DNA of 64,000 nucleotides from the IMG/VR virus record IMGVR_UViG_3300042540_001399, positions 186,001-250,000 of that record. One strand, given 5' to 3'. The position numbers were made by a program, and so were the translations under genes. The notes beneath the pieces are model-generated. The model did not search any database and was not told where the DNA came from. It was given only the letters and a program-made list of their open reading frames with translations. This document shows, one piece after another, positions 1 through 64,000 of the stretch (position 1 is its first letter; the number at the start of each line of letters is the position of its first letter).

Positions 1-153
1 CGTTGGTCACAAAAATACAAAAGATCAATAGATTGTAATAACCCAAAGGGTTTTTCACAAAAAGCCCATTGTCAAGGTAGAAAAAAAAGATAAACCAAAC
101 CCCGCGTTAATGTGGGGTTTTATTTTTATGTAATATTTATAAAATAAAAAATT

Positions 154-1056
154 ATGAAAAAAGTATTTAAAAAAATTAGTAAGTTGTTTTCCAAAAACAA
201 AACGGTATCGGTAGATCCAAATACAATCGAAGGTGTGATTGTAAGCACACTTAACACAATTATTCAATCACCACAAGTACAGGACATGACATTCAAAGTG
301 TCTTCGTCTTGTGATAAAACATCTGTTTTAAACGACATTGAATTTTGTAACGAAGTTTATGTTCACGATAAATATACTTGGAGTGTTGTTGATGATGCTT
401 GTATTGATGCTTGTAATGTGGCATATGACATTTGTCATGGCGGATGCTCTGCGATAGATTGGACATGTAATAACTGTTGTACTAAAGAATGTAAACAAGG
501 AAGAGATGCTTGTAAAAGTCTTTGTGGTTATTTAGATATGACAGGAGGTTACGAGTTCAGACTTATGAACATAAAAGGTGTTGGTGGTATTCAAGTAACA
601 AATGTATATGATATGATACCAAAGTCTGATGTAGATAACGTATTTAGTATTACTATGGATTTAAATGTTCCAAAAGTTACCGCTCAGGCATATTATAAGA
701 TTTGGCAAGACCCTATTCCTGCTATGACTGGAACAATTCCTGTGGTTGCATCTAATGTTACAGGAAAAGCAACCGGAACTTTAATTATTTCTTGTGATGA
801 AAATAATCCTTCTGAATCAGGTTACTATTTACATATTGACACAATAGAAATTAACATACCTAAAAATGTATTTGATTCAAATATTTTATTAACTGCGGTG
901 TCTATCTTTGGAATGGACATTCAATACTTAACAGGTGGTATTGTTGATCTTGATCAAATGTTGTTAGATTTAGCGGACGGTGAGTTGGCAGATGTTGTTG
1001 TTGATGTCTTAAACGATATTTTGGATGATTATAAATTAATGGATGCAAATTGTTGA
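154..1056 (+). CDS. hypothetical protein with Cys-rich segment
   Basis: 300-aa ORF; dense Cys cluster (ACIDACN...CNNCC...CKSLC); ATATTTAT at 133-140. Confidence 0.75.
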   Translation: MKKVFKKISKLFSKNKTVSVDPNTIEGVIVSTLNTIIQSPQVQDMTFKVSSSCDKTSVLNDIEFCNEVYVHDKYTWSVVDDACIDACNVAYDICHGGCSAIDWTCNNCCTKECKQGRDACKSLCGYLDMTGGYEFRLMNIKGVGGIQVTNVYDMIPKSDVDNVFSITMDLNVPKVTAQAYYKIWQDPIPAMTGTIPVVASNVTGKATGTLIISCDENNPSESGYYLHIDTIEINIPKNVFDSNILLTAVSIFGMDIQYLTGGIVDLDQMLLDLADGELADVVVDVLNDILDDYKLMDANC

Positions 1057-1059
1057 TAA

Positions 1060-1548
1060 ATGAAATCCAAATTAGAAAGTCTAAATGATACTAGTTTATC
1101 AAGATATCTTAATTATGTAAAAAACGCATTATCTAATGTTGTTGATATTGAAACGATAGAATTCACTGAATTTTATGAAAAATTAACTTATGATCTTGAT
1201 TTAGAAAGAAAAATTTTTTCCCCAATAAGAGGTGGTGATAGGTATGATGTAGAATACATCTTTGCATGTTTTTCATTAAATAATTACGGAAATAATAATT
1301 TCGACCCGAATGATTTAATGAGACCTGATCAGAAAGGGTTTACAGTTAACTATATGCTAGATGAAAGAGAATTAACTAGACGAACCTACAGGATAAAGAT
1401 GGAAACTTATCTTACGCGAAGAGATTTTGACACATCATATCTTTGGCAACTTAAAAATGAAGACGAAATCGATCCATGGTCATGGGAACATGTTGACACA
1501 GATTATTTGGATAGTGATTTTGTGGATGATGATTTTGATATACATTAA
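1060..1548 (+). CDS. hypothetical acidic protein
   Basis: 162-aa ORF, 3 nt after the previous stop. Confidence 0.7.
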   Translation: MKSKLESLNDTSLSRYLNYVKNALSNVVDIETIEFTEFYEKLTYDLDLERKIFSPIRGGDRYDVEYIFACFSLNNYGNNNFDPNDLMRPDQKGFTVNYMLDERELTRRTYRIKMETYLTRRDFDTSYLWQLKNEDEIDPWSWEHVDTDYLDSDFVDDDFDIH

Positions 1549-1559
1549 AATTTTATATT

Positions 1560-2111
1560 ATGAAGTTTATTATAAATGAAAACCAATTTGCCGGATTAAG
1601 ACAGAAACTTAGAAATTCAATTGAAACGGTAGGTGTATACGAAACTTTGAGAAGGTATAATATTACATTAAATATTTTATCGGTAATCTTCGATGGGAAC
1701 ATGCCTGACACATCTTGTTATGATTTGTATGAATTAATTAGAGTATATCTAAGACAAAAAAAGTTCAAAGAAAAAACTTATAAAAATTTGACATTTAAGT
1801 TTAGCTTCGATTCTATGGGTGGGGTTTTAGAATTTGAATGTGAAGATAAAATAAAAAATGATTTTGTAACAGCGTTTGCTACACCATATTGGGATGGAGA
1901 GTGTCACCTTCCAATAGATTTTCAATATTTTGGTTTTATTGGTGGAGGACCAGAATCCGAATTTGAAATAAGTGGTGATTATTTCTACATTGAAGATTTA
2001 CCAAATAAATTTAACAGTTTCAACGATGTAATAAAATGGCTAAATGAAGACTATTTAATAATACTTTACGATAAGTGTAAAGAAGTTTTTGAATATATGA
2101 GAGAACAATGA
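1560..2111 (+). CDS. hypothetical protein, N-terminal MKFIINENQF leader
   Basis: 183-aa ORF; shares the (I/L)-x-E N-terminal motif. Confidence 0.75.
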   Translation: MKFIINENQFAGLRQKLRNSIETVGVYETLRRYNITLNILSVIFDGNMPDTSCYDLYELIRVYLRQKKFKEKTYKNLTFKFSFDSMGGVLEFECEDKIKNDFVTAFATPYWDGECHLPIDFQYFGFIGGGPESEFEISGDYFYIEDLPNKFNSFNDVIKWLNEDYLIILYDKCKEVFEYMREQ

Positions 2112-2965
2112 AAATAATAATTTCTGAAAAACAATATAGAGCACTTAAGAGTAAATTTCTAAACGAAAATGAAGAACTCAATCAGTATGGATTAACTGAC
2201 AGTGAAATGCGTGAAGTTGAAAAGGTTGCCGAAGAAGAAACTAATGATAGTATTGAAAGATTAAAAAATAATATAAAAGAGTTGGAGGATGAGGTTAAAT
2301 TCTATTCAAATTATGACTTTTCTAATATTGATGATGAAAAAGTTAAAGAACATATTATTAAAAACTGGATTGAGCCAAAGAAAAAAGAGTTAGTAAAATT
2401 AAAAAAGAGTCTTGATGAATTTAATTTTGAAGATTGGAAACAAAGAGTTATGCAGTGGCATTTATATAGTGCTGGAGGTGTGGGATATTCTTTTAGATAT
2501 GAAAGATATAAGAACGAGGCTTTAAATAGAAATTTAACTAAAGAAGATATAATTGATCTATTTGTTACCGCATTAGAAGGTGGATCTAACTATTGGTATT
2601 ATATGGACTTACCTGACAACATAAAAAGTTATGGTCAGTATATATCTGAAGCCGTAGGTGAATACATTCTACAGGGAGGTAAAATATATTTTTACGATGA
2701 TGAATTAAGGTCTGAAGTAATGTATAACTTAAGAAAGGGCGAGTATAAGATAGAAGGAGATATAATTGACCAAAAAAGATTTGATGAAGACATAGAAGAA
2801 ACATATTTAGGATATGTTGATATGGATAAAATTTTAGATGCAATATCTCTAATAAAAAAAGAATATCCAAACATTTGGGAAAATATATTATTAGAACAAA
2901 GTGATGCGGGTGACGCTGACGTTTTTTTACAACTTAGTGTTATGGGTGAAGTGGTTTTTGGGTGA
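2108..2965 (+). CDS. hypothetical protein, N-terminal MKIIISEKQY leader
   Basis: 285-aa ORF; 4-nt overlap with upstream stop. Confidence 0.75.
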   Translation: MKIIISEKQYRALKSKFLNENEELNQYGLTDSEMREVEKVAEEETNDSIERLKNNIKELEDEVKFYSNYDFSNIDDEKVKEHIIKNWIEPKKKELVKLKKSLDEFNFEDWKQRVMQWHLYSAGGVGYSFRYERYKNEALNRNLTKEDIIDLFVTALEGGSNYWYYMDLPDNIKSYGQYISEAVGEYILQGGKIYFYDDELRSEVMYNLRKGEYKIEGDIIDQKRFDEDIEETYLGYVDMDKILDAISLIKKEYPNIWENILLEQSDAGDADVFLQLSVMGEVVFG

Positions 2966-3041
2966 TAAAAACCATTAAAAAATTAATTTGTGTTTGAAAT
3001 TATTTTATTTTAAACATTCAATATTTATAAATAAAACATCT

Positions 3042-4073
3042 ATGAAAAGATTACTGATAAACGAACAGGAAAAACTAAGGATATTAAATCTTTATGGTAC
3101 ATCAAAAAATATAATAAAAGAAGAAGTTGTAATCCCATTTTCACAACAATCTGTTTATGATTCAGGTTCATCCGATCCTGCAAAATTTATAAATGACTTT
3201 GTAACAAACTTAATAAAAAAAATTGACGCAGACCCAACGGCAAAAACAATGAGATTAAGTGGTCAAATGGTATTAAGTCGAGGTACTTTTGCCGCAGGTG
3301 CAAGTAATTCTTGGGGTAAGTCCGCAACGGGTTTTGATAGAACGAATGACATGAAACCGGCAAAACCAAGTGAAACGGTTTTGTATCAAAAAAATTATGA
3401 TTTGGCATTAGAAAGGGCTAATAAATTTGAAGAAGCTTTATGGCCAATATTAGACAAATATAAAATAAAAAAATCAACCGATCTTTCTGAAGTTAAAACA
3501 CTGGCATATGTTGTTGACACTGGAGGAAAAAGTGATTCTGCTAGAGACACCACCAAATACCCAAATCCAGGTCAAAAAATAAATGTAAACTTAGTTTTTG
3601 AATATTCACAAAAACTTGAAGAAAATAAAGACGCAACTAAGATCACATCTTTGAATCAATTTAGAAAAAACTTTGTTTTAACTGGTTCTTACTACTGTAA
3701 TGGTAAAAATGGTCTTGGTGTTAGTGCAAATGTTGATACTTATTCTAACCAATGTGCCAAACTACCAGCAAACCTAAAAGATGGGAACCACATTTCCGCA
3801 TGGGAAATAAAATGGAATCCAAACGTAATGAAAAATCCATATACTGTACCTCTATATCGATGGAATTTTTATTGGGGTGCTGACGGAAAAATAAAATCTA
3901 TAGTTGGACAACAATTCAATAACGAAGCAAAATATCCGGTAAATAAAATATTTCCACCATCACAAAATGTTTCTAAAGATGACAAAACACTATTATATAT
4001 GATGGGACTAAATGATAATCAAACGGCGACTGGCGGTGCTTTATATACTAAATTGATAAAACCTTACATTTAA
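3042..4073 (+). CDS. hypothetical protein with possible OmpA-C-like segment
   Basis: ATG 3042 after ATATTTAT 3021-3028; AGAS...NYDLALERA resembles the OmpA-like N..LS..RA motif. Confidence 0.65.
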   Translation: MKRLLINEQEKLRILNLYGTSKNIIKEEVVIPFSQQSVYDSGSSDPAKFINDFVTNLIKKIDADPTAKTMRLSGQMVLSRGTFAAGASNSWGKSATGFDRTNDMKPAKPSETVLYQKNYDLALERANKFEEALWPILDKYKIKKSTDLSEVKTLAYVVDTGGKSDSARDTTKYPNPGQKINVNLVFEYSQKLEENKDATKITSLNQFRKNFVLTGSYYCNGKNGLGVSANVDTYSNQCAKLPANLKDGNHISAWEIKWNPNVMKNPYTVPLYRWNFYWGADGKIKSIVGQQFNNEAKYPVNKIFPPSQNVSKDDKTLLYMMGLNDNQTATGGALYTKLIKPYI

Positions 4074-4636
4074 AAGTAACCTACAGTAACAAAATTTACT
4101 GTTGTGTATATTTTATTTGATTTAGACTTTTTTACTGAACAACTTATCATACCTGAAAATCCATTCGGATCTTTAAACATTGATTCGATTGTTAATTTGT
4201 GATTCTTTGAGGATAACCAACCGTTAAAAATTGATTTTGACAAATCATCATAAGTCAAAAAATTACCTTCGGCCATTGAAATTATTTCTGCCGATTGATC
4301 GATGAAAAGTATACTCGGATTTTTTGAACCACATTTCCCATTTGTAAAATTAAATAATTCTGAGTACAACATTGTGTTCAATCCTTCGTTATTCACATCC
4401 ATTTCCAAATGAAAGGGACTATCTTGTTTAGAATTCAAAGTTGAAGTTTTATCAGAAACACTGTCTCTAAGAGTTTTGGATGAATAAAGTTCACAAAGAC
4501 CAAGTGATTTTCTATATGTATTAATTTGATAAAGTACTTTTGTTTCTAACAAGGTGAAATTGAAATTATTGTAGTCAATTTTTTGTGATAAAGTTGTAAA
4601 TGATAATAAAAAACAAAATAACAAGATCGACTTCAT
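4070..4636 (-). CDS. secreted CAP (SCP-like) domain protein
   Basis: hydrophobic signal peptide; INTYRKSLG and GWLSSKNH motifs typical of CAP domains. Confidence 0.7.
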   Translation of the reverse strand: MKSILLFCFLLSFTTLSQKIDYNNFNFTLLETKVLYQINTYRKSLGLCELYSSKTLRDSVSDKTSTLNSKQDSPFHLEMDVNNEGLNTMLYSELFNFTNGKCGSKNPSILFIDQSAEIISMAEGNFLTYDDLSKSIFNGWLSSKNHKLTIESMFKDPNGFSGMISCSVKKSKSNKIYTTVNFVTVGYF

Positions 4637-4748
4637 AACAATTTTAATATATACAAAGATAGTGTTTTTTAATATCGCTAACTAATTATAACTAAAAAAA
4701 TATACAGATTTTTTTCTGTTGGTTGATATTTATAATAAAAATAATTTT

Positions 4749-6665
4749 ATGAACAAAAGTTATAGCAAGATTAGGCACATCCAAGAATTAAACCGAAGAC
4801 TGGATGAAAGTCGTAATGAAAAAAATGAAGAAAAATATTTGTTTGAAAGTTTTGGAACAAAAAACGAAAAAAACATATATCTTGATCTAATAGAAAAACA
4901 AAGAATTTTGGAAGAAAATTTAAAATTTGGTAATAAAAATTTTTTATTTGAAGCCGAAGAAGAAATTGATGTCGAAGATGAAAATTTAGATGACGAGTCT
5001 GGTTTGGAAACTGAAGCAGATTATGACGAAATGATTAAATTATATCCTAATGAATTTAAAGAGTTTTTACAAGATTTTATAAAACAAGTTGAAGCTTCGC
5101 CTGAAGCTAATGAACCAGAATCTTTGTCTGAATCATTACTCGATGATAATCAAGCTTTATTAATTTTGGAAAGGTGTTGTGCGTTTGGTGATAACTGTTA
5201 TTTGGCAGACTGTTTCAAAAAAAATACCAAATTCAAAAGATGGATGAGAAGGCAAAAAAGTGATCTAAGACAATTTAACACGAGACTCAAAAGAAAATTC
5301 AGAGATTGGATGCGTAATATTAAAGACATAGACTTAGATATTGAATTCAAAAAACATAAAAAAAGAAAGAAAAAGAAATCCCGAATACAAAGTAAGAGAC
5401 CAAAAAGTTTACAAAAAACATGGGCAAAAAACAAAAGAGGTACCATCAAAATAGGAAGGGCCAGATGGTTAACATTTGGTAAAGGAAAAGGTTCTGAATA
5501 TGAAGAATTTGATTCTGAAGAAAGTCAAGAACCATCAATTCCTGAAGAACAATGGGCAAGCTATTTACAAGAAAATGACGGAAAAATGGTAAGTCTTATG
5601 ACAAAAGTTTCGAAACAAAATTGGAATACATTAAAAACTGATCCTGATGATATTGGATATGCAGTTGCCGTTTTAGAAAGATTCAATGACACTTATGAAG
5701 AAAAGAAATGGAAAAAAGTAGGGGTTGGTTTGGATGTAAATACTTTCAAACAAGAAATTGAACAGGATCCAATAATAAGTGATATTGAAGGTGAAACACA
5801 AGATTATCCTTACCAAACTTTTGACTTTCCATTTGATATGGCTGCAGAACCAAATTTATTTGTTAATAACCAATGGACAGAACAATATGCCACAGTATTT
5901 TCACAACAAGTTGATACATTAGTTAGTCAGGTTAGTGAAGTATTAAAAGGTTTGAACCCACCAGAAGGTAAACCTAAAGGTTATATTAAGGCATTATATT
6001 TAGAGTCTTCAGCGTCAAGATTCAGAAATGGTGGTTTGGCTAGTGATCTTTCTTTTTTAGAGTTATCAAATAAAAGATTAGATACCGCAAAACAAATCAT
6101 TTATAATAAATTGAATGCAGTTGGTGTTGGGTCAGATGCCCAAACATTAGTAAGTTTCAAACCGGAAGGTGCTAATGGGGATGGTTCATCTGGACCAAAT
6201 CCACCATTGAAATATGGTTATGTACCTAAAGGAAATGTAAAAATGGAACCTTTTTGTGCTAGTGGAAAACAAGAATGTACAATAGGTGGAAAGGTTGTTA
6301 AAAGAAATGAACTTGGAGAACCACACGCCACCGAAAAAGAGTACGATAAATACAAATATATCAGAGGTACTATCGTAATAGTCTTTAACGATACGGTTAA
6401 AAAAGATCCTGATGTCACGCCACCAAAACAAGATCCGAAGGAATTTGAGCCTGATTTTGAAATAATTGAAACAGATACTTATCCAATTTATTTCTACGCA
6501 CCTGGTAAAAAACCTTTTAGGATACCAATTCCAGGTATCAGAATTAAATGGAAGAAGTTATTTGAAAAAAGATCATTCGTGAGACGTGGTATACCAACTT
6601 ACGGACCACCTAATAAAAAACCAGGATCAACGAAATGTGAATTTTTTGGTGAAAACGGAAGATAA
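4749..6665 (+). CDS. large protein with acidic and basic tracts, possible OmpA-C-like segment
   Basis: ATG 4749 after ATATTTAT 4726-4733; ESSAS...LELSNKRL motif. Confidence 0.65.
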   Translation: MNKSYSKIRHIQELNRRLDESRNEKNEEKYLFESFGTKNEKNIYLDLIEKQRILEENLKFGNKNFLFEAEEEIDVEDENLDDESGLETEADYDEMIKLYPNEFKEFLQDFIKQVEASPEANEPESLSESLLDDNQALLILERCCAFGDNCYLADCFKKNTKFKRWMRRQKSDLRQFNTRLKRKFRDWMRNIKDIDLDIEFKKHKKRKKKKSRIQSKRPKSLQKTWAKNKRGTIKIGRARWLTFGKGKGSEYEEFDSEESQEPSIPEEQWASYLQENDGKMVSLMTKVSKQNWNTLKTDPDDIGYAVAVLERFNDTYEEKKWKKVGVGLDVNTFKQEIEQDPIISDIEGETQDYPYQTFDFPFDMAAEPNLFVNNQWTEQYATVFSQQVDTLVSQVSEVLKGLNPPEGKPKGYIKALYLESSASRFRNGGLASDLSFLELSNKRLDTAKQIIYNKLNAVGVGSDAQTLVSFKPEGANGDGSSGPNPPLKYGYVPKGNVKMEPFCASGKQECTIGGKVVKRNELGEPHATEKEYDKYKYIRGTIVIVFNDTVKKDPDVTPPKQDPKEFEPDFEIIETDTYPIYFYAPGKKPFRIPIPGIRIKWKKLFEKRSFVRRGIPTYGPPNKKPGSTKCEFFGENGR

Positions 6666-6670
6666 AAAAT

Positions 6671-6695
6671 AAAAGGGGACTAAGTCCCCTTTTTT
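6671..6695. terminator. bidirectional intrinsic terminator
   Basis: AAAAGGGGAC-TAA-GTCCCCTTTT between convergent genes. Confidence 0.85.
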
Positions 6696-7245
6696 ATTTA
6701 GTAGATCTAATACAGATATTAAATGAAGATTTATTTTGATAAACCCCAAATCCGTAAGTTGTATGTTCACTATTTAACAACATATTCATGTGGGAATCAG
6801 AACTAATAAAGATATCAAAAATACAATCAGCGATTACTTTGTTTACATCGGTACTATTGTAGTCAATTTTACTAATTAAAATAAAATTAATAGTTGCAAT
6901 TACCTCATCTTCGTTTTCTGATAAATTCACATCATGACAAAAACTTTCAGAAAGTTTTTTTGCGTAAGATTTTGATTGTTTTGTCATTTCTTTATTTTCA
7001 GTAACAGATGGCTTACCATAATCAGATCTGAAATTATTAAATGATGTCAAAAGATAACCATTAATTTTTAATGTATCAATTTTAGATAACATTTCTGATG
7101 ATGGGTAAGAAAAATTTCCACCATTTATTGGTGTTATTCTTTTTGTGGTTTTTGAAAAAGACCAAACATTAGAATACAAATCAAATGTTTGTGAAAAACA
7201 GTTAAAGTAAAAAATTAAGGAAAATAAAATAGAAAAAAATTTCAT
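6694..7245 (-). CDS. secreted CAP (SCP-like) domain protein
   Basis: signal peptide; FNNFRSDYG and SDSHMNMLLN...YGFGV motifs. Confidence 0.7.
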   Translation of the reverse strand: MKFFSILFSLIFYFNCFSQTFDLYSNVWSFSKTTKRITPINGGNFSYPSSEMLSKIDTLKINGYLLTSFNNFRSDYGKPSVTENKEMTKQSKSYAKKLSESFCHDVNLSENEDEVIATINFILISKIDYNSTDVNKVIADCIFDIFISSDSHMNMLLNSEHTTYGFGVYQNKSSFNICIRSTK

Positions 7246-7315
7246 TTTGTTTTTTTTTGGTTATAACACAAATATACAAGATTTTATGATATTTATAATA
7301 AAAAACAAAAAAATT

Positions 7316-7636
7316 ATGAAAAGAATAGTTAGATTGACAGAATCAGACCTTACAAGAATTGTAAGAAGAGTGATTTCAGAACAAGAAGAAGCCTTTATCG
7401 AACAAATTGATTCGGAATTAGATTCTGTTCCTGAAGAAGGGGAAGATCCTGGTTTATTAGAAAGAATTATAAATAAAATTCAAGATGCCGGTCACGATGT
7501 GGAAATGATTATTAGAAGATTGAAAAGAAACGGTAGAAAATTCAAAAAACACATTTCTAGACATTTCCAACAAGAAATGATACAAGGTAAAAAAATGTGG
7601 AGAAGAATCAGAAAGAAATTAAATAGAATGTTTTAA
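7316..7636 (+). CDS. small protein with LTESDL leader
   Basis: MKRIVRLTESDLTRIVRRVISEQ start; ATATTTAT 7289-7296. Confidence 0.8.
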   Translation: MKRIVRLTESDLTRIVRRVISEQEEAFIEQIDSELDSVPEEGEDPGLLERIINKIQDAGHDVEMIIRRLKRNGRKFKKHISRHFQQEMIQGKKMWRRIRKKLNRMF

Positions 7637-7671
7637 GTTCCGAAGTATAATTCCATTATACATCCACTACT

Positions 7672-7698
7672 AAACCCCAATTTTTTTGGGGTTTTTTT
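7672..7698 (+). terminator. intrinsic terminator
   Basis: AAACCCCAA/TTGGGGTTT stem plus T tract. Confidence 0.75.
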
Positions 7699-7721
7699 GT
7701 TTAATTTATATTTATAAGAAT

Positions 7722-8381
7722 ATGGAAAAAAGAATTTCAGATAAAAAAAGTAGAAACTTTATATTCAGAAGATATGGGTACATTAGACCAATAATCGATA
7801 GGGAAAAAAAAGACCAAGAACCTTGTTATTATAAAGATAAATATGGTGAGTTTGAAGGGTTCAAATACTACATGGAAACCGTTTCCACATCGGTTGTTGA
7901 GTTTATAATGTATTCTTTACCTGACTTTCATGATATGGATTCTGATGAAGAAGAAAATATGGTTGATAGTCTTTTAGGAGCCTTTGACGATATGTTTTTT
8001 AATGAAATCGAAGAATATTATTTTAATTTTGATTGTGGTGAATATTTTCAAAACTTGTCCACAATATACGAATCGGTTTCACATCAAGTTTTAAGAAGAC
8101 TTAGAAGGATCCAAGAAGTTAGAGACACAATAGAATTCCAAATGGAAATCCAAGACCCGTGTGATTTTGAAGATAGTGAAGAATTTGCCGATTTTTGTAT
8201 TGGTGAAGGCCTAAGTTTTTTTTATGGTGATGAAAACTATGAAAGAGAAGATGATATATTTGCAGATGAAAATGATAATGAAGATAGTGGTAGGGAAGAA
8301 ATAGAACAAATGATGTATGAAGAATATTTTGACAAATTAGTTAAGTTTTGGGATGAAATTGTTAAATACGGTAACTGTTAA
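7722..8381 (+). CDS. acidic hypothetical protein with two internally similar halves
   Basis: ATG 7722; both halves end in EEYYF/EEYF-like helices. Confidence 0.7.
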   Translation: MEKRISDKKSRNFIFRRYGYIRPIIDREKKDQEPCYYKDKYGEFEGFKYYMETVSTSVVEFIMYSLPDFHDMDSDEEENMVDSLLGAFDDMFFNEIEEYYFNFDCGEYFQNLSTIYESVSHQVLRRLRRIQEVRDTIEFQMEIQDPCDFEDSEEFADFCIGEGLSFFYGDENYEREDDIFADENDNEDSGREEIEQMMYEEYFDKLVKFWDEIVKYGNC

Positions 8382-8383
8382 TT

Positions 8384-8668
8384 ATGAAAATGGATCCACA
8401 ACTTTTACGAAGATATGTTTTGATTAAAGAATTAATTGATAATTCATATGATGTCTTAAGATCCGAAGTTTGTGATTATGCTTTTTCTGATTTTTTAGAA
8501 GAAGTTTGTTGGCAAGTTTCAGACCATTTGGATTTAGAAACTGTTGACTCAATTGAAAAAATACATAGATGGGTTAGAAATAATTTTAACGACTACATTA
8601 GAGAAAATTTCAATAATTTATTAAATGAAGAAAATTGTGATGATGATTTCTATGATGATGTAGATTGA
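8384..8668 (+). CDS. hypothetical protein resembling the repeat unit of the upstream ORF
   Basis: LRRY..IKELID...EVCD...FLEEVC parallels LRRI.EVRDTIE...DPCD...FADFC. Confidence 0.65.
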   Translation: MKMDPQLLRRYVLIKELIDNSYDVLRSEVCDYAFSDFLEEVCWQVSDHLDLETVDSIEKIHRWVRNNFNDYIRENFNNLLNEENCDDDFYDDVD

Positions 8669-8781
8669 TTATTCATCATTATTTTTTTTTGTATTTAAAA
8701 AACAAAAACCAATTATCAACCAACCAACAACTAAAGTAAAAACTAATTTGAATATCATCATCTAAGTATATTTATAAGTAT

Positions 8782-9237
8782 ATGTTAACAAAAAAACAAA
8801 TTCAAGGATTCAAAATTCTCAATAATATTGTATGTACTGAATTTCCATACATAAAAAAAGTTGAGCCAGTACTTTCAGAAATTGATAGATATCAATTTTC
8901 TTTAAATGTTTTAGTGCATGTTGATGTTTTTGAAGTCAAAGATACTTTGAATTTAGAATTTAGATCGGACTTATCAGATAAAAAAAAGGAAAATCTTGTA
9001 GAATATATTTTAAGTATGAATGATTGGGGATATAATTATTTATTTACTATTTTTGATAAAAAGTTTGAAGAAAAAACCAATCGAAACTTCAATATCAAAA
9101 TTGAAACCTTTATGAATAGAGTGTACCATCAATTACCAAAAGATATGGTAGTTTTGGAAGACTATGAGTCTCTATTAAAAATTAAAGAACCTAAAGATCT
9201 TGAAATTAAAACTCTTATTTTTGTAGTCAAAAAATAA
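8782..9237 (+). CDS. hypothetical protein
   Basis: 151-aa ORF with TATTTAT just upstream. Confidence 0.7.
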   Translation: MLTKKQIQGFKILNNIVCTEFPYIKKVEPVLSEIDRYQFSLNVLVHVDVFEVKDTLNLEFRSDLSDKKKENLVEYILSMNDWGYNYLFTIFDKKFEEKTNRNFNIKIETFMNRVYHQLPKDMVVLEDYESLLKIKEPKDLEIKTLIFVVKK

Positions 9238-9277
9238 TTTTATTCTTTTTTTGATATTTATAAAGAAACATTTTTAT

Positions 9278-10015
9278 ATGAAAAGAATTATTATTTCTGA
9301 AGAAGAAAGAAATCATATTTTAAAATCCCATGGTTTGAACGAATCATTGCCAGAACTTGATGTTTTTCCAATTCAGGGTGGTAAGTATAATATTGGATAC
9401 GACCCAAAATGGGACGACTTCAACAACCCTATGGGTACCGCAAACAGTGACTACTCAAGACAAGCAACCCATGCTGGCGCTGGTGGACATTTACATGGTC
9501 ATATAGGGGTAGATATTTTTGGACCCAAAGGTACACCTATTTTAGCGCCTGTTGATGGTAAAGTTAAATATGGTGGTAACGGTTTAACTGTGATAATAGA
9601 AGATCCCGAAACAGGATATTCACATTGGTTAGGTCACTTGGATACACGTACAGTAAATGAAGGTGATTTTGTATTTGCAGGTCAACAAGTGGGTACTTTA
9701 GGTAATACAGGAAACGCACAGGGAACAGCACCTCACCTACATTACAATATTTACAGTACTAACGCAGGATTTTATTCAGGCGAAGATCCTTTAAACATAT
9801 TAAAAGGGGCGATCAATAAGACACCCAAAAAACCACAAGAAGTAGAGTATGAAGATTTAGGTACGAAATTTAAAAGCGCCTTCAAAAAAATATTTGGATC
9901 CGAAGAAAAAGATGAAAAAGGAAACGTCAAAGCTGAAGATGAACATGATCTTTGGGATAAAATGAAAATTGCTGGAAGTGTTTTCTTTGATAAAATTAAA
10001 AATATCTTTGATTAG
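9278..10015 (+). CDS. M23 family metallopeptidase
   Basis: HIGVDIF, GTPILAPVDG, GHLD, GNTG...PHLHY motifs. Confidence 0.9.
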   Translation: MKRIIISEEERNHILKSHGLNESLPELDVFPIQGGKYNIGYDPKWDDFNNPMGTANSDYSRQATHAGAGGHLHGHIGVDIFGPKGTPILAPVDGKVKYGGNGLTVIIEDPETGYSHWLGHLDTRTVNEGDFVFAGQQVGTLGNTGNAQGTAPHLHYNIYSTNAGFYSGEDPLNILKGAINKTPKKPQEVEYEDLGTKFKSAFKKIFGSEEKDEKGNVKAEDEHDLWDKMKIAGSVFFDKIKNIFD

Positions 10016-10016
10016 T

Positions 10017-10304
10017 ATGGGACATATTAGAATTTCTGAAAGAGAACTTATAAATACAATCAAAAAAATTATAAATGAAAATAGTGATTTTGTTACAGGT
10101 ATTTCTGCATCAGAAAGAGCTGAATTAGTTGACGATGTTATAAACAGAATAAATGAATTTGGGGACGAGTATATTATTGCGTTGAATAAATTGAATTATG
10201 AATTTCAACCAAAAAGAATTAAAAGAATGGAAAGACCTAGATCTATGGACGATGTAGAACTACCTAAAGGAATAAAAATTAGTAAAAGTATTTTTCCACG
10301 GTGA
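10017..10304 (+). CDS. small protein with ISERE leader
   Basis: ATG 10017; MGHIRISERELINTIKKIINE. Confidence 0.7.
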   Translation: MGHIRISERELINTIKKIINENSDFVTGISASERAELVDDVINRINEFGDEYIIALNKLNYEFQPKRIKRMERPRSMDDVELPKGIKISKSIFPR

Positions 10305-10984
10305 AAAAAGAACAATTCAACATATTAGAAATTGAAAAAAGAAGGATTCTTGAAATGCATAATTTCAAAGGGAGTTACATTTCTGAAGAAAAAAAACCTA
10401 CTTTTTTGGTTTTGGAACAAGAAGAAGAAAATCCTGTTACAACTAACACAACAAGTATACCACCCGAAGTAAATCTCAACTCAAACAATGAAGATTTACC
10501 TACTATGGAGCCACTTAAACCTGAAAAAATAGATGTCACTCTACCATCACCGGAAATTGTGGAAATTGGTAAACAGTATTTAGGTAAACCATATGTCTAT
10601 GGTGCCCAAGGACCAAATAAATTTGATTGTAGTGGTTATGTAAGATATTTACTATCCAAAACGGGTTTATTGACAGATATAAACGACACATCTAAACTTC
10701 CTAGAACTGCTTCAGGAATGTATTCATCACCATCATTAACCAAAGTTAGTATGGAGGAAATAAAACCCGGTGACTTAGTTTTTTTTAAATCAGGATCAAA
10801 AATTAGTCACGTAGGTTTGATTTCCAAAGTCGATCAGGATGAAAAAAATGAAAAAATATTTCATATGTTACACGCGTCTTCATCATCGGGAACCCAAGAT
10901 ACAGAACAAACTCAATATACAAAAAAAGGTGTAAATAAAACCCCATATTGGGCACCAAAGATCGCCGGTTTCGGAAGAGTTTAA
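10301..10984 (+). CDS. NlpC/P60 (C40) peptidase
   Basis: GKPYVYGAQGPNKFDCSG, LPRTA, PGDLVFF, SHVGL, HASS. Confidence 0.9.
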   Translation: MKKEQFNILEIEKRRILEMHNFKGSYISEEKKPTFLVLEQEEENPVTTNTTSIPPEVNLNSNNEDLPTMEPLKPEKIDVTLPSPEIVEIGKQYLGKPYVYGAQGPNKFDCSGYVRYLLSKTGLLTDINDTSKLPRTASGMYSSPSLTKVSMEEIKPGDLVFFKSGSKISHVGLISKVDQDEKNEKIFHMLHASSSSGTQDTEQTQYTKKGVNKTPYWAPKIAGFGRV

Positions 10985-10987
10985 ACT

Positions 10988-11302
10988 ATGAAAAAATTGT
11001 TTATAAATAGAATTTTAAAAGAGTATGTAATGACCGAGTCATTAATTTACGATGATAATTCGTTTATTGATGAAATTGATCAGATAAAAAGACTTTCTGA
11101 ACAAGATCCTGAATTTGAAAACAAACTTGATAAAATTTGGAACACTTTAGAAATTAAAGTTAAAAAAAGTGGTGGTGATATGTCAAACATTAAAACAAGC
11201 GTGAATACTTTGTTAAAAATGTTCGTTGAAAAACTAAAAGATAAAAGTAAAAATCCAGCTGTTTGGATAAGGAGATATAATGTTTGTAAATTATGGAAAT
11301 GA
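10988..11302 (+). CDS. hypothetical protein
   Basis: 104-aa ORF in operon-like spacing. Confidence 0.6.
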   Translation: MKKLFINRILKEYVMTESLIYDDNSFIDEIDQIKRLSEQDPEFENKLDKIWNTLEIKVKKSGGDMSNIKTSVNTLLKMFVEKLKDKSKNPAVWIRRYNVCKLWK

Positions 11303-11814
11303 CCAAAAATGTAAATGTTGATAATATTTATTCTGACAGTTTGGAAAGAATCAAATTGTTGTATTCTGAATTCAAGAACTCTAAGGCAATAGTGTATGAA
11401 TATTATCGTAGATTACACTTAGACATAACAAATAGTACTTTTGGTAAAGTTAGAAAAGAACTTATAGAAATTATAGATAACGCCAAATCAGGAATTGTTG
11501 ATTTAAAAACTGAAATAGTTAAGTACTTTAAAAAAAATAAAAGTTTAGTAACTAAATATTCTTTTGAAAGTGCATTTTCATTCGTAAAAAAAATTGATTA
11601 TATAAAAAACCAAAATGCTAAAACCTTGTTACCATCAATAAACAAGGTTATAGTTAGATTAACTAATTTAGAATTTGCAGATAAAAACAAATTTAAAAAA
11701 CTGATAAATAAATTTTATTTTATTTTGAATAACTATATCAAAATATTAGTACCATCAGATAAAAGTGATTTTTTGATGGGATGGGTACTTGGAAAAGTTA
11801 ATCCCCAAAATTAA
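11293..11814 (+). CDS. hypothetical protein
   Basis: 173-aa ORF ending in the terminator. Confidence 0.6.
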   Translation: MEMTKNVNVDNIYSDSLERIKLLYSEFKNSKAIVYEYYRRLHLDITNSTFGKVRKELIEIIDNAKSGIVDLKTEIVKYFKKNKSLVTKYSFESAFSFVKKIDYIKNQNAKTLLPSINKVIVRLTNLEFADKNKFKKLINKFYFILNNYIKILVPSDKSDFLMGWVLGKVNPQN

Positions 11815-11828
11815 TTGGGGATTTTTTT
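11800..11828. terminator. intrinsic terminator between convergent genes
   Basis: AATCCCCAA/TTGGGGATT plus T tract. Confidence 0.7.
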
Positions 11829-12252
11829 AATTAACTTCCAAAACTTCAAGATCAAAGATTAATTTTTTACCCGCTAATGGGTGATTACCATCCAATTTAA
11901 CATTTTCATCACCAACCTCAATAACTCTAAAATTTATTGGACCCATTGGTGTATTTGCTTGTAACATGTGACCAACAACAACACCTTCAGGGACTTTGTC
12001 TTTAGGAACTTCTTGAATCATATTTTCGTTGTATTGACCATAAGCCATATCGGACTCAATTTCAATTGTTTTCTTGTGACCAACTTCCATGTCGATCAAA
12101 CCGTCTTCGAACCCTTTTATAAGTTGTCCTTGACCTAAAGTGACCGTCAATGGATCTCTTCCTTCATTTAAAGAAGAATCGAATACGGTACCGTCTTCTA
12201 ATTTACCCGTGTAGTTTACAGTCACGGTGCTGTTGTTTGTAATTTTTACCAT
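11827..12252 (-). CDS. FKBP-type peptidyl-prolyl isomerase (short SlyD/FkpB-like)
   Basis: VNYTGKLEDGTVFDSS, GQGQLIKGFE, DGNHPLAGKKLIFDLEV. Confidence 0.95.
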   Translation of the reverse strand: MVKITNNSTVTVNYTGKLEDGTVFDSSLNEGRDPLTVTLGQGQLIKGFEDGLIDMEVGHKKTIEIESDMAYGQYNENMIQEVPKDKVPEGVVVGHMLQANTPMGPINFRVIEVGDENVKLDGNHPLAGKKLIFDLEVLEVN

Positions 12253-12297
12253 AATTTTTTTCTTTTAAAAATAATTAAATGAAATCGAAATGTAAAA

Positions 12298-12468
12298 TCA
12301 AAAAAACAGCAACAATATAAAAAACACGATATTTACTAAAATTCTTATTATATATAACCAAAGAAATAACCCCATAAACTTGAATATGATGTCTTCTTTT
12401 TTAAATTTTAATAGGTCAAATAAAAAATTTTTTATTGACGGCCAATATGACTTGATTAAGTTTAACAT
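12298..12468 (-). CDS. small membrane protein (56 aa, not in ORF track)
   Basis: translated by hand: MLNLIKSYW...ILVNIVFFILLLFF. Confidence 0.45.
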   Translation of the reverse strand: MLNLIKSYWPSIKNFLFDLLKFKKEDIIFKFMGLFLWLYIIRILVNIVFFILLLFF

Positions 12469-12518
12469 AACCAAATTATATTATTTTTTTTTTATTAATC
12501 AATATATTTATAAGTAAT

Positions 12519-13154
12519 ATGAAAAAAGTTATCTCAGAAGAATTGAATTATATCAAATATTTGTTTGATTATAAAAAAGGTGTTGTTATTTCAGAACAAT
12601 CGGTAGTCACTGATACTACAACTTTAGACCCAAGTAATAAAACTAAATCAACGATAAATCAAACAAAATCTGCTAATTTACCTGTGGTTGACGAGCCAGA
12701 ACCAAGTCCTTCAAAACCAACAATTTCAACAACACAAACAGTTTCAACTACTAATGTTAATACTGTTGAACTTGAATCACAAAAAAAACAATTAGAAACG
12801 CAACTAAGTAGTATCCAATCAAGTTTGGACGTACTTAATAGAAAAAATGAAACTGAAGAAAGACAAAGAATAGAATCTTCAATTATTAAAAAAATAGAAG
12901 ACTTAGACACTTATCTTAGATCAAACTGTGGAAAGAAAATGACAAAACTCTGTAAAGAATACTTGAAAGAAAAAAATTCATATAACCAACAAATGGCAAC
13001 CCTTAGAAATCTTACAACAAAAGAAGGTCCAGGTATGGAAAAAAATGAAAAGGATGCCGCGGACAAAACACAAAAATGGATTACAGTAGTTAACAATATC
13101 ATTGGGTTATTTACAAGTGCAATCGCAGCAACAAAATTGACTAAAACACAGTAA
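12519..13154 (+). CDS. coiled-coil protein with ISEE leader
   Basis: MKKVISEELNYIKYLF; Thr/Pro linker, coiled coil, hydrophobic C-terminus. Confidence 0.7.
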   Translation: MKKVISEELNYIKYLFDYKKGVVISEQSVVTDTTTLDPSNKTKSTINQTKSANLPVVDEPEPSPSKPTISTTQTVSTTNVNTVELESQKKQLETQLSSIQSSLDVLNRKNETEERQRIESSIIKKIEDLDTYLRSNCGKKMTKLCKEYLKEKNSYNQQMATLRNLTTKEGPGMEKNEKDAADKTQKWITVVNNIIGLFTSAIAATKLTKTQ

Positions 13155-13157
13155 ATT

Positions 13158-13370
13158 ATGAAATTTCTTAAGTTTCTAATAATTGAGCTTATGAATAAGT
13201 ATGGTTCGTTTATGTGGTTTGGAACTCATTTATCTATGACTCAAACAGATTGGCACTATCTACTTGAAACTTTTTTATGTCTTTTAGTTAACCTTTTAGT
13301 TATTTTTTCCTTATATTTGCAATACAAAGAAAAGGAAGATGAAAAATTACAAAAAACTAATAATACCTAA
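13158..13370 (+). CDS. small membrane protein
   Basis: 70 aa with hydrophobic segment. Confidence 0.6.
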   Translation: MKFLKFLIIELMNKYGSFMWFGTHLSMTQTDWHYLLETFLCLLVNLLVIFSLYLQYKEKEDEKLQKTNNT

Positions 13371-13929
13371 AGATTCTGCATGGAATAGGAAAGGAATCTT
13401 ACCATTATTATGGCGAAACACACATTGGAGATTAAGATACTTTCTTGGAGGTATTAAAAACATTTTCAGATGGATGCCAACTTTATATAAAGATAAAGAT
13501 TGGGATGATTGGTACATATTCACAATTCTTCAGAAAAAAATAGAATTTCAGCGTAAGGAAATAATCTACGCTAATCGCCATATGGAGGTTGATCGTGATA
13601 ATCGTGATATGACTATAGTTTTAAATTTAATAGAAAGAGTTAAAGAAGAATATTATGGTACTGAATATCTTGACTATTCAGAAACTAAATTCAGGTTTGA
13701 ACCTATTGAGGGGGATGATGATCATTATTCATTAGAACAAGATTTAATTTCAGAAAATTACGATGAGTATCTAAGAAAGTACCCGTCAAGTGTTCGTAAA
13801 GTATCAAAAGAAAAACCTGATTTAAATAAAAGAGATTTATGTTTTTGGGTTGCAAAACATAACGAAGAAAAGGCACATAATTTATTGTTCAGAATTTTAA
13901 AAGAAAGAATGAGATGGTGGTGGGATTAA
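13339..13929 (+). CDS. hypothetical protein
   Basis: 196-aa ORF, Trp-rich. Confidence 0.7.
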   Translation: MKNYKKLIIPKDSAWNRKGILPLLWRNTHWRLRYFLGGIKNIFRWMPTLYKDKDWDDWYIFTILQKKIEFQRKEIIYANRHMEVDRDNRDMTIVLNLIERVKEEYYGTEYLDYSETKFRFEPIEGDDDHYSLEQDLISENYDEYLRKYPSSVRKVSKEKPDLNKRDLCFWVAKHNEEKAHNLLFRILKERMRWWWD

Positions 13930-14108
13930 AAGTCTATAAAGTAAAAGATAAAGAAACGTATAATCACTTACATACTGTTCTTTCTGGTTGGTGTTTTTTT
14001 AGAAATGAAAATCAAAATTATTATATCAAAGCTCCCGTTAACAAAACAATTCTTAATTTGATTGAAATGGGGCTTATTCAGGAAGAAGATCAAAAGAAGA
14101 TTGAATAA
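13914..14108 (+). CDS. hypothetical protein
   Basis: 64-aa ORF overlapping upstream stop. Confidence 0.5.
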   Translation: MVVGLKVYKVKDKETYNHLHTVLSGWCFFRNENQNYYIKAPVNKTILNLIEMGLIQEEDQKKIE

Positions 14109-14355
14109 TAATTTCTTTTCTTGAACCAACAACACTCCAAGCCATTTTTATCAATGAATTCAATGAAGTGGGGTACAAAATTTCAAAATCATCAAGACTA
14201 GATACAAACAAAGTAACGTTCAATAAATAGGAGTCTTTACTTCTAATGTAACTTATATTGTTTATTGATATTTTACTATTTTTTCCAAACATTTCAGATA
14301 AGTCTTTTTTTAGTTGGGTGTCTAAAAACATTTGTAAAATTTCCTTTCTGTTCAT
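14074..14355 (-). CDS. hypothetical protein
   Basis: probable ATG at 14355 (MNRKEILQMFL). Confidence 0.55.
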   Translation of the reverse strand: MNRKEILQMFLDTQLKKDLSEMFGKNSKISINNISYIRSKDSYLLNVTLFVSSLDDFEILYPTSLNSLIKMAWSVVGSRKEIIIQSSFDLLPE

Positions 14356-14435
14356 ACGATAAAAAATAGTTATTGTATACTCATTTGACAAGTCAAAGTA
14401 TAGACATAACCAATAATTATTACTATTTATTTTAT

Positions 14436-16892
14436 ATGAAAAAAATATTTTTAATTTTTATACTTTTAGTTAACTTTGTGTATTCACAATATTGTCCTTA
14501 TATTGGACCGGATTTAACCTTACCTTGTGGTGTCAACTCAACAACTTTGACCGCTGATCTATCACAATGTGGTCAAGGAGCACTTCCTCAAGGAACCTCT
14601 AATTATGGAGTTACTAACATACCTTATGTTGCTCAAGTAAATAACGGAACATTGGTTCAACTTGGGGACGATTCACAATCTGGTGTATTTAATATTGGTT
14701 TTACTTTTTGTTATTACGGATCAACTTACACACAGTTTCGTATAGGATCTAACGGATGGGTTTCGTTAGGTGCAGGTGCTCAACCAACAACGTTCACATC
14801 TGCGGCAATTCCAAATGCAGGATTTAACATACCTAAAAATTGTATTATGGGCCCATGGCAAGATTGGAACCCTGGAATTGGAGGTCAAATTAGATATCAA
14901 GTACAAGGAACAGCTCCGTGTCGTAAATTAGTAGTTAGTTGGATAGGTGTTCCTATGTTTTCTTGTACAAACCTTCAGGGCACTTTTCATATTATACTTT
15001 ATGAATCCACAAATGTTATAGAAAATCATATTGCAAATAAACCAAACTGTCTTCAATGGGCTGGAGGAACTGCAGTACAGGGTATACATAACCTTTTAGG
15101 AAACGCTGCCGTAACAGTTGTAGGACGAAACTCAACTCAATGGACTACTGTTAACAATGCTTATCGTTGGACACCAAACGGTGGAGTGATCCAACCAACT
15201 TGGACATGGTATCAGGTAGGAAATCCAAACCCAATTGGTACAGGATTGAGTATCACTGTCAATCCCCCCATCGGAGGAGCCTATTATACCTGTCAACCAG
15301 TATTCCCTTCTTGTAACGCAGGATGGGCAACATGTAATATTGGTGGTGGTAATTTAGGTCCCGACACCATTTTAGTAACACCAACACCAAATTTACCACC
15401 ACCCACAGTTACTCCAACAGATCCTTTATGTAATAATGGTTGTAATGGATCAATAGTTGTGACTCCTGTTGGTGGATTAGCCCCTTATGTTATTAATTGG
15501 GCTAATGGATCAAACACTCTAACTTTAAATAACTTGTGTTCAGGGACATATAATTTTTCTTTAACCGATGCAAATGGGTGTGTGTACAATGGAACTTCCA
15601 CTTTATTGAACCCACCACCATTACAATTACCAATAGTAACGTCAACTAACCCAACTTGTTTTGGTTATTGTGACGGATCATCAATTGTCAATCCTATAGA
15701 TGGACTTGCACCATACACATACCTTTGGAATGATGGTCAAACCACTCAAACGGCAACTAATTTATGTTCGGGAAACTATTCTGTAACTGTTACAGACGCA
15801 AATAACTGTCCTGCAACTCAAACTACAACGTTAGTTGATCCTCCACTTGTAACAATCAACCCGATTACAGGATCAGACACAGTTTGTTTTAACTCTACAG
15901 GTAATTTATACAATGTTTCAAGTGTTTTTCCTAACCTAAACTACGTATGGACTAATACGATAGGAAATATCTCGTCAGGACAAGGTACAAATCAAATAAA
16001 CTTGGACGTAACTGGCGTGAATAATGGTCTTTACACTAATACTTTATCGGTTATTGGTGTAAATCAGGTAGGTTGTCAGTCACAACCTCAAACTTTTTCT
16101 ATAGTTGTGTTAAATATTTTTCCTGTGATCACACCAGTTGGACCTTTTTGCGAATACGACAACTGTATCAACCTAATTGCGACTCCTCCTAACGGTAGTT
16201 TTAGTGGATCTAACGTAATTGGTGATCAATATTGTCCAAGTAATGGTTATATTGGTCTTGATGAGGTTACGTATACTTATATTCAGTCAGGATGTTTGTT
16301 TGATACCTCAATATTTGTTCAAACTTACTCAAGACCATCAATAATTCCTGTCACAAATGGTATTGTAGGTGAAAATACTGAGTATCATCAGATATGTGAA
16401 GGAGATACGGTACAAGATTCCTTCACGTTGAACACACCGAGTGGTGGTTTTAACGAATGGTATGTGTTTGGTGACACAACACAGACACAAAACCTGTCAA
16501 TTACATGGAATATTGATGGAATCTACACATTTCAAGGGGTAAGATGGGACAATGGATGTGTTTCTAACCCCCAAACGTTCACTGTAACGTTAGAATTGTG
16601 TCCAAATGACATATTTTACATACCAAACGCCTTTACACCCGATGGAGACGAAAAAAACAACGTATTTAAACCCATAATTACATCAGGAGTTGACATTTTT
16701 AACTACAGTTTTGTTATATTCAACCGTTGGGGACAGATAATATGGGAATCAATGAACACAAATACAGGTTGGGACGGTACATATGACAACAAACCATGTC
16801 AAGATGGAGTTTATACGTGGAAATTGAAGTATAAAAATCCTAAAAATGATGAAATTCGTGAGTTTTATGGAAATTTCTCATTAATTAAGTAA
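14436..16892 (+). CDS. T9SS type-B sorting (gliding-motility C-terminal, CHU_C-like) domain adhesin with SprB-like repeats
   Basis: signal peptide MKKIFLIFILL; C..GCNGSI.V...GG.APY...W repeats; C-terminal YIPNAFTPDGD..N..FKP...IFNRWG...GWDG. Confidence 0.9.
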   Translation: MKKIFLIFILLVNFVYSQYCPYIGPDLTLPCGVNSTTLTADLSQCGQGALPQGTSNYGVTNIPYVAQVNNGTLVQLGDDSQSGVFNIGFTFCYYGSTYTQFRIGSNGWVSLGAGAQPTTFTSAAIPNAGFNIPKNCIMGPWQDWNPGIGGQIRYQVQGTAPCRKLVVSWIGVPMFSCTNLQGTFHIILYESTNVIENHIANKPNCLQWAGGTAVQGIHNLLGNAAVTVVGRNSTQWTTVNNAYRWTPNGGVIQPTWTWYQVGNPNPIGTGLSITVNPPIGGAYYTCQPVFPSCNAGWATCNIGGGNLGPDTILVTPTPNLPPPTVTPTDPLCNNGCNGSIVVTPVGGLAPYVINWANGSNTLTLNNLCSGTYNFSLTDANGCVYNGTSTLLNPPPLQLPIVTSTNPTCFGYCDGSSIVNPIDGLAPYTYLWNDGQTTQTATNLCSGNYSVTVTDANNCPATQTTTLVDPPLVTINPITGSDTVCFNSTGNLYNVSSVFPNLNYVWTNTIGNISSGQGTNQINLDVTGVNNGLYTNTLSVIGVNQVGCQSQPQTFSIVVLNIFPVITPVGPFCEYDNCINLIATPPNGSFSGSNVIGDQYCPSNGYIGLDEVTYTYIQSGCLFDTSIFVQTYSRPSIIPVTNGIVGENTEYHQICEGDTVQDSFTLNTPSGGFNEWYVFGDTTQTQNLSITWNIDGIYTFQGVRWDNGCVSNPQTFTVTLELCPNDIFYIPNAFTPDGDEKNNVFKPIITSGVDIFNYSFVIFNRWGQIIWESMNTNTGWDGTYDNKPCQDGVYTWKLKYKNPKNDEIREFYGNFSLIK

Positions 16893-16948
16893 ATAAATTG
16901 ACTTTTTTAAAAAAAAATAGTATTAATTAGTATAAAATTATAAAAATT

Positions 16949-17179
16949 ATGTTATTAAACGCACTTTTAATCATTTTTACACTAGTTTTGATCGTAATTG
17001 CGGTCGGAATGGTCATTTGGTGGAAAAAATTTGGTAAATCTTTCTTTGAAATGTCAAAAAATCTTTCAAAAATGAACCAAAACATGTTAAAAAACCAAAA
17101 AATAGGTAATTTGGGGGATTTTACCAAAGATTTTGATGAACAAATGAAGATAATTCAACAATTTATGAAGAAAAAATAA
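16949..17179 (+). CDS. small single-pass membrane protein
   Basis: N-terminal TM helix followed by KKFGK. Confidence 0.65.
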   Translation: MLLNALLIIFTLVLIVIAVGMVIWWKKFGKSFFEMSKNLSKMNQNMLKNQKIGNLGDFTKDFDEQMKIIQQFMKKK

Positions 17180-17201
17180 CAAATTACTATCAAAAATGCG
17201 A

Positions 17202-17230
17202 CAAAAAAGGGTATTATTTACCCTTTTTTT
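17202..17230. terminator. bidirectional terminator
   Basis: AAAAAAAGGGTA/TACCCTTTTTTT. Confidence 0.75.
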
Positions 17231-17366
17231 GTTTAATTTCGACTTCATATGGACCTGTAGTTGTCTTATGGTTATCGTATTTCCATATTACAATACAATC
17301 TTCATGATCAACAATTCTTTCATATTTCTTTCGTTCTGGTAGTTTTTTTTCTTTTTTACTTGACAT
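17214..17366 (-). CDS. small hypothetical protein (50 aa, not in ORF track)
   Basis: translated by hand: MSSKKEKKLPERKKYERIVDHEDCIVIWKYD... Confidence 0.45.
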   Translation of the reverse strand: MSSKKEKKLPERKKYERIVDHEDCIVIWKYDNHKTTTGPYEVEIKQKKGK

Positions 17367-17519
17367 ATTTTACAAATATAGTCTTTTTATCAGTAATTTA
17401 CAAATTTTTTTATCTAACTATCAAAAATAATTACACAAATTACTAAAAAGTTATTTTGATATTAAATAAAAACCCCACTTTTCAAGGTGGGGCTAGTAAA
17501 AAATTTAAAAAAATGAAAA

Positions 17520-17783
17520 TTAACCTTCTGTAATTTCTTCAGAATCTGAACCGTGTTTTTTGTGAATAAATTTATCAACAGAACCTATCGCGAATGACCC
17601 TAAAACCAATATTAAAAATGAATTGAATATAAATTCATTAATTACTAATGGTGCCCCCATAAATCCTGTTACAATATCCGCACAAGCAAATATACACATC
17701 ATAATAAATGCGATAAAACCAACAACAGATTTTTCATTGATAGAATTGTTGTCACAAAATAGTTCTTTTAAAAATTTTTTCAT
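17520..17783 (-). CDS. two-TM membrane protein (possible holin-like)
   Basis: two hydrophobic helices, acidic C-tail; ATATTTAT upstream on - strand. Confidence 0.65.
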   Translation of the reverse strand: MKKFLKELFCDNNSINEKSVVGFIAFIMMCIFACADIVTGFMGAPLVINEFIFNSFLILVLGSFAIGSVDKFIHKKHGSDSEEITEG

Positions 17784-17876
17784 AATTAATTGTTTTTTAT
17801 ATAAATATTTAATAAAAAGTAAAAAAACTATTTACTTTTTTTATTTGTATACATTGTGTTTGTAGACCAAAAAAAA

Positions 17877-17903
17877 AAAGGGACAGTAGCGAATTGTCCC
17901 TTT
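17877..17903 (-). terminator. intrinsic terminator
   Basis: AAAGGGACA/TGTCCCTTT; U tract on - strand from the A run 17869-17879. Confidence 0.75.
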
Positions 17904-17941
17904 CATTGTTACCAATAACGGTAACGATCCTAAGCAAAAAT

Positions 17942-18472
17942 TTATTGGCCCTTAACCAAATTAATACATTGTTTTAGATATTCTTTAGCTCTTGGTGACG
18001 GAGTATATTCGTCTTCCCTAGTTTGAAGATTTAAAACTCTTTCGATATCTTTGACAAGTTCCGTACCATGTTCATTTTCTTTATATAATTCTATTATTTT
18101 GTCCATAGCTCGGTGACAATCACCAGTAGTTTCATCGTAATAGTTTTTGTTTCGAAACCTATTCAAATTGTTCATCATTTCATATGCCAAATGTGAACCA
18201 CCATCTTTGATATCTTTAAAAAGTCTCAGATTATTTAATATACCTAAAGTATCTACCATAGAGTTAACCCCTGATTGTCTTTTTGTAATACCAGGTGAAT
18301 ATTTTCCATATTCTTCAGCTCTACCTACTATTTCATCAAGAGGGATCATATTTTCTCGAACACATCTTGGTTTCACTTCACCTTTTTTTCTTTTTGTTTC
18401 TGAATCCTCCTCATTTAAAACTTTTCTTGCAATTCTTCTAATGTCTGATTCTGAAATTTTAAACACTTTCAT
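17942..18472 (-). CDS. hypothetical protein with ISESD leader
   Basis: MKVFKISESDIRRIARKVLNEE. Confidence 0.75.
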   Translation of the reverse strand: MKVFKISESDIRRIARKVLNEEDSETKRKKGEVKPRCVRENMIPLDEIVGRAEEYGKYSPGITKRQSGVNSMVDTLGILNNLRLFKDIKDGGSHLAYEMMNNLNRFRNKNYYDETTGDCHRAMDKIIELYKENEHGTELVKDIERVLNLQTREDEYTPSPRAKEYLKQCINLVKGQ

Positions 18473-18546
18473 ATTTTTTATTTTTTAGATAAATATATTA
18501 AAATAAGTGAATTTTCACATATTTATACTAATAAATATCAACTACC

Positions 18547-18921
18547 ATGATCAACGAATCAACTATAAAAAAATTAATACATAAAATTATAAATGAAGAG
18601 TTTAATAATTTTATATATCGTGACATTTATGGATCAGTAGAAAATGCTGATTTTATATTAGAAGCAGAATATCAAGGACGAAAAGTCCAACTTGGTAAAA
18701 TAATGCAAGGTGATATTAAAAAATTTAAAGTTTATGTTAAAAATGACAAAGGAAAGGTTGTTAAAGTAAACTTTGGTTTTGGTGGAAAATCTGCAAAAGG
18801 TAAAAGGATGGTTATAAAGAAAAATAACCCCGAAAGAAGAAGATCTTTCAGGGCAAGACATAATTGTGACAATCCTGGCCCAAGATGGAAACCGAGATAT
18901 TGGGCTTGTAGAACTTGGTAA
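18547..18921 (+). CDS. conserved phage-type basic protein (FRARHNC...RYWAC motif)
   Basis: EAEYQGRKV, KVNFG, RRSFRARHNC, RYWACRTW. Confidence 0.7.
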   Translation: MINESTIKKLIHKIINEEFNNFIYRDIYGSVENADFILEAEYQGRKVQLGKIMQGDIKKFKVYVKNDKGKVVKVNFGFGGKSAKGKRMVIKKNNPERRRSFRARHNCDNPGPRWKPRYWACRTW

Positions 18922-19887
18922 TTATTTGATAACAAATTTAACGGAATTCAAACAATTTAAATTACTCGGGTTAGAACCTGCGTATGATATTGCACTTTGT
19001 AAAGATTCTTCTATTTCAACAAGTTTCGAAAAAATTGACAAATCCTTGTATTCAACTAATTTTTTAATACCCTCAATTCGGTTTGTTTTTCCTGATTGAG
19101 ATGAAGATGCACTTCCCCAAAATTCCTTGTACCAAGAATTGTCTATCATGTTTTTAACCTTTTTACCTGGAGATTCCTGATAACCCGATAACATACCGCC
19201 AACCATAACCATCGAAGCTCCTAAAACTAAACTTTTTACAATATCACAATGTTGTTTAATTGATCCATCGGCAATTATAGGTACTTTTGAAACTTCAACA
19301 CAGTTTCTTATCATAGACGCCTGCCAACCCCTATTACCAAAACCTGTTGAGTGATATGTAGTACAGGCAGATCCACCGCCAATACCACATTTGATTGCAT
19401 CACATCCCCATTCAGTTAGATCGGTTACCGCTTCAGGTGTACAAACATTACCTCCAATTAAAAAAACATCTGGCATTCTGTTTTTAACGTAATTAACCAT
19501 TTTTTTCATTTTGATTGAATGTCCGTGAGCAATATCTATTGTGATAAAGTTAGGGATGTAGTTTTTTGTCACCAACTCGTCTATAAGTTGGTATGAATCT
19601 TCGTTAACTCCGATTGAAATTGACAACATTAGGTCCAAATCAATTATTTTTTTACAGAAATTAATTATGTCAATGTTAAATCTGTGCATAATATAAAAAT
19701 AACCTTTTTCTGCCAACTTGATTGCAAGATCTTCGTCAATAATACTTTCCATGTTGGCGGGTACAATTGGTAGGTTGAATTTAAATTTACCAAATTTACA
19801 AGATGCGTCACATTCAGACCTACTATTAGCGTAACTAAAAGTTGGTAAAAGAGTTATATCGTCAAAATCAAAAACTTTATTGTTCAT
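18922..19887 (-). CDS. guaC: GMP reductase
   Basis: FDFDDITLLP, PANM, MHRF, DIAHGHS, KCGIGGGSACTT catalytic loop; no CBS domains. Confidence 0.9.
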   Translation of the reverse strand: MNNKVFDFDDITLLPTFSYANSRSECDASCKFGKFKFNLPIVPANMESIIDEDLAIKLAEKGYFYIMHRFNIDIINFCKKIIDLDLMLSISIGVNEDSYQLIDELVTKNYIPNFITIDIAHGHSIKMKKMVNYVKNRMPDVFLIGGNVCTPEAVTDLTEWGCDAIKCGIGGGSACTTYHSTGFGNRGWQASMIRNCVEVSKVPIIADGSIKQHCDIVKSLVLGASMVMVGGMLSGYQESPGKKVKNMIDNSWYKEFWGSASSSQSGKTNRIEGIKKLVEYKDLSIFSKLVEIEESLQSAISYAGSNPSNLNCLNSVKFVIK

Positions 19888-20290
19888 ATTCTATTGTTTC
19901 TATTAGTGTTGTTATTCTACGTTTAGCTTTTTCACCTAAAGGTATTGGATTTCCTCCTTCATCGATTTGTACAAATGTGATTTGGGTTTTTAATACCAAG
20001 TCTTGTTTTCCAGTATAAACATTATGAGCTCGAGCTTCCATATATAAAGTCATTGATGTGTTCCCAACTTTTGTTGGTTTACCATAAATTTTTAATAACT
20101 GACTTTCTTTTGCCGGTCTTTCAAAATTACATTTATCTATTGATACTGTAACCATTCTTGGTGTATCACATAATTGCATTGAATATCCGGCCGCTGAAGC
20201 ATCTATCCATGCAAGTAATTTACCACCAAATAAATTACCGTGGAAACCTAAATCAGATTTTTTGATTGGGTGGGTATTTAATAAATCCAT
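19877..20290 (-). CDS. acyl-CoA thioesterase (hotdog fold, YciA-like)
   Basis: DLGFHGNLFGGKLLAWID, VTVSID, VGNTSM, FVQID. Confidence 0.9.
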   Translation of the reverse strand: MDLLNTHPIKKSDLGFHGNLFGGKLLAWIDASAAGYSMQLCDTPRMVTVSIDKCNFERPAKESQLLKIYGKPTKVGNTSMTLYMEARAHNVYTGKQDLVLKTQITFVQIDEGGNPIPLGEKAKRRITTLIETIEYEQ

Positions 20291-20354
20291 TTCTTTAACT
20301 TTTTAAAAAAAATACATATTATTGAAAATACAATCAATACTAATATTTATCATT

Positions 20355-20954
20355 ATGGATTTTGAGCAAATTTTGTTAGAAGACGGTAGAAGAAGACAAG
20401 TAATAAGAGCTATTGTTAGGGATATAATAACAGTTTATAAAAAAGAAGATGAAGGGGAATTTTATTTACCAAATCACATTGAAAAAGATGATGACTATTA
20501 TAATTTTACGAATTTTGACCATAATTTAATTGTAGAATTAATAATAATTGAAAACTATGACATAGAAGACTTTATTGTTGACGCTAACTATTGGAGAGAC
20601 GAAGAAATAATTGAAATTATAATTGATTACAATCCTGATCGTAAATTCGAAACTTTATACGATTTAGTTGGTGAACTTAACCAAATTGTCGCCCACGAAA
20701 TCAGACATATTGACCAAAAACATAAAGGTACACACGATCTTGATCAAGAAGAAGAGTATGACCCATTTAAGTATTACAGTCAACCACATGAAGTTGACGC
20801 TCAAGTCTTTGGTTTTAATCGACTTTCCAAACTTACAAAAAAACCGTATGAAGCCGTGGTACGAAGTTGGTTTGAAAAAAATAAAGATATTCATAGACTT
20901 AATGAAAAAGAAAAAGAAGAAATTATAAAAATTTTACTTAATTATAAAAATTAA
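20355..20954 (+). CDS. putative zincin-like metallopeptidase
   Basis: HEIRH (HExxH) with downstream PHEVDA. Confidence 0.6.
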   Translation: MDFEQILLEDGRRRQVIRAIVRDIITVYKKEDEGEFYLPNHIEKDDDYYNFTNFDHNLIVELIIIENYDIEDFIVDANYWRDEEIIEIIIDYNPDRKFETLYDLVGELNQIVAHEIRHIDQKHKGTHDLDQEEEYDPFKYYSQPHEVDAQVFGFNRLSKLTKKPYEAVVRSWFEKNKDIHRLNEKEKEEIIKILLNYKN

Positions 20955-20955
20955 T

Positions 20956-21360
20956 ATGGCTAAAAGGTACCCACAAAAGTATGAAGAAAAATTATTAGTA
21001 ATAAAAAAGTTAATTTCATTAAAAAGTAAGTTACTTTCGGAATACAATAGAGATTTTACAATCGAACTTGATGATTATGATTATAGTGAACAAGATGACG
21101 AATTCAACGAATTAGTTTTTGAAATCAGAATAAAAAATGTTGAATGTCCTGATTGTGATTTTGAAATCGATGGTCTGAGCCATGATTTACAAACAATAAA
21201 AGATAAAATATTGAATGGATCGTCGTTCAATTTATCCAAAAAATTAAATATAACTGCTGGTAACTCAACTACAAGGGGTGTACTATTAGGTGAACTTGAT
21301 TACAGATTTAGTTACATCCAATCAGTAGTTTTTCATCTATTTATAGATCCAGAAGGTTAA
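20956..21360 (+). CDS. hypothetical protein
   Basis: 134-aa ORF, CPDC motif. Confidence 0.65.
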   Translation: MAKRYPQKYEEKLLVIKKLISLKSKLLSEYNRDFTIELDDYDYSEQDDEFNELVFEIRIKNVECPDCDFEIDGLSHDLQTIKDKILNGSSFNLSKKLNITAGNSTTRGVLLGELDYRFSYIQSVVFHLFIDPEG

Positions 21361-21977
21361 GATCTAAACCTGTCAACAATTTTTCTTACCAATTCTTTTA
21401 CCATAACACCCGAAACAGTCAACGCACCAAAAGAAATTATTCTTTTAACAACATCATCTAACGCAACTTCCGAAAAATCCTTTGTGGCAATTTTGTAAAT
21501 TTCAGGAAGAACTGGTATTAAAAAGGCATATGCTATCATATTACTTACTTTGTGTGTCGTAATACCTAAACTATCAATGAAAGAAAGAAATGTTTTTTCT
21601 AATTTTTCAGTTTTGGTTAAAACTTCGTCAAAAATTTTAACTAAACCTTTTTCTTTAATCATAACCAATATTTTATGTAAAAACTTTTTGTTTGATGTAA
21701 AATAAGTTAAAATTATTCCAGTTAGAATCAAATCTATTTCTGTACCACTAATTTTTATGGGTTGGTTTTCAATAAAGTCAGAAATAGGTCCGATGAATCC
21801 CCCTATTGTTGTTCCCCAGGTTAATAAAAAAGTTAAGTCCAAACCGGCTTGTGTTTTTGCCGATTTAATTATTCTAGTTACAATTGAAGATTGATCTTCT
21901 AAAGTTTTAGAAATACTTTTTTTAGATTCTTCTAATAGAATATATTTATATTGTGATTCTGTAATTATTATATTCAT
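21357..21977 (-). CDS. membrane protein with ITESQY leader
   Basis: MNIIITESQYKYILLEE; several hydrophobic segments. Confidence 0.7.
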   Translation of the reverse strand: MNIIITESQYKYILLEESKKSISKTLEDQSSIVTRIIKSAKTQAGLDLTFLLTWGTTIGGFIGPISDFIENQPIKISGTEIDLILTGIILTYFTSNKKFLHKILVMIKEKGLVKIFDEVLTKTEKLEKTFLSFIDSLGITTHKVSNMIAYAFLIPVLPEIYKIATKDFSEVALDDVVKRIISFGALTVSGVMVKELVRKIVDRFRS

Positions 21978-22012
21978 GATCAATTAATAAATATATTGTA
22001 ATATTTATTTAT

Positions 22013-22717
22013 ATGGGAAAGAAAAGATTATTAAACGCTCCTTTAAAAAAGGGTGATACCGTACAATTAATAAGTATGTCAGATCGTGATAAAGTTAGTT
22101 CCGGTATGTTTGGGACTGTAACATCTGTAAACAACATACAAGGTACAGTTTTATATGGTGTGGAATGGAGAACACCTGGTGGTAATAAGTTACGTGATTT
22201 AGCCCTGATAGATGGTATAGACCCTGAAACTAACAAAAGATTGGATCAATGGTTTAAAATTGTGGACGAAGATATGGATGATTCGGAAAATATGATGGAA
22301 AATAAATTTTTAACACTCACTAAAGGACAAATTTTAAGTGAATCTAAAAAAAAAACTCCTGAGGAATTCACAAGACTTTCAGACCTATATGATATCGCAG
22401 AAATATACAAATATTTAGAAGCTTTAAGATTATCAGGAATCATTAACATGTTTGGAGCTTCACCTTACCTTTATATGGGTAGAGATAGAATTTACCACCA
22501 ACATTATTACGAAGACTTTGGGGACGAAGAAAGGGAATCTAATTATAACTATGTTTTGGATAATGCTGAAAAAATAAAAAACATTATGATAAGTGGGGCT
22601 TATTCTTCATTAGGTGGTGATAATATGAGATCCTTAGAAAGAAAAATACAAAAAGACGCAACTGATTTACTGATGTTATTTACCAAAATGAAGGGTGGTA
22701 GTAAATTTATGCGTTGA
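22013..22717 (+). CDS. hypothetical two-domain protein
   Basis: SH3-like N-half and LEALRLSGIINMFGASPYL C-half; ATATTTAT 22001-22008. Confidence 0.7.
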   Translation: MGKKRLLNAPLKKGDTVQLISMSDRDKVSSGMFGTVTSVNNIQGTVLYGVEWRTPGGNKLRDLALIDGIDPETNKRLDQWFKIVDEDMDDSENMMENKFLTLTKGQILSESKKKTPEEFTRLSDLYDIAEIYKYLEALRLSGIINMFGASPYLYMGRDRIYHQHYYEDFGDEERESNYNYVLDNAEKIKNIMISGAYSSLGGDNMRSLERKIQKDATDLLMLFTKMKGGSKFMR

Positions 22718-22744
22718 TAAACTATTTATAAAAAAAATAAAAAA

Positions 22745-23194
22745 ATGGCAAATTACTTTTTAAACATCACAAAACAAGATAAAGAAAACATTCTTAATAA
22801 ACATCGTACCGTTTATGATGGATTTGTCACACAATACGGACAATCTATCAATAATCAACCACTTTATGTACAAGACTTTGCAAATGACAAAAATGGGATC
22901 ACAGTATCCAATAAAGGAGTGGTTAAAAATTATACAAATGTTAATATCAACGAATCTATGATACCTATTGACAATATTAATAGTTCAAATAAAATTACAT
23001 TAGATATTAAACCTGAAAAAAAAATAGAAAGGGGTGATTGGGTAGATGAATTGATGTCAAATCAAGAAGAAGTTGACGAAATTTATAATGAGCAAGAATT
23101 TTTTGAAGGGATGGACCAAGATGATGTTTTGAATTTAGAAAATAAGTTACAAGAGTCTTTAGATATGTTCAAAAGATTTAAAAAATACAATTAA
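22745..23194 (+). CDS. hypothetical protein
   Basis: 149-aa ORF with upstream TATTTAT. Confidence 0.7.
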   Translation: MANYFLNITKQDKENILNKHRTVYDGFVTQYGQSINNQPLYVQDFANDKNGITVSNKGVVKNYTNVNINESMIPIDNINSSNKITLDIKPEKKIERGDWVDELMSNQEEVDEIYNEQEFFEGMDQDDVLNLENKLQESLDMFKRFKKYN

Positions 23195-23499
23195 TGGAAA
23201 TAAAAGAAATTATATCGTACTACTTTGATCAAGACACAAAACGAATAGATGTTTCATTTAGATTAACAATTGATTCTGACGATGAAGTCAGAAGTGATAT
23301 CGTTAAAGTTGAAGAAGCTAAAGAATTTGGTTATGATATAATTACTGAAGAAATTGATATTTTTGATTTTAGTGACGATGAAGATTATGAAGATGATGAC
23401 GATGATTTTGTTACCGTTGATGAAGATATTTTACTTTCATATCTAAATGAATATTATATCGTTTATCCAAATAAATTACCAAAGTCAGATGTGTTTTGA
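23194..23499 (+). CDS. acidic hypothetical protein
   Basis: 101 aa, TAATG coupling. Confidence 0.7.
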   Translation: MEIKEIISYYFDQDTKRIDVSFRLTIDSDDEVRSDIVKVEEAKEFGYDIITEEIDIFDFSDDEDYEDDDDDFVTVDEDILLSYLNEYYIVYPNKLPKSDVF

Positions 23500-23735
23500 A
23501 CGAATATAATCACATAATAAAACTTATGTCAGATTTTACATTTGAAGACACAAGTAATGAAGAACTTGGTGAACAAGACGCACCTGCTGGTGGGGGGTCC
23601 GCAGCAGCACCTTACCCTACAGTGACAAAGTGGGAAACAGGACTTACTAGAAGCGTTGCTAATCAAATTGATAGTAAAGCAAAGTGGAAGGAATTATATA
23701 AAATAACAAGAGGAAAGGCTAACACACTTATATGA
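23496..23735 (+). CDS. hypothetical protein
   Basis: 79 aa, TTG start; WETGLTR...RGKAN. Confidence 0.6.
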   Translation: MNEYNHIIKLMSDFTFEDTSNEELGEQDAPAGGGSAAAPYPTVTKWETGLTRSVANQIDSKAKWKELYKITRGKANTLI

Positions 23736-25930
23736 AAGATATTGATAATATAATTCTTAAATCGCTAAATCTAATCAGTTATGATAGGTCAAAACATGTA
23801 ACAGAACAGGTTGTCCCAAAACAACCTGGATTAAACACATTTACATTTAACCCAAAAACCGGTCGTTTTGAACCACCAAAATCCCCATTTGATACTATTA
23901 TTAAGACACCATCAATAGACGATTTTATAAAGAGTCAACAACCTAAAAGGGAAAAAATAAATGATGAAGATGCAATTCCATATTCAACATTTAAAAGTGT
24001 GGTGAATAATAAAAATATTTATTTACCAAGTAGGATAGTAAAACAAAAAGGTAAGACTAAATTTGTCACACCAAACATAATTAAAAAAGTAACTACAAGT
24101 GAGTCATATGACCCCAAATTAGCAGAAGAATATTTTGGTTCACAATGTTCTAAATTATCAGGAAATCACCCAAAATATAACGTTGGGTACTATAAACAAT
24201 TAGATTATTATATTGATGATTCAGGAAATCAATGTACTCCTATACCCTACAAAGTAATATCAAAAGAAGTTGTTAAAAAAGGTCAAAAAACACCAAGCGT
24301 CATAGAGACAGACGTTTGGCAAAATGATTTATCTAAACCGATAACTTTAAAAAATGGTAGTACCATTCAAAAAAGTAAGTATAAATATCCTCAAGGTTGT
24401 AAACCAATACCTTATGATACCTGTCTTAGATATTCTTGGAAAAATTTACATTCATTTGGAGCACAAAATGATGGAATTTTAGAGTTTGAAAAAGAAACTT
24501 ATGATGGAGGTTCATCTAAAGGATCTGTTGGAGGTTTTGAGCCAACAAGAACAAATACAACCAAAATAAGTTATGGTGCTTGTTTAAGTGATGATTGGTT
24601 TCCGTGGTTATCAAATTTTGTCGGGTACTTACCAAAGACCCAAATAAAAGTACAGACAGATTCTGCCGGTAAAAAACAGATTACTAAATGTATTAGAAGA
24701 AATTATTCAACAACCGGAGTTGATTTAGTTGAAAATAATTTAAAATCATATAATTTAAGTTCGGGGGTTGGTACTCTTTTACCTGTTCCATACGATAATG
24801 TTCTTCAATTTCCATTAGATTTAGCAGTAAAAGAATCTACAGGTTCGGCATACAAAATAAATGCTAACTACATAGACTACACGATAGATTTAAATCAATG
24901 GTTTGTTTGGGGTAACGCCGACTATAAAACATATAAAGTAGATGCTAACATAGATTTCCAAGAATACTTGAATAAAGGTGGTAGTGAAAAAGATATATAT
25001 GATGATTATTTGAAAGATTTATATGGGGATAGTAAAACTTACAAATTCTTTGGAAAAGAATTTAATCTATTTGGTAAAGAAGAACTTGGTATTGACGGAT
25101 TGGAAAAAATGATCAATGATGAAAAAACTGTCGATGGTTTAGAGTCAAAATACAAAGATGTATCGGAAAGATTTATAGGTAAAGAAGATTATGTCGGGTA
25201 TTTGGTGCAATTGTCCACAGATTACAATACTGAAAAGGCAAAACCAAGACCAAATGAAGTTGTAACATCTTTTTTAGAATTACAATGGAACACAACATTA
25301 TCGATAATAAGAATGTCTTTAGTTTATCCAATTTACAAAAGATTGGTCCCCGATGCAACAATAGATGAATTTACGATTTCTTACCTTTCATATTTATTTG
25401 GCATAATATCCGATGATAATGCGGCGAAAGAAAGTGTTAAAACATCACGAACCACCCCAAGTTTTCTAAGTAAAACGGCTATTGGAATAAACAAACAATT
25501 GAATCCTTCGAATGATTCTGAAACGGCAAAAACTAATGATTATTACGCGTCTTTTTTGATGAACGAAAAAGGAATATGGGAAACTATTAAAAAGTATCCA
25601 CTTATGGTCCCAAGTGATTATGCACAATACAACAAAAAAAATGTTAAACCTGTCACAATTCTTGACGCCAAAGACAGGGCAAAATCTGACGGTAAAACTA
25701 ATGGTTATTTATGGAATACACAAACTGTACAAGACGTACAAGCGGGAACTCCGGTTGAAATGAATAATTTTTTATATAAAAGTTTATACTCAGATGGATC
25801 TCAATCTCAGTCAAGTGGTAGTGGTGAATTAAGTGACGCGGACATTCAAACCATGATAGATGCTTATGAATCTTTTGACAAACAAATAGAATCTATAATA
25901 AAAAATACAATTGTTTTAATGGGTAGATAA
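23732..25930 (+). CDS. large hypothetical (candidate virion) protein
   Basis: 732-aa ORF, coupled to neighbours. Confidence 0.7.
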   Translation: MKDIDNIILKSLNLISYDRSKHVTEQVVPKQPGLNTFTFNPKTGRFEPPKSPFDTIIKTPSIDDFIKSQQPKREKINDEDAIPYSTFKSVVNNKNIYLPSRIVKQKGKTKFVTPNIIKKVTTSESYDPKLAEEYFGSQCSKLSGNHPKYNVGYYKQLDYYIDDSGNQCTPIPYKVISKEVVKKGQKTPSVIETDVWQNDLSKPITLKNGSTIQKSKYKYPQGCKPIPYDTCLRYSWKNLHSFGAQNDGILEFEKETYDGGSSKGSVGGFEPTRTNTTKISYGACLSDDWFPWLSNFVGYLPKTQIKVQTDSAGKKQITKCIRRNYSTTGVDLVENNLKSYNLSSGVGTLLPVPYDNVLQFPLDLAVKESTGSAYKINANYIDYTIDLNQWFVWGNADYKTYKVDANIDFQEYLNKGGSEKDIYDDYLKDLYGDSKTYKFFGKEFNLFGKEELGIDGLEKMINDEKTVDGLESKYKDVSERFIGKEDYVGYLVQLSTDYNTEKAKPRPNEVVTSFLELQWNTTLSIIRMSLVYPIYKRLVPDATIDEFTISYLSYLFGIISDDNAAKESVKTSRTTPSFLSKTAIGINKQLNPSNDSETAKTNDYYASFLMNEKGIWETIKKYPLMVPSDYAQYNKKNVKPVTILDAKDRAKSDGKTNGYLWNTQTVQDVQAGTPVEMNNFLYKSLYSDGSQSQSSGSGELSDADIQTMIDAYESFDKQIESIIKNTIVLMGR

Positions 25931-25931
25931 A

Positions 25932-28439
25932 ATGAAGAATAGTTTAGAACTAAAAATATTGAAAGAAAATAAACAAGCCATCAACGAAATTGCTCCATTA
26001 GTTTGGGGCGCAATAGTTGTAGGTGGCGCATTGGCGAGTTATTTGGGATATAATGCGGCGACAAAAAGTCATGAAGATCAGGAAATGATAAAAAATGACA
26101 AAGGTTTTTTTGTTGATGAAATGTGGGTTGGTGAAAATTTTAAGATAACATATTATACAGGAAGTGAAGAACCATATCAGTTAATGAGTTTCCCACCAAA
26201 CGTTAAGGGTTGGGAAGTTTTTGGTGATGATTATGGGACTTATATAAAGATAAAAGGTAGTTCACCAAATGCGGAGAATGATCTAAGAGTATATCTTCCA
26301 AAAAAAGAATGGTTTAATCAATTTAAGGGTAAAATTAAAACTATTACAGATTACAAAGCAGGATCAGAAGAATCAAACACTTACAGTCTTTGTTTTTATC
26401 TGAAGAACCCACAAAAAGCAATTAAAACCAAGGTTTTGAGACCAGATGGGTCAACATTTTTTGGTCCACCTGACGAAGCTTTAAATATTAGTAAAACAGA
26501 AAGTATTGACGATCCAAGTCGTGGTTGGGCGGTATTAGAAACATATAAACAAAGTGGTTACTTTTCTATGAAAGGTGATGTTTTTTCTGATTTGGCAGAA
26601 TCAAAAACCCCTCCCAACAATTTAGTGACTGAATCAAATATTTTTGAAGAAACTGGTTCTGTCTCATATTATTCCGCCTTTCCAGAAAAATATCAAGAAA
26701 AGAAAGATAAAGAAGCACGTGAATCTTATTCGAATTCTTTAAAACAAAAACTTACTGATTTGTCGGCTAATCCACCAAGTGGACTACAGGAATATCAATG
26801 GAATACATATGGTCAAAAATACGCTGGAAGTGAATTTGATAATTGGTATGATAGTTCATCAGGCACTTTTGTTGTAATTGGTATGCAAATTTGTGCTTCT
26901 ATCGCATTTGCCCCATTGGCCGAATATTTTGCCTTAAGAGCAACAAGTGCTGCGGCATATGCCGCTTGGAACATAGGTGTTCAAGTGGCCGGTGAATTAA
27001 TATTTAGTGTGTGGGAAGCGATATATCTGTACAATCGTGGTTTAACAAGTCAAGCGGGGCTGATCATGTTTTGTTGTTTACTTCCCGTTTTTTCAGAAAG
27101 CATGATGTTTGGTAAATTAATAGGAAGACCACCAGGATTTGATGACGCTATAAAAGATTTGGCCTATAAATTTGGATCAGGTTCTTTTAGTAGTCCAGCA
27201 GACTTCAAAAGGTGGTTCAAAGCTTTAGATCCGGCTTTACAGAAAGAATTACAAATGTCTATGACATTAGCGTCACAATATTATAGTAAAGCAAGTACTA
27301 AAAGTATTGCAAAACAACTTGGTGAATCCATGGCTAAGGCGATTGACGACATTGAAAAAACAGGTATAAAAGGGGAAGTAGATTTAATGAAAAATTGGGA
27401 CATAGGTCTTAGTGGTGTTGAGTTATTAAAAAAGAACCCAACTATAAAAAAATATTTAGTAGCAAAATCATCATTGAAGGATCTTAAGAATTTAGCCGCT
27501 ATAGTTGGAGGATATTCAAAAGGAAAAAATTTATTATTAAAAGGTTTAGGTTTGAACTTATTAATGGTTGGTGGTGTTATATTTCCAATATGTACATTTG
27601 CAATAAAAGACAATGAAGAATTTATAAAAGATCCACAAGGTATATTAAATGGTGCTGAAATGGGTATTGCGTCTTTCAAGAATCAAAGCCCTAAAAACGC
27701 TAAGAAATTTGAAGATCAAGTCACTGCATTTGTTAATAAAATGAAAGATGAAAAAGATGTTGACAAGGCTTTACAATACGCAAAAGAATACATCCAAATT
27801 TTGGTAGAATTAGATTTCATAAGTAAAAACGGTAGTTGGGGTGATAAAAAGAAACAATATCACAAATTTATTGAAAATTATAAAAAGGTTGTTTTGGCTG
27901 AAAATCAGGCATTATACTACCAAGGTTTACAAGAAAATAATCGTGATAAAACAGTTAATTCATTAAAGGTTTTAGAAAATATTAGTGTTGACACAAAAAA
28001 TAAAACTGTTCTTGCAATAATTAATGGAACACCAAGTTCTTATAAAAAAGTACAAAGTGGTTATATAGATTCAGAAGGTGTAAATCACGTACCAAACAAT
28101 GATGAACTTATAAAGTTTTTTGAATGGTTTTCAGGGTACAATATTAAAACCAAATCAATAACTAATTCAAACCCATATCAAGTTTCAAACAACGTAACAT
28201 TTACTGCAAAATTCACTTTTCAAAAACCTGACGGTACTCCCATGGAAAAAACAAGGGAATTCAATAACCAACTTCTGATCAATATGTGTCAGTCGTCATT
28301 TAATAACCCAACCCCTGGTTTTAATTTAGATGTGAACTTTGGTGATCCAGCGTCTAGTAATTATTGGGGTAATATATATTTTGTTAGAAAAATTTTTACA
28401 GACTATTATGATGATTATTTGTTAAGTAAAAAAAAGTAG
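25932..28439 (+). CDS. large protein with hydrophobic Ala/Gly-rich helices (candidate virion/ejection protein)
   Basis: 835 aa; LVWGAIVVGGALASYLG and several internal hydrophobic segments. Confidence 0.7.
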   Translation: MKNSLELKILKENKQAINEIAPLVWGAIVVGGALASYLGYNAATKSHEDQEMIKNDKGFFVDEMWVGENFKITYYTGSEEPYQLMSFPPNVKGWEVFGDDYGTYIKIKGSSPNAENDLRVYLPKKEWFNQFKGKIKTITDYKAGSEESNTYSLCFYLKNPQKAIKTKVLRPDGSTFFGPPDEALNISKTESIDDPSRGWAVLETYKQSGYFSMKGDVFSDLAESKTPPNNLVTESNIFEETGSVSYYSAFPEKYQEKKDKEARESYSNSLKQKLTDLSANPPSGLQEYQWNTYGQKYAGSEFDNWYDSSSGTFVVIGMQICASIAFAPLAEYFALRATSAAAYAAWNIGVQVAGELIFSVWEAIYLYNRGLTSQAGLIMFCCLLPVFSESMMFGKLIGRPPGFDDAIKDLAYKFGSGSFSSPADFKRWFKALDPALQKELQMSMTLASQYYSKASTKSIAKQLGESMAKAIDDIEKTGIKGEVDLMKNWDIGLSGVELLKKNPTIKKYLVAKSSLKDLKNLAAIVGGYSKGKNLLLKGLGLNLLMVGGVIFPICTFAIKDNEEFIKDPQGILNGAEMGIASFKNQSPKNAKKFEDQVTAFVNKMKDEKDVDKALQYAKEYIQILVELDFISKNGSWGDKKKQYHKFIENYKKVVLAENQALYYQGLQENNRDKTVNSLKVLENISVDTKNKTVLAIINGTPSSYKKVQSGYIDSEGVNHVPNNDELIKFFEWFSGYNIKTKSITNSNPYQVSNNVTFTAKFTFQKPDGTPMEKTREFNNQLLINMCQSSFNNPTPGFNLDVNFGDPASSNYWGNIYFVRKIFTDYYDDYLLSKKK

Positions 28440-28485
28440 CCTACAAATAAACCATATTTAAGATATATTTATTTAAAAAAAAAAG

Positions 28486-30579
28486 ATGGAAAACAAAGCT
28501 TTAGAAATTTTAAAAATTAAAAAACTGATGGGTCTTACATCGAAACTAAATGAAGGTTTTTATGGGACCAACAAATTACTATTGATGGAAGAAACTGGTT
28601 ATGGTGAAGCCATGGATATATATAAAAGATTACTTAGAAAAACCACACAAGCACTTTCAGAAGAAGAAAAAAGATATCTAAAATCACTTATAGATGAATA
28701 TAACGCAAGATTTGCAGATGAAGCCGGAAGTATCAATTTCGAAGGTAAAATGACACCTGACATCAGACTAAGATTAAATGGGTTTTTGGCTGCTGAAACT
28801 TCAGACATGATTACAAATGTGTTTGATGGTGCCATAAGAAGAGCTGAAAGACAACTTGTAAGTCAAAATGCTATTGATCAGATGAAACTAGCAAATGATT
28901 TTTACGAAGACATTATGGGAAGACCGATAAGTGACGATGTATTGAATGCTGATGGATCACCAATAAGCATATTAGATACTTTAAAATTTATTTATCAAAA
29001 AGGTGGGGTTAGAAACTCATCGCTACCCTTAGACTTTCAAACAATACTAAGAAATGAATTGGCAGCAATTTCCCCTATGTTGGATGAAGTTACGCCTGTA
29101 AGAAAGTATGTCGATGATGTAATTGATCAAATTGATGAAATAGAAGATCCATCAACTGTAAGATTGGCTCCGGCAGAAGAAATTGCCGTTATTACTAATA
29201 ACATAAGCGGAATCAAAAACTCATTAGAAAATCCAATTGAGCAAGTTACATTAGATTTAACAGATGATTGGAGAATATCGTTTGACGAGGATGACCTTGG
29301 TTTAGGAAGAACACCTAACGAAGTAAGGAAACAAGCAATTGATGCTGTCATGAGAGACATGGAATCCAAATGTAAAGTAGGATTTTGTAAAACTATGGTC
29401 GCTTATTATAAAAAAGACAGTAAAAAATTTAATGATATGTGGGCTTACATATATCAAAAACTTGAGAGTGGGATTAAACCAGTTGCAAGAGCGGAATTCG
29501 AAGCGGGTGCACCTGCGGCTTTGATAAACGAATATGAACTTATTTTAAAACAATTCGAAAAACTTGACACACCTTTAACACCTAATGATTATATTAAGTT
29601 AGGTGAAGAAATTTATACTAAAATGAAAGAGACTGGACAGTTGGGTGTTTTCGGTGGTACTTTTTCACCTCTAACATCAGATATAAGGGTTTTTACGAGT
29701 AAAGACATGTTATATCGAACTCTTGGATATGTTACATTAGGATCAGACCCATTTAAGGGTGGGTGGACTTTCCAAGGGATGTGGTCCAGATGGTGGAAAA
29801 TGAACCTTATATGGTTCCCAATAATATTTACAAAAAATTTAATCGATGCTGGTAAAGGTAGTGATGATCCTACAGAAACTGCGTTAGAACAGTTTGGTGA
29901 ATTACTTTTGAATACCGCCAAAAACACGGCATTATTAGGTTTAGCACCAGGACCAAGAGTATTTTTTGAAGGCACAATATATTTCTTAAATCAAAAAATG
30001 AAGGGTTCAAAATACGTTGATTACCCAACTCTTGTTGATTATTTAAACAAACAACATGGTTGGACTGAAAATCAAGTTTATGATAATTTAATTAATAAAG
30101 GGTTAGTTAGGACATTCAGAGATAGAACTCCAGCTTACACACAAATTAGTGGGGCAACGGATGTATATGCTGTTGCTAATGGGAAATATGAAATTGTTAA
30201 TGAAACATATGTTGGCGGAATCATAAATCCAAAAATTGTATTTACACCTGAAGGTCAATTAACACCAAAAAAAGAAGAAAAAACCGCAAAAATTGATAGA
30301 GAGGCAAGAACAGAAATAAAAGAACTAATTGCAAATGAATCATTCATATCTGATTCCATAGGTTTAACATTACTTAAAAAGAAAAATATAGATTTTGATC
30401 GTCAAGAAACTGTTGATGATGGAGGAACCAAAGTAACAATTTTAGTTTATAAAGCGGTAAACACCCAAGATGCAAAGGCAGAAATTAGTATCAATTATGA
30501 TGCTTGGATTGCAGCTCAAAAACCAGAAATTAAAACTGAAGAAAATTTCAATAAATACGTCAAGATAAAATTAATATAA
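28486..30579 (+). CDS. large hypothetical (candidate virion) protein
   Basis: 697 aa; N-terminal EILKIKKLMG motif. Confidence 0.7.
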   Translation: MENKALEILKIKKLMGLTSKLNEGFYGTNKLLLMEETGYGEAMDIYKRLLRKTTQALSEEEKRYLKSLIDEYNARFADEAGSINFEGKMTPDIRLRLNGFLAAETSDMITNVFDGAIRRAERQLVSQNAIDQMKLANDFYEDIMGRPISDDVLNADGSPISILDTLKFIYQKGGVRNSSLPLDFQTILRNELAAISPMLDEVTPVRKYVDDVIDQIDEIEDPSTVRLAPAEEIAVITNNISGIKNSLENPIEQVTLDLTDDWRISFDEDDLGLGRTPNEVRKQAIDAVMRDMESKCKVGFCKTMVAYYKKDSKKFNDMWAYIYQKLESGIKPVARAEFEAGAPAALINEYELILKQFEKLDTPLTPNDYIKLGEEIYTKMKETGQLGVFGGTFSPLTSDIRVFTSKDMLYRTLGYVTLGSDPFKGGWTFQGMWSRWWKMNLIWFPIIFTKNLIDAGKGSDDPTETALEQFGELLLNTAKNTALLGLAPGPRVFFEGTIYFLNQKMKGSKYVDYPTLVDYLNKQHGWTENQVYDNLINKGLVRTFRDRTPAYTQISGATDVYAVANGKYEIVNETYVGGIINPKIVFTPEGQLTPKKEEKTAKIDREARTEIKELIANESFISDSIGLTLLKKKNIDFDRQETVDDGGTKVTILVYKAVNTQDAKAEISINYDAWIAAQKPEIKTEENFNKYVKIKLI

Positions 30580-32105
30580 TGTCATCATTTAAACTTTCCA
30601 AATTGATACTCGAAAGAGATGCTAAACAAAAACCAAGTACTTGTGGATCAAATGCTGCCGTAGAAACCAATCAGACAAATTTTGGTACTTACCAGATGAA
30701 ATCAACAGAGTATATTACATGGAAAGAAAATGAAGGATTTACTGTTTATTACTATTATTGTAAAAAACCATCAGGTTCTAATCCACCTGTAGTACCACCT
30801 GTAGTACCACCTGCGGGTGAAAAATGTCCAGAAGACGAAGGTTATGTTACAAAAGAATTTCAAGAATGGGTATGGAAAGTTAAAAATGGATTTTTAGAAA
30901 CTGATAAAAAAAAGACAAAACTTTGTGGAGGCGCAAAATGTGACTATAAAACTGCGGTTGATGGTGATTGTGGTCCTAGTACAAAAACACTATGGAAAGA
31001 TGAAACGTTAAAACAGGAATTTATTTCTTACAAAAAACAAAATCCTGTCATAACACCTGACCCAATCGTACAACCAAATACTGAAGAACAAAAAATCGCC
31101 GCATGTAAAACTAAAAATTTAGAATACGATAAAGCAACCGATCAATGTGTTGTCCCAAAACAAGAATTAGATCCTGATGCACAACTATTAAAAGATCAGA
31201 TGCAAATTTATAGAAATATTCTTAATAGATTTACTGACTCAAAAGGATGGACTAATGTGGATTCTTTATCACCGGGAAAATATATACCGGCTAATTTAGA
31301 TATTAACATGTTGGAACAAATAACAAACCAAATTGTTTCATTAATCAAAAGAAAATCACGGTCAAAAGATTATGGTTTGTTTAAAAAATTAATGTCATCT
31401 CTATCAACGGCTTATAATGTTGAAAAGTACAAAGATTTCTTTTCAAAACAAATTGATCCTGAATCAACAGGTGATGTTTTTGAAAAAATTAAAGGATTTA
31501 TCGCTAAAATTGATACACAAGCTCAAGAAACCCAAGACGCATATAATTTTGATCCATTAACAAATCCTGAAGAAGTTGATGTTAGAAATTTTATTTATAC
31601 AGGACAATTTTTAAGCGTTTACAAAGTTGGATCATTAAATCTTATGATGATGGTTTATTTCTATAATAGCGATCAACGTGTAAAAGGTAGTAAGGTCGGT
31701 TTTGACAAACTGTGGCAACCAAAAGAAGATTATTGGAATGAAAAACCTGAAGTTTTGAAAAAGGTTTATGATATTTATAAAACAGTACATGGTAGTTATA
31801 CTTTTGATAATTGTAAAAAAATATTGGGGGCTTACAAAGATACTATAAACAGTATTGAAGATAGAAAATTATATTCTGAATCACCAAGACTAAAAGAACA
31901 TGTTAAATATGAAATTCAAAAATGTTGGTGTGCGGATCAGTACAAAGAATTAGGTAAATTGGGTGTAAAAAACATGTTTGACGTTGAAATGAAAAAAGAT
32001 AGAAAAGAACTTATAAAATTTTTGAATTCGTTAGGTGGAGCAACATGGGGAGATTTTGGTATAGATTTTTCAACTGCCTGTGGTGAGTTTGAAGATTACA
32101 AGTAA
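30579..32105 (+). CDS. large protein with PPVV linker and peptidoglycan-binding-like DGDCGPST motif
   Basis: 508 aa; FQEWV...VDGDCGPSTK. Confidence 0.65.
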   Translation: MSSFKLSKLILERDAKQKPSTCGSNAAVETNQTNFGTYQMKSTEYITWKENEGFTVYYYYCKKPSGSNPPVVPPVVPPAGEKCPEDEGYVTKEFQEWVWKVKNGFLETDKKKTKLCGGAKCDYKTAVDGDCGPSTKTLWKDETLKQEFISYKKQNPVITPDPIVQPNTEEQKIAACKTKNLEYDKATDQCVVPKQELDPDAQLLKDQMQIYRNILNRFTDSKGWTNVDSLSPGKYIPANLDINMLEQITNQIVSLIKRKSRSKDYGLFKKLMSSLSTAYNVEKYKDFFSKQIDPESTGDVFEKIKGFIAKIDTQAQETQDAYNFDPLTNPEEVDVRNFIYTGQFLSVYKVGSLNLMMMVYFYNSDQRVKGSKVGFDKLWQPKEDYWNEKPEVLKKVYDIYKTVHGSYTFDNCKKILGAYKDTINSIEDRKLYSESPRLKEHVKYEIQKCWCADQYKELGKLGVKNMFDVEMKKDRKELIKFLNSLGGATWGDFGIDFSTACGEFEDYK

Positions 32106-32180
32106 TGAAGATACTTATCGATCGTAGTTGATCGGTAGGGATAAACCATCTAAAGAAAGGGGAGGTGTTCATTATCTAGC

Positions 32181-32211
32181 AAAATGGGAACTTAGGTTCC
32201 CATTTTGTTTT
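32181..32211 (+). terminator. intrinsic terminator
   Basis: AAAATGGGAAC/GTTCCCATTTT plus T tract. Confidence 0.8.
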
Positions 32212-32239
32212 GTTGTATATTTATAATTAAATAATTTTT

Positions 32240-32920
32240 ATGAAACACATCATTGTTACAAGATGTAAATTTGGAAATGACGAAAGTTTTCAAAAATATT
32301 TCCAAGTTATGAAAAAAACCTATATTCCATCTATAAATTCACAAACAAACAAGAACTTTTCAATTGCTCTTATAGTCAATCCCAAACACTATGATTTAAT
32401 TAGAAATGAAATAAACAAGGATATTGAAATTGTTAAATTTACAAGTCAAAATGAAGAATATAAAGATTTGGAAATAAGACAAAAAATAGATTTAATTCCA
32501 TTTTCAGATACAAAAAAAGATTACAGGGATTATGTAATTAAAAACAATATTACAATACAAACAAGACATGATTGTGATGATATAATGTTACCAAATTACG
32601 TCAATAAAATTCAAAAGCTTTATTCTGAAAATAAAAACAAACATGACGATTTTATTTTAAATTTTCACCCAACCAAACTTATTGTAGAATCAGGTAAAGA
32701 GTATACCCATAGTAGAGATTATAGTAGAGTATGTTCTATGTTTTCAACATTAGTACAAAAAAAAGTAAAACATGGGATCATGGATGTTATGCATGATCAT
32801 TTAGTAAGAATAACAAAAAATGTGATTTATATTCCTGAAACATTTGTTAAATTAGGAATACATGGTAATAACACAACATCTAAACTTAGGGAAACTGATA
32901 AATTAATAAGAAATTCATGA
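32240..32920 (+). CDS. putative glycosyltransferase (GT-A-like, rhamnosyltransferase-like)
   Basis: IPSINSQTNKNF and TRHDCDD motifs. Confidence 0.65.
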   Translation: MKHIIVTRCKFGNDESFQKYFQVMKKTYIPSINSQTNKNFSIALIVNPKHYDLIRNEINKDIEIVKFTSQNEEYKDLEIRQKIDLIPFSDTKKDYRDYVIKNNITIQTRHDCDDIMLPNYVNKIQKLYSENKNKHDDFILNFHPTKLIVESGKEYTHSRDYSRVCSMFSTLVQKKVKHGIMDVMHDHLVRITKNVIYIPETFVKLGIHGNNTTSKLRETDKLIRNS

Positions 32921-33669
32921 TCAAAAATTATACTTTAAAAGAAATTCAACAGGAAATAAAAAAAAACTACAAGTTTGGTGATACCATAGACATTTGTATT
33001 GTAACATTCAATAGATTGGAATACTTAAAAAAATGTGTTACAAGTATTATTGCATCCACATCAATTAAATTTCGAATTTTTGTAATTGATGATGGATCAA
33101 CTGACGGAACTAAGGAATGGTTACAGAAACAAAAAAAAAGAGGATTAATTTTTGATATAATACTAAATAAAAAAAATTTAGGAACGGCAACAAACTTTAA
33201 TCTTGTAATTGACAAGAGTGATAGTCCATTTTTTGTGATGTGTAATGACGATATGTATTTTCACAGATATTGGGACTTTGCAATTATGGATATTATAAAT
33301 AAATTTGACGATTGCGGTATAGTTTCATTTTATGATTACACAAGATATGGTCTTGACGAAGGTGTTTCAACTATTGACGATACAACAATTAAAGTTCCAA
33401 GAACTGGTTTGGGAGCTGCGGCGATTAACAGAGAACTATTCAATTTATCAGGAAAATTTATACTACCTGAAGGTGCAAAGATGGGATTTTTTGCGACCCC
33501 ATTTTGTTCAAGATGTTATAACACAAATATAAAAAGAAATACACATTATGCGACAGTACCCAATTATGTTACAAATATGGATGTGTCTTATTGTAAATTA
33601 AACGAGAATGACAATTTACAAGAATATGGGTTAATGAGGAAAAAAGAAAAACGAGGCTGGGGTAAATAA
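32917..33669 (+). CDS. glycosyltransferase family 2
   Basis: ICIVTFNR, VIDDGSTDGT, NLGTATNFN, CNDDMY. Confidence 0.9.
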   Translation: MIKNYTLKEIQQEIKKNYKFGDTIDICIVTFNRLEYLKKCVTSIIASTSIKFRIFVIDDGSTDGTKEWLQKQKKRGLIFDIILNKKNLGTATNFNLVIDKSDSPFFVMCNDDMYFHRYWDFAIMDIINKFDDCGIVSFYDYTRYGLDEGVSTIDDTTIKVPRTGLGAAAINRELFNLSGKFILPEGAKMGFFATPFCSRCYNTNIKRNTHYATVPNYVTNMDVSYCKLNENDNLQEYGLMRKKEKRGWGK

Positions 33670-33687
33670 ATTAAAAAAAAAATAATT

Positions 33688-34281
33688 ATGTTGTTAAACG
33701 AGCTGGCAAAAAAATATGGTACAGATAAAAAAATTCCAGATGGTATAAAATGTCAAAATGGTCTTTTAGGTCATGGATACACCGTACACTACGAAAAAAT
33801 ATTAAAAAACAGAAACATCAAAACTATGTTAGAAATAGGGGTTTCTTTTGGTGGATCTATTAAAATGTGGAATGAATACTTCAAAGGGAAATGTCACATT
33901 ACAGGAATTGATATTAACGAGAAAAGATTTAGAAAAAAAGACTTAGAAAATAAGAACATAAGGATCAAACTTGGTAGTCAAAACGATGTTAAATTTTTGA
34001 AGTCGTTATGTGATATTAAATATGATTTTATAGTTGATGATGGAAGTCATAAAAGTGGGGATCAAATAATATCCTTTAATAATTTATTTAACAATATGAA
34101 TAGTGGTGGTGTCTATATTATCGAAGATCTTCATGTTGCAAAAAAAACGGAACATATTTTTGAATCTATTAACACTAACGATGAATTTTATAAATTACAT
34201 TTAGATGAAACAGTAATAAAAAATATTAAATCTGTTGAATTTTATGAATCAAATAAATTGTGTGTTATTTATAGGAAATGA
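33688..34281 (+). CDS. class I SAM-dependent methyltransferase (sugar O-methyltransferase-like)
   Basis: MLEIGVSFGGS, GIDI, GSQND, IVDDGSH, GGVYIIEDL. Confidence 0.85.
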   Translation: MLLNELAKKYGTDKKIPDGIKCQNGLLGHGYTVHYEKILKNRNIKTMLEIGVSFGGSIKMWNEYFKGKCHITGIDINEKRFRKKDLENKNIRIKLGSQNDVKFLKSLCDIKYDFIVDDGSHKSGDQIISFNNLFNNMNSGGVYIIEDLHVAKKTEHIFESINTNDEFYKLHLDETVIKNIKSVEFYESNKLCVIYRK

Positions 34282-35339
34282 TATCAATAATAGTCACCGC
34301 ATATAATAATAAAAATTACATTCATGAATGTTTACAAAGCATTATAGAATCTTGTGGTGATGTAGATTTTGAAATTTTGTTGGGTATTGATAATTGTACA
34401 TCAACTTTGAAATCCGTGTTTCAAAAACACAAAAAATACAAAAATTTAAAAATACTCTTTTTCAAAAATAGAGTCGGAACTTACATTATAAGAAATAGTC
34501 TTGTGCCAATTTCAAAGTATGATAATATTTTATTTTTTGATTCTGATGACATCATGAAAAAAAATATGATTAATGATTTATTGTATAATATAAAAAAATA
34601 TGACTGTGTTAAACCTATGTTTTCTGGATTTAAAGATGGAGATGATATTACTTTACCCAAATTTAACACACAAAAAAACACATTTGGTGAAGGGGTATTT
34701 GCAATAAAGAAAAATGTTTTTAACGAAATGAACGGGTTTGAGCCATGGGTCTGTGCGGCAGATTCAGAGTTCAATTGGAGGTTGAGAATGAACAACAAAA
34801 CTTTTAAATACATAGAAAGGGTTTGTTTTTATTATAGAAGACATTCTACAAGTTTAACAACAAATCAAGAAACTGGAATGAGATCTAAATTGAGAATGAA
34901 ATATCATATTTTAACTAAAAACAAAAAAAATACTAAATCATTCTCACCATTGGATGAGATGGTTGTTTCGAAATTCATAGAAATAACTAACCATAATATT
35001 GATAATTTTTTAATAGACCAATTAAACCCTTCATTTGAAATACCTGAAGATAAAGGTCCCTTAGATGTTAACAATAATGAAAATGTAATTTCATTGATTT
35101 TTAATAAAACACCCAAGAAAGTTGTAGAACCAAATAAAAAACCAAAAGTTCAAATAGTTTCTAATAATCCAATAAATAATATATTAGTTAGAAAACCGAA
35201 AGTTGTTGATAAAGATAAAATCACTAAACAAAGACAAAATATTATTAACATAAAACAAAAAACTAATAGAGAAGTTTTTAACGAAATACACCCATCAAAA
35301 CCAAACCGAAGATTGGATCTTCCAAATATTAGGTTATAA
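34278..35339 (+). CDS. glycosyltransferase family 2 with basic C-terminal tail
   Basis: SIIVTAYN, GTYIIRN, FFDSDD, AADSEF. Confidence 0.85.
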   Translation: MISIIVTAYNNKNYIHECLQSIIESCGDVDFEILLGIDNCTSTLKSVFQKHKKYKNLKILFFKNRVGTYIIRNSLVPISKYDNILFFDSDDIMKKNMINDLLYNIKKYDCVKPMFSGFKDGDDITLPKFNTQKNTFGEGVFAIKKNVFNEMNGFEPWVCAADSEFNWRLRMNNKTFKYIERVCFYYRRHSTSLTTNQETGMRSKLRMKYHILTKNKKNTKSFSPLDEMVVSKFIEITNHNIDNFLIDQLNPSFEIPEDKGPLDVNNNENVISLIFNKTPKKVVEPNKKPKVQIVSNNPINNILVRKPKVVDKDKITKQRQNIINIKQKTNREVFNEIHPSKPNRRLDLPNIRL

Positions 35340-35381
35340 ATTTACATTTTGATTTTTATTTTTTATTTTTAAAATAAAAAA

Positions 35382-35561
35382 ATGTACGTTATAATCAAAC
35401 ATGTTAAAATGTCCGATAATAAAAAAAGGATACCTGTGATAATTCTTGATAGCCAAAATGAAATTTGGGAGTTTGAAGATTATGAAGAAGCTAAAAAAAT
35501 GAAAGATATTTTTGAAACTAATTCTGATTCTGGTCACATATATGAAGTAAAAAAAATATAA
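35382..35561 (+). CDS. small hypothetical protein (59 aa, not in ORF track)
   Basis: translated by hand: MYVIIKHVKM...IWEFEDYEEA...YEVKKI. Confidence 0.6.
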   Translation: MYVIIKHVKMSDNKKRIPVIILDSQNEIWEFEDYEEAKKMKDIFETNSDSGHIYEVKKI

Positions 35562-35562
35562 A

Positions 35563-35679
35563 ATGGAAGATATTCTATATGAAATACATAATGAATTTGT
35601 AAATTCTGAAGATTTTGACAAAATGTTATATGAAATGTTAATTTATTCAGAAAAGTATTGTCAATTAAAAAAAGATTAG
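35563..35679 (+). CDS. small hypothetical protein (38 aa)
   Basis: MEDILYEIHNEF...; 1 nt after upstream stop. Confidence 0.5.
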   Translation: MEDILYEIHNEFVNSEDFDKMLYEMLIYSEKYCQLKKD

Positions 35680-35687
35680 TATATTTG
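35680..35687 (+). promoter_or_regulatory. Bacteroidota sigma-A -7 promoter element upstream of leader 1
   Basis: TATATTTG with TTG at 35658-35660. Confidence 0.7.
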
Positions 35688-35732
35688 TAAAGGAATTAGA
35701 ACTTTTTAAAAAAACTGTATAATTATAATAAA

Positions 35733-35840
35733 ATGAAAAATACACTCAGACATATGGTCATTTGTAACAAGCCGAGCAATCAGTGGTCGTTTAGCTATAT
35801 TACGCGTAATCAGTCAAGGGTATTTTCACTTATGAGTTAA
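35733..35840 (+). CDS. attenuator leader peptide 1 (35 aa)
   Basis: MKNTLRHMVICNKPSNQWSFSYITRNQSRVFSLMS; codons match tRNA array 1. Confidence 0.85.
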   Translation: MKNTLRHMVICNKPSNQWSFSYITRNQSRVFSLMS

Positions 35841-35871
35841 AAACGTTTAACTAACATAATAGAAGGAATGT

Positions 35872-35908
35872 AAAACCCGAGACTTAAAAATCTCGGGTTT
35901 TTTGTTTT
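35872..35908 (+). terminator. attenuator terminator 1
   Basis: AAAACCCGAGA/TCTCGGGTTTT stem plus T tract ending 6 nt before tRNA-Thr. Confidence 0.9.
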
Positions 35909-35914
35909 ATATTA

Positions 35915-35986
35915 GCTCTGTAAGCATTGTTGGAGATGCGCCTGACTTGTAATCAGGAGAAATCAGTTCGATTCTGGTACGGAGCT
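35915..35986 (+). tRNA. tRNA-Thr(TGT)
   Basis: GCTCTGT/ACGGAGC; CCTGA-CTTGTAA-TCAGG; TTCGA. Confidence 0.9.
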
Positions 35987-35993
35987 CAAAAAG

Positions 35994-36002
35994 GTTCTTT
36001 GA
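35994..36002 (+). promoter_or_regulatory. boxA-like antitermination motif
   Basis: GTTCTTTGA; also at 39507, 39981 and 53468, all in RNA-gene leaders. Confidence 0.55.
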
Positions 36003-36019
36003 CATATTGGTCTTTATAG

Positions 36020-36090
36020 TGTTCCCTCGTCTAATGGCAGGACACGCGGTTTTGGTCCGTGGAATTGGGGTTCGAGTCCCTGGGGAACAA
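36020..36090 (+). tRNA. tRNA-Gln(TTG)
   Basis: TGTTCCC/GGGAACA; CGCGG-TTTTGGT-CCGTG. Confidence 0.92.
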
Positions 36091-36096
36091 CAATAA

Positions 36097-36180
36097 GGAA
36101 GAGTAATCACAACGGCTTGTGACTCCGTCTTGAAAACGGCAGGTACTGAAAGGTATGGGGATCGACACCTCACTCTTCCT
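36097..36180 (+). tRNA. tRNA-Ser(TGA)
   Basis: GGAAGAG/CTCTTCC; loop CTTGAAA; long variable arm; T loop ATCGACA. Confidence 0.88.
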
Positions 36181-36189
36181 CAACAATAA

Positions 36190-36262
36190 CTAGGTGTAGC
36201 TCAGATGGTAGAGCGGGTGGTTTGGGACCATCAGGCCGCAGGTTCGATCCCTGTCACTTAGA
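36190..36262 (+). tRNA. tRNA-Pro(TGG)
   Basis: CTAGGTG/CACTTAG; GGTGG-TTTGGGA-CCATC. Confidence 0.93.
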
Positions 36263-36266
36263 CAAC

Positions 36267-36342
36267 GTCTTCGTAGCTCAGTTGGTTTTAGAGCACCTCA
36301 CTTTTAATGAGGGGGTCACAGGTTCGAGCCCTGTCGGGGACA
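36267..36342 (+). tRNA. tRNA-Lys(TTT)
   Basis: GTCTTCG/CGGGGAC; CCTCA-CTTTTAA-TGAGG. Confidence 0.95.
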
Positions 36343-36384
36343 CAAAAATTTAGTAAAACTGAGCGATTTATACCAAAAAATGGT

Positions 36385-36392
36385 TATATTTG
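36385..36392 (+). promoter_or_regulatory. internal Bacteroidota -7 promoter element
   Basis: TATATTTG 17 nt before tRNA-Val. Confidence 0.6.
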
Positions 36393-36409
36393 CGTAAATA
36401 AACTAAAAA

Positions 36410-36483
36410 ACACTCTTAGCTCAGATGGTAGTAGCGGTTGTCTTACATACAACAGGTCACAGGTTCGATCCCTGTAGGGTGTA
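36410..36483 (+). tRNA. tRNA-Val(TAC)
   Basis: ACACTCT/AGGGTGT; GTTGT-CTTACAT-ACAAC. Confidence 0.92.
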
Positions 36484-36489
36484 CAATAA

Positions 36490-36575
36490 GGGAGAGTTGA
36501 GCAATTGGTTGGCTCAGCAGACTGTAAATCTGTCGTCGTAAGACCTTGGGGGTTCGAGTCCCTCCTCTCCCACCA
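36490..36575 (+). tRNA. tRNA-Tyr(GTA)
   Basis: GGGAGAG/CTCTCCC-A-CCA; loop CTGTAAA; variable arm. Confidence 0.95.
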
Positions 36576-36581
36576 CAAAAA

Positions 36582-36654
36582 GGACAAGTAGCTCAATTGG
36601 TAGAGCACCGCACTGTTAATGCGGGGGTTACAGGATCGTACCCTGTCTTGTCCG
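36582..36654 (+). tRNA. tRNA-Asn(GTT)
   Basis: GGACAAG/CTTGTCC; loop CTGTTAA; T loop ATCGTAC. Confidence 0.92.
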
Positions 36655-36660
36655 CAATAA

Positions 36661-36733
36661 GTTCACGTAGCTCAATTGGTAGAGCGCCGATCTGATACGT
36701 CGGAGGTAATGGGATCGTAACCCGTCGTGAACA
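36661..36733 (+). tRNA. tRNA-Ile(GAT)
   Basis: GTTCACG/CGTGAAC; loop CTGATAC; T loop ATCGTAA. Confidence 0.92.
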
Positions 36734-36737
36734 CTAC

Positions 36738-36821
36738 GGAAGATAAACCTTGATGGCGATAGGGTCCGCCTGCTAAGCGAGATGTACCTTTGGGTATTTG
36801 GTTCGATTCCAATGTCTTCCG
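36738..36821 (+). tRNA. tRNA-Ser(GCT)
   Basis: GGAAGA/TCTTCC; loop CTGCTAA; variable arm. Confidence 0.88.
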
Positions 36822-36827
36822 CAAAAC

Positions 36828-36897
36828 GCCGATAGGAAAGGTTTCCGATCCGGGCTCATATCCTGGATGTCATTGGGTTCGATACCCTTTATCGGTA
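36828..36897 (+). tRNA. atypical tRNA(CAT), probable elongator Met with shrunken D arm
   Basis: GCCGATA/TATCGGT; CCGGG-CTCATAT-CCTGG; D region only GGAA-AGGT-TTCC. Confidence 0.7.
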
Positions 36898-36903
36898 CTA
36901 CAT

Positions 36904-36977
36904 GGTGTATGTAGCTCAGTTGGCAGAGTGCTTGATTGTGGTTCAAGAGGTCATGGGTTCGACCCCCATCATACACA
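36904..36977 (+). tRNA. tRNA-His(GTG)
   Basis: encoded G-1, GTGTATG/CATACAC; loop TTGTGGT. Confidence 0.93.
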
Positions 36978-36978
36978 C

Positions 36979-37075
36979 AAATAGTTCACAACGGACAAGG
37001 CTTAGGCTCAAAGTGTGAGGTTATAATTCCTTATATTCCCTGAGGTGGGTGGCGAGTGGTTGACCAGAACTATTT
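36979..37075 (+). ncRNA. candidate structured RNA A
   Basis: 9-bp closing stem AAATAGTTC/GAACTATTT; no ORF. Confidence 0.45.
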
Positions 37076-37077
37076 AT

Positions 37078-37149
37078 ACCTTCGTAGCTTAATGGAAAAG
37101 CCTCAGAATACGAATCTGATGATTGGGAGTTCGACCCTCTCCGAAGGTA
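37078..37149 (+). tRNA. tRNA-Arg(ACG)
   Basis: ACCTTCG/CGAAGGT; TCAGA-ATACGAA-TCTGA. Confidence 0.92.
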
Positions 37150-37150
37150 C

Positions 37151-37283
37151 AAAAGATGATAGGAAGCGTAGAACAACGGACACGGAGGGGTGTTCGCAAG
37201 GGTACACACTAAGAATATATTTCTCTCTAAGGGTGTGTGAAGTCATACGATGGGATTCCTGATAAAGTTGTTCATCATCTTTT
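37151..37283 (+). ncRNA. candidate structured RNA B
   Basis: AAAAGATGAT/ATCATCTTTT and GAACAAC/GTTGTTC stems, internal hairpins. Confidence 0.55.
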
Positions 37284-37287
37284 ATTT

Positions 37288-37359
37288 ACCCCTTTCGTAT
37301 AATGGAAGTACAACACTCTTCTAAGGTGTCAGGTTGGAGTTCGAATCTCTGAGGGGGTA
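37288..37359 (+). tRNA. tRNA-Arg(TCT)
   Basis: ACCCCTT/AGGGGGT; ACACT-CTTCTAA-GGTGT. Confidence 0.9.
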
Positions 37360-37370
37360 CAACAAAATAC

Positions 37371-37441
37371 GCGTCTCTGGTGTAATGGTAGCATGATGGA
37401 TTCCAAACCCATCGGTCAGGGTTCGAGCCCTTGGGGACGCG
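37371..37441 (+). tRNA. tRNA-Trp(CCA)
   Basis: GCGTCTC/GGGACGC; ATGGA-TTCCAAA-CCCAT. Confidence 0.88.
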
Positions 37442-37449
37442 CTAATTAA

Positions 37450-37522
37450 GGACAGGTAGCTCAGTTGGTAGAGCGTTGGACTGAAGATCCAAGCGTCGGG
37501 GGTTCAATTCCCTCCCTGTCCA
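37450..37522 (+). tRNA. tRNA-Phe(GAA)
   Basis: GGACAGG/CCTGTCC; TTGGA-CTGAAGA-TCCAA. Confidence 0.95.
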
Positions 37523-37568
37523 CAAAATAAAATTTGTAATTTCTAACAAAAACCATTATCTTTGTATA

Positions 37569-38063
37569 ATGAAACATTTACCATACGAAGCTACAGGAAA
37601 GGCAATTAAGGGATATTCTGAATCAGAAACCGCTAGACGTGAAACAAATGACTGTGTGGTTAGAGCATTTGCATCGTCATTTGAAGTGTCTTATGATTAT
37701 GCCCATAAGTTTGTTGCGGATGAATTTGGTAGAAGACCAAGAAAAGGAACTTACGGAACTGTATCAAAACTTGTCAAAATGGCCGACAGTTTATTTAAAG
37801 TTAATGGTAAAAAAGTTTGTCCTGTTGGTATTAGACACAACGATAATATGTTAAGATCTTTGATGTATGATGTTAAAGTGAAAGGGGAAATTAAAAAAAG
37901 AAATATGACTGTTGGGACATTTGTTAAACAAAATCCAAAAGGAACTTTTTTTGTTTTGGTTAGACGACACGCATTTACAATCAAAGATGGTGTTGTAATT
38001 GGTAATTGGGATGACGCTATAAAAACAAAAAGACCAATGAGATGTGCCTTCAGAATTAAATAA
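37569..38063 (+). CDS. phage protein with NDCVVRA...HAF.I.DG motif (possible Cys-His-Asp peptidase fold)
   Basis: TATCTTTG -7 element at 37557-37564; Cys, His and Asp motif residues. Confidence 0.65.
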   Translation: MKHLPYEATGKAIKGYSESETARRETNDCVVRAFASSFEVSYDYAHKFVADEFGRRPRKGTYGTVSKLVKMADSLFKVNGKKVCPVGIRHNDNMLRSLMYDVKVKGEIKKRNMTVGTFVKQNPKGTFFVLVRRHAFTIKDGVVIGNWDDAIKTKRPMRCAFRIK

Positions 38064-38075
38064 AAAAATAAAAAA

Positions 38076-38531
38076 ATGAACCGTGTATTTAGAACGGTGG
38101 AAGGGGTTTCTATACCTGATATTGTAAAACATACTATTGATATTCTTAAAGAATGTCCATATGCTGAAATACACATTGGTACAGACTCACAAAACCATAG
38201 AAGATCAACCGTGTATGTTACGGCAATAGCATATAGATATGGTAACCGTGGGGTTCACTACATTTATCATAAACAAAAAATTAAAAAAATTCGTGATAAG
38301 TGGACAAGATTATGGAATGAAGCTGATTATTCGATCGAAGTTGCAAATTGGTTGACAAATAAAATAAAGGTTCAAGTTGAAATAGACCTTGATTACAATT
38401 ATCAAGAAAAGTACTTCAGTTCGAAGTTAGTTGGTCCAGCGGTTGGGTGGGTACAATCGTTAGGTTATAAGGCAAATATAAAACCAAATAATCAAATTGC
38501 AACAAGAGCGGCAGACCACCACTGTCGTTAA
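38076..38531 (+). CDS. RNase H-like YkuK family protein
   Basis: IGTDSQ, RLWNEA, DLDYN, IKP...AADH. Confidence 0.8.
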   Translation: MNRVFRTVEGVSIPDIVKHTIDILKECPYAEIHIGTDSQNHRRSTVYVTAIAYRYGNRGVHYIYHKQKIKKIRDKWTRLWNEADYSIEVANWLTNKIKVQVEIDLDYNYQEKYFSSKLVGPAVGWVQSLGYKANIKPNNQIATRAADHHCR

Positions 38532-38533
38532 TT

Positions 38534-38605
38534 GGTCGGGTGTCTGATGGGTAAAGTCTCGGTCTGCAAAACCGTAGTATGTGGGTTCGAATCCCACCCC
38601 GACCT
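38534..38605 (+). tRNA. tRNA-Cys(GCA)
   Basis: GGTCGGG/CCCGACC, U73; loop CTGCAAA. Confidence 0.9.
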
Positions 38606-38614
38606 CAACAAAAT

Positions 38615-38688
38615 GCCCCTATGGCGGAATTGGTATACGCGTGTGACTTAGGATCACAATCTTGCAGGTTCGAGTCCTGCTGGGGGTA
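38615..38688 (+). tRNA. tRNA-Leu(TAG), short variable loop
   Basis: GCCCCTA/TGGGGGT; TGTGA-CTTAGGA-TCACA; variable region ATCTT. Confidence 0.9.
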
Positions 38689-38727
38689 CAAATATTTTTA
38701 TTAGTATATTTATACTAAAAGATTATT

Positions 38728-39318
38728 ATGAAAAAGATTATAAGACTTACTGAATCAGATCTCGCTCGTATAGTTGGACGAGTTATTAAAGAAGAATATG
38801 ATGAAGATGATGAAGTGGAGGTTACACCTGAAATGATTATCAAAATGCTTATGGATAGTGCCGAATCAACCCCACAAGAAAATTATGATGACCTATATGA
38901 TTGGATGCAAGATGTATTTTCACCGGTTGAAAGTGAACTTGAGGATATGGGGTATGATATTGACGACCTTCGTATGACATATGATGATGTTATAATGAGT
39001 TTATGGGATGATAATGATGAAGATGATGAGGAATCATTATATGAATCAGATCTCGCTCGTATCGTTAAACAAGTTATTAGTGAATCTAAAAAGAATCTTA
39101 GTAAATCTGAAATATTGAAGATGTCAAAAGATGAGCTAAAAGATGTTTATGGTGAATTGGAAGTAAAAGGTGAGTATCACGGAAACAAAGGAACATTCCA
39201 CCACTTCAAAAGAACTGCAATCGGAGATATTGTCTGTAGTTTTAGAACTGATGACTCAACACCATCAGGATTGAAAAGAAATACTCAAGGAATTAAAGTC
39301 AAAAATTTAGATTTTTAA
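38728..39318 (+). CDS. protein with two LxESDL motifs
   Basis: MKKIIRLTESDLARIV and internal LYESDLARIV; ATATTTAT 38706-38713. Confidence 0.8.
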   Translation: MKKIIRLTESDLARIVGRVIKEEYDEDDEVEVTPEMIIKMLMDSAESTPQENYDDLYDWMQDVFSPVESELEDMGYDIDDLRMTYDDVIMSLWDDNDEDDEESLYESDLARIVKQVISESKKNLSKSEILKMSKDELKDVYGELEVKGEYHGNKGTFHHFKRTAIGDIVCSFRTDDSTPSGLKRNTQGIKVKNLDF

Positions 39319-39324
39319 TAAAAC

Positions 39325-39356
39325 TTGACACTTTTGAAATTATTAGTATATTTATA
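39325..39356 (+). promoter_or_regulatory. promoter upstream of leader 2
   Basis: TTGACA 39325-39330 and TATATTTATA 39347-39356. Confidence 0.6.
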
Positions 39357-39377
39357 AAACAAATTAAAAAACCGCAA

Positions 39378-39446
39378 ATGAAAAATTTACACATATTATT
39401 GATAGGGGGCGATTTAGCTGAAGCAACTTTCAAGAAGAGGGTGTAA
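39378..39446 (+). CDS. attenuator leader peptide 2 (22 aa)
   Basis: MKNLHILLIGGDLAEATFKKRV; codons match tRNA array 2. Confidence 0.85.
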   Translation: MKNLHILLIGGDLAEATFKKRV

Positions 39447-39469
39447 TATTTTATACATTTAATATTTAG

Positions 39470-39504
39470 AACCCCTCTTCCAAAAAAGAGGGGTTTTTTG
39501 TTTT
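39470..39504 (+). terminator. attenuator terminator 2
   Basis: AACCCCTCTT/AAGAGGGGTT plus T tract; boxA-like motif and tRNA-Leu follow. Confidence 0.9.
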
Positions 39505-39530
39505 AGGTTCTTTGAAATAATGGTAATAAT

Positions 39531-39615
39531 GGTTCGGTGGTGGAATTGGCAATACACGACAGGTTTAAGCCCTGTTTCCCATTGAGGATTGTGGGTTCGA
39601 GTCCCACCCGGACTA
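39531..39615 (+). tRNA. tRNA-Leu(TAA)
   Basis: GGTTCGG/CCGGACT; ACAGG-TTTAAGC-CCTGT; variable arm. Confidence 0.93.
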
Positions 39616-39620
39616 CAACA

Positions 39621-39716
39621 AAAACACATAAACTTTGGTTCCCACACAGCGGTGAGACGGGGTAAGTTATATACAATTTCTCGGGGCTGGAAGTAGAAAG
39701 CCAAAGAATGTGTTTT
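39621..39716 (+). ncRNA. candidate rod-like structured RNA C (6S-like?)
   Basis: AAAACACAT/ATGTGTTTT, CTTTGGTT/AGCCAAAG, CAGC/GCTG, GAGA/TCTC nested stems. Confidence 0.55.
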
Positions 39717-39777
39717 TTTAAAAAAAACTTTACAAAGTATTTGGTAGAACAAAATAAAAAATTTAATTTTGTAATAA

Positions 39778-39894
39778 ATGAAGACAATTGAAGTTACATA
39801 TCAAGAAATCAAAATGGCAACAAGGCCAAATGTGTATAAAAATAAAAAAAAATACACAAGAAAAGAAAAACATAAAAAAGATTTGGTAGATTAA
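39778..39894 (+). CDS. small basic protein, ArfA-like motif (38 aa)
   Basis: MKTIEVTYQEIKMATRPNVYKNKKKYTRKEKHKKDLVD; TAATTTTG at 39764-39771. Confidence 0.6.
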   Translation: MKTIEVTYQEIKMATRPNVYKNKKKYTRKEKHKKDLVD

Positions 39895-39905
39895 AAAAAA
39901 TCTTA

Positions 39906-39989
39906 TATCTTTGTTAAACAAATGACGGGGGTAGGAAAATTAGTGTTGTGGATTCCTACTCCCGTGTAAAAGGGAAGAAAGTTCTTTGA
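39906..39989 (+). promoter_or_regulatory. -7 promoter, 13-bp hairpin and boxA-like motif (rrn-leader-like)
   Basis: TATCTTTG 39906-39913; ACGGGGGTAGGAA/TTCCTACTCCCGT 39925-39965; GTTCTTTGA 39981-39989. Confidence 0.6.
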
Positions 39990-40000
39990 TTTAAAATATT

Positions 40001-40081
40001 GTGGTTGTAAGCAATGGGAAACTCGTTAAGTACATCAACCAGTTGGCTCAAGATGGTGAAACGAGAGTGTGAGTCAACTAC
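40001..40081 (+). ncRNA. candidate structured RNA D
   Basis: GTGGTTG/CAACTAC, CTCGTT/AACGAG, CATC/GATG nested stems. Confidence 0.45.
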
Positions 40082-40103
40082 TAAATCACAAAAAAAATGA
40101 AAT

Positions 40104-40228
40104 AGGCAAGTGGCGGAATTTATGGCAGACGCTTAGGTTGATTCCCCGTAAGAAGTCACCGAGATATAGCTGGGGATGTCTCTTGAAAAGGGAACTATAT
40201 CGTACAGGTTCGAATCCTGTTTTGCCTA
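40104..40228 (+). ncRNA. tRNA-like RNA with expanded anticodon/variable region and pseudoknot
   Basis: AGGCAAG/TTTGCCT acceptor, Leu-type D arm, ACAGG-TTCGAAT-CCTGT T arm, ~70-nt insert. Confidence 0.75.
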
Positions 40229-40233
40229 CACAT

Positions 40234-40306
40234 CGCGGGATGTGGAAGATGGTTATCCGCTCGGTCTCATAAGCCGAGATCGCCGGTTCGAGTCCGGCTC
40301 CCGCAA
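40234..40306 (+). tRNA. initiator tRNA-fMet(CAT)
   Basis: C1:A72 mismatch, CGCGGGA/TCCCGCA; loop CTCATAA. Confidence 0.9.
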
Positions 40307-40311
40307 CTTAA

Positions 40312-40371
40312 AGGGTGGATAGGTGGAAGGGCCTTTCCTGAAAGACGGTTTACTAGGCCCGTGTCCACCCT
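40312..40371 (+). ncRNA. candidate small structured RNA E
   Basis: AGGGTGGATA/TGTCCACCCT and GGGCCT/AGGCCC stems. Confidence 0.45.
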
Positions 40372-40382
40372 ACTGAATTTAT

Positions 40383-40463
40383 GCTGACGTACCAGTGGAT
40401 GCTTATATCATCTATACCTGTAGCGGTAAGTTGAAAACGTTGGTTCGAATCCAACCGTCAGTA
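40383..40463 (+). tRNA. D-armless tRNA-like RNA with TAT anticodon-like loop
   Basis: GCTGACG/CGTCAGT; GGATG-CTTATAT-CATCT; GTTGG-TTCGAAT-CCAAC; 7-nt D replacement. Confidence 0.6.
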
Positions 40464-40466
40464 CGG

Positions 40467-40610
40467 GAGTGTATGCAGTAGAGATCTGCTTATGATGGTA
40501 GGGACAAACACTTTAAAAAAGGGTCCCAAAGAGATAAGCCGTTTAGTAGTTTTGGTCGATAAAAACTAACGGATTTTATAGTAATGGTTCACCGATCGAA
40601 ACCAATACTC
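40467..40610 (+). ncRNA. candidate multibranched RNA F
   Basis: GAGTGT/ATACTC closing stem with four internal hairpins. Confidence 0.5.
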
Positions 40611-40681
40611 ATGATGTCAGAAAGGTTGATCACCTAATTCATGTAAACACCGTGACAACACCCCAAAGTTGTCACACTTTT

Positions 40682-40757
40682 GCGGGAGTAGCTCAATTGG
40701 TAGAGTTCCAGCCTTCCAAGCTGGCTGTTGAGGGTTCGAATCCCTTCTCCCGCTCCA
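40682..40757 (+). tRNA. tRNA-Gly(TCC)
   Basis: GCGGGAG/CTCCCGC-T-CCA; loop CTTCCAA. Confidence 0.95.
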
Positions 40758-40761
40758 AGTT

Positions 40762-40834
40762 GGGCCTGATGCCGACGGCAGGTCGAGTGGTTTGCAACCA
40801 CATCGTTTGGGTTCGATTCCCACAGTGTCCACCA
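40762..40834 (+). tRNA. atypical tRNA-Ala(TGC)
   Basis: G3:U70, A73, encoded CCA; GTGG-TTTGCAA-CCAC; bulged acceptor stem. Confidence 0.75.
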
Positions 40835-41007
40835 AATAAACAAAAAAACAAAGTAGTGATGAAGGAAGTTTTGTCAGGAACTTTAAAATCAAGAAAAGTT
40901 AATTTTGTTCAGATTGAAAATAACAGTGATTTTTTAAGTTCTTTAAGAAAAAAAATAAAAAAAAGAATAAGTAATTTAAAAAAAACAATTAAATTTGTAA
41001 AAAAAAG

Positions 41008-41087
41008 AAGATGAGTTTCCCTACATCCCGGATTAGTGAGAAACTTAAAGAGGGACAAAAGTGGTACACAAGTCCACGACTCATCTT
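41008..41087 (+). ncRNA. candidate structured RNA G
   Basis: AAGATGAGT/ACTCATCTT closing stem, two hairpins; TAAATTTG at 40990-40997. Confidence 0.45.
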
Positions 41088-41092
41088 AATTT

Positions 41093-41164
41093 GGTCGGTT
41101 CATCTAGGGGTCAGGATACAAGGTTTTCATCCTTGTCACACGGGTTCGAATCCCGTACCGACTA
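41093..41164 (+). tRNA. tRNA-Glu(TTC)
   Basis: GGTCGGT/ACCGACT; CAAGG-TTTTCAT-CCTTG. Confidence 0.93.
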
Positions 41165-41189
41165 CAAACCTGTCAAGGTAGTACAGGAA

Positions 41190-41305
41190 GGTCAGGAGTG
41201 TAATGAGGCACGGTGCCAAGTCCTAAAGACACCACGGTCCAAGAGCAATTTGGACGCGAGAAGTTATAAGGTTGCTCATTGTAGGTTCGAATCCTACCCT
41301 GACTT
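41190..41305 (+). ncRNA. tRNA-like RNA: acceptor plus T arm with novel 84-nt body
   Basis: GGTCAGG/CCTGACT; GTAGG-TTCGAAT-CCTAC; AATGAG/CTCATT and GTCCAA/TTGGAC stems. Confidence 0.7.
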
Positions 41306-41307
41306 CA

Positions 41308-41455
41308 CGGTTCGGATCATCACCGAATAGTATGCCCAATACGATGAGAAATGAGGTGATACCTCATATGGGACTTCTGATAGATAAAGGATCTATTCGG
41401 TTTGACTAACCGCGGGAAATATCAAAGAGGGTTGAAGAACTACGTACCCTCGAGT
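41308..41455 (+). ncRNA. candidate multi-hairpin RNA H
   Basis: CCGAATAG/CTATTCGG, ATGAGG/CCTCAT, CGGTT/AACCG, GAGGG/CCCTC. Confidence 0.4.
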
Positions 41456-41461
41456 CCAATT

Positions 41462-41536
41462 GGTCCATTGGTGTAGTGGCTAACATTCATCCCTGTCACG
41501 GATGAGCCGCGAGTTCGATTCTCGCATGGACCGCCA
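41462..41536 (+). tRNA. tRNA-Asp(GTC)
   Basis: GGTCCAT/ATGGACC-G-CCA; CATCC-CTGTCAC-GGATG. Confidence 0.95.
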
Positions 41537-41558
41537 AACTTATTAAAAATTAACCATT

Positions 41559-41828
41559 ATGAAAACTTTTCAAGACTTGGAATTTATAAAAATAAATGAT
41601 GCACCGTTTATGGTTGGTAAAAAATCCCGTATGCATTTTGATAATGGGTTCGGTGTATCTGTTGTATCACACTCTTATTCATATGGGGGTCGTGATGGTC
41701 TTTATGAAGTCGCGGTCCTTGACTCTGACGACAATCTTACCTACGATACTCCAATAACCAATGATGTAATGGGTTACTTAACTGAACAAGATGTTACTAA
41801 TGTCATGAAACAAGTTCAAGAGCTATAA
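41559..41828 (+). CDS. hypothetical phage protein
   Basis: 89 aa; FDNGFGVSVV...GGRDGLYEVAVL. Confidence 0.75.
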   Translation: MKTFQDLEFIKINDAPFMVGKKSRMHFDNGFGVSVVSHSYSYGGRDGLYEVAVLDSDDNLTYDTPITNDVMGYLTEQDVTNVMKQVQEL

Positions 41829-41913
41829 AAGATGACAGTTTTTTTATTCATAACATTTTTAACGACACTTTTTTTGTTGAGAAAAAAAAGAAAGTTTTAA
41901 GTAGATAAAAAAA

Positions 41914-41987
41914 GGTCTCTTAGCTCATTAGGTTAGAGCAACTGACTCATAATCAGTAGGTGGTTGGTTCGATCCCAACAGGGACCA
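41914..41987 (+). tRNA. tRNA(CAT), Ile2 (lysidine)-type
   Basis: GGTCTCT/AGGGACC; GACTCATAATC anticodon arm as in bacterial tRNA-Ile2 (recalled, not searched). Confidence 0.8.
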
Positions 41988-42032
41988 CAAAAGTATTGAA
42001 TATTTTAAAACAGAAATTATTATTTATAATAT

Positions 42033-42106
42033 GCACCCGTAGCTCAGCTGGATAGAGCAACTGCCTTCTAAGCAGTAGGTCAATGGTTCGAATCCATTCG
42101 GGTGTA
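42033..42106 (+). tRNA. tRNA-Arg(TCT), second copy
   Basis: GCACCCG/CGGGTGT; ACTGC-CTTCTAA-GCAGT. Confidence 0.95.
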
Positions 42107-42178
42107 CTTTTTTTTTATTTTTTTTTTGGAAATCAAAAAGTTTCCTGTATCTTTGTTGAAATAAATAACGATAAAGAT

Positions 42179-42928
42179 ATGACAACAGACATCACAGCAC
42201 AGGTAAAAAATTACAACGGTAAAAATTCATTCATTTTGAAAATGAAAGACGCAATTAGTAAATATGGATCACTTACTGTGAACCAAAAATCTGCAGTAGA
42301 AAAAATTTTTAAGAATGTTGATGAAGTAAAGTCAGTTGAAATGACTGAAGATCTTAAGAAAATTGCATCCTATGACGGGCCAAATTCTTTTGTTTTGGAT
42401 ATTAAAAATAAACTTACTCAATATGGTAAACTTTCTGAAAAACAAATTTCGGCTGGTTTGAAGCAAATCGACAAAGAACAAAACAAAACTGTTGTTCGTA
42501 AAGTTAATGTACCAGCAATTGGTGATACTATCAAAGTTGGTAGAAAAATTGGTCAACAACTTAAAGAAAAATACGGTCTTAATTTTAACCCAATTTTGTT
42601 GGACATCACAAAAGTTTTATCGTTTTCTGCTAAAGCTGTAAAATTTTCAGGTAAAATGACCGTAAAACGTGGTGACGTTTGTGTGTGTTGTGCAAAAACT
42701 CTTACCGATGAGTTTTCAATGTTAACTAAAATGGGTAAGACATGTGCGAAACACATGGGTGTTGAGTACATCACAGACGCAAGTGAGGCGGATAAATTCC
42801 GTGAAGAGTACCTACGTCGTGTTGAAGAAATTGGTGAAATGGAATTTTGGGTTCCAAATTCCCAAATTAAATCTTGGGAAGGAGACACTAATGTTCTTCA
42901 AAAAATGTCACACCTTTGGTTCAAATAA
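42179..42928 (+). CDS. protein with two N-terminal repeats and a Zn-finger (DUF6011-like)
   Basis: YNGKNSF...YGSLT..Q repeated; CVCCAKTLTD..S...MGKTCA. Confidence 0.7.
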   Translation: MTTDITAQVKNYNGKNSFILKMKDAISKYGSLTVNQKSAVEKIFKNVDEVKSVEMTEDLKKIASYDGPNSFVLDIKNKLTQYGKLSEKQISAGLKQIDKEQNKTVVRKVNVPAIGDTIKVGRKIGQQLKEKYGLNFNPILLDITKVLSFSAKAVKFSGKMTVKRGDVCVCCAKTLTDEFSMLTKMGKTCAKHMGVEYITDASEADKFREEYLRRVEEIGEMEFWVPNSQIKSWEGDTNVLQKMSHLWFK

Positions 42929-43023
42929 AAAAAAAGTGGGGTTTGTTCATCAATAGAACGGCCCCACTCATTTTGTATTTTTTTGTTAAAATTTTTTATT
43001 ATTTATATTATAAACATCATCAC

Positions 43024-43113
43024 ATGGACAACTCAATCATAGCGGCAATATTAACACCAATAGTTCTATTTGGTATTTTTCTTTATTTCTACTTTACAGA
43101 TAAAGAATACTAA
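43024..43113 (+). CDS. small membrane peptide (29 aa)
   Basis: MDNSIIAAILTPIVLFGIFLYFYFTDKEY after TATTTAT. Confidence 0.5.
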   Translation: MDNSIIAAILTPIVLFGIFLYFYFTDKEY

Positions 43114-43117
43114 AGTT

Positions 43118-43726
43118 TTATTTTATATCGGTAGACTCTAAAAGTGTGTAAGAAAATTTGTTACCATGGATTTTTGCCGCTTTTTTACATATTGACATAA
43201 ATTCATCAAAATCTTTAACTCTTTTAAATACCTGACATCCTTCGGACCAATTTTCAACCCAAGTCGAGTCCTGACCGGCTTTGTGTATGTTAATACCAAA
43301 CATTCCTGTGTCTGTTTTAGTTTCTTCAAAAATTAAATCTTTATTAGAATCTCTCCAAACTGTTACATTACCTAATCTTTGGCAAAGAGCGTCGTATTTC
43401 CCTTGATGTTTATCAATTTTCCAAACACCTCGATACTGGCCGGGTACTAATCTTGCAACGCCATTTTTGTTGTGAAATTCCATGACCCCTTTTTTACCAG
43501 GATCACATGTTGCCATCCAACAATGAAATTTCCAACTGCCTGTTTCGTCTTTATAAGTTATCGTTAGACAATCATCAAAAACATTTGTGACTTTGTCAGC
43601 AACACTTGGTTCATTATTTCTAACACCAACAATATTTACATCATAACCTTTGTTAGATGCGTCGTCAAACCATTTAAAATTTTTTGATTTGACAGTAGTT
43701 TCTATTTGTTCTTTTGTATAACACAT
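43118..43726 (-). CDS. YkuD/L,D-transpeptidase-like cell-wall enzyme
   Basis: GINIH...NWSEGCQVF His/Cys motif. Confidence 0.65.
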   Translation of the reverse strand: MCYTKEQIETTVKSKNFKWFDDASNKGYDVNIVGVRNNEPSVADKVTNVFDDCLTITYKDETGSWKFHCWMATCDPGKKGVMEFHNKNGVARLVPGQYRGVWKIDKHQGKYDALCQRLGNVTVWRDSNKDLIFEETKTDTGMFGINIHKAGQDSTWVENWSEGCQVFKRVKDFDEFMSICKKAAKIHGNKFSYTLLESTDIK

Positions 43727-43791
43727 AATATATTTTTTTTTATAAATATAAAGTTTTTCAAAAAGTAAATAGTTTGATAATATTTATTAAT

Positions 43792-45549
43792 ATGTCAAAA
43801 TTGTCTAAAGTATCTTTTTTTATTTCGATAGTGATTATGTCAATTTATTTTGTGACACAATCTTTACTTGTGACAGGAAACATAAGTTATAGTAAAAATA
43901 TCGGTTATGCTGGATATATATGTTTTTTACTTTTTGTATCTTTTTTTGGGATTTACATTTATGAATATTTGAAAAAAAACAAAAAAATAAAAAAAAGAAG
44001 TGATTACGTTAAAAAATTAAATGAAACATTAATATATCAATCATTAAATTCTTCTTTTTTCGAAGGTAACACGTCAGAAGGCGCTAAAGTTCTAACTAAA
44101 GAAGTCAGTAATTCAATCAATGCTGACAGATGCTCAGTTTGGTTGTACAATACAGACAGAACTTCAATTATTTGTCAACAATTGTATTCCAAAAAAACTG
44201 ACAGCTGGGAACAAAATTATGAATTATTAAAAGAAGATTATAAACCTTATTTTTTATCTCTTTTATTAAATCCTATCATAGTTGCAAATGATGCAAGAAA
44301 TCATAGTGCAACATCATGTTTTAAAGACACTTATCTTGACCCATTGGGTATTAAATCTATGCTTGATGTTCCCATTTCCTACAAGGGAGACACTATTGGG
44401 GTAATATGTATTGAAAATTTTGATTTTAGAATTTGGGACCAAGTTGAAATTGATTTTGCTCAAATGTTATCAGCATTATATTCATTTGCATATTCAATAA
44501 AAGAAAATAATAATGTTAATAAGACAATTGATGATATTGAAGGATTTATAGATCATTCGGTATTAGTAAGTAAAACGGATTCTAAGGGTAAGATAGTTTA
44601 TGTGAATAAAAAGTTTGAAGATGTTTCTGGTTGGAAACTTAGTCAGGTAATAGGAAAAGATCATAACATTGTTAATTCAGGAAAACATACCAAAAATTTT
44701 TGGAAAGACATGTATAAAACAACAGTAGAAAAAAGAAAGATTTGGAACCAAATAGTTACAAATAAAACAAAAAAAGGTGAACTTTATTGGGTTGATTCTT
44801 ATATAATGGCAGAATTTGACGAACAAGATTGTTTAAAAGGGTTTATGTCTATAAGGTATGATGTTACAGATTTGATAAAAAAAACTGAAGAAATAGCGAA
44901 GAAAAATGTTTATTTGGAACATGCCGCAAAAATATTAAGACATGATATGCATTCAGGAATTAATACTTACATACCAAGAGGGATAAGTTCGTTAGAAAGA
45001 AGATTGAGTGATAACCAAATTCAAGAATATAAATTGGAAGCCCCTTTGAAAATGTTGAAAGAAGGTCTCAAACACGCTCAGAAAGTTTATAAAGGTGTTT
45101 ATGAATTTACTAATTTAGTAAAAAAAGATTCAGTGCTCAACAAAACTAAAGTAAACTTAAAAGAAATATTAGAAAGTTACCTATCAACAACATCATATAA
45201 ATCACAAGTTGTAATTGATACTTTAGAAGACCATGAAGTTAATGAACCTTTATTTTGTACCGCCATCGATAATTTAATTAGAAATGGCCTCAAATATAAT
45301 GACAATGATAACAAATTTGTACATTTATATATGGAAGATTTTCAGTTGGTAATTCAGGATAATGGAAGGGGGCTGTCACAAGAAGAATTTGACAATTTAT
45401 CGAAACCATACGTAAGAAAAGAAAACCAAAAAGAAAGTGGTAGTGGTTTAGGTTTAAATATATGTTTAGCAATACTCAAAGAACACGGATTCAGCGTTTC
45501 TTGTGAAAAAAACCATATAGGCACTAAAATTAAAATTAAATTCAAATGA
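43792..45549 (+). CDS. sensor histidine kinase (2 TM, GAF, PAS/PAC, HisKA, HATPase)
   Basis: H box RHDMH, N box NLIRNGLKYN, G1 QDNGRG, G2 GSGLGL; PAC KTKKGELYWV. Confidence 0.92.
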   Translation: MSKLSKVSFFISIVIMSIYFVTQSLLVTGNISYSKNIGYAGYICFLLFVSFFGIYIYEYLKKNKKIKKRSDYVKKLNETLIYQSLNSSFFEGNTSEGAKVLTKEVSNSINADRCSVWLYNTDRTSIICQQLYSKKTDSWEQNYELLKEDYKPYFLSLLLNPIIVANDARNHSATSCFKDTYLDPLGIKSMLDVPISYKGDTIGVICIENFDFRIWDQVEIDFAQMLSALYSFAYSIKENNNVNKTIDDIEGFIDHSVLVSKTDSKGKIVYVNKKFEDVSGWKLSQVIGKDHNIVNSGKHTKNFWKDMYKTTVEKRKIWNQIVTNKTKKGELYWVDSYIMAEFDEQDCLKGFMSIRYDVTDLIKKTEEIAKKNVYLEHAAKILRHDMHSGINTYIPRGISSLERRLSDNQIQEYKLEAPLKMLKEGLKHAQKVYKGVYEFTNLVKKDSVLNKTKVNLKEILESYLSTTSYKSQVVIDTLEDHEVNEPLFCTAIDNLIRNGLKYNDNDNKFVHLYMEDFQLVIQDNGRGLSQEEFDNLSKPYVRKENQKESGSGLGLNICLAILKEHGFSVSCEKNHIGTKIKIKFK

Positions 45550-46148
45550 AAAAAATTTTTTTATTATTCAACTTTTTATTTATAACTTTTTTGTTACACG
45601 GACAAAATTCTTACCCAATCCAAACAATTTTAAAGGGTGATTCAGTTGTAATTTATACCACAGATCAATCAAATGATTTGAATTTGACAATAGAAAATCA
45701 AAGATTCTTATCATCTACTTATAAAACTAAACTTGAAGACTATAGTAAAAAAATTGACAGTTTAGAAAAAAACATAAATAATAAACAGATGGTAATAGAT
45801 AGTTTATATTTAACACATAAAAATCAAGACAGTTTACAACAAAGATTATACGTACTTGAAAATTGGTTAATAAAAGCATCAATTGACAACTCTTACATTT
45901 ATATGTCATGGCCAGATCATACTATTAAATTTGTGGATTTAACATTATATACAGTTCATTGTAGTATGCAAAATGGTACTTTAAGAATGATTAGAAGAGG
46001 ACCAAATGATGAATTTGAAATTTGGAAAGGATTAAATTATATTAGAAAAGAAAGTCCAGAAATTGGTTGGGAAATGAAATATACTGAAGACGAACGACCA
46101 ATAGTAAAAAATCTACCAATAAACATAAAAATTAACGACTACAAATAA
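45546..46148 (+). CDS. exported protein with coiled coil
   Basis: signal peptide MKKIFLLFNFLFITFLLHG. Confidence 0.75.
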   Translation: MKKIFLLFNFLFITFLLHGQNSYPIQTILKGDSVVIYTTDQSNDLNLTIENQRFLSSTYKTKLEDYSKKIDSLEKNINNKQMVIDSLYLTHKNQDSLQQRLYVLENWLIKASIDNSYIYMSWPDHTIKFVDLTLYTVHCSMQNGTLRMIRRGPNDEFEIWKGLNYIRKESPEIGWEMKYTEDERPIVKNLPINIKINDYK

Positions 46149-46149
46149 G

Positions 46150-47604
46150 ATGAAAAAAATAATTTTTATTCTTTTAATATTGTTTTCATTCTACAATATA
46201 ACAATCGCACAAGGACTTATCAAAAATAAAAAAGAAATTACCGAGTCTATGTGGGATCAAGGAGTGCCTGTCTTACCTGAAGATGAATATATTTCATCTT
46301 TAATTGATAAAGTTGGATTCGATAACTTAAGACAAAGAAATAAAGCCGTTAACAAAGAAGAAGCTAAATTGTGTAGAGAAATTGGTATTGCTTTTTACAA
46401 TAGAGAAATGTATGAAGCTGCTGATTGGTATTTGGAAAGAGTACGAGGTTTTGTTGAAGTTGTTGAACTTGAACCTGAAATAGTTTTTGAAACTAAAAAA
46501 GAAGAAACCGAAGAACCTTCAGAAGATTTATCTGTGGAAGATTTGAAAAGTCTACAGTCAGACAAGGTTTTTTTACAAAACCTACCAAAAAGTTATGAAA
46601 ATGTTTCACCTACAGATATGAAAAAATTGGCAGAAGAAATTGAAGGTCAAATAGAAAAACTTATTAAAGAAAAGGAAGAATTACTAAAAAGACACGCTCC
46701 TAAAGAAGTGATAGATGCTAAAGATGCGACTATAGGGTCATTAGGAAAAGAAAAAAAAATCATAGACCTATCAATAGATAAAGACAAACTTAAAAATGAA
46801 ACAAAAGTTTTGGGTATTGAAAAAAGAAATTTGAAATTTTATTTAAATTGGGCAATAGCTATAGGTTTGATATTAATATTAATAATATTTGTTTTAATAC
46901 AGAGAAAAACTATCAAAGGACAGGATAAAGAAATTGATAAACAACTAAATGACATAAATACTAAAAACACGTATTTAGAACATGCGGCAAGAATAATCAG
47001 ACATGATATGCATTCTGGTATAAACACATATATTCCAAGGGGTATATCTTCTTTGGAAAAAAGGCTGACTGTCGACGACATGAAAAATCTTAAGATCGAA
47101 GGTCCAATAAAGATGATTCGTGAAGGTTTAAATCACACCCAAAAAGTTTATAAAAATGTTTATGAATTTACAAATTTAGTTAAACAAAATGTTGTTTTAG
47201 AAAAAACCAAACAAAATATAAAAAATACTTTAGAACAGTTTTTTGTAAAAACATCATACTATAATCAAATCAAAATAAAGAATCTCCCGACTTTAGAAAT
47301 TAATGAAGTTCTTTTTTGTGGGGCAATTGAAAACTTTGTGAAAAATGGTCTAAAATACAATAATAACGAAAATAAAGAAGTTTTAATTTTTGAAGAAGAT
47401 AATTATATAGTAGTACAAGATAATGGTATTGGTATGACATCAACTGAATTTGAAAAACAAATTAAAATAGTTTCTAAAGAAGATATTGGTGAAATCGGTT
47501 TAGGCTTAAATATTTCAATTGCCATTTTAAAAGAACACGGATTTAGTGTTGAATGTGAAAAAAATGAAATTGGAACTAAAATAAAAATTAAATTTAAAAG
47601 TTAA
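46150..47604 (+). CDS. sensor histidine kinase with periplasmic coiled-coil sensor
   Basis: signal peptide, single TM, RHDMH, NFVKNGLKYN, QDNGIG, GLGLNI. Confidence 0.9.
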   Translation: MKKIIFILLILFSFYNITIAQGLIKNKKEITESMWDQGVPVLPEDEYISSLIDKVGFDNLRQRNKAVNKEEAKLCREIGIAFYNREMYEAADWYLERVRGFVEVVELEPEIVFETKKEETEEPSEDLSVEDLKSLQSDKVFLQNLPKSYENVSPTDMKKLAEEIEGQIEKLIKEKEELLKRHAPKEVIDAKDATIGSLGKEKKIIDLSIDKDKLKNETKVLGIEKRNLKFYLNWAIAIGLILILIIFVLIQRKTIKGQDKEIDKQLNDINTKNTYLEHAARIIRHDMHSGINTYIPRGISSLEKRLTVDDMKNLKIEGPIKMIREGLNHTQKVYKNVYEFTNLVKQNVVLEKTKQNIKNTLEQFFVKTSYYNQIKIKNLPTLEINEVLFCGAIENFVKNGLKYNNNENKEVLIFEEDNYIVVQDNGIGMTSTEFEKQIKIVSKEDIGEIGLGLNISIAILKEHGFSVECEKNEIGTKIKIKFKS

Positions 47605-47608
47605 AAAA

Positions 47609-48046
47609 ATGATTGATTCTATTTTATTAGTTGATGATGAGGATTTATTCCACTTGGTGTTTGAAGACGCTTGTTCTTTATTGGACATAAGTTTATCTTT
47701 AAAATCTATAAATAGTGCAGATGAAGCGGCATCAATGTTTAAAAAATGGTTAGAAGAAAAAACACCAGAAAGTAGACCTGAATGTGTTTTTGTTGATCTT
47801 AATATAATTGGTAGTTCATTTGATGGTATTGAACTTATAAGAAAAATAAATTTCGAATACGGAAATCATGTTGTAATAGGAATTATTTCATCATCTAACG
47901 AACCAGAAGAACAAGCTAAAGCACTACAAGCAGGTGCACAATTTTGGATTATAAAATCTGATGAAATTGAACCTAGACTTGAAGAATTCAAAAAAGATTA
48001 TGATCAGTATAAAAACAGAACCGCACCATTTAAAGTATACAAATGA
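47609..48046 (+). CDS. single-domain response regulator (receiver)
   Basis: LVDDED, FVDLN phospho-Asp, IISSS, IIKS. Confidence 0.92.
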   Translation: MIDSILLVDDEDLFHLVFEDACSLLDISLSLKSINSADEAASMFKKWLEEKTPESRPECVFVDLNIIGSSFDGIELIRKINFEYGNHVVIGIISSSNEPEEQAKALQAGAQFWIIKSDEIEPRLEEFKKDYDQYKNRTAPFKVYK

Positions 48047-48720
48047 TTAAAATAGATAGTAATACTAAAAAAACTTTAATTGATCTTTATAACAAAAAGG
48101 GTATAGGTCTTGAAGGTAATATTACTAAACTTATAGATGTTGAAAACGACGAAGAGTTCAAAACGTATTTAAAAGAATGTAAGGCTAAAGACGAAGAAAA
48201 AAGAAAAAAACGTCTTGACATGACAAAAAAAATACAAAAACAAAATGAAGATTTGGTTGTTGCAAACACAGAAAACAATAGAATTATGGAGGAACTTCAA
48301 CAAAGTTTACTTGAAGTTGAAGAATCCAAAACAATTTTTGAAAACCAAAACAAAGAACTCAACGATTGGAAAAAAGAAAATTTAGAACTGACTGAAAAAT
48401 TACAAATTGAAATGTCAAACGCTGAAATGGCTAAGTTAGAAGCCTTGAAGGCTAAGGAAATGGCGGAAAATGATTTAGACTTGTTACAGAAAAAAAATCA
48501 AACAGAACTTATTTCTACTATAGTCAGAGTTGCTTTATGGGTAATTGTTGGTGTTGGTATAATTACTACTGGTGTTTATATGTTCACTTTATTATTAGGT
48601 AAAGACACACAGGTTATTAGTGCTGCGTGGTCAAATATTTTTGGTATTTTACTTACCAATGCATTTTCAATAGTGGGTACTATTATGGGGATTAAATATG
48701 CAACTGAAAATAAACAATAA
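48043..48720 (+). CDS. coiled-coil protein with two C-terminal TM helices
   Basis: long E/K heptad region then two hydrophobic helices. Confidence 0.75.
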   Translation: MIKIDSNTKKTLIDLYNKKGIGLEGNITKLIDVENDEEFKTYLKECKAKDEEKRKKRLDMTKKIQKQNEDLVVANTENNRIMEELQQSLLEVEESKTIFENQNKELNDWKKENLELTEKLQIEMSNAEMAKLEALKAKEMAENDLDLLQKKNQTELISTIVRVALWVIVGVGIITTGVYMFTLLLGKDTQVISAAWSNIFGILLTNAFSIVGTIMGIKYATENKQ

Positions 48721-48730
48721 AAAATAGATT

Positions 48731-49567
48731 ATGTTACTTAAAGTAGGATCAGAAGGGGCTGATGTAAAAAAACTCCAAGAAAAATTAGGTGTTGAAACAA
48801 TAGGAAAGTTTGGACCTAAAACCGAAGCTGCGGTAAAAGCATGGCAAAAAGCAAATGGATTAAAAGATGATGGTATTGTTGGTGATGCAACTTGGAGCAA
48901 AATGTTTGGGGAATCTACCCCAAAAACAAATGTTATTAAAGAAGATGTTGTTATACCAAGTGGTGGTCCTTTAAATATTGAAAAGTTAAAAGGACACATA
49001 CCTGATTCTGTTTTGGCCCAAATTCCGGAAACCGCAAAAAAATTTAATATTACAAACAATTTAAGATTAGCACACTTTTTATCACAATGTGGTCATGAAT
49101 CTGGTGGATTCAAAGCTGTCAGTGAAAATTTAAATTATTCAGCCGATGGTTTAAAAAAGATTTTTGGAAAATACTTTCCGGGTAACCTGAATGAATCTTA
49201 CGCTCGTAAACCCGAAAAAATTGCGTCCCGTGTTTATGGTAACAGGATGGGAAATGGTGATGAGGCGTCAGGCGAAGGATATAAATTCAGAGGTAGGGGT
49301 TACATCCAACTTACAGGAAAAAGTAACTATACAAATTTTTCTAAATTTATAGGTGAAGATTGTGTTTCAAATCCTGATTTAGTTGCAACAAAATATCCTT
49401 TAGCGTCTGCGGCATTCTTTTTTGATTCAAATAAATTGTGGTCTATTTGTGACAAGGGAGCCGATGATGCCACTGTTACATCTGTAACCAAAAGAGTTAA
49501 TGGGGGAATTTTAGGTTTATCAGACAGAATTAAACACTTTAAAGAGTATTATAACCTTATTAAGTGA
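48731..49567 (+). CDS. endolysin: PG-binding domain plus glycoside hydrolase 19
   Basis: VKKLQEKLG...TEAAVKAWQ...DGIVG; HFLSQCGHESGG, RGRGYIQLTGKSNY, RVNGG. Confidence 0.93.
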   Translation: MLLKVGSEGADVKKLQEKLGVETIGKFGPKTEAAVKAWQKANGLKDDGIVGDATWSKMFGESTPKTNVIKEDVVIPSGGPLNIEKLKGHIPDSVLAQIPETAKKFNITNNLRLAHFLSQCGHESGGFKAVSENLNYSADGLKKIFGKYFPGNLNESYARKPEKIASRVYGNRMGNGDEASGEGYKFRGRGYIQLTGKSNYTNFSKFIGEDCVSNPDLVATKYPLASAAFFFDSNKLWSICDKGADDATVTSVTKRVNGGILGLSDRIKHFKEYYNLIK

Positions 49568-49603
49568 TATTTATAATAAAATAAACCATAAAAAACAAAT
49601 TTT

Positions 49604-49771
49604 ATGAAATTAACTAAAGAACAAATTATGGGAATTATCAGACACGGACTAACATTCGTAGGTGGTATTCTTATAATGAAAGGGCTTGTTACTGAGTCAG
49701 TCGTTGCAGACATAACTGGTGCACTTATGACTTTAACAGGTGCTATTTGGTCTATTGTTGATAAAAAATAA
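49604..49771 (+). CDS. small two-TM protein, putative holin (55 aa, not in ORF track)
   Basis: MKLTKEQIMGIIRHGLTFVGGILIMKG...GAIWSIVDKK right after the endolysin. Confidence 0.7.
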   Translation: MKLTKEQIMGIIRHGLTFVGGILIMKGLVTESVVADITGALMTLTGAIWSIVDKK

Positions 49772-49789
49772 ATTGTGTAAATAGACTTA

Positions 49790-49817
49790 AAAACCCTCGA
49801 TAATTTCGGGGGTTTTT
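49790..49817 (+). terminator. intrinsic terminator
   Basis: AAACCCTCGA/TCGGGGGTTT plus T tract. Confidence 0.75.
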
Positions 49818-49854
49818 ATTTTTGTAACATATTTATTATATAAAAATTAAATTT

Positions 49855-50511
49855 ATGAAAAAGTTGATAACTGAAAACGAAAAAAATAGAATTAGAAAAA
49901 TGAATTCTATTGATGAAAGTTTATTTTCAGATGTGTTGGCATCAATACAAAAATCAGAAACTTTTCAGGATCTTAAAAAGAAATTCAAGGAATTAACGGG
50001 TGTTGACTTTGAAGAAAAAGAAAAGTCGGGAGATGTAAGCAAAGATTTCAAAAATTATAAAATTACCGAACCTAATGATGATGACATCAAGTTTTATAAA
50101 AAAATACTTGAAAAATTGGACGCACCTAATACTAAAGAAAATTTAGCGTTTCTTTACGCGTGGAGACAAGCGGAGGGTGCAAAATCCGCCTTTAACCCTT
50201 TTAATACCACACAAGAAATGGATAGTTCAACATTTATGAACTGTCTGAAGAAAAAAGATAATAAGTGTATTGGGGGAGTTAGAAATTATAAATCTGAAAA
50301 AGATGGAATAGATGCTACAGTCAAAACTTTGAAAAATGGTAGATATGATTGTATTGTTAATGGTTTACAAAAAAATAAAGGGTCAAAAGATATCGCCAAA
50401 TGTAGTTCTTTAGATACTTGGGGAACAAAAGACGGTATTTTAAGAGTTTTAGATGGTGGTAAAATAAATCCACCTGAAATATCAAGATCCACAATAAAAA
50501 AAGTTGATTAA
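49855..50511 (+). CDS. lysozyme/glucosaminidase-like protein with ITENE leader
   Basis: AWRQAEG...NPFNTT...NY.S...GIDATVKTL..GRY. Confidence 0.6.
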   Translation: MKKLITENEKNRIRKMNSIDESLFSDVLASIQKSETFQDLKKKFKELTGVDFEEKEKSGDVSKDFKNYKITEPNDDDIKFYKKILEKLDAPNTKENLAFLYAWRQAEGAKSAFNPFNTTQEMDSSTFMNCLKKKDNKCIGGVRNYKSEKDGIDATVKTLKNGRYDCIVNGLQKNKGSKDIAKCSSLDTWGTKDGILRVLDGGKINPPEISRSTIKKVD

Positions 50512-50512
50512 T

Positions 50513-51121
50513 ATGGAAGAATACGTAGGGATTATTATTGCGTTTATAACAGGTGTGTTGGGACCAATATTACTTTTATACTTGAAAAACAAATTAGAAA
50601 AAAAAGAAAAGCCAGACATGGTCAAAGACACTCTGAGAGTTGCTGAGTTGGTAAATAATAAAATTGAACATATTCGTGAAGAATTTAATGCCGATCGTGT
50701 TTGGGTTACACAATTTCATAATGGTGGTAATTTTTATCCTACAGGTAAATCAATGGCAAAATTTTCAATAATGTATGAAACAGTAAATTCTGGCGTTTCT
50801 TCAGTTCAAACTAATTTTCATAATATACCTGTTAACCTTTTTTCTAAGTCTATAAATCAATTATTAAATAACGATACTATTGAAATTGCCGACTACAAAG
50901 ATGAAACAATAGCAACTTACGGACTAAAATATATTGCTGAAGATACAGGTTGTAAATCAAGTTACTTATTTGCAATAAAAACAATTGATGAAAAGTTTAT
51001 TGGTACATTAGGTTTAGATTATACCAAAAGAAAAACTAAATTAGATATTGAATCTATAAATCATTTATTGGTTCACGCAACGTCTTTAGGTGGTGTTTTG
51101 ATGACACACTTGTCTGAATAA
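50513..51121 (+). CDS. single-TM GAF-domain protein (T4 holin T-like architecture)
   Basis: N-terminal TM; ADRVWVTQFHNGG...IGTLGLDY. Confidence 0.65.
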   Translation: MEEYVGIIIAFITGVLGPILLLYLKNKLEKKEKPDMVKDTLRVAELVNNKIEHIREEFNADRVWVTQFHNGGNFYPTGKSMAKFSIMYETVNSGVSSVQTNFHNIPVNLFSKSINQLLNNDTIEIADYKDETIATYGLKYIAEDTGCKSSYLFAIKTIDEKFIGTLGLDYTKRKTKLDIESINHLLVHATSLGGVLMTHLSE

Positions 51122-51156
51122 TTTTTTATTACAAAAAAATTTATTATTTTTGTAGT

Positions 51157-51645
51157 ATGAATATTTTTTTTCTTGACTACGATACCCAAAAATGTGCACA
51201 ATATCATTGCGATAAACATGTGGTCAAGATGGTATTAGAAACTGCACAACTTTTATGTGGGGTTCATCATACAACCCCCCAAGTTACCCCCCAAGTTCCC
51301 TACAAGTTATCCCACAAAAATCACCCATGCGCAATATGGACTCGTGAAAGTTTATCAAACTACTTATATCTTTGTGATCTTGGTTTAGAATTATGTAATG
51401 AATATAGTTTTAGATATGGTAAAACACATAAGTCACAACAAGTAATCGAGTGGTGTCTTGATAATAAACCAAACATAGTTGATAAAGGTTTTACCACACC
51501 ACCAAAAGCAATGCCCGATGAATATAAAGTTTTTGACGTTATTGAATCTTATAGAAACTACTATCGTGGGGCAAAAAAAAGTTTTGCTTCATGGAAAAAT
51601 AGACAAATACCCGATTGGTTTCAAACTGATGAAGTATTTATATGA
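51157..51645 (+). CDS. pyrimidine-dimer DNA glycosylase (endonuclease V-like)
   Basis: MNIFFLD, HCDKHVVKM.LE.AQLL, H.NHPC..W. Confidence 0.8.
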   Translation: MNIFFLDYDTQKCAQYHCDKHVVKMVLETAQLLCGVHHTTPQVTPQVPYKLSHKNHPCAIWTRESLSNYLYLCDLGLELCNEYSFRYGKTHKSQQVIEWCLDNKPNIVDKGFTTPPKAMPDEYKVFDVIESYRNYYRGAKKSFASWKNRQIPDWFQTDEVFI

Positions 51646-53183
51646 TAAAATCATATATGAAAGGTTTATTAAATGAACATTTGACTAGAATAAGATCATT
51701 GATGTCTATCAATGAATCTTTAGTTGATGCATACCCAAAATTTTCGAAAAAAATATTTGATGAAGTAGACCCTACTTGGGGTGGTGGGCCAAATTCGCAT
51801 TCATCAAGACACCCTGATGCATCCGGCAAAGATTGGTTTAGTAATAACGCATACGACATCATGGCACCTGAAGGGACACCAATATATTCAATATCGGAAG
51901 GTTATGTTGATAAAATTACCGACAATCCACCAGGTTTAAGATCAGTTGGTGGTAAGAGAATTTATGGGGACAGTTTAACCATTAGAGGAACAGGGGGTGA
52001 TCCCGATGTTTTCTACACACATGTAACAAAAATTGTTGTTGAAGAGGGACAATACGTTGATAGGGGTCAATTATTAGCATTCATAATCAAAGGGGAGTTG
52101 GGTATACCTGAACACGTTCATGTTGCAGTAAAAGTTGGTGATGTGAAAGATTTCTTAGATGTTGATGGAAACATAAACAGAGTCAATATTGATTTAGTGG
52201 ATAGACTAAAAATCTTACCAACAAACAAGGAACTTGAAGTGACAACCGACCCAAAAACAATAATGGGCGCTGCGGCCGGTCTTACCGCATCAGCTATAAG
52301 TTCTTTAAATATTAATAGACCTGAGTCTGACATCAGTGGCATTGCAACAAGATTCGGTATTAAAGATACTGATGTTAACATGGATTCGGTATCAGGTGTT
52401 TTGAATAAAATAATATTATCTTCTGAAGGTCTTGGTACTGATGAAACTGGAATTCATGATGCAATAAAGAAATTAAAAAGTTGTTATGAACTTGATGAAA
52501 TTAACAAAATTGTAGAAAGAAAAGAAATCGACGGAAAAAAATACAAAGACATTTATGATTATATAAATAGTGAAATGAATTATGGTGATGAGCTGTTTGT
52601 AAAAAGTTTAGTAAAAACCATAAATAATATATGTCCTGATACCGTAACTGATAAAGGTACTCAAATAGTGAAAGTAACAAGATCATCATCTTTAGGATCT
52701 GGAATCGATAGAGTCAGTCCTATAAAATTATTAAATGATCTAAAATCATATGGATTATCTGATAAGGCCGCCAAAGGTGTTGTTGCGAATGCTTTTGGTG
52801 AAAGTGGGTTTAACGTTAAGGCTAAAGGAGATTCTGGACCCAACGCCGAAAACAACACAAGATCAATAAATATAGATGGTAAAAAATACTGTTCGTTTGG
52901 ATTGTGGCAATATAATGTCTGTGGTGGTATGGGGGTTTCTTATTTGAAGAACTATAATATAGATGTTGACAGATCAACAGACGCTGAAAAAATCAGGGTT
53001 CTATTTGATTATAATAAACAAATTGAATTTATGTCTAAAAGAATTAAAGAAGAACAATCCAAAAGCGAAAAAGATGTTAGAACATGGATTGATTGGATTG
53101 TTGATAATGTAGAAAGACCATCAGATAGATACGGTGCAAAAATGAAAAGACAAGAATTTGCAAAACAACAAGGTTGGTCTTAA
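51642..53183 (+). CDS. multidomain wall hydrolase: M23-like, annexin-like repeat, phage tail lysozyme
   Basis: AYDIMAPEGTP..FYTH..HVH; GLGTDETGI; GVVANAFGESG..FGLWQY. Confidence 0.75.
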   Translation: MIKSYMKGLLNEHLTRIRSLMSINESLVDAYPKFSKKIFDEVDPTWGGGPNSHSSRHPDASGKDWFSNNAYDIMAPEGTPIYSISEGYVDKITDNPPGLRSVGGKRIYGDSLTIRGTGGDPDVFYTHVTKIVVEEGQYVDRGQLLAFIIKGELGIPEHVHVAVKVGDVKDFLDVDGNINRVNIDLVDRLKILPTNKELEVTTDPKTIMGAAAGLTASAISSLNINRPESDISGIATRFGIKDTDVNMDSVSGVLNKIILSSEGLGTDETGIHDAIKKLKSCYELDEINKIVERKEIDGKKYKDIYDYINSEMNYGDELFVKSLVKTINNICPDTVTDKGTQIVKVTRSSSLGSGIDRVSPIKLLNDLKSYGLSDKAAKGVVANAFGESGFNVKAKGDSGPNAENNTRSINIDGKKYCSFGLWQYNVCGGMGVSYLKNYNIDVDRSTDAEKIRVLFDYNKQIEFMSKRIKEEQSKSEKDVRTWIDWIVDNVERPSDRYGAKMKRQEFAKQQGWS

Positions 53184-53245
53184 TTTTTTTTTAGTACCTA
53201 TTGTTTTATAGTTTTATTATTTATATAATTAAAAAAAAAGAAAAA

Positions 53246-53389
53246 ATGGAAGATATCAATCAATTAGAAAATGAAATTTTTGCCTACATCAATGATAAAG
53301 GTCAAGAAGTTTTTACACCTAATTTTGAATTTGCGAACATCATGGCAAAAAAATATGGTACTTTAAAAGTTTTTGTACAAAAATTTTAA
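53246..53389 (+). CDS. small hypothetical protein
   Basis: ATG 53246 after TATTTAT; MEDINQLENEIFAY. Confidence 0.55.
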   Translation: MEDINQLENEIFAYINDKGQEVFTPNFEFANIMAKKYGTLKVFVQKF

Positions 53390-53408
53390 AAAAAAAATTA
53401 CAAAGTAC

Positions 53409-53476
53409 TTGACAGATACAAATAAATGTAGTAACTTTGTAAAACAAATCAGGAAAAGACCTGAAACGTTCTTTGA
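53409..53476 (+). promoter_or_regulatory. Bacteroidota-type promoter plus boxA-like motif
   Basis: TTGACA 53409-53414, TAACTTTG 53432-53439, GTTCTTTGA 53468-53476. Confidence 0.7.
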
Positions 53477-53479
53477 AAA

Positions 53480-54376
53480 ATAGATTATCCGTTCAGGAAA
53501 AGTTTTGTCAGATTCTATGACAAGTAATTGGAATGAAATTTCCATCTTTGAATGATAAAGATATTGGGCCGTGTATAGTCCATAAAATAAACTACGAAAG
53601 TAGGATAAAGTGAACCCTTAAGTGTGTTGGGTTTGCGGCTTCTTCGGGAGCTTGAGTACACAAGCGGGATACCATTTTGGCTTTAGTATTGAGGGCAACG
53701 CTGTAAAGAATAAGGCAAAATGATTTGGCGATGTGGGTCGTCTGATTGAGGTGGGAACACCAATAGGAATAACCCGTAGGAATATTGCAAGACTCAAAGT
53801 CATCCAACTTTAATATTGCGTTTTCCAATATAATAGGTTACTTAAAACCAAGTGGAAGGACCACAAGGTAAGATGTAGAACGAGTGGTGTCGCTAACATC
53901 CTTCACTCAGGTTTACCAAAACCCGGTGATGAAGTAGTCTAAAAATATGGAGGTAGGGATATCTCACGGAGTAGTTGAGTATCGACTCGTTCAAAAGATG
54001 GGTTGGCTCGGTTGGCGGACCACTACTTCGACAATCCACGACACAAAACTTATGACTATTGAATTAAGTCCATTAATTAATACATTAAGGAAAAGTGTCC
54101 GTCAGGTTTGGATGAAAGGTGACTACATAGTAATGAGCCGTTCATTGCACACAGAGATCCCAAGTCGATGTGTAATTATCCGAAAAACCTTTAGTCCCGC
54201 AAGGACGAGTTGGGAAGGCATTCTCGAAAAGAGTAGATTAGGATGAGAGTAATTCAAACCTTAAGGAGTGGTAAACCTAAAAGACCGTCACTGAGAAATA
54301 CTTCTCAAAAGGAAGTGGATAAGAGTAGAAACAATAATGACTCTAAAGGTTCTCACACAAACGTGTAATCTCAGCG
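53480..54376 (+). ncRNA. large ornate ncRNA, GOLLD-like
   Basis: ~0.9 kb, visibly GC-richer than flanks, many GNRA/UUCG-type hairpins, CTGAGA/TCTCAG terminal stem, own promoter and terminator. Confidence 0.7.
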
Positions 54377-54410
54377 TTTTATTTTAATGGAGCCACCGGT
54401 AAAGAACATT

Positions 54411-54437
54411 AGGGACTGATAGTCCCTTTTTTGTTTT
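54411..54437 (+). terminator. intrinsic terminator
   Basis: AGGGACT-GAT-AGTCCCT plus T tract. Confidence 0.8.
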
Positions 54438-54452
54438 ATAATATTTATATAT

Positions 54453-54662
54453 ATGACAACAATTCACGAAGTCCAACAAGTTCTAACAGTAAACACTCCT
54501 TTTGGCGAAGCTCAAGTTTTATTTATTATTGATTATGGAATCCATAGAAATTCAATATGGGTATGTTCATCATTTGATGATGGTAAAATAAGACATTTTG
54601 ATACCAATCAGATATCTGTTACAATAAATCATACATTAAATTTCAATATGAAAGATAAATAA
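54453..54662 (+). CDS. small hypothetical protein
   Basis: 69 aa; ATATTTAT immediately upstream. Confidence 0.7.
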   Translation: MTTIHEVQQVLTVNTPFGEAQVLFIIDYGIHRNSIWVCSSFDDGKIRHFDTNQISVTINHTLNFNMKDK

Positions 54663-54735
54663 TTGCTTTTTCTGATTTATCATATATTTATTATTAAAAA
54701 TATAATAAAATAATAAAAAAAACAAAATTAAAATT

Positions 54736-55197
54736 ATGAAAAGAATTGTTAGATTAACTGAGTCAGATCTTACTAGAATAGTAAGAAGAGTTATTAGCGA
54801 ACAAACAAAACCATCGGCTAAGGATTATTTTGTCAACGAAAATCAAACTTCAATGCCAGGAGGGACAAACTTTTTTGCCGTAACTTCGGTTGGAGCTCCT
54901 ACACCAATTAAAGATGGAAATTACAAAAGTTTCCAAGTAACTGTTTCAGGTGTCCAATATTATAAAAGTACTAGTGGTGAAGGATGGAAAAAAACAAGAA
55001 ATTTTACAGAAAAACTACAACACAGATGTGGAGCTAAAGCTAACTTTTGGGCCGCAGAGTGGAATGGTGGTATTCCTGAAGTAGATACGGGTTCTGCGGG
55101 ATATGTATCAAAAATGGGAGGTGGATTAGAGTCGACTTCAAATACGTACTGTAATTCAAAAGGAGCTAAGAACCAATCAAGTATTGGACTTATGTAA
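54736..55197 (+). CDS. protein with LTESDL leader
   Basis: first 23 aa identical to ORF 7316 with synonymous changes. Confidence 0.8.
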   Translation: MKRIVRLTESDLTRIVRRVISEQTKPSAKDYFVNENQTSMPGGTNFFAVTSVGAPTPIKDGNYKSFQVTVSGVQYYKSTSGEGWKKTRNFTEKLQHRCGAKANFWAAEWNGGIPEVDTGSAGYVSKMGGGLESTSNTYCNSKGAKNQSSIGLM

Positions 55198-55214
55198 TCA
55201 AAATACAAACAAAT

Positions 55215-55242
55215 AAAAAAACCCTCAATTGAGGGTTTTTTT
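55215..55242. terminator. bidirectional terminator
   Basis: AAAAAAACCCTC/GAGGGTTTTTTT between convergent genes. Confidence 0.85.
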
Positions 55243-55264
55243 ATTTTATTAATATAGTTCTTGA

Positions 55265-55816
55265 TTATTTGTCAAAAACATTTGTATCACTATCGGTGAA
55301 CATTTCATTAAAATCCCTAGTATCTACAGAATATACCCCTTTGTAGTCATCACCATCCTTCCAAATAATTTGTAACTTAGGGTAGTTAGGATTATCTTTC
55401 AAATTGATGATCATTAATTTTTCTGTAATATCATTGTAATACCCTGTTTTATCTGTTACTGAAAAAAATGCAAAATCGGCGTTAGATTTAATCATTTTAA
55501 TATCTAAAGTGTATGTTTTATCAACGATAGAGTCATTTTGGTCGTAATCATAAAAATGATGACTTAATACGTTTTTATCAAAATCAAAAGTATAAATTTG
55601 AAATCCTTCAGTGATAGAATCACTAATTTTATTTTTGAATGAACCTACAGACATTGGGAAATCGGTATAATCAATCTGTTTTGTTGAATTAACAAAGATT
55701 TGTTTGGTCCCATCCAAAGGTTGTGATTTTGTCCCTGTGAATACTTCTTTAGTAACAAAAGATGAAAAAAGTACTATTGATAAAAGTACGAAGATGGATT
55801 TGAAGATTGTTTTCAT
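55265..55816 (-). CDS. exported protein
   Basis: signal peptide MKTIFKSIFVLLSIVLFSSF. Confidence 0.75.
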   Translation of the reverse strand: MKTIFKSIFVLLSIVLFSSFVTKEVFTGTKSQPLDGTKQIFVNSTKQIDYTDFPMSVGSFKNKISDSITEGFQIYTFDFDKNVLSHHFYDYDQNDSIVDKTYTLDIKMIKSNADFAFFSVTDKTGYYNDITEKLMIINLKDNPNYPKLQIIWKDGDDYKGVYSVDTRDFNEMFTDSDTNVFDK

Positions 55817-55938
55817 GGGTTTTTATTTTTTAGTTATTAAATTATTAATAATACAAATATATGTGGTTTTTTTTAATTTACAAACACAAAATTTGTTTTT
55901 TTTCTTTTTTCCCCATCAAATATGATGGGGATTTCAGA

Positions 55939-56329
55939 TGGTGGAGGCGGAGGGACTCGAACCCTCGTCCATAATATCCTGTCAGATAAGGACTACATGT
56001 TTAGGTTGATATTTTCTAATATCCCAAAATAGTTGATTTGTTCTTCACCATCGTAAATCAACAACCAATGGTCCCGAATCGGATTTAGAGAGCCATCCGG
56101 TGTGCTCTATCAAACTACGACTTCTGTTGCTAGGTTATATGTCTGCCGACCCCCCGTTTCCGTAAACTTCTTAAGCTACAGTAACTTCAGAACCTCTTAC
56201 TAATCCAAGAGTTTCCATTTTGTTTAGCACATTGCCAGTTGTTTTCTAAGTCAGTTTTTAAAGAGATTAACTCAGTCCCTACATGCCCTTATTCTTCAGC
56301 CAATACCTGTCAAATCCAAAAACGCCCCC
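55939..56329 (-). ncRNA. ssrA: tmRNA
   Basis: 5' GGGGGCG...GGATTTGACAGG; 3' GGACGAGGGTTCGAGTCCCTCCGCCTCCACCA; G3:U70; tag ORF 56236-56171. Confidence 0.95.
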
Positions 56330-56351
56330 ATATTTTCAATGAACTTTTAAT

Positions 56352-56359
56352 ATAAATAT
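56352..56359 (-). promoter_or_regulatory. ATATTTAT phage promoter-like motif upstream of tmRNA
   Basis: + strand ATAAATAT; 22 nt upstream of the mature 5' end. Confidence 0.6.
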
Positions 56360-56421
56360 TATAAGTACAAATATAAGTACTATTTTAATTATATCCAAAT
56401 TTGGGTATATTTATTTTTAAG

Positions 56422-57501
56422 ATGTCTGAACACAGTGAAATATACGATTTTTTGAAAAAAGTTTCCAAAGGTGACACATCATTTATGCCATATAGTAGAT
56501 GGAATTTACCTTACCCAATTTATGATATAAAGTATAACAGCCAATCACCAGCGTCAAGTGTTATTTGGATTGAATTTGAAAATACCGAAAAATATTTAAA
56601 TGCCTTAGGGATCGATGATGATGAAGATATATTTGTTTGGAATAGATTTATGGAAAATTACTATTATGACGATTATGATTACTACCGTTATGAAGAAGAT
56701 TGGAAAGAAGGTTATATTATAAAAGATTTCAATCCTGAAAACATCCGATTAGTTGAAAATATACTTATGTTATCTAATCCTTCATTAAGTCTAGATATTA
56801 ATAATGATGAAAGTTGTTCTAATGTTTCCTTGTATTTGTCAAGAAGATTTGATGATATTGATTACATTATTAGTGAATTTGGTAATCTAAATGAAGATTG
56901 TAAACGAAGAGCGGTAGTTGACGTTTTAGATAATGAAACTAAAAATCCATTTCGTAAATTTGGTATCACTGAAATTTATAAAAGACACAGATTCAAAACT
57001 ACTGTTAATGTGTTATTACATTGGTATAACGTAATTGACAATAAAGAATTAGACCTAATTGAATTATTACAAGAACTACTGAAAAAATTTGATAATGAAA
57101 GTAGAGGTAATTGGTATGAGTTAGAATATAATGTTTGGTGTGATGATTTTGACAATGAATCGTTTCAAAAGGAAACAAAAAGAAACTTAGAAAAAATTAT
57201 AGAAAATTTGGAAGAAAGTATTGAAGGAAAGGTTGATCTTGAAACAATAAATTCCTTATATAATAAAGTCATAAGTTTGGGTGGGTTTGGTAGATGGATT
57301 AATATTAAAGAAAAGAAAGCTGAAGTTAACTTTAGAGATTTGGATACTAAAAAAGGGATACTAAAATTTTACTATAGAAGCCCACAAACCGGAAAGGCAA
57401 CTGAAGAAAGGTCTGTCAAAAATTTGGAAGAACTCAACTTATCACTTTATCAACCTGAGCTTTTTGAGCATGTAAAAAAAATCAAGAAAATTATATTGTA
57501 A
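56422..57501 (+). CDS. acidic hypothetical protein
   Basis: ATG 56422 after ATATTTAT. Confidence 0.75.
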   Translation: MSEHSEIYDFLKKVSKGDTSFMPYSRWNLPYPIYDIKYNSQSPASSVIWIEFENTEKYLNALGIDDDEDIFVWNRFMENYYYDDYDYYRYEEDWKEGYIIKDFNPENIRLVENILMLSNPSLSLDINNDESCSNVSLYLSRRFDDIDYIISEFGNLNEDCKRRAVVDVLDNETKNPFRKFGITEIYKRHRFKTTVNVLLHWYNVIDNKELDLIELLQELLKKFDNESRGNWYELEYNVWCDDFDNESFQKETKRNLEKIIENLEESIEGKVDLETINSLYNKVISLGGFGRWINIKEKKAEVNFRDLDTKKGILKFYYRSPQTGKATEERSVKNLEELNLSLYQPELFEHVKKIKKIIL

Positions 57502-57530
57502 TTGTTAATTAATTTTCATAAATTTGTATA

Positions 57531-58316
57531 ATGGAAAGAAATTATAATTTACTCAAAGAAGTTTTGTCGGTGCCGTCTAAGACTTATCAAGAAGATTTGT
57601 TAATACAATTTATTTGTGATTGGTTGGACCAAAACAATTTTGATTACTTTGTTGATGATTTATATAATATTTATGTAACTAAACAAACTGATGAATCTGT
57701 TGAGTTTTTTCCTTGTGTAGTTGCACACACAGATACTGTACACAACATAGATAAAATAAATGTAAAAGAAGAAATGTTACCTGACGCCCAAGGTAATGTA
57801 AAACTTTCTTTAAAAGCTTATAATGACGAAGGTAATCCTACAGGTATTGGTGGTGATGATAAGTGTGGTGTTTATGCTTGTTTAGAATTATTGAAAGAAA
57901 TACCCAATTTAAAAGCTGCTTTTTTTGTGGCTGAAGAAACGGGATGTAAAGGGTCTTTCAATGCGGATCCAAATTTCTTTTCAAATGTTGGTTATGTAAT
58001 TCAATTTGATGCTCCCGAAAACAACATGATTTCAGAATTCCTTATGAACAGACCAATGTTTGATAGAAATAGTGAATTTTTTAATGTTGGTGGTAAATTA
58101 ATTACTGAACATTTTCCAAGTGACACAAAATATCACAAACATCCTTACACGGACATTTATCCTTTGAACCAAAAATTTGGTATGTCATGTTTTAATGTTT
58201 CCATAGGTTACTACAATTACCACACAAAAAACGAATATGTTGTCGTAGATGACACCTATAATGGAATCAAGGTTGGTAAGTTAATGATTGAAGAATTAGG
58301 TTGTACTAAACATTAA
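57531..58316 (+). CDS. M28/M20 family metallopeptidase
   Basis: AHTDTV, GGDDKCG, AEETGC, QFD, GYYNYH. Confidence 0.88.
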   Translation: MERNYNLLKEVLSVPSKTYQEDLLIQFICDWLDQNNFDYFVDDLYNIYVTKQTDESVEFFPCVVAHTDTVHNIDKINVKEEMLPDAQGNVKLSLKAYNDEGNPTGIGGDDKCGVYACLELLKEIPNLKAAFFVAEETGCKGSFNADPNFFSNVGYVIQFDAPENNMISEFLMNRPMFDRNSEFFNVGGKLITEHFPSDTKYHKHPYTDIYPLNQKFGMSCFNVSIGYYNYHTKNEYVVVDDTYNGIKVGKLMIEELGCTKH

Positions 58317-58344
58317 AAAAGGAGGACTTTTAATCCTCCTTTTT
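58316..58344. terminator. bidirectional terminator
   Basis: AAAAAGGAGGA/TCCTCCTTTTT. Confidence 0.85.
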
Positions 58345-60390
58345 CTTTCTACCTTTTTTCTTGGGTTCAGGTTTAGATCTATCTTCTATACTTATTGTTT
58401 GTGTTTCTCCTTCTCCCTCAACAAATAACATATAATCAGTTCCTTCGACAACTTCGTTTGTTAGAATTTTTTCAGAAATAAGATCTTCTATTTTATCTTG
58501 TATTGCTCTTTTTATTGGTCTTGCACCATATTGGTCATCAAACCCAACTTTTGATATGAAATCAATGACAGAATTTTCATATGAAACTTTGTATTTCATA
58601 GATGATAATCTAGAAATGAGTTTATCAATTTCTAATTTAACAATTTTATCTATGTGATCTTTTTTAAGTGAATTAAAAATAATAACGTCATCAATTCTAT
58701 TTAAAAATTCAGGTGCAAAAAACTTACTTAATTCTTTTTTAAGAATGTCTCTTTTATATTCTTCTTGGATTGCATCACTATTATTATTTGTTTTAAAACC
58801 AACACCACTACCAAAATCCTGTAATTTCTTTACCCCAATATTTGATGTCATAATTATTAGGCAATTTTTGAAATTTATTTTTCTGCCTAATCCGTCAGTT
58901 AAATGGCCATCATCCAACAATTGAAGTAATGTGGAAAAAACATCTTTATTTGCCTTTTCAATTTCATCAAACAAAATTACAGAATAAGGTTTGTTCTTTA
59001 CTTGCTCTGTTAATTGACCCCCTTCTTCATGACCAACGTATCCTGGTGGTGATCCTATCAAACGTGAAATGGTATGTTTTTCTTGAAACTCACTCATATC
59101 TACCCTAATTAAACTATCTTCACTACCAAATATTTCTTTTGCCAATTGTTTTGCTAAAAAAGTTTTACCAACACCTGTTGATCCTAAAAATATAAAAGAA
59201 CCAATTGGTCTATTTGGATCTTTTATACCTACCCTATTTCTTCTTATAGATTTAGAAATTTTACCTACAGCTTCTTCCTGTCCAATTACATTTTTATTTA
59301 ATGTTGTTTCAAGATTGACTAAAGAATTTTTTTCATCAATGTTTATTTTACTAACAGGAATTTTAGTCATGTTGGACACAACTTCGTAAATTAGTTCTTC
59401 AGGTATACCCCTTTTACTATTTTTAAGGTCTTCTTCAAATTTCTTTTTTTCTTCTTCAAGTTTTAAGAGAATACTTCTTTCACGATCCCTAAGTTCTGCC
59501 GCTTGTTCATAATTTTGTTTTTTTATGACATTAAGTTTTTCTTGTTTAATTTCTTGGGCTTCTATTTTCAATTTTTCAATTGACTCGGGTAGTTTAATAT
59601 CTATTTGCATTCGTGACCCAACCTCATCTAAAATATCAAAAGCTTTATCTGGAAATTCCCGATCGGTAATATATCTATCCGCTAGCTCAACACATAACCA
59701 AAGTGAATCATCAGTGTAATTAACTTTGTGATGTTCTTCATACTTCGATTTACTTTGTTTCAGAATTTCAAAAGTTTCTTCTTTTGTTGATGGATCTACA
59801 ATAATTTTTTGAAACCGTCTTTCTAAAGCCCCATCTTTTTCGAAATGTTTTCTATACTCATCTAAAGTGGTTGCTCCAATACACTGTATTTCACCTCTTG
59901 AAAGTGCTGGTTTAAATATGTTTGATGCATCCAAAGAACCCGAGCTATTACCGGCACCAACCATAGTGTGAATTTCGTCGATAAAAAGAATAATGTTAGG
60001 CGTGTTTTGAAGTTCTTCTATTATAACTTTCATTCTTTCTTCAAACTGACCTCTATATTTTGTTCCAGCAACAATAGAATTTATATCTAAGGAAACTATC
60101 CTTTTATCTACTAAATTTTTTGGACAATCGCCACTATAAATCATCATTGCCAAACCTTCTGCAATTGCCGTTTTACCTGCACCTGGTTCTCCAATAATAA
60201 TAGGATTATTTTTCTTTCTTCTTGAAAGAACTTGAGCAATCCTAAAAATTTCTTTTTCTCTACCAATTACTGGATCTAATTTACCTTGTTCGGCAAGTTT
60301 AATTAAATCTTTACTAAAATTGTCTAAAACAGGCGTTCCACCATCTGTCTTTTTTTTGTTTTTTTCATTATCATCTACAAAATCTAACAT
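58330..60390 (-). CDS. clpC: ClpC-like AAA+ ATPase lacking the N-terminal Clp-repeat domain
   Basis: GEPGAGKT, FIDEIH, UVR-like NYEQAAELRDRE, GSTGVGKT, FDEIEK, VGF ClpP-docking loop. Confidence 0.88.
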   Translation of the reverse strand: MLDFVDDNEKNKKKTDGGTPVLDNFSKDLIKLAEQGKLDPVIGREKEIFRIAQVLSRRKKNNPIIIGEPGAGKTAIAEGLAMMIYSGDCPKNLVDKRIVSLDINSIVAGTKYRGQFEERMKVIIEELQNTPNIILFIDEIHTMVGAGNSSGSLDASNIFKPALSRGEIQCIGATTLDEYRKHFEKDGALERRFQKIIVDPSTKEETFEILKQSKSKYEEHHKVNYTDDSLWLCVELADRYITDREFPDKAFDILDEVGSRMQIDIKLPESIEKLKIEAQEIKQEKLNVIKKQNYEQAAELRDRERSILLKLEEEKKKFEEDLKNSKRGIPEELIYEVVSNMTKIPVSKINIDEKNSLVNLETTLNKNVIGQEEAVGKISKSIRRNRVGIKDPNRPIGSFIFLGSTGVGKTFLAKQLAKEIFGSEDSLIRVDMSEFQEKHTISRLIGSPPGYVGHEEGGQLTEQVKNKPYSVILFDEIEKANKDVFSTLLQLLDDGHLTDGLGRKINFKNCLIIMTSNIGVKKLQDFGSGVGFKTNNNSDAIQEEYKRDILKKELSKFFAPEFLNRIDDVIIFNSLKKDHIDKIVKLEIDKLISRLSSMKYKVSYENSVIDFISKVGFDDQYGARPIKRAIQDKIEDLISEKILTNEVVEGTDYMLFVEGEGETQTISIEDRSKPEPKKKGRKKKED

Positions 60391-60549
60391 ATATAAAATT
60401 TTATTTTAAAAGTAATTATAAGAAAAGTACTAGTCAATACTTGTCTTTTTGTCAGGTTCTTTTAGTATTATATGACAAAATGTCATAGTTTAAACTTTGG
60501 CATATTTTTAATGTTAAAAAAATAAAATAAACTTATAAAAAATAAAAAA

Positions 60550-60927
60550 ATGTTTAATTGGAATAAATTTGACAAACTTTTTAATGAAATGTTTAATTCT
60601 TCTTTTGATGGGTTTTCTTTTGATGAAAATAAATGGCAAAAAAGAACCTATAAATCACCAGATGGAAGTATTTCTATGACTTACTTCACTCATTCACCTA
60701 AAGTAAGTAATCAATCTAATGAAATAGAATTACTTAAACAAAAACTTGATTTGGCGGTTGAAGAACAAAACTTTGAAGATGCCGTAAAATTACGTGATGA
60801 AATTAAAAATTTGGAAATTAATCAAGAAAAAATTTCAGAACTAAAAAATAAATTAGATGAATGTGTAAAAAATCAAGATTTTGAAAGTGCTATAGAATAT
60901 AGGGATCAAATAAAAAGCTTGAAATAA
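60550..60927 (+). CDS. tandem UVR (UvrB/C) domain protein
   Basis: AVEEQNFEDAVKLRDEIK and CVKNQDFESAIEYRDQIK. Confidence 0.85.
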   Translation: MFNWNKFDKLFNEMFNSSFDGFSFDENKWQKRTYKSPDGSISMTYFTHSPKVSNQSNEIELLKQKLDLAVEEQNFEDAVKLRDEIKNLEINQEKISELKNKLDECVKNQDFESAIEYRDQIKSLK

Positions 60928-60930
60928 ATT

Positions 60931-60953
60931 ATCCACCGAAAGGTGGATTTTTT
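60931..60953 (+). terminator. intrinsic terminator
   Basis: ATCCACC-GAAA-GGTGGAT plus T tract. Confidence 0.85.
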
Positions 60954-60985
60954 ATTTATATCAATTATTTTAATTAAAAAAAATT

Positions 60986-61228
60986 ATGGCAATACTAAAA
61001 GAAGAAATAATAGGAACAAAAATCATAAATGAAATCCAATCATCAAATTTAGTTAAAACAGAGTATGATGTTGAGACTAAAAAATTAATTGCTGAATTCA
61101 AAAACGGTATTAAGTATGTTTATGAAGATGTACCACATCAAAAATATACAGAATTCAGAATGGCGCCATCCCAAGGAACTTACTTTAACAAAAACATTTC
61201 AAAGGTTTTCAAATATTCAAAAGTGTAA
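60986..61228 (+). CDS. KTSC domain protein
   Basis: SSNL....YD.....L..EF..G..Y.Y.DVP.......APSQGTYFN..I. Confidence 0.88.
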   Translation: MAILKEEIIGTKIINEIQSSNLVKTEYDVETKKLIAEFKNGIKYVYEDVPHQKYTEFRMAPSQGTYFNKNISKVFKYSKV

Positions 61229-61247
61229 GTTCAAAGTATTTATTAGT

Positions 61248-61985
61248 ATGGATACTCAAGATATTATTAAAAGTTTTGATGCACAGGAAGAGCTTAATCC
61301 AAAAATTTGGGAAAAAAAAGGTAATGACTATACCATGAATCCTGAAGTTAGAACTAAACTTTTAGAAATCGCAGAACTTTTCATTGATTTTTTAGGGATT
61401 GATGTTTTAATAACTGACATTATAATGATCGGTTCATTGGTTAATTATAATTGGTCTAAATATTCAGATGTTGATCTTCACATTGTTGTAAATTATGGCC
61501 AGTTCCCTGACAATACAAAAGAACTCTACGTAGAATTTTTTGATTTAAAAAAGGTAGTTTTTAATGATAGACACGATATAAAAATATTTGGTTATGATGT
61601 CGAATGTTTTGTACAAGATGAAGTAGAAACAACTTTTAGTAGTGGTATATATTCATTATACTATGATATGTGGGTTAATGAACCAAAAAAAATAAGTACT
61701 AAAAATGTAGATTTAGATTTAGTAAAAGAAAAATCGGAACAATGGATGCGAGTAATTGATGGTGTTGTTGATAATTTAAAAGATGAAACACCTGATACTA
61801 TAAAATCATTAGTAAAAAAATACAAACAAAAACTAAAAAAATTTAGGAATTGTGGGTTAGAAAAAGGTGGAGAATTATCTGTAGAAAATTTAGTGTTTAA
61901 ACTTTTAAGAAGAAATGGATATATTAGTAAACTTTACGATATACCAACCGAAGTTGTTGATAAAAAATTATCCATGAATCAATAA
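61248..61985 (+). CDS. pol-beta-superfamily nucleotidyltransferase
   Basis: IGSLVNYNWSKYSDVDLHI (GS..DxD) and DVECFV. Confidence 0.75.
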   Translation: MDTQDIIKSFDAQEELNPKIWEKKGNDYTMNPEVRTKLLEIAELFIDFLGIDVLITDIIMIGSLVNYNWSKYSDVDLHIVVNYGQFPDNTKELYVEFFDLKKVVFNDRHDIKIFGYDVECFVQDEVETTFSSGIYSLYYDMWVNEPKKISTKNVDLDLVKEKSEQWMRVIDGVVDNLKDETPDTIKSLVKKYKQKLKKFRNCGLEKGGELSVENLVFKLLRRNGYISKLYDIPTEVVDKKLSMNQ

Positions 61986-62061
61986 ATATTATTAAAACAA
62001 AACAATATCAAATATCGATATATTTATTTAATAAAAATAATTTAATCAAAAAAAGTATACT

Positions 62062-63378
62062 ATGGGAGGACTAAAACCTATTGGAAGCGAAAAATTAGGT
62101 GGTATGGATAAAATCCGCAGAATTATGGAAATTGCTAACTACAATCATCAACTACCTAATAATAATGTTGAATTGAAATCTACTGAATATAGACTAGGTT
62201 TAGCTGATGGTAATTCTTATGAAATTGTAAAAGAAAGACAAGGATATATCATTAAAAGAAATATTACTGAATCATATTCTGATTATATGGAACCTATGAA
62301 AAATAGAAGATATTATAGGTCATATTCTGAAGCTCTTAAGAAATTAAATTTGATGGCCAAGGAATTTAATGCTATTTATGAAAATGAAGAAGGTACGAAC
62401 TTATTTAGTGAACAAAAAAAGTTCAAATTAAAAGTTCCAAAACCTAAGTCAGATGTTGCTCCTGAAGCAGCACCAACATTACCTGAACCAGCGCCGGCAG
62501 AACCTGCTCCAGCAACACCCGCAACACCATCGGAACCGACAACTCCAAGTGCAGAAAGTCCTGAAGGTTCAACAGATGCGTCAATGGGACCTGAATCAGG
62601 TGGCGAATTAGATGATTTATTAGGTTCCACAGGTGATGAAGAGCCAACAGGTGATGAAGAACCAACAGGTGATGAAGAACCAACAGGTGATGAAAAAGAA
62701 TCTGGTGTATCTTTCAAATTAATTCAAAAACTTACAGGTAAACTATCACAAAAGATAAGAAAATATCTCAATAATGAAGAAATGGATTCTGATGATGTAA
62801 AATATGTTTTGAATTCAATTTTGTCCGCTTTAGATTTGTCTGTTTTAAATGATGAAGATGTTGAAGAAATAATTGATAGATTAGAAGGTGACGATGAAGA
62901 AGAAGGTGATGAAGATATGGGTGATGAAGATATGGGTGATGAAGGTGACGAGTCAACTGAACCTCCTGTTGAAAGTCCTGAACCACCTACAGGCGAAGAA
63001 GGTGAAGTGACAGAATATGGATATAGAAACAGAAATAGGATTAAAGTAGGACCTTTGGGTGTAAGAACAGAAAATATGTTTTCAGAATCCAAAGTGGATA
63101 GAATAATTGGAAATTATTTCAATGTTAGCGAAGAAGAAGAAAAAGAGTTAAAAATAAAAAAATCAATAAACGAAGAACTTATTAGAGAAAATGTTATGGT
63201 AAACGAAATGGAAATCAAAAGACTTTCATCAAGTATAGAACAACAAAGATCGGCTTTGAGGTTTTTGGAAAAAAACCCAAACGCAACTTTAATAGGGTCA
63301 ACTAACAAGAAAAATTTACTTTTCAAAGTAGGGTTAAAAGAACATAAGATTTCGGTTCACGGTAAAAGAATTTTATGA
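62062..63378 (+). CDS. acidic, Pro-rich low-complexity protein (candidate head scaffold/core)
   Basis: 438 aa; P/E/A-rich linkers and GDEE repeats. Confidence 0.7.
   Translation: MGGLKPIGSEKLGGMDKIRRIMEIANYNHQLPNNNVELKSTEYRLGLADGNSYEIVKERQGYIIKRNITESYSDYMEPMKNRRYYRSYSEALKKLNLMAKEFNAIYENEEGTNLFSEQKKFKLKVPKPKSDVAPEAAPTLPEPAPAEPAPATPATPSEPTTPSAESPEGSTDASMGPESGGELDDLLGSTGDEEPTGDEEPTGDEEPTGDEKESGVSFKLIQKLTGKLSQKIRKYLNNEEMDSDDVKYVLNSILSALDLSVLNDEDVEEIIDRLEGDDEEEGDEDMGDEDMGDEGDESTEPPVESPEPPTGEEGEVTEYGYRNRNRIKVGPLGVRTENMFSESKVDRIIGNYFNVSEEEEKELKIKKSINEELIRENVMVNEMEIKRLSSSIEQQRSALRFLEKNPNATLIGSTNKKNLLFKVGLKEHKISVHGKRIL
62632..62694 (+). repeat. 18-bp coding tandem repeat (GDEEPT x3.5)
   Basis: GGTGATGAAGA(G/A)CCAACA x3 plus partial copy. 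Confidence 0.9.
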
Positions 63379-63782
63379 ATTATTTAATTTACATAAATGG
63401 AATGGGGCCAAACTACAAAGGTGACAACATTTATGAATTTATTTTTTCTGACACCATAGAAGTATGGGGTGAAAATTGGGAATCAAAACCTGCAAATGGT
63501 TATCCTTCTCCCCCTGATTTTGAATATGTTAAAAAAGTTGGTACTCTCACCAATGGAGAAATTATATTAGAATTGGTTCAAGATTCTGATGTTTTTTCAA
63601 TGATAGACACGATGGACGGAGTTATATCGTTAGGTTGGGAAAAAGAAACTGAAGAAATTGATTTTTCTTTAATAAAAAGATTAGTTTTCAAATTTGGGGA
63701 AACTGAACAAGAAGTAAAAGATAAACTATATGAACGTGACATCGTTCTTGAATTTGATAAAAAAGTAGTCTATGAGAACTAA
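63375..63782 (+). CDS. hypothetical protein
   Basis: 135-aa ORF overlapping upstream stop. Confidence 0.7.
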   Translation: MNYLIYINGMGPNYKGDNIYEFIFSDTIEVWGENWESKPANGYPSPPDFEYVKKVGTLTNGEIILELVQDSDVFSMIDTMDGVISLGWEKETEEIDFSLIKRLVFKFGETEQEVKDKLYERDIVLEFDKKVVYEN

Positions 63783-64000
63783 AAATCACATTTTAACGTT
63801 ACTTGAAAGTGGGTTATCATTTAGTACTATCAGTACTATGAACGATAAACAAATCAAAGTTTTATCTGAAAAATTTTCCAAAAAAAATGAAACCAAAGAA
63901 GCTCAAGACATACAAACTAAAATTAGAAGATTTAGTGCTTCCGAAGTTTCCAACGCAAAAACTAAAGGTGAATCATTACCTGGAGGTAGAGCATTCAAAT
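63772..64000 (+). CDS. partial ORF running off the window
   Basis: MRTKNHILTLLESG... open to position 64000. Confidence 0.6.
   Translation, partial: MRTKNHILTLLESGLSFSTISTMNDKQIKVLSEKFSKKNETKEAQDIQTKIRRFSASEVSNAKTKGESLPGGRAFK

What the first reader, a model, noticed from the sequence alone, without database searches (positions are those of the whole stretch)
39778..39894. 38-aa basic peptide resembling ribosome-rescue factor ArfA
Seen: NVYKNKKKYTRKEKHK. From memory, E. coli ArfA has RVEKNKKGKGSYMRKGKH; this peptide lacks the GKGS. It is probably leaderless (TAATTTTG ends 6 nt before ATG) and lies inside tRNA array 2. With the tmRNA in this window it suggests a phage ribosome-rescue toolkit, fitting a lifestyle that copes with stalled ribosomes.
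Basis: partly seen in the sequence, partly recalled or inferred. Interest (0 to 1): 0.6.

Follow-up and report, generated by a model that had tools for sequence, protein, structure and literature searches.

The report
Phage mini-ArfA-like ribosome rescue peptide
A real, strongly conserved 38-residue phage protein whose C-terminal two thirds are homologous to the ribosome-binding part of the bacterial rescue factor ArfA, so this jumbo phage (and over a thousand relatives) probably brings its own factor for ribosomes stuck on broken mRNA; the function itself is untested.

Summary
The ORF at 39778-39894 (+) exists as described. It is a real gene: it has more than 1,300 protein clusters of relatives, found almost only on viral and metagenomic contigs, and dN/dS is about 0.15.

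The ArfA resemblance is not a Lys/Arg composition effect.
- A profile of the family finds only ArfA in the whole PDB (E 0.3).
- At most 1 of 20,000 composition-preserving shuffles of ArfA scores as well.
- A 51-aa protein of Pseudoalteromonas phage J2-1 links the two. It passes the curated cut-offs of both Pfam ArfA and DUF7230 and lacks the same GKG. It matches the family profile at 88% probability (hhalign E 3e-6).

The peptide itself fails the Pfam ArfA model. It has no KGKGS motif, and no sequence similarity to the ArfA N-terminal part that activates RF2 was detected.

Context points to translation only in some lineages: a tRNA array and a tmRNA here, SmpB directly upstream in one sister clade, and a CCA-adding enzyme once.

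Best reading: a divergent, phage-specific mini-ArfA. Its basic tail, with the KH motif, would probe the empty mRNA channel of stalled ribosomes. Recruitment of a release factor is inferred, not shown. A short or absent leader is plausible here but is not a feature of the family.

The parts
39740..39771 (+). Promoter-like site of Bacteroidetes type (TTTG, 20-nt spacer, TAATTTTG). It ends 6 nt before the ATG. The expected transcription start is therefore at or within a few nt of the start codon, giving a leaderless or near-leaderless mRNA (inferred).
   Evidence: 13 matches in the window against 5.4 expected, with 0 of 100 shuffles reaching 13. The position of the start site relative to the -7 element rests on my own knowledge of Bacteroides and Flavobacterium promoters and was not measured.
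39778..39894 (+). Gene for the 38-aa basic protein, a mini-ArfA-like member of a family related to DUF7230. The stop codon TAA is at 39892-39894.
   Evidence: ORF. Relatives: 71 representatives at E<=1e-3 among 1.8 billion proteins, 1,308 clusters at 90% identity and 224 viral contigs. Coding: entropy by codon position is 0.53/0.36/1.21 bits and dN/dS is about 0.15 over 60 distinct coding sequences.
39778..39822 (+). N-terminal part, residues 1-15. It is conserved within the family (I4, T7, E10) and is predicted as a short extended stretch followed by a helix at 8-15. It takes the place of the ArfA helix 15-24, but sequence similarity there is not demonstrable.
   Evidence: Alignment A1. AlphaFold2 with A1: mean pLDDT 83.5, helix 8-15. 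Alignment A5 with phage mini-ArfAs.
39823..39837 (+). Residues 16-20 (RPNVY), predicted to be extended. They align with ArfA R26-E30. In ArfA, Q27-E30 form the strand added to the beta-sheet of RF2 domains II/IV.
   Evidence: Alignments. Role of ArfA Q27-E30: review PMC8012679.
39838..39879 (+). Basic tail, residues 21-34 (KNKKKYTRKEKHKK). It aligns with the ArfA mRNA-channel tail, residues 31-47, minus the three residues GKG. The KH motif (K31-H32) is at 39868-39873.
   Evidence: K24, Y26, R28, K29 and K31 are invariant or at least 90% conserved. They fall on ArfA K34, Y39, R41, K42 and K44, which are conserved in the ArfA alignment A3. KH motif contacts with the channel: PMC8012679.
39882..39913 (+). 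Second Bacteroidetes-type promoter-like site. It overlaps the last codons and the stop codon of the gene and faces a structured region at 39914-40103, followed by tRNA genes.
39531..39616 (+). tRNA-Leu(taa), the upstream neighbour. It follows an intrinsic terminator-like hairpin at 39468-39497.
40234..40307 (+). tRNA-Met(cat), the next confident gene downstream.
55939..56329 (-). Phage tmRNA gene, the other ribosome-rescue element in the window. The genome has no SmpB and no RF-1 domain gene.
   Evidence: Rfam RF00023, 114 bits, full length. No SmpB and no RF-1 domain in the 290,887-bp record.

Best explanation
The ORF encodes a divergent, phage-specific relative of the alternative ribosome-rescue factor ArfA: a 'mini-ArfA' of 38 residues.

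**Shown**
- It is a real protein-coding gene under purifying selection.
- It belongs to a very large family found almost only on viral and metagenomic contigs.
- Residues about 14-36 are related to the part of ArfA that contacts RF2 by strand addition and then fills the empty mRNA channel.

**Inferred mechanism**
- The Lys/Arg tail, with its Y-x-R-K-x-K-H core, enters the mRNA entry channel of host ribosomes stalled at the 3' end of truncated mRNAs. It fits only when the channel is empty.
- The extended RPNVY segment and the short N-terminal helix sit at the decoding centre.
- There they recruit or activate a host class-I release factor, which hydrolyses the peptidyl-tRNA without tagging the product.
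- This would keep ribosomes available while mRNAs are being cut, by phage nucleases or by host defence nucleases, during infection. It would work beside the phage's tRNAs and tmRNA.

In this phage the gene has its own Bacteroidetes-type promoter that ends 6 nt before the ATG, so the mRNA is probably leaderless or nearly so.
For: **Real gene.** 71 representatives cover residues 1-34 at 55-92% identity, and there are 1,308 clusters at 90% identity. The start Met is conserved and the stop lies 3-12 residues after KHK in 80 viral loci. Third codon positions vary most, and dN/dS is about 0.15.

**Phage-specific.** Only 2 hits, both on MAG contigs, were found in genomes of 185,579 species.

**Link to ArfA.**
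- Family profile against 177,635 PDB sequences: the only hits at E<=10 are four ArfA chains.
- E. coli ArfA against all of Pfam at E<=10: only ArfA and DUF7230. 54 of 60 family members hit DUF7230.
- Phage J2-1 protein P0310 passes the curated cut-offs of both ArfA (41.3 bits) and DUF7230 (28.6 bits) on overlapping residues, and it lacks GKG as this peptide does.
- hhalign of the family against P0310: probability 87.9%, E 3.2e-6, ungapped. BLASTP: 10 of 18 identical, E 3e-4. Against the family HMM, P0310 scores 21.8 bits, reached by 0 of 40,000 shuffles.
- ArfA against the family profile is reached by at most 1 of 20,000 shuffles.

**Conserved positions coincide.** R16, K24, Y26, R28, K29, K31 and H32 align with ArfA R26, K34, Y39, R41, K42, K44 and H45. 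The KH motif makes conserved channel contacts in both ArfA and BrfA (PMC8012679).

**Same layout.** The predicted order of helix, extended segment and tail matches ArfA. The length matches the 41-42-aa ArfA-like proteins of alphaproteobacterial phages once GKG is removed.

**Context.**
- This window has a tRNA array and a tmRNA.
- SmpB (E 2.9e-41) lies 33-260 nt upstream in 17 of 18 loci of a syntenic sister clade.
- A CCA-adding enzyme gene overlaps the 3' end of the gene in one contig.
- An ArfA of Salmonella phage Arash that passes Pfam also sits beside tRNA genes.

**Precedent.** ArfA of pelagiphage HTVC027P is transcribed during infection (PMC12753301).
Against: - The peptide and all 60 aligned relatives fail the Pfam ArfA model, even at E<=10.
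- Direct family-to-ArfA statistics are weak: PDB E 0.29; hhalign probability 10.5% against enterobacterial ArfA; the reverse shuffle test gives only p about 0.002.
- The KGKGS motif, the best conserved ArfA motif, is absent.
- ArfA residues 1-14 have no counterpart. No sequence similarity was detected to the ArfA helix that carries A18. F25, which contacts RF2, aligns with Thr.
- The link rests largely on one bridging protein.
- In most phages the gene sits among anonymous small genes.
- The SmpB link is confined to one clade. 12 more distant phage SmpB loci and 4 other SmpB-encoding phage records lack the peptide.
- The presumed hosts (Bacteroidota, judged from the promoter type) have no ArfA: 0 of 1,956 FCB-group genomes (PMC11633108). 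ArfA-RF2 pairs are species-specific (PMC8012679).
- There are no expression data and no binding data.
Confidence: 0.5

Rival explanations
1. A mimic of the ArfA tail that blocks rather than rescues. The peptide occupies the empty mRNA channel and decoding centre but does not activate a release factor. It thereby keeps host tmRNA-SmpB or ArfB off stalled ribosomes, for example to prevent tagging of phage proteins, or it interferes with host translation.
For: The relationship to ArfA is shown only for the ribosome-binding half. No similarity was found to the ArfA part needed for RF2 activation (residues 1-14, A18, F25). Peptides equal to the SmpB tail inhibit trans-translation (PMC8012679). The usual location among small genes of unknown function would also fit a host-takeover factor, which is my reading rather than a test.
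Against: The N-terminal 15 residues are as strongly conserved as the tail, which suggests a specific partner rather than plain channel plugging. The gene sits directly beside a phage SmpB in one clade, and this phage has a tmRNA. That fits cooperation with rescue better than blocking it. Phage ArfA homologues that pass Pfam and have a full N-terminus exist and are expressed.
Confidence: 0.2
2. An accessory of trans-translation rather than of release factors. The peptide works with phage or host SmpB-tmRNA, for example by helping the phage tmRNA use host SmpB, or by tuning which stalled ribosomes are tagged.
For: SmpB lies 33-260 nt upstream on the same strand in 17 of 18 loci of a sister clade. 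The phage in this window has a tmRNA but no SmpB.
Against: The adjacency is confined to one lineage. It is absent next to 12 more distant phage SmpB genes and absent from 4 other SmpB-carrying phage records. Most carriers of the peptide show neither SmpB nor tRNA genes nearby. The SmpB tail and an ArfA-like tail would compete for the same channel.
Confidence: 0.1
3. A general nucleic-acid-binding basic peptide, such as an RNA, tRNA or DNA chaperone or a regulator, unrelated to ribosome rescue. On this view the likeness to ArfA is convergence on a short basic motif.
For: All direct similarity statistics to classical ArfA are below the usual significance levels. The aligned stretch is only about 23 residues and rich in Lys and Arg. 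ArfA, BrfA and ArfT are themselves thought to have converged on similar tails (PMC8012679).
Against: The shuffle controls exclude composition as the cause. No other basic protein in the PDB, ribosomal proteins and histones included, scores at E<=10. The bridging protein is Pfam ArfA over its full length. The conserved positions coincide one for one.
Confidence: 0.15
4. Not a functional protein: either a chance ORF in an A-rich spacer between tRNA genes, or a regulatory upstream ORF whose peptide sequence does not matter.
For: The region is A-rich, so Lys codons arise easily. The ORF is short and lies between two promoter-like sites.
Against: The amino-acid sequence is conserved across more than 1,300 clusters in unrelated genomic contexts. 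Synonymous variation predominates and dN/dS is about 0.15.
Confidence: 0.03

Closest known systems
ArfA (alternative ribosome-rescue factor A, Pfam PF03889) of beta- and gammaproteobacteria
   Same: Both are small basic proteins with the same order of elements: short helix, extended segment, Lys/Arg tail. The pattern R-x-x-V-x-K-N-K-K ... Y-x-R-K-x-K-H is aligned in register and includes the KH motif. ArfA is the only PDB hit of the family profile.
   Different: It is 38 aa long, against 52-55 aa for mature ArfA. It lacks ArfA residues 1-12, and the counterpart of the helix is not recognisably similar in sequence. GKG of KGKGS is missing, and Thr stands in place of F25. It fails the Pfam model. 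The ORF ends in a normal stop codon, with no arfA-like strong hairpin before it. It is carried by phages whose presumed hosts have no ArfA.
Phage-encoded ArfA homologues
   Same: These are Pseudoalteromonas phage J2-1 ATN93434.1, Salmonella phage Arash gp99c, Pseudomonas phage pf16, Citromicrobium phage RXM g10, Erythrobacter phage XM05 gp102 and pelagiphage HTVC027P gp30. All are phage-borne. Several are only 41-51 aa. J2-1 lacks GKG and has KYRRKKKHK where this peptide has KYTRKEKHK (hhalign 88%). The Arash gene sits beside tRNA genes. The RXM gene sits among small genes that include an ArdA antirestriction gene.
   Different: Those scanned against Pfam (J2-1, Arash, pf16, RXM) pass the ArfA model. 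All of them keep an ArfA-like N-terminal helix (..N-x-[IV]-x-A-x-L..P-x-F/Y-R). They infect Proteobacteria. None has been tested functionally, as far as the papers found show.
Pfam DUF7230 (PF23876), a family of unknown function
   Same: 54 of 60 family members hit it, with a best E of 2.8e-6, over positions 16-35 of both. The J2-1 ArfA passes its cut-off.
   Different: The window peptide scores 20 bits, below the 27-bit cut-off, and its N-terminal 15 residues are not matched. DUF7230 carries no functional annotation, and no paper in the library mentions it.
ArfT (Francisella) and BrfA (Bacillus)
   Same: ArfT is about 40 aa, and both have basic C-terminal tails for the mRNA channel. BrfA shares the KH motif. 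ArfT shows that a peptide of about 40 aa is enough to recruit RF1 or RF2 (PMC6299226, PMC8012679).
   Different: No sequence relationship was detected. No Pfam or PDB hit to BrfA appeared at E<=10. Both are chromosomal genes of bacteria, not phage genes.

Membership tests
ArfA (PF03889) | Match to the curated Pfam ArfA model at or above 25.5 bits | tested here: not met
   No hit even at E<=10 for the peptide, for the six-frame genome, or for any of 60 relatives. Controls pass: E. coli ArfA scores 89.5 bits and phage ArfAs score 29.6-72.2 bits.
ArfA (PF03889) | Conserved KGKGS motif in the tail | tested here: not met
   The peptide has KNKKKY where ArfA has KNKKGKGSY, so three residues are missing. 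A phage protein that passes the ArfA model (J2-1, 41.3 bits) lacks them too. According to PMC6299226 these residues are not essential for ArfA activity.
ArfA (PF03889) | KH motif and the flanking Y/F-x-R-K-x-K-H tail that binds the mRNA entry channel | tested here: met
   Y26, R28, K29, K31 and H32 align with ArfA Y39, R41, K42, K44 and H45. All but H32 are at least 90% conserved in the family, and H32 is the majority residue. This is met at the sequence level only; binding was not tested.
ArfA (PF03889) | Strand Q27-E30 and F25, which bind RF2 domains II/IV | tested here: inconclusive
   R16-P-N-V-Y20 aligns with R26-Q-R-V-E30 and is predicted to be extended. Only R and V are shared, and F25 corresponds to T15.
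ArfA (PF03889) | N-terminal region (residues 1-24, including A18) needed to activate RF2 | tested here: not met
   There is no counterpart of residues 1-12. A helix is predicted at 8-15, but no significant sequence similarity was found.
ArfA (PF03889) | Made from a non-stop mRNA (hairpin, RNase III site or terminator before the stop) and so controlled by trans-translation | tested here: not met
   The ORF ends in a normal TAA. The only structure inside it is a 7-bp A/U-rich hairpin, and there is no terminator-like site. Relatives also end in stop codons. mRNA ends were not measured.
ArfA (PF03889) | RF2-dependent release of peptidyl-tRNA on non-stop ribosomes | not testable with these tools
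   This needs biochemistry. The one complex prediction gave no verdict.
DUF7230 (PF23876) | Match at or above the 27-bit curated cut-off | tested here: not met
   20.0 bits, E 7.6e-4, residues 16-35. 54 of 60 relatives match at E<=10, with a best E of 2.8e-6. The family is therefore a close sister of DUF7230 or an under-recognised part of it.
Phage small-protein family phrog_18092 | Match to the PHROG profile | tested here: met
   E 7.2e-7, 29.9 bits, residues 9-35. The PHROG has no assigned function.

The most novel reading that the evidence does not exclude
A very large, unannotated, phage-only family of 35-42-residue proteins forms a minimal ArfA-derived module. It acts on the ribosomes of Bacteroidota, a phylum with no ArfA of its own. 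It would either recruit that phylum's RF1 or RF2 through a new N-terminal interface, or act as a phage-made plug of the mRNA channel that redirects host ribosome rescue. Either way it would be a new class of phage host-takeover factor aimed at the decoding centre, and it would give Pfam DUF7230 a function.
Probability: 0.35. Interest if true: 0.75.

Novelty: new variant of a known kind. Interest (0 to 1): 0.62.

Why it matters
Release-factor-dependent rescue factors (ArfA, BrfA, ArfT) are thought to be narrow, lineage-specific inventions that are hard to find by sequence. A recent review explicitly expects more small proteins of this kind (PMC8012679).

This work links more than 1,300 unannotated phage protein clusters, and a Pfam domain of unknown function, to the ribosome-binding half of ArfA. 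If these proteins function as proposed:
- phages would routinely supply ribosome rescue, or manipulate it, in hosts that lack ArfA;
- 38 residues without KGKGS and without the ArfA N-terminus would define a new minimal design for probing the mRNA channel;
- the co-occurrence with phage tRNA arrays, tmRNA and SmpB would support the view that large phages defend translation capacity against mRNA and tRNA cleavage during infection.

The hypothesis is directly testable with a synthetic peptide.

Tried and rejected
- **Word-index protein search and locus search with the single peptide.** I worked around this with alignments.
- **tblastn of the peptide against 50,697 GenBank phages.** No match. The low-complexity filter and the lack of cultured relatives are the likely reasons.
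- **NCBIfam.** No hit.
- **PDB search with the single sequence.** No hit.
- **Complex prediction.** I paired the peptide (with alignment A1) with RF2 of a Bacteroidota genome (L104:1609-2544). The result was no verdict, ipSAE 0.00 in two runs, and the controls were not run. This is not evidence either way. Swiss-Prot references for Bacteroidota RF2 were not held.
- **The look-up of sequencing runs.** No reads were laid, so there are no expression or transcription-start data.
- **Idea that SmpB is split and the peptide is its tail.** Rejected, because the phage SmpB matches the Pfam model to position 139 of 143.
- **Idea that the peptide is an obligate SmpB partner.** Rejected.
- **Idea that the tRNA-array location is a family trait.** Rejected.
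- **Idea that a leaderless mRNA is a family trait.** Rejected.
- **Search for DUF7230 in 301 Bacteroidota genomes.** None was over the cut-off.
- **Search for more J2-1-like bridging proteins.** The search found only J2-1 itself.
- **Diversity of the ArfA alignment.** This weakens.

Full report
**1. The observation**

- The window holds an ATG-to-TAA ORF at 39778-39894 on the plus strand.
- The window is part of a 290,887-bp IMG/VR virus record that CheckV rates 99% complete.
- The ORF lies between tRNA-Leu(taa) at 39531-39616 and tRNA-Met at 40234-40307, within a run of 22 tRNA genes.
- The motif TAATTTTG at 39764-39771 ends 6 nt before the ATG. A TTTG lies 20 nt further upstream. Together they form the Bacteroidetes-type promoter pattern. 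That pattern occurs 13 times in the window against 5.4 expected, and no shuffle of 100 reached 13.
- A tmRNA is present at 55939-56329 on the minus strand (Rfam, 114 bits). ARAGORN missed it.

**2. A real gene of a large phage family**

- An exhaustive phmmer search of 1.84 billion representative proteins gave 71 hits at E<=1e-3. They cover residues 1-34, so both the basic tail and the non-basic N-terminus are matched.
- A profile search found 1,308 clusters at 90% identity. All are named 'hypothetical'. Most are 37-41 aa long, on contigs of at most about 121 kb.
- 224 IMG/VR contigs encode a relative.
- In the 80 loci kept, the start Met is conserved and the frame closes 3-12 residues after the KHK motif.
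- Over 60 distinct coding sequences, the entropy at codon positions 1, 2 and 3 is 0.53, 0.36 and 1.21 bits. Median dN/dS is about 0.15. The protein is therefore under purifying selection, and the 'chance ORF in A-rich DNA' reading is excluded.
- A pattern scan of one genome from each of 185,579 prokaryotic species found only two relatives, both on MAG contigs. The family is thus found almost only in viral and metagenomic sequence.

**3. Relation to ArfA**

Direct tests are weak but all point the same way.
- The peptide and its relatives do not reach Pfam ArfA, even at E<=10.
- They do hit DUF7230. The peptide scores 20 bits against a 27-bit cut-off, and 54 of 60 relatives match.
- A profile of the family searched against all 177,635 distinct PDB sequences returned only four chains at E<=10, and all four are ArfA (E 0.29-0.43). 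The alignment has one three-residue gap.
- In the other direction, E. coli ArfA scanned against all of Pfam at E<=10 hits only ArfA and DUF7230.
- hhalign against an alignment of enterobacterial ArfA gave probability 10.5% and E 0.003.

- ArfA scores 14.0 bits against the family profile. That is reached by 0 of 20,000 whole-sequence shuffles and 1 of 20,000 shuffles of the tail alone.
- The reverse test, with a narrow ArfA profile, is weaker: 30 and 54 of 20,000.

**4. The bridge**

- tblastn of E. coli ArfA against 50,697 GenBank phage records showed that phages do carry ArfA homologues.
- One of them, the 51-aa protein ATN93434.1 of Pseudoalteromonas phage J2-1 (P0310), passes two curated cut-offs on overlapping residues. 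These are Pfam ArfA (41.3 bits, E 1.1e-10, profile positions 2-44) and DUF7230 (28.6 bits, E 1.5e-6).
- It lacks GKG in exactly the way this peptide does. Its tail reads KYRRKKKHK, where the window peptide has KYTRKEKHK.
- The family profile matches it without gaps at hhalign probability 87.9%, E 3.2e-6.
- BLASTP with the window peptide gives 10 of 18 identities, E 3e-4.
- Against the family HMM it scores 21.8 bits, a score reached by none of 40,000 shuffles.
- Other ArfA-like phage proteins are only 41-42 aa long and begin at the ArfA helix. Examples are Erythrobacter phage XM05 gp102 and an ORF in Roseobacter phage CRP-212. Without GKG they would have the length of the present peptide.
- I conclude that residues about 14-36 are homologous to ArfA residues about 24-47 (my estimate, about 0.8). 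I also conclude that this family and DUF7230 form a GKG-less branch of phage mini-ArfAs.

**5. What the shared part does in ArfA**

This section rests on the review PMC8012679 and on PMC6299226.
- ArfA Q27-E30 add a strand to the beta-sheet of RF2 domains II/IV.
- The tail after them lies in the empty mRNA channel.
- The KH motif makes conserved channel contacts in both ArfA and BrfA.
- The KGKGS residues help activity but are not essential.
- The family's most conserved C-terminal residues (R16, K24, Y26, R28, K29, K31, and the majority residue H32) fall on ArfA R26, K34, Y39, R41, K42, K44 and H45.
- AlphaFold2 with the family alignment (mean pLDDT 83.5) predicts a helix at 8-15, then an extended 16-22 segment, then the tail. 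This is the order seen in ArfA.
- Not shared: ArfA residues 1-14, the A18 helix sequence, and F25. ArfA needs these to activate RF2.

**6. Genomic context**

- tRNA genes accompany the gene only in close relatives of this phage. 18 of 80 loci have any tRNA within 4 kb.
- In a sister clade that is syntenic with 123.5-128.2 kb of this genome, the gene lies 33-260 nt downstream of a phage SmpB gene (Pfam E 2.9e-41). This holds in 17 of 18 loci.
- Twelve more distant phage SmpB loci lack the gene, as do four other SmpB-encoding phage records.
- In one contig the gene overlaps the start of a gene for a CCA-adding enzyme.
- Elsewhere it sits in runs of small unannotated genes on the same strand.
- The ArfA of Salmonella phage Arash, which passes the Pfam model, also sits beside tRNA genes.
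- This phage has a tmRNA but no SmpB and no release-factor gene. Any partner must therefore come from the host.
- Context supports a translation or rescue theme in three separate settings, but it is not a constant of the family.

**7. Host and promoter**

- The promoter pattern, the nearest tRNA match in a Maribacter phage, and one of the two genome hits lying in a Bacteroidales MAG all suggest a Bacteroidota host. This is inference.
- Bacteroidota and their allies have no ArfA: 0 of 1,956 FCB-group genomes (PMC11633108).
- The near-leaderless arrangement is specific to this phage. In the few other loci with an exact TAnnTTTG upstream, the motif ends 15-29 nt before the start codon.

**8. Mechanism and rivals**

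- Most likely (0.5): a rescue factor of the ArfA type. Its tail senses the empty channel, and its N-terminal part recruits a host class-I release factor.
- Rivals:
  - a channel plug that blocks host rescue (0.2);
  - a basic peptide that is merely convergent with ArfA (0.15);
  - an accessory of tmRNA-SmpB (0.1);
  - a non-functional ORF (0.03).
- No tool could test binding. The one complex prediction gave no verdict, and the tool for finding sequencing runs was unavailable.

**9. Novelty**

- Phage ArfA genes that pass the Pfam model are already mentioned in genome papers. Examples are Citromicrobium phage RXM g10 (PMC8953757) and pelagiphage HTVC027P gp30, which is transcribed early and late in infection (PMC12753301).
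- Huge phages are known to encode tmRNA, SmpB and release factors (PMC7162821).
- Two things appear new. First, a much larger GKG-less family that Pfam ArfA does not recognise, with hosts that probably lack ArfA. Second, the link from DUF7230 to ArfA. No paper in the library mentions DUF7230.
- Verdict: a new variant of a known kind. The function is untested.

Noticed in passing
window 40104-40228 (+): A 125-nt tRNA-like element lies directly before tRNA-Met. It matches the Rfam tRNA model over its full length at 27.2 bits, just under the 29-bit cut-off. ARAGORN does not call it even when introns are allowed. It may be a tRNA with an insertion or a long extra arm, or a decayed copy.
   Followed up: partly
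window 39882-40103 (+): A second Bacteroidetes-type promoter-like site overlaps the end of the peptide gene. It is followed by a 190-nt region that folds well (MFE -46.8 kcal/mol, z -3.2) and includes a 13-bp hairpin at about 39925-39965. No Rfam family matches it. It could be a small RNA or a processing spacer of the tRNA transcript.
   Followed up: partly
window 53967-54377 (+) and 55939-56329 (-): A full-length GOLLD RNA (320 bits) lies 1.6 kb from the phage tmRNA. The tmRNA has a promoter-like site at 56368-56399 on the minus strand, and the genome has no SmpB.
   Followed up: partly
window 43774-45549 (+): A 591-aa ORF with GAF, PAS and HATPase_c domains. It looks like a sensor histidine kinase, which is unusual cargo for a phage.
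   Followed up: no
window 38076-38531 (+): An ORF inside the tRNA array matches Pfam RNaseH_like (PF04308, E 6e-26). It is conserved at the same relative position in related phages (rep. L016:1369-1926).
   Followed up: partly
own genome G000:C1:126764-127869 (outside the window) compared with L036:3470-4111: In a syntenic sister clade, SmpB plus the peptide gene occupy a slot that in this phage holds a 140-aa ORF with a Nudix-box-like motif (seen by eye, not scanned) and two small ORFs. In this phage the peptide gene sits in the tRNA region instead.
   Followed up: partly
L143:2417-2641; L142:2486-2635; L144:1534-1653; L146:1489-1611: Possible annotation problems in GenBank phage records. Salmonella phage Arash gp99c, labelled 'ribosomal protein L2', is an ArfA homologue (67.8 bits). 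Pseudomonas phage pf16 and Ralstonia phage RsoM2USA have unannotated ArfA-like ORFs opposite annotated genes. Roseobacter phage CRP-212 has an ArfA-like ORF in another frame inside gp38.
   Followed up: partly
P0028, P0033, P0036 (close relatives of the window peptide): In these database entries the product starts at the internal Met13 and reads W at the position of the stop codon. These look like gene-calling artefacts, possibly from a caller that reads TGA as Trp, rather than biology. The viral loci of close relatives end in ordinary stop codons. No alternative genetic code was used here.
   Followed up: no

What the first reader, a model, noticed from the sequence alone, without database searches (positions are those of the whole stretch)
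40104..40228. tRNA-shaped RNA whose anticodon loop is locked in a pseudoknot with an enlarged variable arm
Seen: intact 7-bp acceptor, Leu/Ser-type D arm (GCG...CGC) and perfect T arm. The anticodon-position hairpin GGT(T)GATT/AGTCACC has a 10-nt loop. A 7-bp arm GATATAG/CTATATC carries a GAAA-capped sub-hairpin, and TGGGGA (40171-40176) is complementary to loop TCCCCG (40143-40148). Inference: a non-decoding tRNA mimic, such as a decoy for anticodon nucleases, synthetases or uncharged-tRNA sensors.
Basis: partly seen in the sequence, partly recalled or inferred. Interest (0 to 1): 0.75.

Follow-up and report, generated by a model that had tools for sequence, protein, structure and literature searches.

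The report
Anticodon-less tRNA-Leu mimic in phage
A jumbo lake phage carries a strongly conserved gene for a tRNA-shaped RNA that keeps everything the leucine-charging enzyme needs but has its anticodon arm replaced by a knotted module, and it belongs to a large, apparently undescribed class of such RNAs in phages.

Summary
The element at 40104-40228 (+) is real. It has the acceptor stem, Leu-type D arm, T arm and discriminator A of a bacterial tRNA-Leu, and Rfam's tRNA model matches it end to end at 27.2 bits with a 62-nt insertion. Seven distinct variants from related lake phages are 95% identical. The 71-nt middle (96%) is better conserved than the frame (94%) or the flanks (64-71%). Compensatory changes support the acceptor stem and the TCCCCG/TGGGGA loop-loop helix. 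There is no canonical anticodon stem-loop, and no contiguous deletion yields a consistent tRNA-Leu. More than 110 viral contigs carry the same frame with unrelated, often pseudoknotted middles. Most of those examined lie outside tRNA arrays, and one phage has four tandem copies. My best reading is a non-decoding tRNA mimic that LeuRS can probably charge, most likely acting as a decoy or adaptor. The function is inferred, not shown. I found no description of this class in the literature I could search, nor a matching Rfam family.

The parts
40104..40110 (+). Acceptor stem, 5' strand (AGGCAAG)
   Evidence: Pairs with 40221-40227. Pairs 3:70 and 4:69 change on both sides among the 7 variants.
40111..40132 (+). 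U8, G9 and a tRNA-Leu-type D arm: 3-bp stem GCG/CGC, with a loop containing A14, A15, GG and A20a
   Evidence: Matches the Rfam tRNA model. The stem is invariant. The same D-arm sequence is shared by the whole class. LeuRS determinants are as listed in PMC9976931.
40133..40138 (+). 5' strand of the stem at the anticodon-stem position (T30, Y31, bulged A32, G33, G34, T35)
   Evidence: Pairs with 40158-40162. Pair 31:58 is U.G in 4 variants and C-G in 3. All cells are paired.
40139..40157 (+). Expanded 19-nt loop in place of the 7-nt anticodon loop. It contains the 5' strand of the loop-loop helix and the invariant purine-rich stretch GTAAGAAGT.
   Evidence: Columns 36, 37 and 54 at the loop mouth vary freely and do not pair. 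The rest of the loop is invariant.
40143..40148 (+). Loop-loop (pseudoknot) helix, 5' strand TCCCCG
   Evidence: Pairs with 40171-40176. Pair 42:71 is C-G in 6 variants and U-A in the L003 lineage. 100% of cells are paired.
40158..40162 (+). 3' strand of the anticodon-position stem (ACCGA)
40163..40169 (+). Enlarged variable-arm hairpin, 5' strand GATATAG
   Evidence: Perfect 7-bp complement of 40195-40201, invariant in all variants. A hairpin flush with the T arm is enriched across the class: 24 of 84 at p<=0.05.
40171..40176 (+). Loop-loop helix, 3' strand TGGGGA, lying inside the loop of the variable-arm hairpin
40179..40193 (+). Small hairpin: 4-bp stem TCTC/GRGA closing the 7-nt loop TTGAAAA, which has anticodon-loop format
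   Evidence: Pair 78:88 is U.G in 6 variants and U-A in 1. Terminal pair 76:90 is broken in L003. ARAGORN uses it as a 'GAA anticodon' after in-silico deletions.
40195..40201 (+). Variable-arm hairpin, 3' strand CTATATC, followed by a 2-nt linker GT (the T can act as U48)
40204..40220 (+). T arm: ACAGG / TTCGAAT / CCTGT
40221..40228 (+). Acceptor stem 3' strand (TTTGCCT) and discriminator A73. CCA is not encoded; CAC follows.
   Evidence: A73 occurs in 68 of 85 class members.

Best explanation
The element is a gene for a stable, non-decoding tRNA mimic derived from tRNA-Leu.

Shown:
- It sits in the phage's single tRNA array, on the same strand, with no promoter-like site directly upstream.
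- It keeps the acceptor stem, Leu-type D arm, T arm and discriminator A.
- Its anticodon arm is replaced. A 5-bp stem carries a 19-nt loop, and six bases of that loop pair with the loop of an enlarged variable-arm hairpin.
- The whole 71-nt middle is under stronger purifying selection than the frame.

Inferred:
- It is cut out of the array transcript by RNase P and 3' processing, and receives CCA from the host enzyme. CCA is not encoded, and the phage has no CCA-adding enzyme.
- It can be leucylated by the host LeuRS. Every determinant known for E. coli-type LeuRS is present (A73, U8:A14, A15:U48, G18G19, A20a, T-loop U54/U55/C56/A58), and that enzyme needs neither the anticodon nor the variable arm.
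- With no accessible anticodon it cannot decode on the ribosome and cannot be cut by nucleases that attack the anticodon loop.

Most likely role, and the weakest step: it acts in trans as a mimic of tRNA-Leu, or of Leu-tRNA-Leu. It would occupy or divert a host factor that reads the tRNA body or its charged end, probably a tRNA-directed defence or toxin activity. The knotted middle would be the specificity module. This fits the class pattern of a constant scaffold with a variable module.
For: - Frame: the Rfam tRNA model matches full length. Class relatives score 31-41 bits, above threshold.
- Conservation: element 95% mean pairwise identity, middle 96%, frame 94%, flanks 64-71%.
- Structure: compensatory changes in the acceptor stem and the loop-loop helix. 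The revised model has 99.6% of cells paired and accounts for all 7 variable columns.
- No canonical anticodon arm. In-silico deletions give no consistent Leu tRNA. Intron-aware ARAGORN calls only 12 of 54 class members Leu, with a scatter of other isotypes.
- LeuRS determinants: PMC9976931 states that A73 is crucial for E. coli leucine identity but the anticodon and long variable arm are not, and that variants lacking both arms stay active. All the listed determinants can be read directly in the sequence.
- Same architecture with strong covariation in a second subfamily: 14 of 29 pairs compensatory.
- Class pattern: more than 110 viral contigs; A73 in 68 of 85; 60 of 85 not within 300 nt of another tRNA.
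- Solitary copies sit in early replication/recombination modules containing SSB, ERF and an SNF2 helicase.
- Four tandem paralogs with one frame and four different middles in one phage.
- The phage has its own decoding tRNA-Leu(UAA), tRNA-Leu(UAG) and tRNA-Phe(GAA), so it needs no further decoder for these.
- It also has an RNA ligase, which fits a conflict over tRNAs.
Against: - No transcript evidence. RNA-run contigs cover only the conserved frame ends, and depth over the insert is 0-3.6.
- Aminoacylation, processing and CCA addition are all inferred. The host, and so its LeuRS type, is unknown.
- The loop-loop helix rests on one compensatory event in one lineage. The 7-bp arm and the small hairpin are invariant, so they are unproven by covariation.
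- No partner protein is encoded alongside: the commonest neighbour family is in only 10 of 84 loci.
- The phage lacks LeuRS, SmpB, Leu/Phe-transferase and RtcB.
- A decoy has to compete with abundant host tRNA-Leu.
- The small hairpin's loop TTGAAAA has perfect anticodon-loop format, which leaves open some anticodon-related function.
- The complex-prediction job was not folded and gives no evidence either way.
Confidence: 0.5

Rival explanations
1. Scaffolded effector RNA. The tRNA frame serves only for processing and stability, as a natural tRNA scaffold. The conserved knotted middle is the active part: an aptamer, sponge or protein-binding module. Aminoacylation would be irrelevant.
For: The middle is the best-conserved part (96%). 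Paralogs share one frame with different middles. Middles are unrelated between subfamilies (46 subfamilies among 82 distinct middles). No antisense target is needed for such a role.
Against: Leu-specific features that a mere scaffold does not need are kept. A73 is present in 68 of 85 members although the search pattern did not require it. The A15:U48 and A20a positions are also kept. No Rfam aptamer or ribozyme matches any of the middles tested. No complementary target above chance exists in the phage genome.
Confidence: 0.2
2. Processing punctuation. A tRNA-like structure whose only job is to direct RNase P and RNase Z cleavage of a polycistronic transcript, as with tRNA punctuation or mascRNA-type 3'-end formation.
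For: Neighbouring ORFs of solitary class members are nearly all on the same strand. There is no promoter-like site directly upstream of the element. The acceptor and T arms are intact.
Against: In this phage the neighbours are themselves tRNAs, which already provide cleavage sites. RNase P needs neither the Leu-type D loop, nor A73, nor a 96%-conserved 71-nt middle.
Confidence: 0.08
3. An unusual decoding tRNA. Either the insert is removed by an unknown endonuclease plus the phage RNA ligase, or the small hairpin with loop TTGAAAA serves as the anticodon stem-loop (GAA, Phe) on top of the 7-bp arm.
For: In-silico deletion of about 44-46 nt gives an ARAGORN 'tRNA-Phe(GAA)' in both the window copy and L003. 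The loop has Y32-U33-NNN-R37 format and is invariant. The phage encodes an Rnl2-family ligase. Some bacterial tRNA-Leu-frame genes have intron-like expansions of the anticodon loop.
Against: The deletion product has a 2-bp D stem and a 3-4-bp anticodon stem, which is broken further in L003. The part that would be removed is the most conserved part. A small-hairpin-plus-arm limb of 11 bp plus a junction is about twice the normal anticodon arm. The phage already has tRNA-Phe(GAA). Other class members have no such hairpin: only 2 of 82 have a 7-nt loop on a stem after the D arm. The insert is far too short for a group I intron, and Rfam finds no intron family.
Confidence: 0.07
4. Decaying tRNA-Leu pseudogene, or a chance resemblance.
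For: Default ARAGORN does not call it. The Rfam score is just under threshold. The single-sequence fold is no better than shuffles.
Against: It is 95% conserved across 7 variants while flanks are 64-71%. There are compensatory changes. It belongs to a large class with the same frame.
Confidence: 0.02
5. A miniature tmRNA-like rescue or tagging RNA. It would be charged, enter stalled ribosomes without codon reading, and the middle would supply a short template.
For: Same logic as tmRNA: a synthetase that ignores the anticodon, a tRNA-like domain and pseudoknots. A short frame GCT GGG GAT GTC TCT TGA can be read at 40169-40186.
Against: There is no SmpB in the phage. The phage already has a full tmRNA at 55939-56329. 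Rfam tmRNA models do not match the element. The D arm is intact, unlike tmRNA. The reading frame is a post-hoc observation with no support from other subfamilies.
Confidence: 0.03

Closest known systems
Bacterial and phage tRNA-Leu (class II tRNA, Rfam RF00005)
   Same: Acceptor stem, U8, 3-bp D stem with the GGCGGAAT...GACGC sequence, GG in the D loop, TTCGAAT T loop and discriminator A73. It lies in a tRNA array, and CCA is added after transcription.
   Different: There is no 5-bp stem with a 7-nt anticodon loop and no U33-anticodon in a normal context. The middle is 71 nt instead of about 33, and the loop is tied to the variable arm. It scores under the Rfam threshold and is not called by default ARAGORN.
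Minimalist tRNA-Leu substrates of E. coli LeuRS (Larkin et al. 2002, as summarised in PMC9976931)
   Same: tRNA-Leu bodies without the anticodon arm and variable arm are still leucylated, provided A73 and the D/T-loop tertiary contacts are kept. The element keeps exactly those features.
   Different: Those are laboratory constructs. This is a natural, conserved gene with a new module in place of the deleted arms. The review notes that the anticodon arm is needed for LeuRS editing, so proofreading of this RNA may differ.
tmRNA (Rfam RF00023)
   Same: A tRNA-derived RNA charged by a synthetase that ignores the anticodon. It is non-decoding, and pseudoknots replace the anticodon limb. Phages also encode it, including this one.
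   Different: tmRNA has Ala identity (G3.U70), no D stem, a length of 260-400 nt, a tag reading frame and an SmpB partner. None of these apply here.
Phage T4 stable RNAs rnaC and rnaD (species 1 and 2)
   Same: Small stable RNAs of unknown function encoded inside a phage tRNA cluster. rnaC has a tRNA-like T arm and acceptor.
   Different: No sequence similarity, no Leu-type frame and different sizes. This is a conceptual analogue only.
Aminoacylatable tRNA-like structures of plant RNA viruses (for example the TYMV TLS)
   Same: Viral tRNA mimics that use pseudoknots and are recognised by tRNA enzymes (from my own knowledge).
   Different: Those are 3'-terminal cis elements of RNA genomes, with the pseudoknot in the acceptor arm. 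This is a free-standing gene in a DNA phage, with a normal acceptor stem and the knot in the anticodon/variable region.
Phage tRNAs that evade anticodon nucleases (PMC10264068, PMC11464382, PMC11555353)
   Same: Phage-encoded tRNA-type genes in arrays whose anticodon region departs from the host's, in the context of tRNA-directed defence.
   Different: Those remain decoding tRNAs with point changes in the loop. Here the anticodon arm is replaced altogether.

Membership tests
tRNA (RF00005), canonical decoding tRNA | 7-bp acceptor stem, D arm, and T arm with a T-psi-C-type loop | tested here: met
tRNA (RF00005), canonical decoding tRNA | 5-bp anticodon stem closing a 7-nt loop with U33 and an anticodon at positions 34-36 | tested here: not met
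   The stem at that position closes a 19-nt loop. Infernal places a 62-nt insertion there.
tRNA (RF00005), canonical decoding tRNA | Score at or above Rfam's gathering threshold (29 bits) | tested here: not met
   27.2 bits. Other class members reach 31-41 bits.
tRNA-Leu identity (E. coli-type LeuRS substrate) | A73, U8:A14, A15:U48, G18G19, A20a and the T-loop U54:A58/U55/C56 | tested here: met
   All can be read in the sequence against the list in PMC9976931. Actual charging was not tested.
tRNA-Leu identity (E. coli-type LeuRS substrate) | Leucylation by LeuRS | not testable with these tools
   The complex-prediction job was not folded. This needs an aminoacylation assay.
Intron-containing tRNA (group I intron in tRNA-Leu, or short intron at 37/38) | Removing one contiguous insert restores a normal cloverleaf with a Leu anticodon, consistently in homologs | tested here: not met
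   Exhaustive in-silico deletions give one weak Leu product in the window copy and different ones in L003. The only recurrent product is a poor 'Phe(GAA)'.
Intron-containing tRNA (group I intron in tRNA-Leu, or short intron at 37/38) | Group I catalytic core (typically >200 nt; Rfam Intron_gpI) | tested here: not met
   The excess sequence is only about 40-50 nt, and there is no Rfam intron match at E<=10.
tmRNA (RF00023 and clan) | Match to tmRNA models, G3.U70, a tag reading frame and an SmpB partner | tested here: not met
   No tmRNA-family hit on the element. Pair 3:70 is G-C or A-U. There is no SmpB in the genome.
T4 rnaC/rnaD | Sequence or structural homology to T4 species 1 or 2 RNA | tested here: not met
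   Different frame. rnaC matches only weakly, to the tRNA-Sec model.
Proposed class: tRNA-Leu frame with a replaced anticodon arm | GGCGGAAT...GACGC D arm, 7-bp acceptor stem, canonical T arm, 45-75 nt in between, and no canonical anticodon stem-loop | tested here: met
Proposed class: tRNA-Leu frame with a replaced anticodon arm | The loop of the anticodon-position hairpin pairs with the variable region next to the T arm | tested here: inconclusive
   Met in the candidate (1 compensatory pair) and in subfamily A2. Seen by eye in the L055 type, L297 and 41190-41305. A uniform test across the class was weak: 10 of 84 at p<=0.05.

The most novel reading that the evidence does not exclude
The element belongs to a large, undescribed superfamily of anticodon-less RNAs that LeuRS can charge. 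They combine a constant tRNA-Leu scaffold with interchangeable knotted recognition modules. The superfamily would have evolved from tRNA-Leu in the way tmRNA evolved from tRNA-Ala. Phages would deploy these RNAs, singly in early operons or as tandem repertoires in jumbo phages, as programmable mimics or adaptors that target different host tRNA-directed factors, or that carry leucine to non-ribosomal acceptors.
Probability: 0.3. Interest if true: 0.85.

Novelty: new variant of a known kind. Interest (0 to 1): 0.68.

Why it matters
Phage tRNA genes are now understood partly as weapons in a conflict over host tRNA-cleaving defences. A conserved phage RNA that keeps the parts of tRNA-Leu read by processing enzymes and LeuRS, but discards the anticodon, would be a different strategy from supplying replacement tRNAs.

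It is invisible to default tRNA finders (1 of 85 called) and matches no Rfam family of its own. Standard annotation therefore leaves these genes as blank intergenic DNA or as odd 'tRNA' calls.

The constant-scaffold, variable-module pattern makes a testable prediction: each module should have its own binding partner. It also gives a natural example of the tRNA-scaffold principle used in RNA engineering.

Tried and rejected
- **Splicing to a normal tRNA.** I deleted every contiguous segment of 8-69 nt in the window copy and in L003 and ran ARAGORN on the products. There was no consistent Leu product.
- **ARAGORN's 'tRNA-Pro(tgg) with a 38-nt intron'**. It needs a mispaired D stem, so I rejected it.
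- **CTYAGGT after the D arm as a Leu anticodon loop.** No flanking stem exists, and column 31 is explained instead by pairing with G58.
- **U-AAG-R as a shared Leu(AAG) anticodon motif.** Not enriched: 13 of 46 subfamilies against 9.1 expected, p about 0.11.
- **Antisense target in the phage genome.** Nothing above chance.
- **Known aptamer or ribozyme in the middles.** No Rfam match.
- **Dedicated neighbouring protein.** None is universal.
- **Phage-encoded LeuRS, CCA-adding enzyme, SmpB, Leu/Phe-transferase or RtcB.** All absent.
- **Transcript evidence.** Four metatranscriptome runs were inconclusive for this element.
- **LeuRS-RNA complex prediction.** The job was not folded and is not evidence.
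- **More diverged members of the candidate's own subfamily.** Five further pattern scans of viral contigs and one of metagenomes found only 7 distinct variants. A covariance-model search of three other jumbo phages found class members but none with the same middle.
- **Named phage genomes.** No close relative of the phage and no match to a class element.
- **Literature.** Five full-text searches and three papers read found no description of this class.

Full report
**Setting.** The window is bases 186001-250000 of a 290,887-bp IMG/VR virus record estimated at 99% complete, so this is a jumbo phage. It is found in lake-water metagenomes. All 22 ARAGORN tRNAs of the genome lie in one array on the + strand, at window 35915-42107. 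The window also holds a GOLLD RNA and a tmRNA. The finding lies inside the array, 5 nt upstream of a tRNA-Met.

**The observation.**
- a 7-bp acceptor stem (40104-40110 / 40221-40227) followed by discriminator A;
- a 3-bp GCG/CGC D stem;
- a perfect T arm with loop TTCGAAT;
- a 7-bp GATATAG/CTATATC arm;
- TCCCCG complementary to TGGGGA.

Rfam's tRNA model aligns to exactly 40104-40228 over its full length at 27.2 bits (threshold 29, E = 0.004), with a 62-nt insertion in the anticodon/variable region. Default ARAGORN misses it. On its own, the sequence is not convincing. Its minimum free energy is no better than shuffles (z = -0.45), and a loop-loop match of this strength appears in about a fifth of shuffles. 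The 5' part (GTGGCGGAAT...GACGC) is the characteristic D arm of bacterial tRNA-Leu.

**Homologs and selection.** Pattern scans of viral and metagenome contigs recovered 7 distinct variants of this element.

| Region | Mean pairwise identity |
|---|---|
| Whole element | 95% |
| 71-nt middle | 96% |
| tRNA frame | 94% |
| Upstream 150 nt | 69% |
| Next tRNA position downstream | 71% |
| Further downstream | 64% |

The insert is therefore the most strongly constrained part of the neighbourhood. That excludes a decaying pseudogene, and it argues against an intron that is simply discarded.

**Secondary structure.**
- The acceptor stem has two pairs that change on both sides.
- The loop-loop helix 40143-40148 / 40171-40176 has one such pair: C-G in six variants, U-A in the L003 lineage.

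A second, more diverse subfamily (see below) suggested a revised stem starting directly after the D stem: T30-A59, Y31-G58, a bulged A32, then G33-C57, G34-C56 and T35-A59's neighbour T35-A55. It closes a 19-nt loop. In this model 99.6% of cells pair, against 34-50% when partners are slid. All seven variable columns are explained:
- column 31 is U.G or C-G;
- columns 36, 37 and 54 are unpaired at the loop mouth;
- columns 42 and 71 covary;
- column 88 turns U.G into U-A in the small hairpin;
- column 76 is that hairpin's terminal pair.

The 7-bp arm and the small hairpin are essentially invariant, so covariation is silent on them. Five more scans and a covariance-model search found no more diverged members of this subfamily to test them.

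The resulting layout is: D arm, then a 5-bp stem at the anticodon-stem position, then a 19-nt loop, then (with no linker) a 7-bp variable-arm hairpin. The loop of that hairpin holds the partner strand of the loop-loop helix and a 4-bp hairpin with loop TTGAAAA. A 2-nt linker then leads to the T arm.

**Is it spliced into a normal tRNA?** I deleted every contiguous segment of 8-69 nt from the window copy and from L003 and ran ARAGORN on all products.
- Leu products are rare and differ between the two copies.
- The only recurrent product is a 'tRNA-Phe(GAA)' that uses the small hairpin as its anticodon arm. It has a 2-bp D stem and a 3-4-bp anticodon stem, and it would discard the most conserved 46 nt.
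- The excess sequence is far too short for a group I intron, and Rfam finds none.
- The phage already has tRNA-Leu(UAA), tRNA-Leu(UAG) and tRNA-Phe(GAA).

I rate a decoding role at well under 10%.

- 85 distinct elements have an acceptor stem of at least 6 bp and a 5-bp T stem.
- 68 of the 85 have A73, which the pattern did not require.
- Many share an almost identical frame (AGTCAGG...CCTGACT plus A). Their 82 distinct middles, however, fall into 46 unrelated subfamilies.
- Default ARAGORN of the 85.
- Rfam sees them only as tRNA at 31-41 bits with a large insertion, and nothing known matches their middles.
- Only 2 of 82 have a 7-nt loop on a stem after the D arm. Intron-aware ARAGORN gives a scatter of isotypes.

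A second subfamily of five sequences shows strong covariation: 14 of 29 pairs compensatory, and 95.8% of cells paired against 83% in shuffles. It supports a stem directly after the D stem, an internal hairpin, and a pseudoknot between that hairpin's loop and the variable region. I see the same theme by eye in the L055 type, in L297, and in a second element of this window at 41190-41305. A uniform automated test for one fixed topology was only weakly positive (10 of 84), whereas a hairpin flush with the T arm is clearly enriched (24 of 84 at p<=0.05).

**Genomic context of the class.**
- 60 of 85 elements are not within 300 nt of another tRNA.
- Solitary copies lie in replication/recombination modules with SSB, ERF and an SNF2 helicase, on the same strand as their neighbours. 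No protein family is a universal neighbour.
- One 246-kb phage has four copies within 2.3 kb, with an identical frame and four different middles of 87-120 nt total length.
- The same pattern also hits at least 120 GTDB genomes of many phyla. These are a mixture: assembly duplications, tRNA-Leu-frame genes with non-Leu anticodons and very long variable arms, genes with intron-like expansions of the anticodon loop, and phage-type elements.
- No deposited phage genome matches a class element.

**How it most likely works.** The review PMC9976931 states the following for E. coli:
- A73 is crucial for leucine identity, but the anticodon and the long variable arm are not.
- A15:U48, G18G19, A20a and the D/T-loop contacts are essential.
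- tRNA-Leu variants lacking both the anticodon arm and the variable arm remain active.
- The anticodon arm is needed for LeuRS editing but not for aminoacylation.

Every one of these determinants is present in the element. So the parts that are kept are exactly those read by RNase P, the CCA-adding enzyme, LeuRS and probably EF-Tu. The part that is replaced is the one the ribosome and anticodon nucleases read.

I therefore commit to a non-decoding tRNA-Leu mimic that LeuRS can charge. It would be processed out of the array transcript: there is no promoter-like site directly upstream, CCA is not encoded, and the phage has no CCA-adding enzyme. Three class-level features fit an early-expressed counter-defence role best: the constant scaffold with a variable module, the tandem repertoires, and the location of solitary copies in early operons. 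In that role the RNA would occupy or divert a host factor that recognises the tRNA-Leu body or the charged 3' end. This last step is inference only.

The phage lacks LeuRS, SmpB, Leu/Phe-transferase and RtcB, but it does have an Rnl2-family RNA ligase.

**What could not be shown.**
- Metatranscriptome contigs cover only the conserved frame ends of the element (depth 0-3.6 over 40137-40203). The two other odd tRNA-like elements of the window, by contrast, do appear as short contigs in RNA libraries.
- The LeuRS-RNA complex job was not folded and is not evidence.
- The host is unknown.

**Comparison with known systems.** The element works like a tRNA-Leu body and resembles tmRNA in logic. It fails the defining tests for a canonical tRNA (anticodon arm, Rfam threshold), for tmRNA, and for intron-containing tRNAs. 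T4 rnaC and rnaD are a conceptual precedent: stable RNAs of unknown function in a phage tRNA cluster, but not homologous. A 2023 survey of structured RNAs in viruses mentions tRNA-like candidates only generically. I found no description of this class, and I cannot exclude one in literature outside the searched library.

**Verdict.** The feature is real, conserved and structurally unusual. The 'non-decoding mimic' reading is the best supported, and the specific function remains open. I classify it as a new variant of a known kind (tRNA-derived mimics). It gains interest because it is one member of a large class that standard tRNA finders do not detect.

Noticed in passing
window 41190-41305 (+): A second pseudoknotted tRNA-like element, 116 nt. 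It has acceptor GGTCAGG/CCTGACT and a canonical T arm. The hairpin GTCCAA[GAGCAAT]TTGGAC has a loop whose GAGCAA pairs with TTGCTC placed 3 nt before the T arm. RNA-library contigs start at 41191 (X16, X19).
   Followed up: partly
window 40383-40463 (+): An 81-nt tRNA-shaped element with acceptor GCTGACG/CGTCAGT plus A and a canonical T arm, but no normal D arm. It contains the hairpin TGGATG/CATCTA with a 7-nt loop CTTATAT (anticodon-loop format, UAU). Short contigs with no mismatches covering 40386-40463 and 40376-40464 occur in two RNA runs.
   Followed up: partly
window 38615-38689 (+): The phage's tRNA-Leu(UAG) has the Leu-type D arm and A73 but only a 4-nt variable region (75 nt in total). 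That makes it a class-I-shaped tRNA-Leu, which fits a host LeuRS that does not need the long variable arm.
   Followed up: no
window 36097-36181, 36738-36822, 36827-36898, 40762-40830 (+): Relaxed ARAGORN adds tRNA-Ser(TGA), tRNA-Ser(GCT), a third tRNA-Met(CAT) and a weak tRNA-Ala(TGC). The default run and Rfam's gathering threshold miss these, so the array may cover all 20 amino acids.
   Followed up: no
window 53967-54377 (+) and 55939-56329 (-): A full-length GOLLD RNA (320 bits) and a phage-encoded tmRNA (114 bits) lie 14-16 kb downstream of the tRNA array. No SmpB gene was found in the phage genome.
   Followed up: partly
G001 (record holding L044): 209138-209224, 209371-209482, 209639-209758, 211429-211519: Four tandem tRNA-like genes with an identical acceptor/T frame (AGTCAGG...CCTGACT) but four unrelated middles. 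Their lengths are 87, 112, 120 and 91 nt. This is a paralog repertoire on one scaffold.
   Followed up: partly
L061:1132-1264 (+): A 133-nt element with a perfect class-I tRNA frame (49 bits). Its anticodon stem continues into a long helix capped by a second T-arm-like hairpin (GAGAG TTCGAGT CTCTC) and a D-arm-like hairpin, giving a possible second elbow.
   Followed up: no
Genome-contig loci L172, L177, L202, L203, L237 (Gammaproteobacteria/Pseudomonadales MAGs); L152, L244, L254: Bacterial genes with a tRNA-Leu-type frame, A73 and an encoded or near-encoded CCA. They have an intact 7-nt anticodon loop, but it carries non-Leu anticodons (GGA, GGC, CGC, UGG), and the variable arms are about 30 nt. 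These are possible mistranslating or reassigned tRNAs.
   Followed up: no
Genome-contig loci L181, L182 (Planctomycetota), L205 (Obscuribacter), L175, L176, L178, L188, L232, L236: Chromosomal tRNA-Leu-frame genes with an intact anticodon stem and a normal variable arm, but with the anticodon loop expanded to 28-49 nt, often as an extended helix. In L181, L182 and L205, removing 21-26 nt after U33 would leave CT-CAA-AA.
   Followed up: no
class middles (46 subfamilies), including window 40152-40158: The heptamer RAAGTYA (GAAGTCA in the candidate) occurs in 6 of 46 unrelated subfamilies against 1.4 expected (2 of 2000 shuffles), but the choice was post hoc. In an unbiased k-mer test, ACCCA is the most enriched 5-mer (8 subfamilies against 1.2 expected).
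   Followed up: partly
G000:134962-135546 (+), outside the window (L149): An Rnl2-family RNA ligase gene (PF09414, 51 bits, 387-aa open frame) in the same phage. It fits RNA or tRNA repair.
   Followed up: no
window 39925-39965 (+): A long, nearly perfect hairpin (ACGGGGGTAGGAA...TTCCTACTCCCGT) in the 487-nt gap between tRNA-Leu(UAA) and the element. Its function is unknown.
   Followed up: no
window 43774-45549 (+): The phage encodes a 591-aa GAF-PAS-HATPase sensor histidine kinase just downstream of the tRNA array. A DUF458/RNaseH-like protein (38076-38531) sits inside the array, and a homolog recurs next to class elements in other contigs (L076).
   Followed up: no

What the first reader, a model, noticed from the sequence alone, without database searches (positions are those of the whole stretch)
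40383..40463. D-armless tRNA-like gene with a UAU anticodon loop
Seen: perfect acceptor and T arm, a canonical 7-nt loop CT-TAT-AT on a 5-bp stem, only 7 nt where the D arm should be, and a 25-nt variable region with a TACC/GGTA stem. Established: bacteria normally read AUA with lysidine-modified tRNA-Ile2(CAU); D-armless tRNAs are mainly mitochondrial. Inference: a TilS-independent backup AUA decoder. It lies in the array whose leader uses only AUA Ile codons.
Basis: partly seen in the sequence, partly recalled or inferred. Interest (0 to 1): 0.7.

Follow-up and report, generated by a model that had tools for sequence, protein, structure and literature searches.

The report
Phage isoleucine tRNA with rearranged D arm
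This 81-base gene in a lake-water jumbo phage is very probably a working isoleucine tRNA for the codon AUA. It belongs to a phage-only class of Ile and Arg tRNAs that lack the normal D arm, a shape I did not find described for bacteria or their viruses.

Summary
Window 40383-40463 (+) has a 7-bp acceptor stem, a 5-bp anticodon stem with loop CUUAUAU, a canonical T arm and no D hairpin. ARAGORN misses it and Rfam's tRNA model scores it below threshold (24.9 versus 29 bits).

It is not a chance look-alike. I collected 61 distinct relatives from viral contigs, nearly all inside same-strand tRNA arrays, and every stem shows compensatory changes. Instead, nt 11-13 pair with nt 36-38 and nt 10 pairs with nt 48, which lengthens the anticodon helix. 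A D-loop-like segment (UAGCGGUAA) lies 3' of the anticodon arm.

Three features point to a canonical tRNA core and to aminoacylation:
- A Levitt-type 15-48 pair covaries without exception (G-C 34, A-U 15 of 49).
- Anticodons are only Ile (UAU, GAU, one CAU) or Arg.
- All 16 Arg members carry the ArgRS determinant A20, and all 44 Ile members carry A73.

The phage is 31% GC, uses AUA for 39.5% of its Ile codons, and encodes no IleRS or TilS. Two strain variants give RNA-library contigs with the same tRNA-sized ends.

Most likely it is a host-charged, TilS-independent AUA decoder. I found no prior description. Charging and decoding are untested.

The parts
40383..40389 (+). Acceptor stem, 5' strand (nt 1-7, GCUGACG)
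   Evidence: Pairs with 40456-40462. All 7 pairs show compensatory changes across 31 homologues.
40390..40391 (+). U8 A9, invariant linker
   Evidence: Invariant in A1 and A2. It matches U8 and N9 of canonical tRNAs; that correspondence is an inference.
40392..40392 (+). nt 10 (C), pairs with nt 48 (G, 40430)
   Evidence: Pair types C-G 25, G-C 2, A-U 1, U-A 1, U.G 1, unpaired 1.
40393..40395 (+). Connector helix, 5' strand (nt 11-13, CAG)
   Evidence: Pairs with 40418-40420. Two of 3 pairs covary. Over the whole class 169 of 183 cells are paired, against 105 +/- 5 for shuffles. RNAalifold recovers the helix independently.
40397..40401 (+). Anticodon stem, 5' strand (nt 15-19, GGAUG)
   Evidence: All 5 pairs covary and 100% of cells are paired.
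40402..40408 (+). Anticodon loop CUUAUAU; anticodon UAU at 40404-40406, U33 at 40403, A37 at 40407
   Evidence: Read directly from the sequence. In a search that left the anticodon free, the loop was CUUAUAY/A or CUGAUAA/C.
40409..40413 (+). Anticodon stem, 3' strand (nt 27-31, CAUCU)
40414..40417 (+). Asymmetric internal loop AUAC (nt 32-35), opposite U14 (40396)
   Evidence: A32 is invariant and U33 is at least 90% conserved in A1. Its role is inferred: a spacer or hinge between the two stacked helices.
40418..40420 (+). Connector helix, 3' strand (nt 36-38, CUG)
40421..40429 (+). D-loop-like segment UAGCGGUAA (nt 39-47), read as A14, G15, G18, G19, U20, A21 equivalents
   Evidence: UA, G and GG are invariant. 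G at 40423 covaries with C at 40438 (G-C 34, A-U 15 of 49). The base after GG is A in 16 of 16 Arg members and U in most Ile members.
40430..40430 (+). nt 48 (G), partner of nt 10
40431..40438 (+). Conserved linker UUGAAAAC; its last base (C, 40438) is the Levitt-pair (position 48) equivalent
   Evidence: U49, U50, A52-A55 and C56 are invariant in A1. Levitt-type covariation is shown.
40439..40455 (+). T arm: stem GUUGG/CCAAC with loop UUCGAAU
   Evidence: aligned to the T arm of RF00005.
40456..40463 (+). Acceptor stem, 3' strand (CGUCAGU) plus discriminator A (40463); CCA is not encoded
   Evidence: The discriminator is A in 44 of 44 Ile-anticodon members. Conservation ends at 40463-40465. 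RNA-library contigs end at 40463 or 40464.
35915..42107 (+). Surrounding tRNA array: 22 canonical tRNAs, all on the + strand
   Evidence: ARAGORN and Rfam. These are the only tRNAs in the 290,887-bp genome.

Best explanation
Window 40383-40463 encodes a functional elongator tRNA-Ile(UAU). It is transcribed as part of the phage's polycistronic tRNA array, cut to about 81 nt, given CCA by the host enzyme, charged by the host IleRS, and used to read AUA, which makes up about 40% of the phage's Ile codons. It needs no lysidine (TilS) modification.

It belongs to a phage-restricted structural class of Ile and Arg tRNAs in which the D hairpin is missing. Nt 10-13 pair with bases on the 3' side of the anticodon arm, giving one long coaxial anticodon helix: 5 bp, an internal loop, 3 bp, then 1 bp. 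This is about as long as a canonical anticodon stem plus D stem. The D-loop sequence emerges as a 9-nt bulge near the top of that helix. From there its G18G19, A14 and R15 equivalents can make the usual contacts with the T loop, U8 and Y48, so the L-shape and elbow would be kept.

Shown here: the gene, its family, the secondary structure, the 15-48 covariation, the amino-acid-specific identity bases, the array context, codon demand, and presence in RNA libraries with tRNA-sized ends.

Inferred: the 3D fold, processing, charging with Ile, and decoding of AUA.
For: 1. Family. 61 distinct sequences with this architecture were collected, in 80 occurrences over the loci fetched. The covariance model scores the window copy 103.7 bits, against 20-27 bits for canonical tRNAs.
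2. Structure. Acceptor, anticodon stem, T stem, connector helix 11-13/36-38 and pair 10-48 all covary. RNAalifold finds the connector helix on its own.
3. Canonical core. The R15/Y48 equivalent is G-C 34 and A-U 15 of 49, with no exception; over all 61 sequences it is 59 of 61. U8, A14, G18G19 and the T loop are invariant.
4. Identity elements follow the anticodon. Anticodons are only UAU, GAU and CAU, or UCU, UCG, ACG and CCU. The base after GG is A in 16 of 16 Arg members and 1 of 45 Ile/CAU members, where U predominates. A73 is present in 44 of 44 Ile members. A20 is the main bacterial ArgRS determinant; A73 and U20 belong to the bacterial Ile identity set (PMC9976931).
5. Context. 67 of 80 occurrences have at least 3 ARAGORN tRNAs within 3 kb, all on the same strand, often 5-15 nt away. 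The unit moves as a tRNA-sized module with sharp ends.
6. Demand. The genome is 31% GC, and AUA is 39.5% of Ile codons. Most of the phage's other tRNAs also carry U34 anticodons for NNA codons. The genome has no IleRS, TilS or CCA-adding enzyme.
7. RNA. Two 78-nt metatranscriptome contigs from two sequence variants both span 40386-40463, and another ends at 40464. The flanking coding stretches (37500-38484, 42819-43400) have zero depth in those libraries.
Against: - There is no direct evidence of aminoacylation, CCA addition or ribosomal use.
- The RNA-library data are assembled contigs at low depth. They cannot rule out DNA carry-over or unprocessed precursors, and spacer 40491-40648 is also covered.
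- E. coli IleRS charges a UAU-anticodon tRNA-Ile poorly, and on E. coli ribosomes such a tRNA does not distinguish AUA from AUG (PMC3575796). Function in an ordinary host is therefore not guaranteed, and the host is unknown.
- Several E. coli Ile determinants are absent: C4-G69, C29-G41 and A38 are G4-C69, A29-U41 and U38 here (compared).
- The 3D fold is inferred from covariation only.
- No cultured phage carries a member.
Confidence: 0.7

Rival explanations
1. It is a tRNA mimic that is not used for decoding. It could be a decoy or sponge for a host tRNA-targeting defence nuclease or toxin aimed at tRNA-Ile or tRNA-Arg, or a substrate that titrates a host modification or processing enzyme. 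The altered D region would make it resistant or non-productive.
For: Phage tRNAs are known to evolve resistance to anticodon nucleases, and several anti-phage tRNases exist (PMC13056530). The class is restricted to two amino acids rather than spread over all of them. The scaffold departs from what aaRS, EF-Tu and the ribosome normally see. This phage also carries a canonical tRNA-Ile(GAU) and canonical Arg tRNAs.
Against: A decoy for an anticodon nuclease has no obvious need to keep A73 in all Ile members, or A20 only in Arg members. It also has no obvious need for a U33/R37 7-nt loop, a perfect acceptor stem and a canonical elbow. In several arrays the class supplies the only Ile tRNA seen, for example L137, L049 and L123. 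The UAU anticodon matches the phage's own heavy AUA use.
Confidence: 0.12
2. It is a decoding tRNA, but the decoding is not simply AUA to Ile. It could be charged by another synthetase, or carry a modified or unmodified U34 that also reads AUG, or be used only in a special context such as reprogramming late in infection.
For: Ordinary IleRS recognises U34 poorly, and unmodified UAU reads AUG on E. coli ribosomes (PMC3575796). Other phage UAU tRNAs have long variable arms (family 2), a feature linked in nematodes with Leu-charging of tRNA(UAU) (PMC4300185 abstract).
Against: The same scaffold with GAU, an anticodon any bacterial IleRS reads, keeps the same A73 and mostly U20 as the UAU members. 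This argues for one Ile identity. The scaffold has no long variable hairpin of the Leu or Ser type.
Confidence: 0.1
3. It is a decaying tRNA pseudogene, or merely an RNase P/Z processing punctuation element left in the array.
For: Standard tRNA finders reject it. The single-sequence fold z-score is weak.
Against: The 81-nt unit is about 95% conserved between phages whose flanks are unrelated. Compensatory changes occur in every helix and in a tertiary pair across 61 distinct sequences. The anticodon loop is invariant in form. A punctuation element would not need an anticodon restricted to Ile and Arg, or the identity bases.
Confidence: 0.03

Closest known systems
Canonical bacterial and phage tRNA (Rfam RF00005), in particular phage-array tRNAs for A-ending codons
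   Same: It has a 7-bp acceptor, a 5-bp anticodon stem with a 7-nt U33/R37 loop, a 5-bp T stem with a UUCGAAU loop, a discriminator base, U8, and A14, R15-Y48 and G18G19 equivalents. It sits in a polycistronic tRNA array.
   Different: There is no D hairpin. Nt 10-13 pair with bases 3' of the anticodon arm, and the D-loop sequence lies after the anticodon arm. About 18 nt separate the connector helix from the T stem. The RF00005 score is below the gathering threshold.
Metazoan mitochondrial D-arm-lacking tRNAs (tRNA-Ser(AGY) type; 'type III' in PMC7609411)
   Same: There is no D stem-loop between the acceptor and anticodon stems, and the architecture is still meant to fit the ribosome. From my own knowledge of the mitochondrial literature (not tested here), the anticodon helix in those tRNAs is also thought to be lengthened by pairing of the two connectors.
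   Different: The phage class keeps a full D-loop motif with GG, a canonical T loop and a covarying 15-48 pair. It is 77-83 nt long rather than about 60. It occurs in phages of bacteria, which use unadapted bacterial translation factors. There is no sign of common descent.
TilS-independent tRNA-Ile2(UAU) of Mycoplasma mobile (PMC3575796)
   Same: The UAU anticodon reads AUA without lysidine.
   Different: As far as I know (not checked here), the M. mobile tRNA is a normal cloverleaf. It works with a co-adapted IleRS (Arg865) and ribosome. Here the scaffold is rearranged, and the synthetase and ribosome belong to an unknown host.
Other natural non-canonical tRNAs: allo-tRNA (8/4, 9/3), tRNA-Sec, tRNA-Pyl (PMC5389517, PMC7609411)
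   Same: They are natural tRNAs that depart from the standard cloverleaf and are missed or mis-scored by standard finders. UAU is also a frequent allo-tRNA anticodon.
   Different: Those classes change the acceptor/T-stem lengths or shorten the D loop but keep a D arm. This element has a standard 7/5 acceptor branch and no D hairpin.
Phage T4 stable RNAs 'species 1 and 2' in the T4 tRNA cluster (from my own knowledge, not checked here)
   Same: They are small stable RNAs with tRNA-like ends, encoded among phage tRNA genes.
   Different: As far as I know they have no assigned anticodon or amino-acid identity. The present class has a canonical anticodon loop and identity bases.

Membership tests
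Canonical tRNA (Rfam RF00005 / ARAGORN bacterial model) | Score at or above the family's gathering threshold, or a call by a standard tRNA finder | tested here: not met
   RF00005 scores 24.9 bits against a 29-bit threshold on a 96-nt search. There was no hit in the 8.5-kb search at E <= 10. ARAGORN does not call it in standard, intron or relaxed mode.
Canonical tRNA (Rfam RF00005 / ARAGORN bacterial model) | D arm: stem 10-13/22-25 closing an 7-11-nt loop, 5' of the anticodon arm | tested here: not met
   Only 7 nt lie between the acceptor and anticodon stems. The RF00005 alignment deletes 15 model positions there.
Canonical tRNA (Rfam RF00005 / ARAGORN bacterial model) | Acceptor stem 7 bp, anticodon arm 5 bp + 7 nt (U33, R37), T arm 5 bp + T-loop consensus | tested here: met
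   All three helices covary.
Canonical tRNA (Rfam RF00005 / ARAGORN bacterial model) | Tertiary core: U8, A14, R15-Y48 Levitt pair, G18G19 opposite the T loop | tested here: met
   Sequence equivalents are present and invariant. The 15-48 equivalent covaries G-C/A-U in 49 of 49 sequences. The physical contacts themselves were not tested.
tRNA-Ile (bacterial identity set per PMC9976931) | A35, U36, A37 and discriminator A73 | tested here: met
   The anticodon is UAU, A37 is present and A73 is present. A73 is found in 44 of 44 Ile-anticodon members.
tRNA-Ile (bacterial identity set per PMC9976931) | G34 or lysidine-34; C4-G69, C29-G41, A38, U12-A23 | tested here: not met
   The window copy has U34, G4-C69, A29-U41 and U38. 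U12-A23 cannot be defined without a D stem. These determinants were established for E. coli; the host here is unknown.
tRNA-Ile (bacterial identity set per PMC9976931) | Aminoacylation by IleRS | not testable with these tools
   The IleRS + RNA complex job was not folded. No biochemical data exist.
Mitochondrial-type D-armless tRNA | D arm replaced by a short loop, with a degenerate D-loop/T-loop interaction and a short variable region | tested here: not met
   A short connector is present. However, a complete D-loop motif and a canonical T loop are retained, and 25 nt follow the anticodon stem. ARAGORN in mitochondrial mode proposes a different, unsupported fold at 40374-40435.
TilS-independent AUA decoder (M. 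mobile type) | UAU anticodon on a tRNA with Ile identity, with no tilS in the system | tested here: inconclusive
   The UAU anticodon is present, and the phage genome has no tilS or ileS. The host's tilS, IleRS and ribosome properties are unknown.
allo-tRNA / tRNA-Sec type | 8/4 or 9/3 (or 8/5, 9/4) acceptor/T-stem configuration | tested here: not met
   The covariation-supported configuration is 7/5.

The most novel reading that the evidence does not exclude
Bacteriophages carry a previously undescribed structural class of working tRNAs for Ile (UAU, GAU, perhaps CAU) and Arg (UCU, UCG, ACG, CCU). In this class the anticodon arm is nested inside what would be the D stem, and the D loop is displaced to its 3' side. 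Bacterial RNase P, CCA enzyme, IleRS/ArgRS, EF-Tu and ribosomes accept it. The scaffold may have spread because it escapes host tRNA-directed nucleases or host modification requirements. It would be a natural counter-example to the statement that all bacterial-system tRNAs are cloverleaves.
Probability: 0.5. Interest if true: 0.9.

Novelty: new variant of a known kind. Interest (0 to 1): 0.8.

Why it matters
- tRNA shape is among the most conserved features in biology. [quoted passage not shown] A conserved, covarying, identity-bearing class without a D hairpin would show that the bacterial translation apparatus tolerates, and evolution uses, a different topology.
- Standard annotation misses these genes, so phage tRNA repertoires are under-counted. 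This phage appears to lack Ala, Ser and an AUA reader until its non-canonical genes are counted.
- The class makes several questions testable: how IleRS and ArgRS read determinants (A20, U20, A73) presented from a displaced D loop; how phages solve AUA decoding without TilS; and whether altered scaffolds protect phage tRNAs from host tRNases.
- Naturally divergent scaffolds are candidate starting points for orthogonal tRNAs in laboratory strains.

Tried and rejected
Rejected.
- MFE 7-bp anticodon stem (G13-U33, U14-A32): specific to the window sequence. Other members cannot form it, and the family supports 11-13/36-38 instead.
- Pairing of UACC (nt 8-11) with GGUA (nt 43-46): position 10 varies (C, A, U, G) while GG is invariant, so there is no covariation (read by eye). 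Rejected.
- ARAGORN mitochondrial mode calls an 'mtRNA-Ile(tat)' at 40374-40435 with different arms. This conflicts with the conserved unit boundaries. Rejected.
- Intron-containing or permuted tRNA: ARAGORN with the intron option finds nothing, and the unit is contiguous and 81 nt long.
- Complex prediction of B. subtilis IleRS (residues 1-919) with the RNA: the job was not folded. It gives no evidence either way.
- Megablast of 39500-42500 against GenBank phages matches only ordinary tRNAs. Blastn of the element finds only LR756502.1, an unannotated 642-kb uncultured phage.
- The strict family pattern gives 0 hits in 185,579 species-representative genomes. A looser pattern finds members only on tRNA-array contigs of MAGs, probably binned phage DNA, and otherwise ordinary Gly and Arg tRNAs.
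- Nine literature searches found no description of the class. The library lacks most subscription journals, so prior description cannot be excluded.
- Classifying the CAU tRNA at 41914-41988 as Met or Ile2 was inconclusive.
- Host inference: PHROGs and Pfam scans of neighbouring genes were uninformative. There is only a weak hint from tRNA similarity to Flavobacterium phages.

Full report
**Source and setting.** The window is bases 186001-250000 of a 290,887-bp IMG/VR virus record that CheckV estimates as 99% complete. The record is 31% GC and recurs in lake-water metagenomes. All 22 tRNAs that ARAGORN finds in the genome lie in one + strand array at window 35915-42107. The finding sits inside that array, between an initiator-type tRNA(CAU) at 40234-40307 and tRNA-Gly at 40682-40757.

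**The observation.** The sequence at 40383-40463 reads as follows:
- acceptor GCUGACG
- 7 nt (UACCAGU)
- anticodon stem GGAUG, loop CUUAUAU, stem CAUCU
- 25 nt
- T arm GUUGG-UUCGAAU-CCAAC
- acceptor CGUCAGU, then discriminator A

The MFE fold gives acceptor, anticodon and T helices, but it is no better than shuffles by a convincing margin (z = -1.79). ARAGORN does not call it in bacterial, intron or relaxed mode. Its mitochondrial mode proposes a different fold at 40374-40435. Rfam's tRNA model found nothing in an 8.5-kb search at E <= 10. On a 96-nt search it gives 24.9 bits against a 29-bit gathering score, spanning exactly 40383-40463, with the D arm deleted and a 22-nt insertion before the T arm.

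**It is a conserved family, not a chance look-alike.**
- An exact 22-mer from the element finds five viral contigs. In three of them (L002, L004, L006) the flanks are unrelated and hold different neighbouring tRNAs, yet the 81-nt unit is about 95% identical with sharp boundaries.
- A pattern fixing only CTTATAT and the T loop at long spacing finds many more copies, with quite different acceptor and anticodon stems.
- A pattern that leaves the anticodon free (GTAGYGG..TTGAAAACGTKGGTTCGAATCC) finds 37 viral loci. Their anticodon loops are only CUUAUAY/A (UAU) or CUGAUAA/C (GAU), and both anticodons are isoleucine.
- On a MAFFT alignment of 31 distinct sequences (A1), 98.5% of cells are paired and 16 of 21 pairs have double changes. 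Covariation is 0.71, against 0.17 for shuffles and at most 0.10 when partners are slid.
- A covariance model built from A1 scores the window copy 103.7 bits (E about 1e-24). It finds a single copy in the genome, and canonical tRNAs score 20-27 bits.

The proposed TACC/GGTA stem shows no compensatory change and is unpaired in 6-7 sequences per pair. Two other pairings are supported instead:
- Nt 11-13 pair with nt 36-38. Observed combinations include CAG/CUG, CGA/UCG, CGU/ACG, CAU/AUG, CCC/GGG and ACC/GGU, 19 in all. Over 61 sequences 169 of 183 cells are paired, against 105 +/- 5 for shuffles.
- Nt 10 pairs with nt 48 (C-G, G-C, A-U, U-A, U.G).

RNAalifold predicts the 11-13/36-38 helix without being told. 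The anticodon arm is thus nested inside a 4-bp helix made by nt 10-13. The 3' strand of that helix is interrupted by a 9-nt bulge, UAGCGGUAA.

**That bulge behaves as a D loop.** It carries an invariant U-A, a purine, an invariant GG and an A, which matches the spacing of A14, R15, G18, G19, N20 and A21. The purine after UA covaries perfectly with the base just 5' of the T stem. The counts are G-C 34 and A-U 15 of 49 on alignment A2, and 59 of 61 over all members including the 77-nt subtype. Close relatives switch both bases together: L049 has G..C and L137 has A..U. This is the signature of the 15-48 Levitt pair. Together with invariant U8 and the canonical T loop, it argues that the elbow and core of a normal tRNA are preserved. 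The anticodon stem, internal loop, 3-bp helix and 1-bp pair would replace the usual anticodon-stem/26/D-stem stack. The 3D statement is an inference.

**The class and its identities.**
- Model and descriptor searches over about 1.5 Mb of fetched loci give 61 distinct sequences in 80 occurrences.
- The anticodons are UAU (32), GAU (12) and CAU (1), plus the Arg anticodons UCU, UCG, ACG and CCU (16). No other amino acid appears.
- The base after GG (position 20) is A in 16 of 16 Arg members and 1 of 45 Ile/CAU members, where U predominates.
- The discriminator is A in 44 of 44 Ile members and variable in Arg members.
- A20 is the principal bacterial ArgRS determinant. A73 and U20 belong to the bacterial Ile identity set (PMC9976931).

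Selection for synthetase determinants that follow the anticodon is hard to explain unless these RNAs are aminoacylated.

**Context.**
- 67 of 80 occurrences have at least three ARAGORN tRNAs within 3 kb, always on the same strand and often 5-15 nt away.
- In several arrays the class supplies the only Ile tRNA seen in the locus, for example L137, L049 and L123.
- The strict pattern has no hit in 185,579 species-representative bacterial and archaeal genomes. A looser pattern finds members only on tRNA-array contigs of MAGs and none in isolates.
- Among GenBank phages only one unannotated 642-kb uncultured phage has a copy.

**Why this phage would need it.** AUA makes up 39.5% of Ile codons, or 29.8 per 1000 codons. 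Most of the phage's canonical tRNAs carry U34 anticodons for A-ending codons, and UAU fits that pattern. The genome encodes no class Ia synthetase core domain (PF00133), no TilS N-terminal domain (PF01171) and no CCA-adding enzyme (PF01743). Processing and charging must therefore be done by the host.

Of the two CAU tRNAs, the one at 40234-40307 has the C1xA72 mismatch of initiators. The one at 41914-41988 could be elongator Met or Ile2. If it is Met, the UAU tRNA is the only phage-encoded AUA reader.

The canonical set lacks Ala and Ser. A non-canonical tRNA-Ala(UGC) with G3.U70 at 40762-40834 covaries in relatives. An 8/4-like tRNA-Ser(GCU) lies at 36738-36820. With the UAU tRNA these complete the set, which again suggests that the odd genes are used.

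**RNA evidence.** In a riverine metatranscriptome (X17), two 78-nt contigs from two sequence variants both span exactly 40386-40463. In a freshwater metatranscriptome (X20), a contig with a different upstream flank ends at 40464. Both libraries show zero depth over the coding stretches 37500-38484 and 42819-43400 (X17 from 42425). Contigs from relatives carry the compensatory U18C/A28G variant, and they join 40464 directly to the next tRNA. This fits a transcribed array and a tRNA-sized product. However, the data are low-depth assembled contigs, and the spacer 40491-40648 is also covered, so processing is not proven.

**Cautions.**
- E. coli IleRS charges a UAU tRNA-Ile poorly, and such a tRNA reads AUG as well as AUA on E. 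coli ribosomes. M. mobile needed an adapted IleRS and ribosome (PMC3575796).
- The host here is unknown. The only hint is tRNA similarity to Flavobacterium phages.
- Several E. coli Ile determinants are absent from the window copy.
- The attempt to model an IleRS complex was not folded.
- Charging and AUA-specific decoding remain inferences.

**Comparison with known systems.** The element works like a tRNA-Ile for AUA. It fails membership of the canonical tRNA model on the D arm and on the Rfam score. It is not of the mitochondrial D-armless type, because it keeps the D-loop motif, a canonical T loop and a long 3' connector. It is not an allo-tRNA or Sec type, because its acceptor branch is 7/5. 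Nine full-text searches, a review of non-canonical tRNAs and an identity review gave no description of such a class. One 2024 paper states that all known bacterial tRNAs are cloverleaves. Subscription literature was not searchable.

**Verdict.** The element is best read as a new structural variant of tRNA, probably functional, with high interest.

Noticed in passing
window 40762-40834 (+): Non-canonical tRNA-Ala(UGC) candidate, missed by ARAGORN. It has G1-C, G2-C and G3.U70 in an acceptor with a bulged U, a tiny GCC-GAC-GGC hairpin, an anticodon stem extended by CGA/UCG, loop UUUGCAA, a 4-bp T stem and A73. The anticodon stem, its extension and the acceptor covary in L052, L053, L119, L087 and L130. 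It supplies the Ala tRNA missing from the canonical set.
   Followed up: partly
window 36738-36820 (+): tRNA-Ser(GCU)-like gene with a long variable arm. It appears to have an 8-bp acceptor and 4-bp T stem (allo-tRNA/Sec-like 8/4) and discriminator G. Rfam tRNA-Sec scores it 31 bits, below threshold. It is conserved in L136 and L006.
   Followed up: partly
window 40312-40372 (+): Conserved ~60-nt RNA directly upstream of the UAU tRNA. It has a 7-bp acceptor-like stem (GGGUGGA/UCCACCC) and an inner hairpin (GGGCC/GGCCC), and both covary in L136, L012 and L002. The loop motif UUCCUGAAAGAYGG is invariant, and there is no T loop. Its function is unknown.
   Followed up: partly
window 40104-40229 and 41188-41307 (+): Two ~120-nt tRNA-like genes with good acceptor and T arms but about 45-50 extra internal nt. 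RF00005 scores them 27.2 and 21.5 bits. They are conserved in relatives, and one relative replaces the internal part of the second. They could be tRNAs with insertions or another RNA type.
   Followed up: no
other viral contigs, e.g. L008:3771-3821, L080, L099, L120, L169:4036-4128: A second unusual family of phage tRNA(UAU). It has a normal D arm and a 7/5 acceptor branch, plus a long variable-arm hairpin whose loop reads CAGAUUA or CUGAUAA. The latter is identical to a tRNA-Ile(GAU) anticodon loop. About 45 loci carry it. It could be an IleRS-recruiting mimic, or a Leu/Ser-type identity as in nematode nev-tRNA(UAU).
   Followed up: no
L134:7765-7850(-), L095:6526-6610(+): tRNA-Ile(GAU) of 85-86 nt with a 3-bp D stem and a long variable hairpin (GUGCGAAAGCAC). 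This is another atypical Ile tRNA, found in arrays that also hold the rearranged UAU tRNA.
   Followed up: no
L126:5432-5507(+): A member of the 77-nt subtype of the rearranged class with anticodon CAU (loop CUCAUAA). It could be a lysidine-dependent Ile2 or a Met tRNA on the same scaffold.
   Followed up: no
window 38076-38531 (+): An ORF inside the tRNA array with a strong RNaseH_like (PF04308) match (E = 6e-26). Two ORFs without family matches also lie in the array, at 37569-38063 and 38728-39318.
   Followed up: no
window 43774-45549 (+) and 58330-60390 (-): A phage-encoded GAF-PAS-HATPase sensor histidine kinase, and a 686-aa ATP-dependent protease (PHROGs phrog_4871, E = 2e-236).
   Followed up: no
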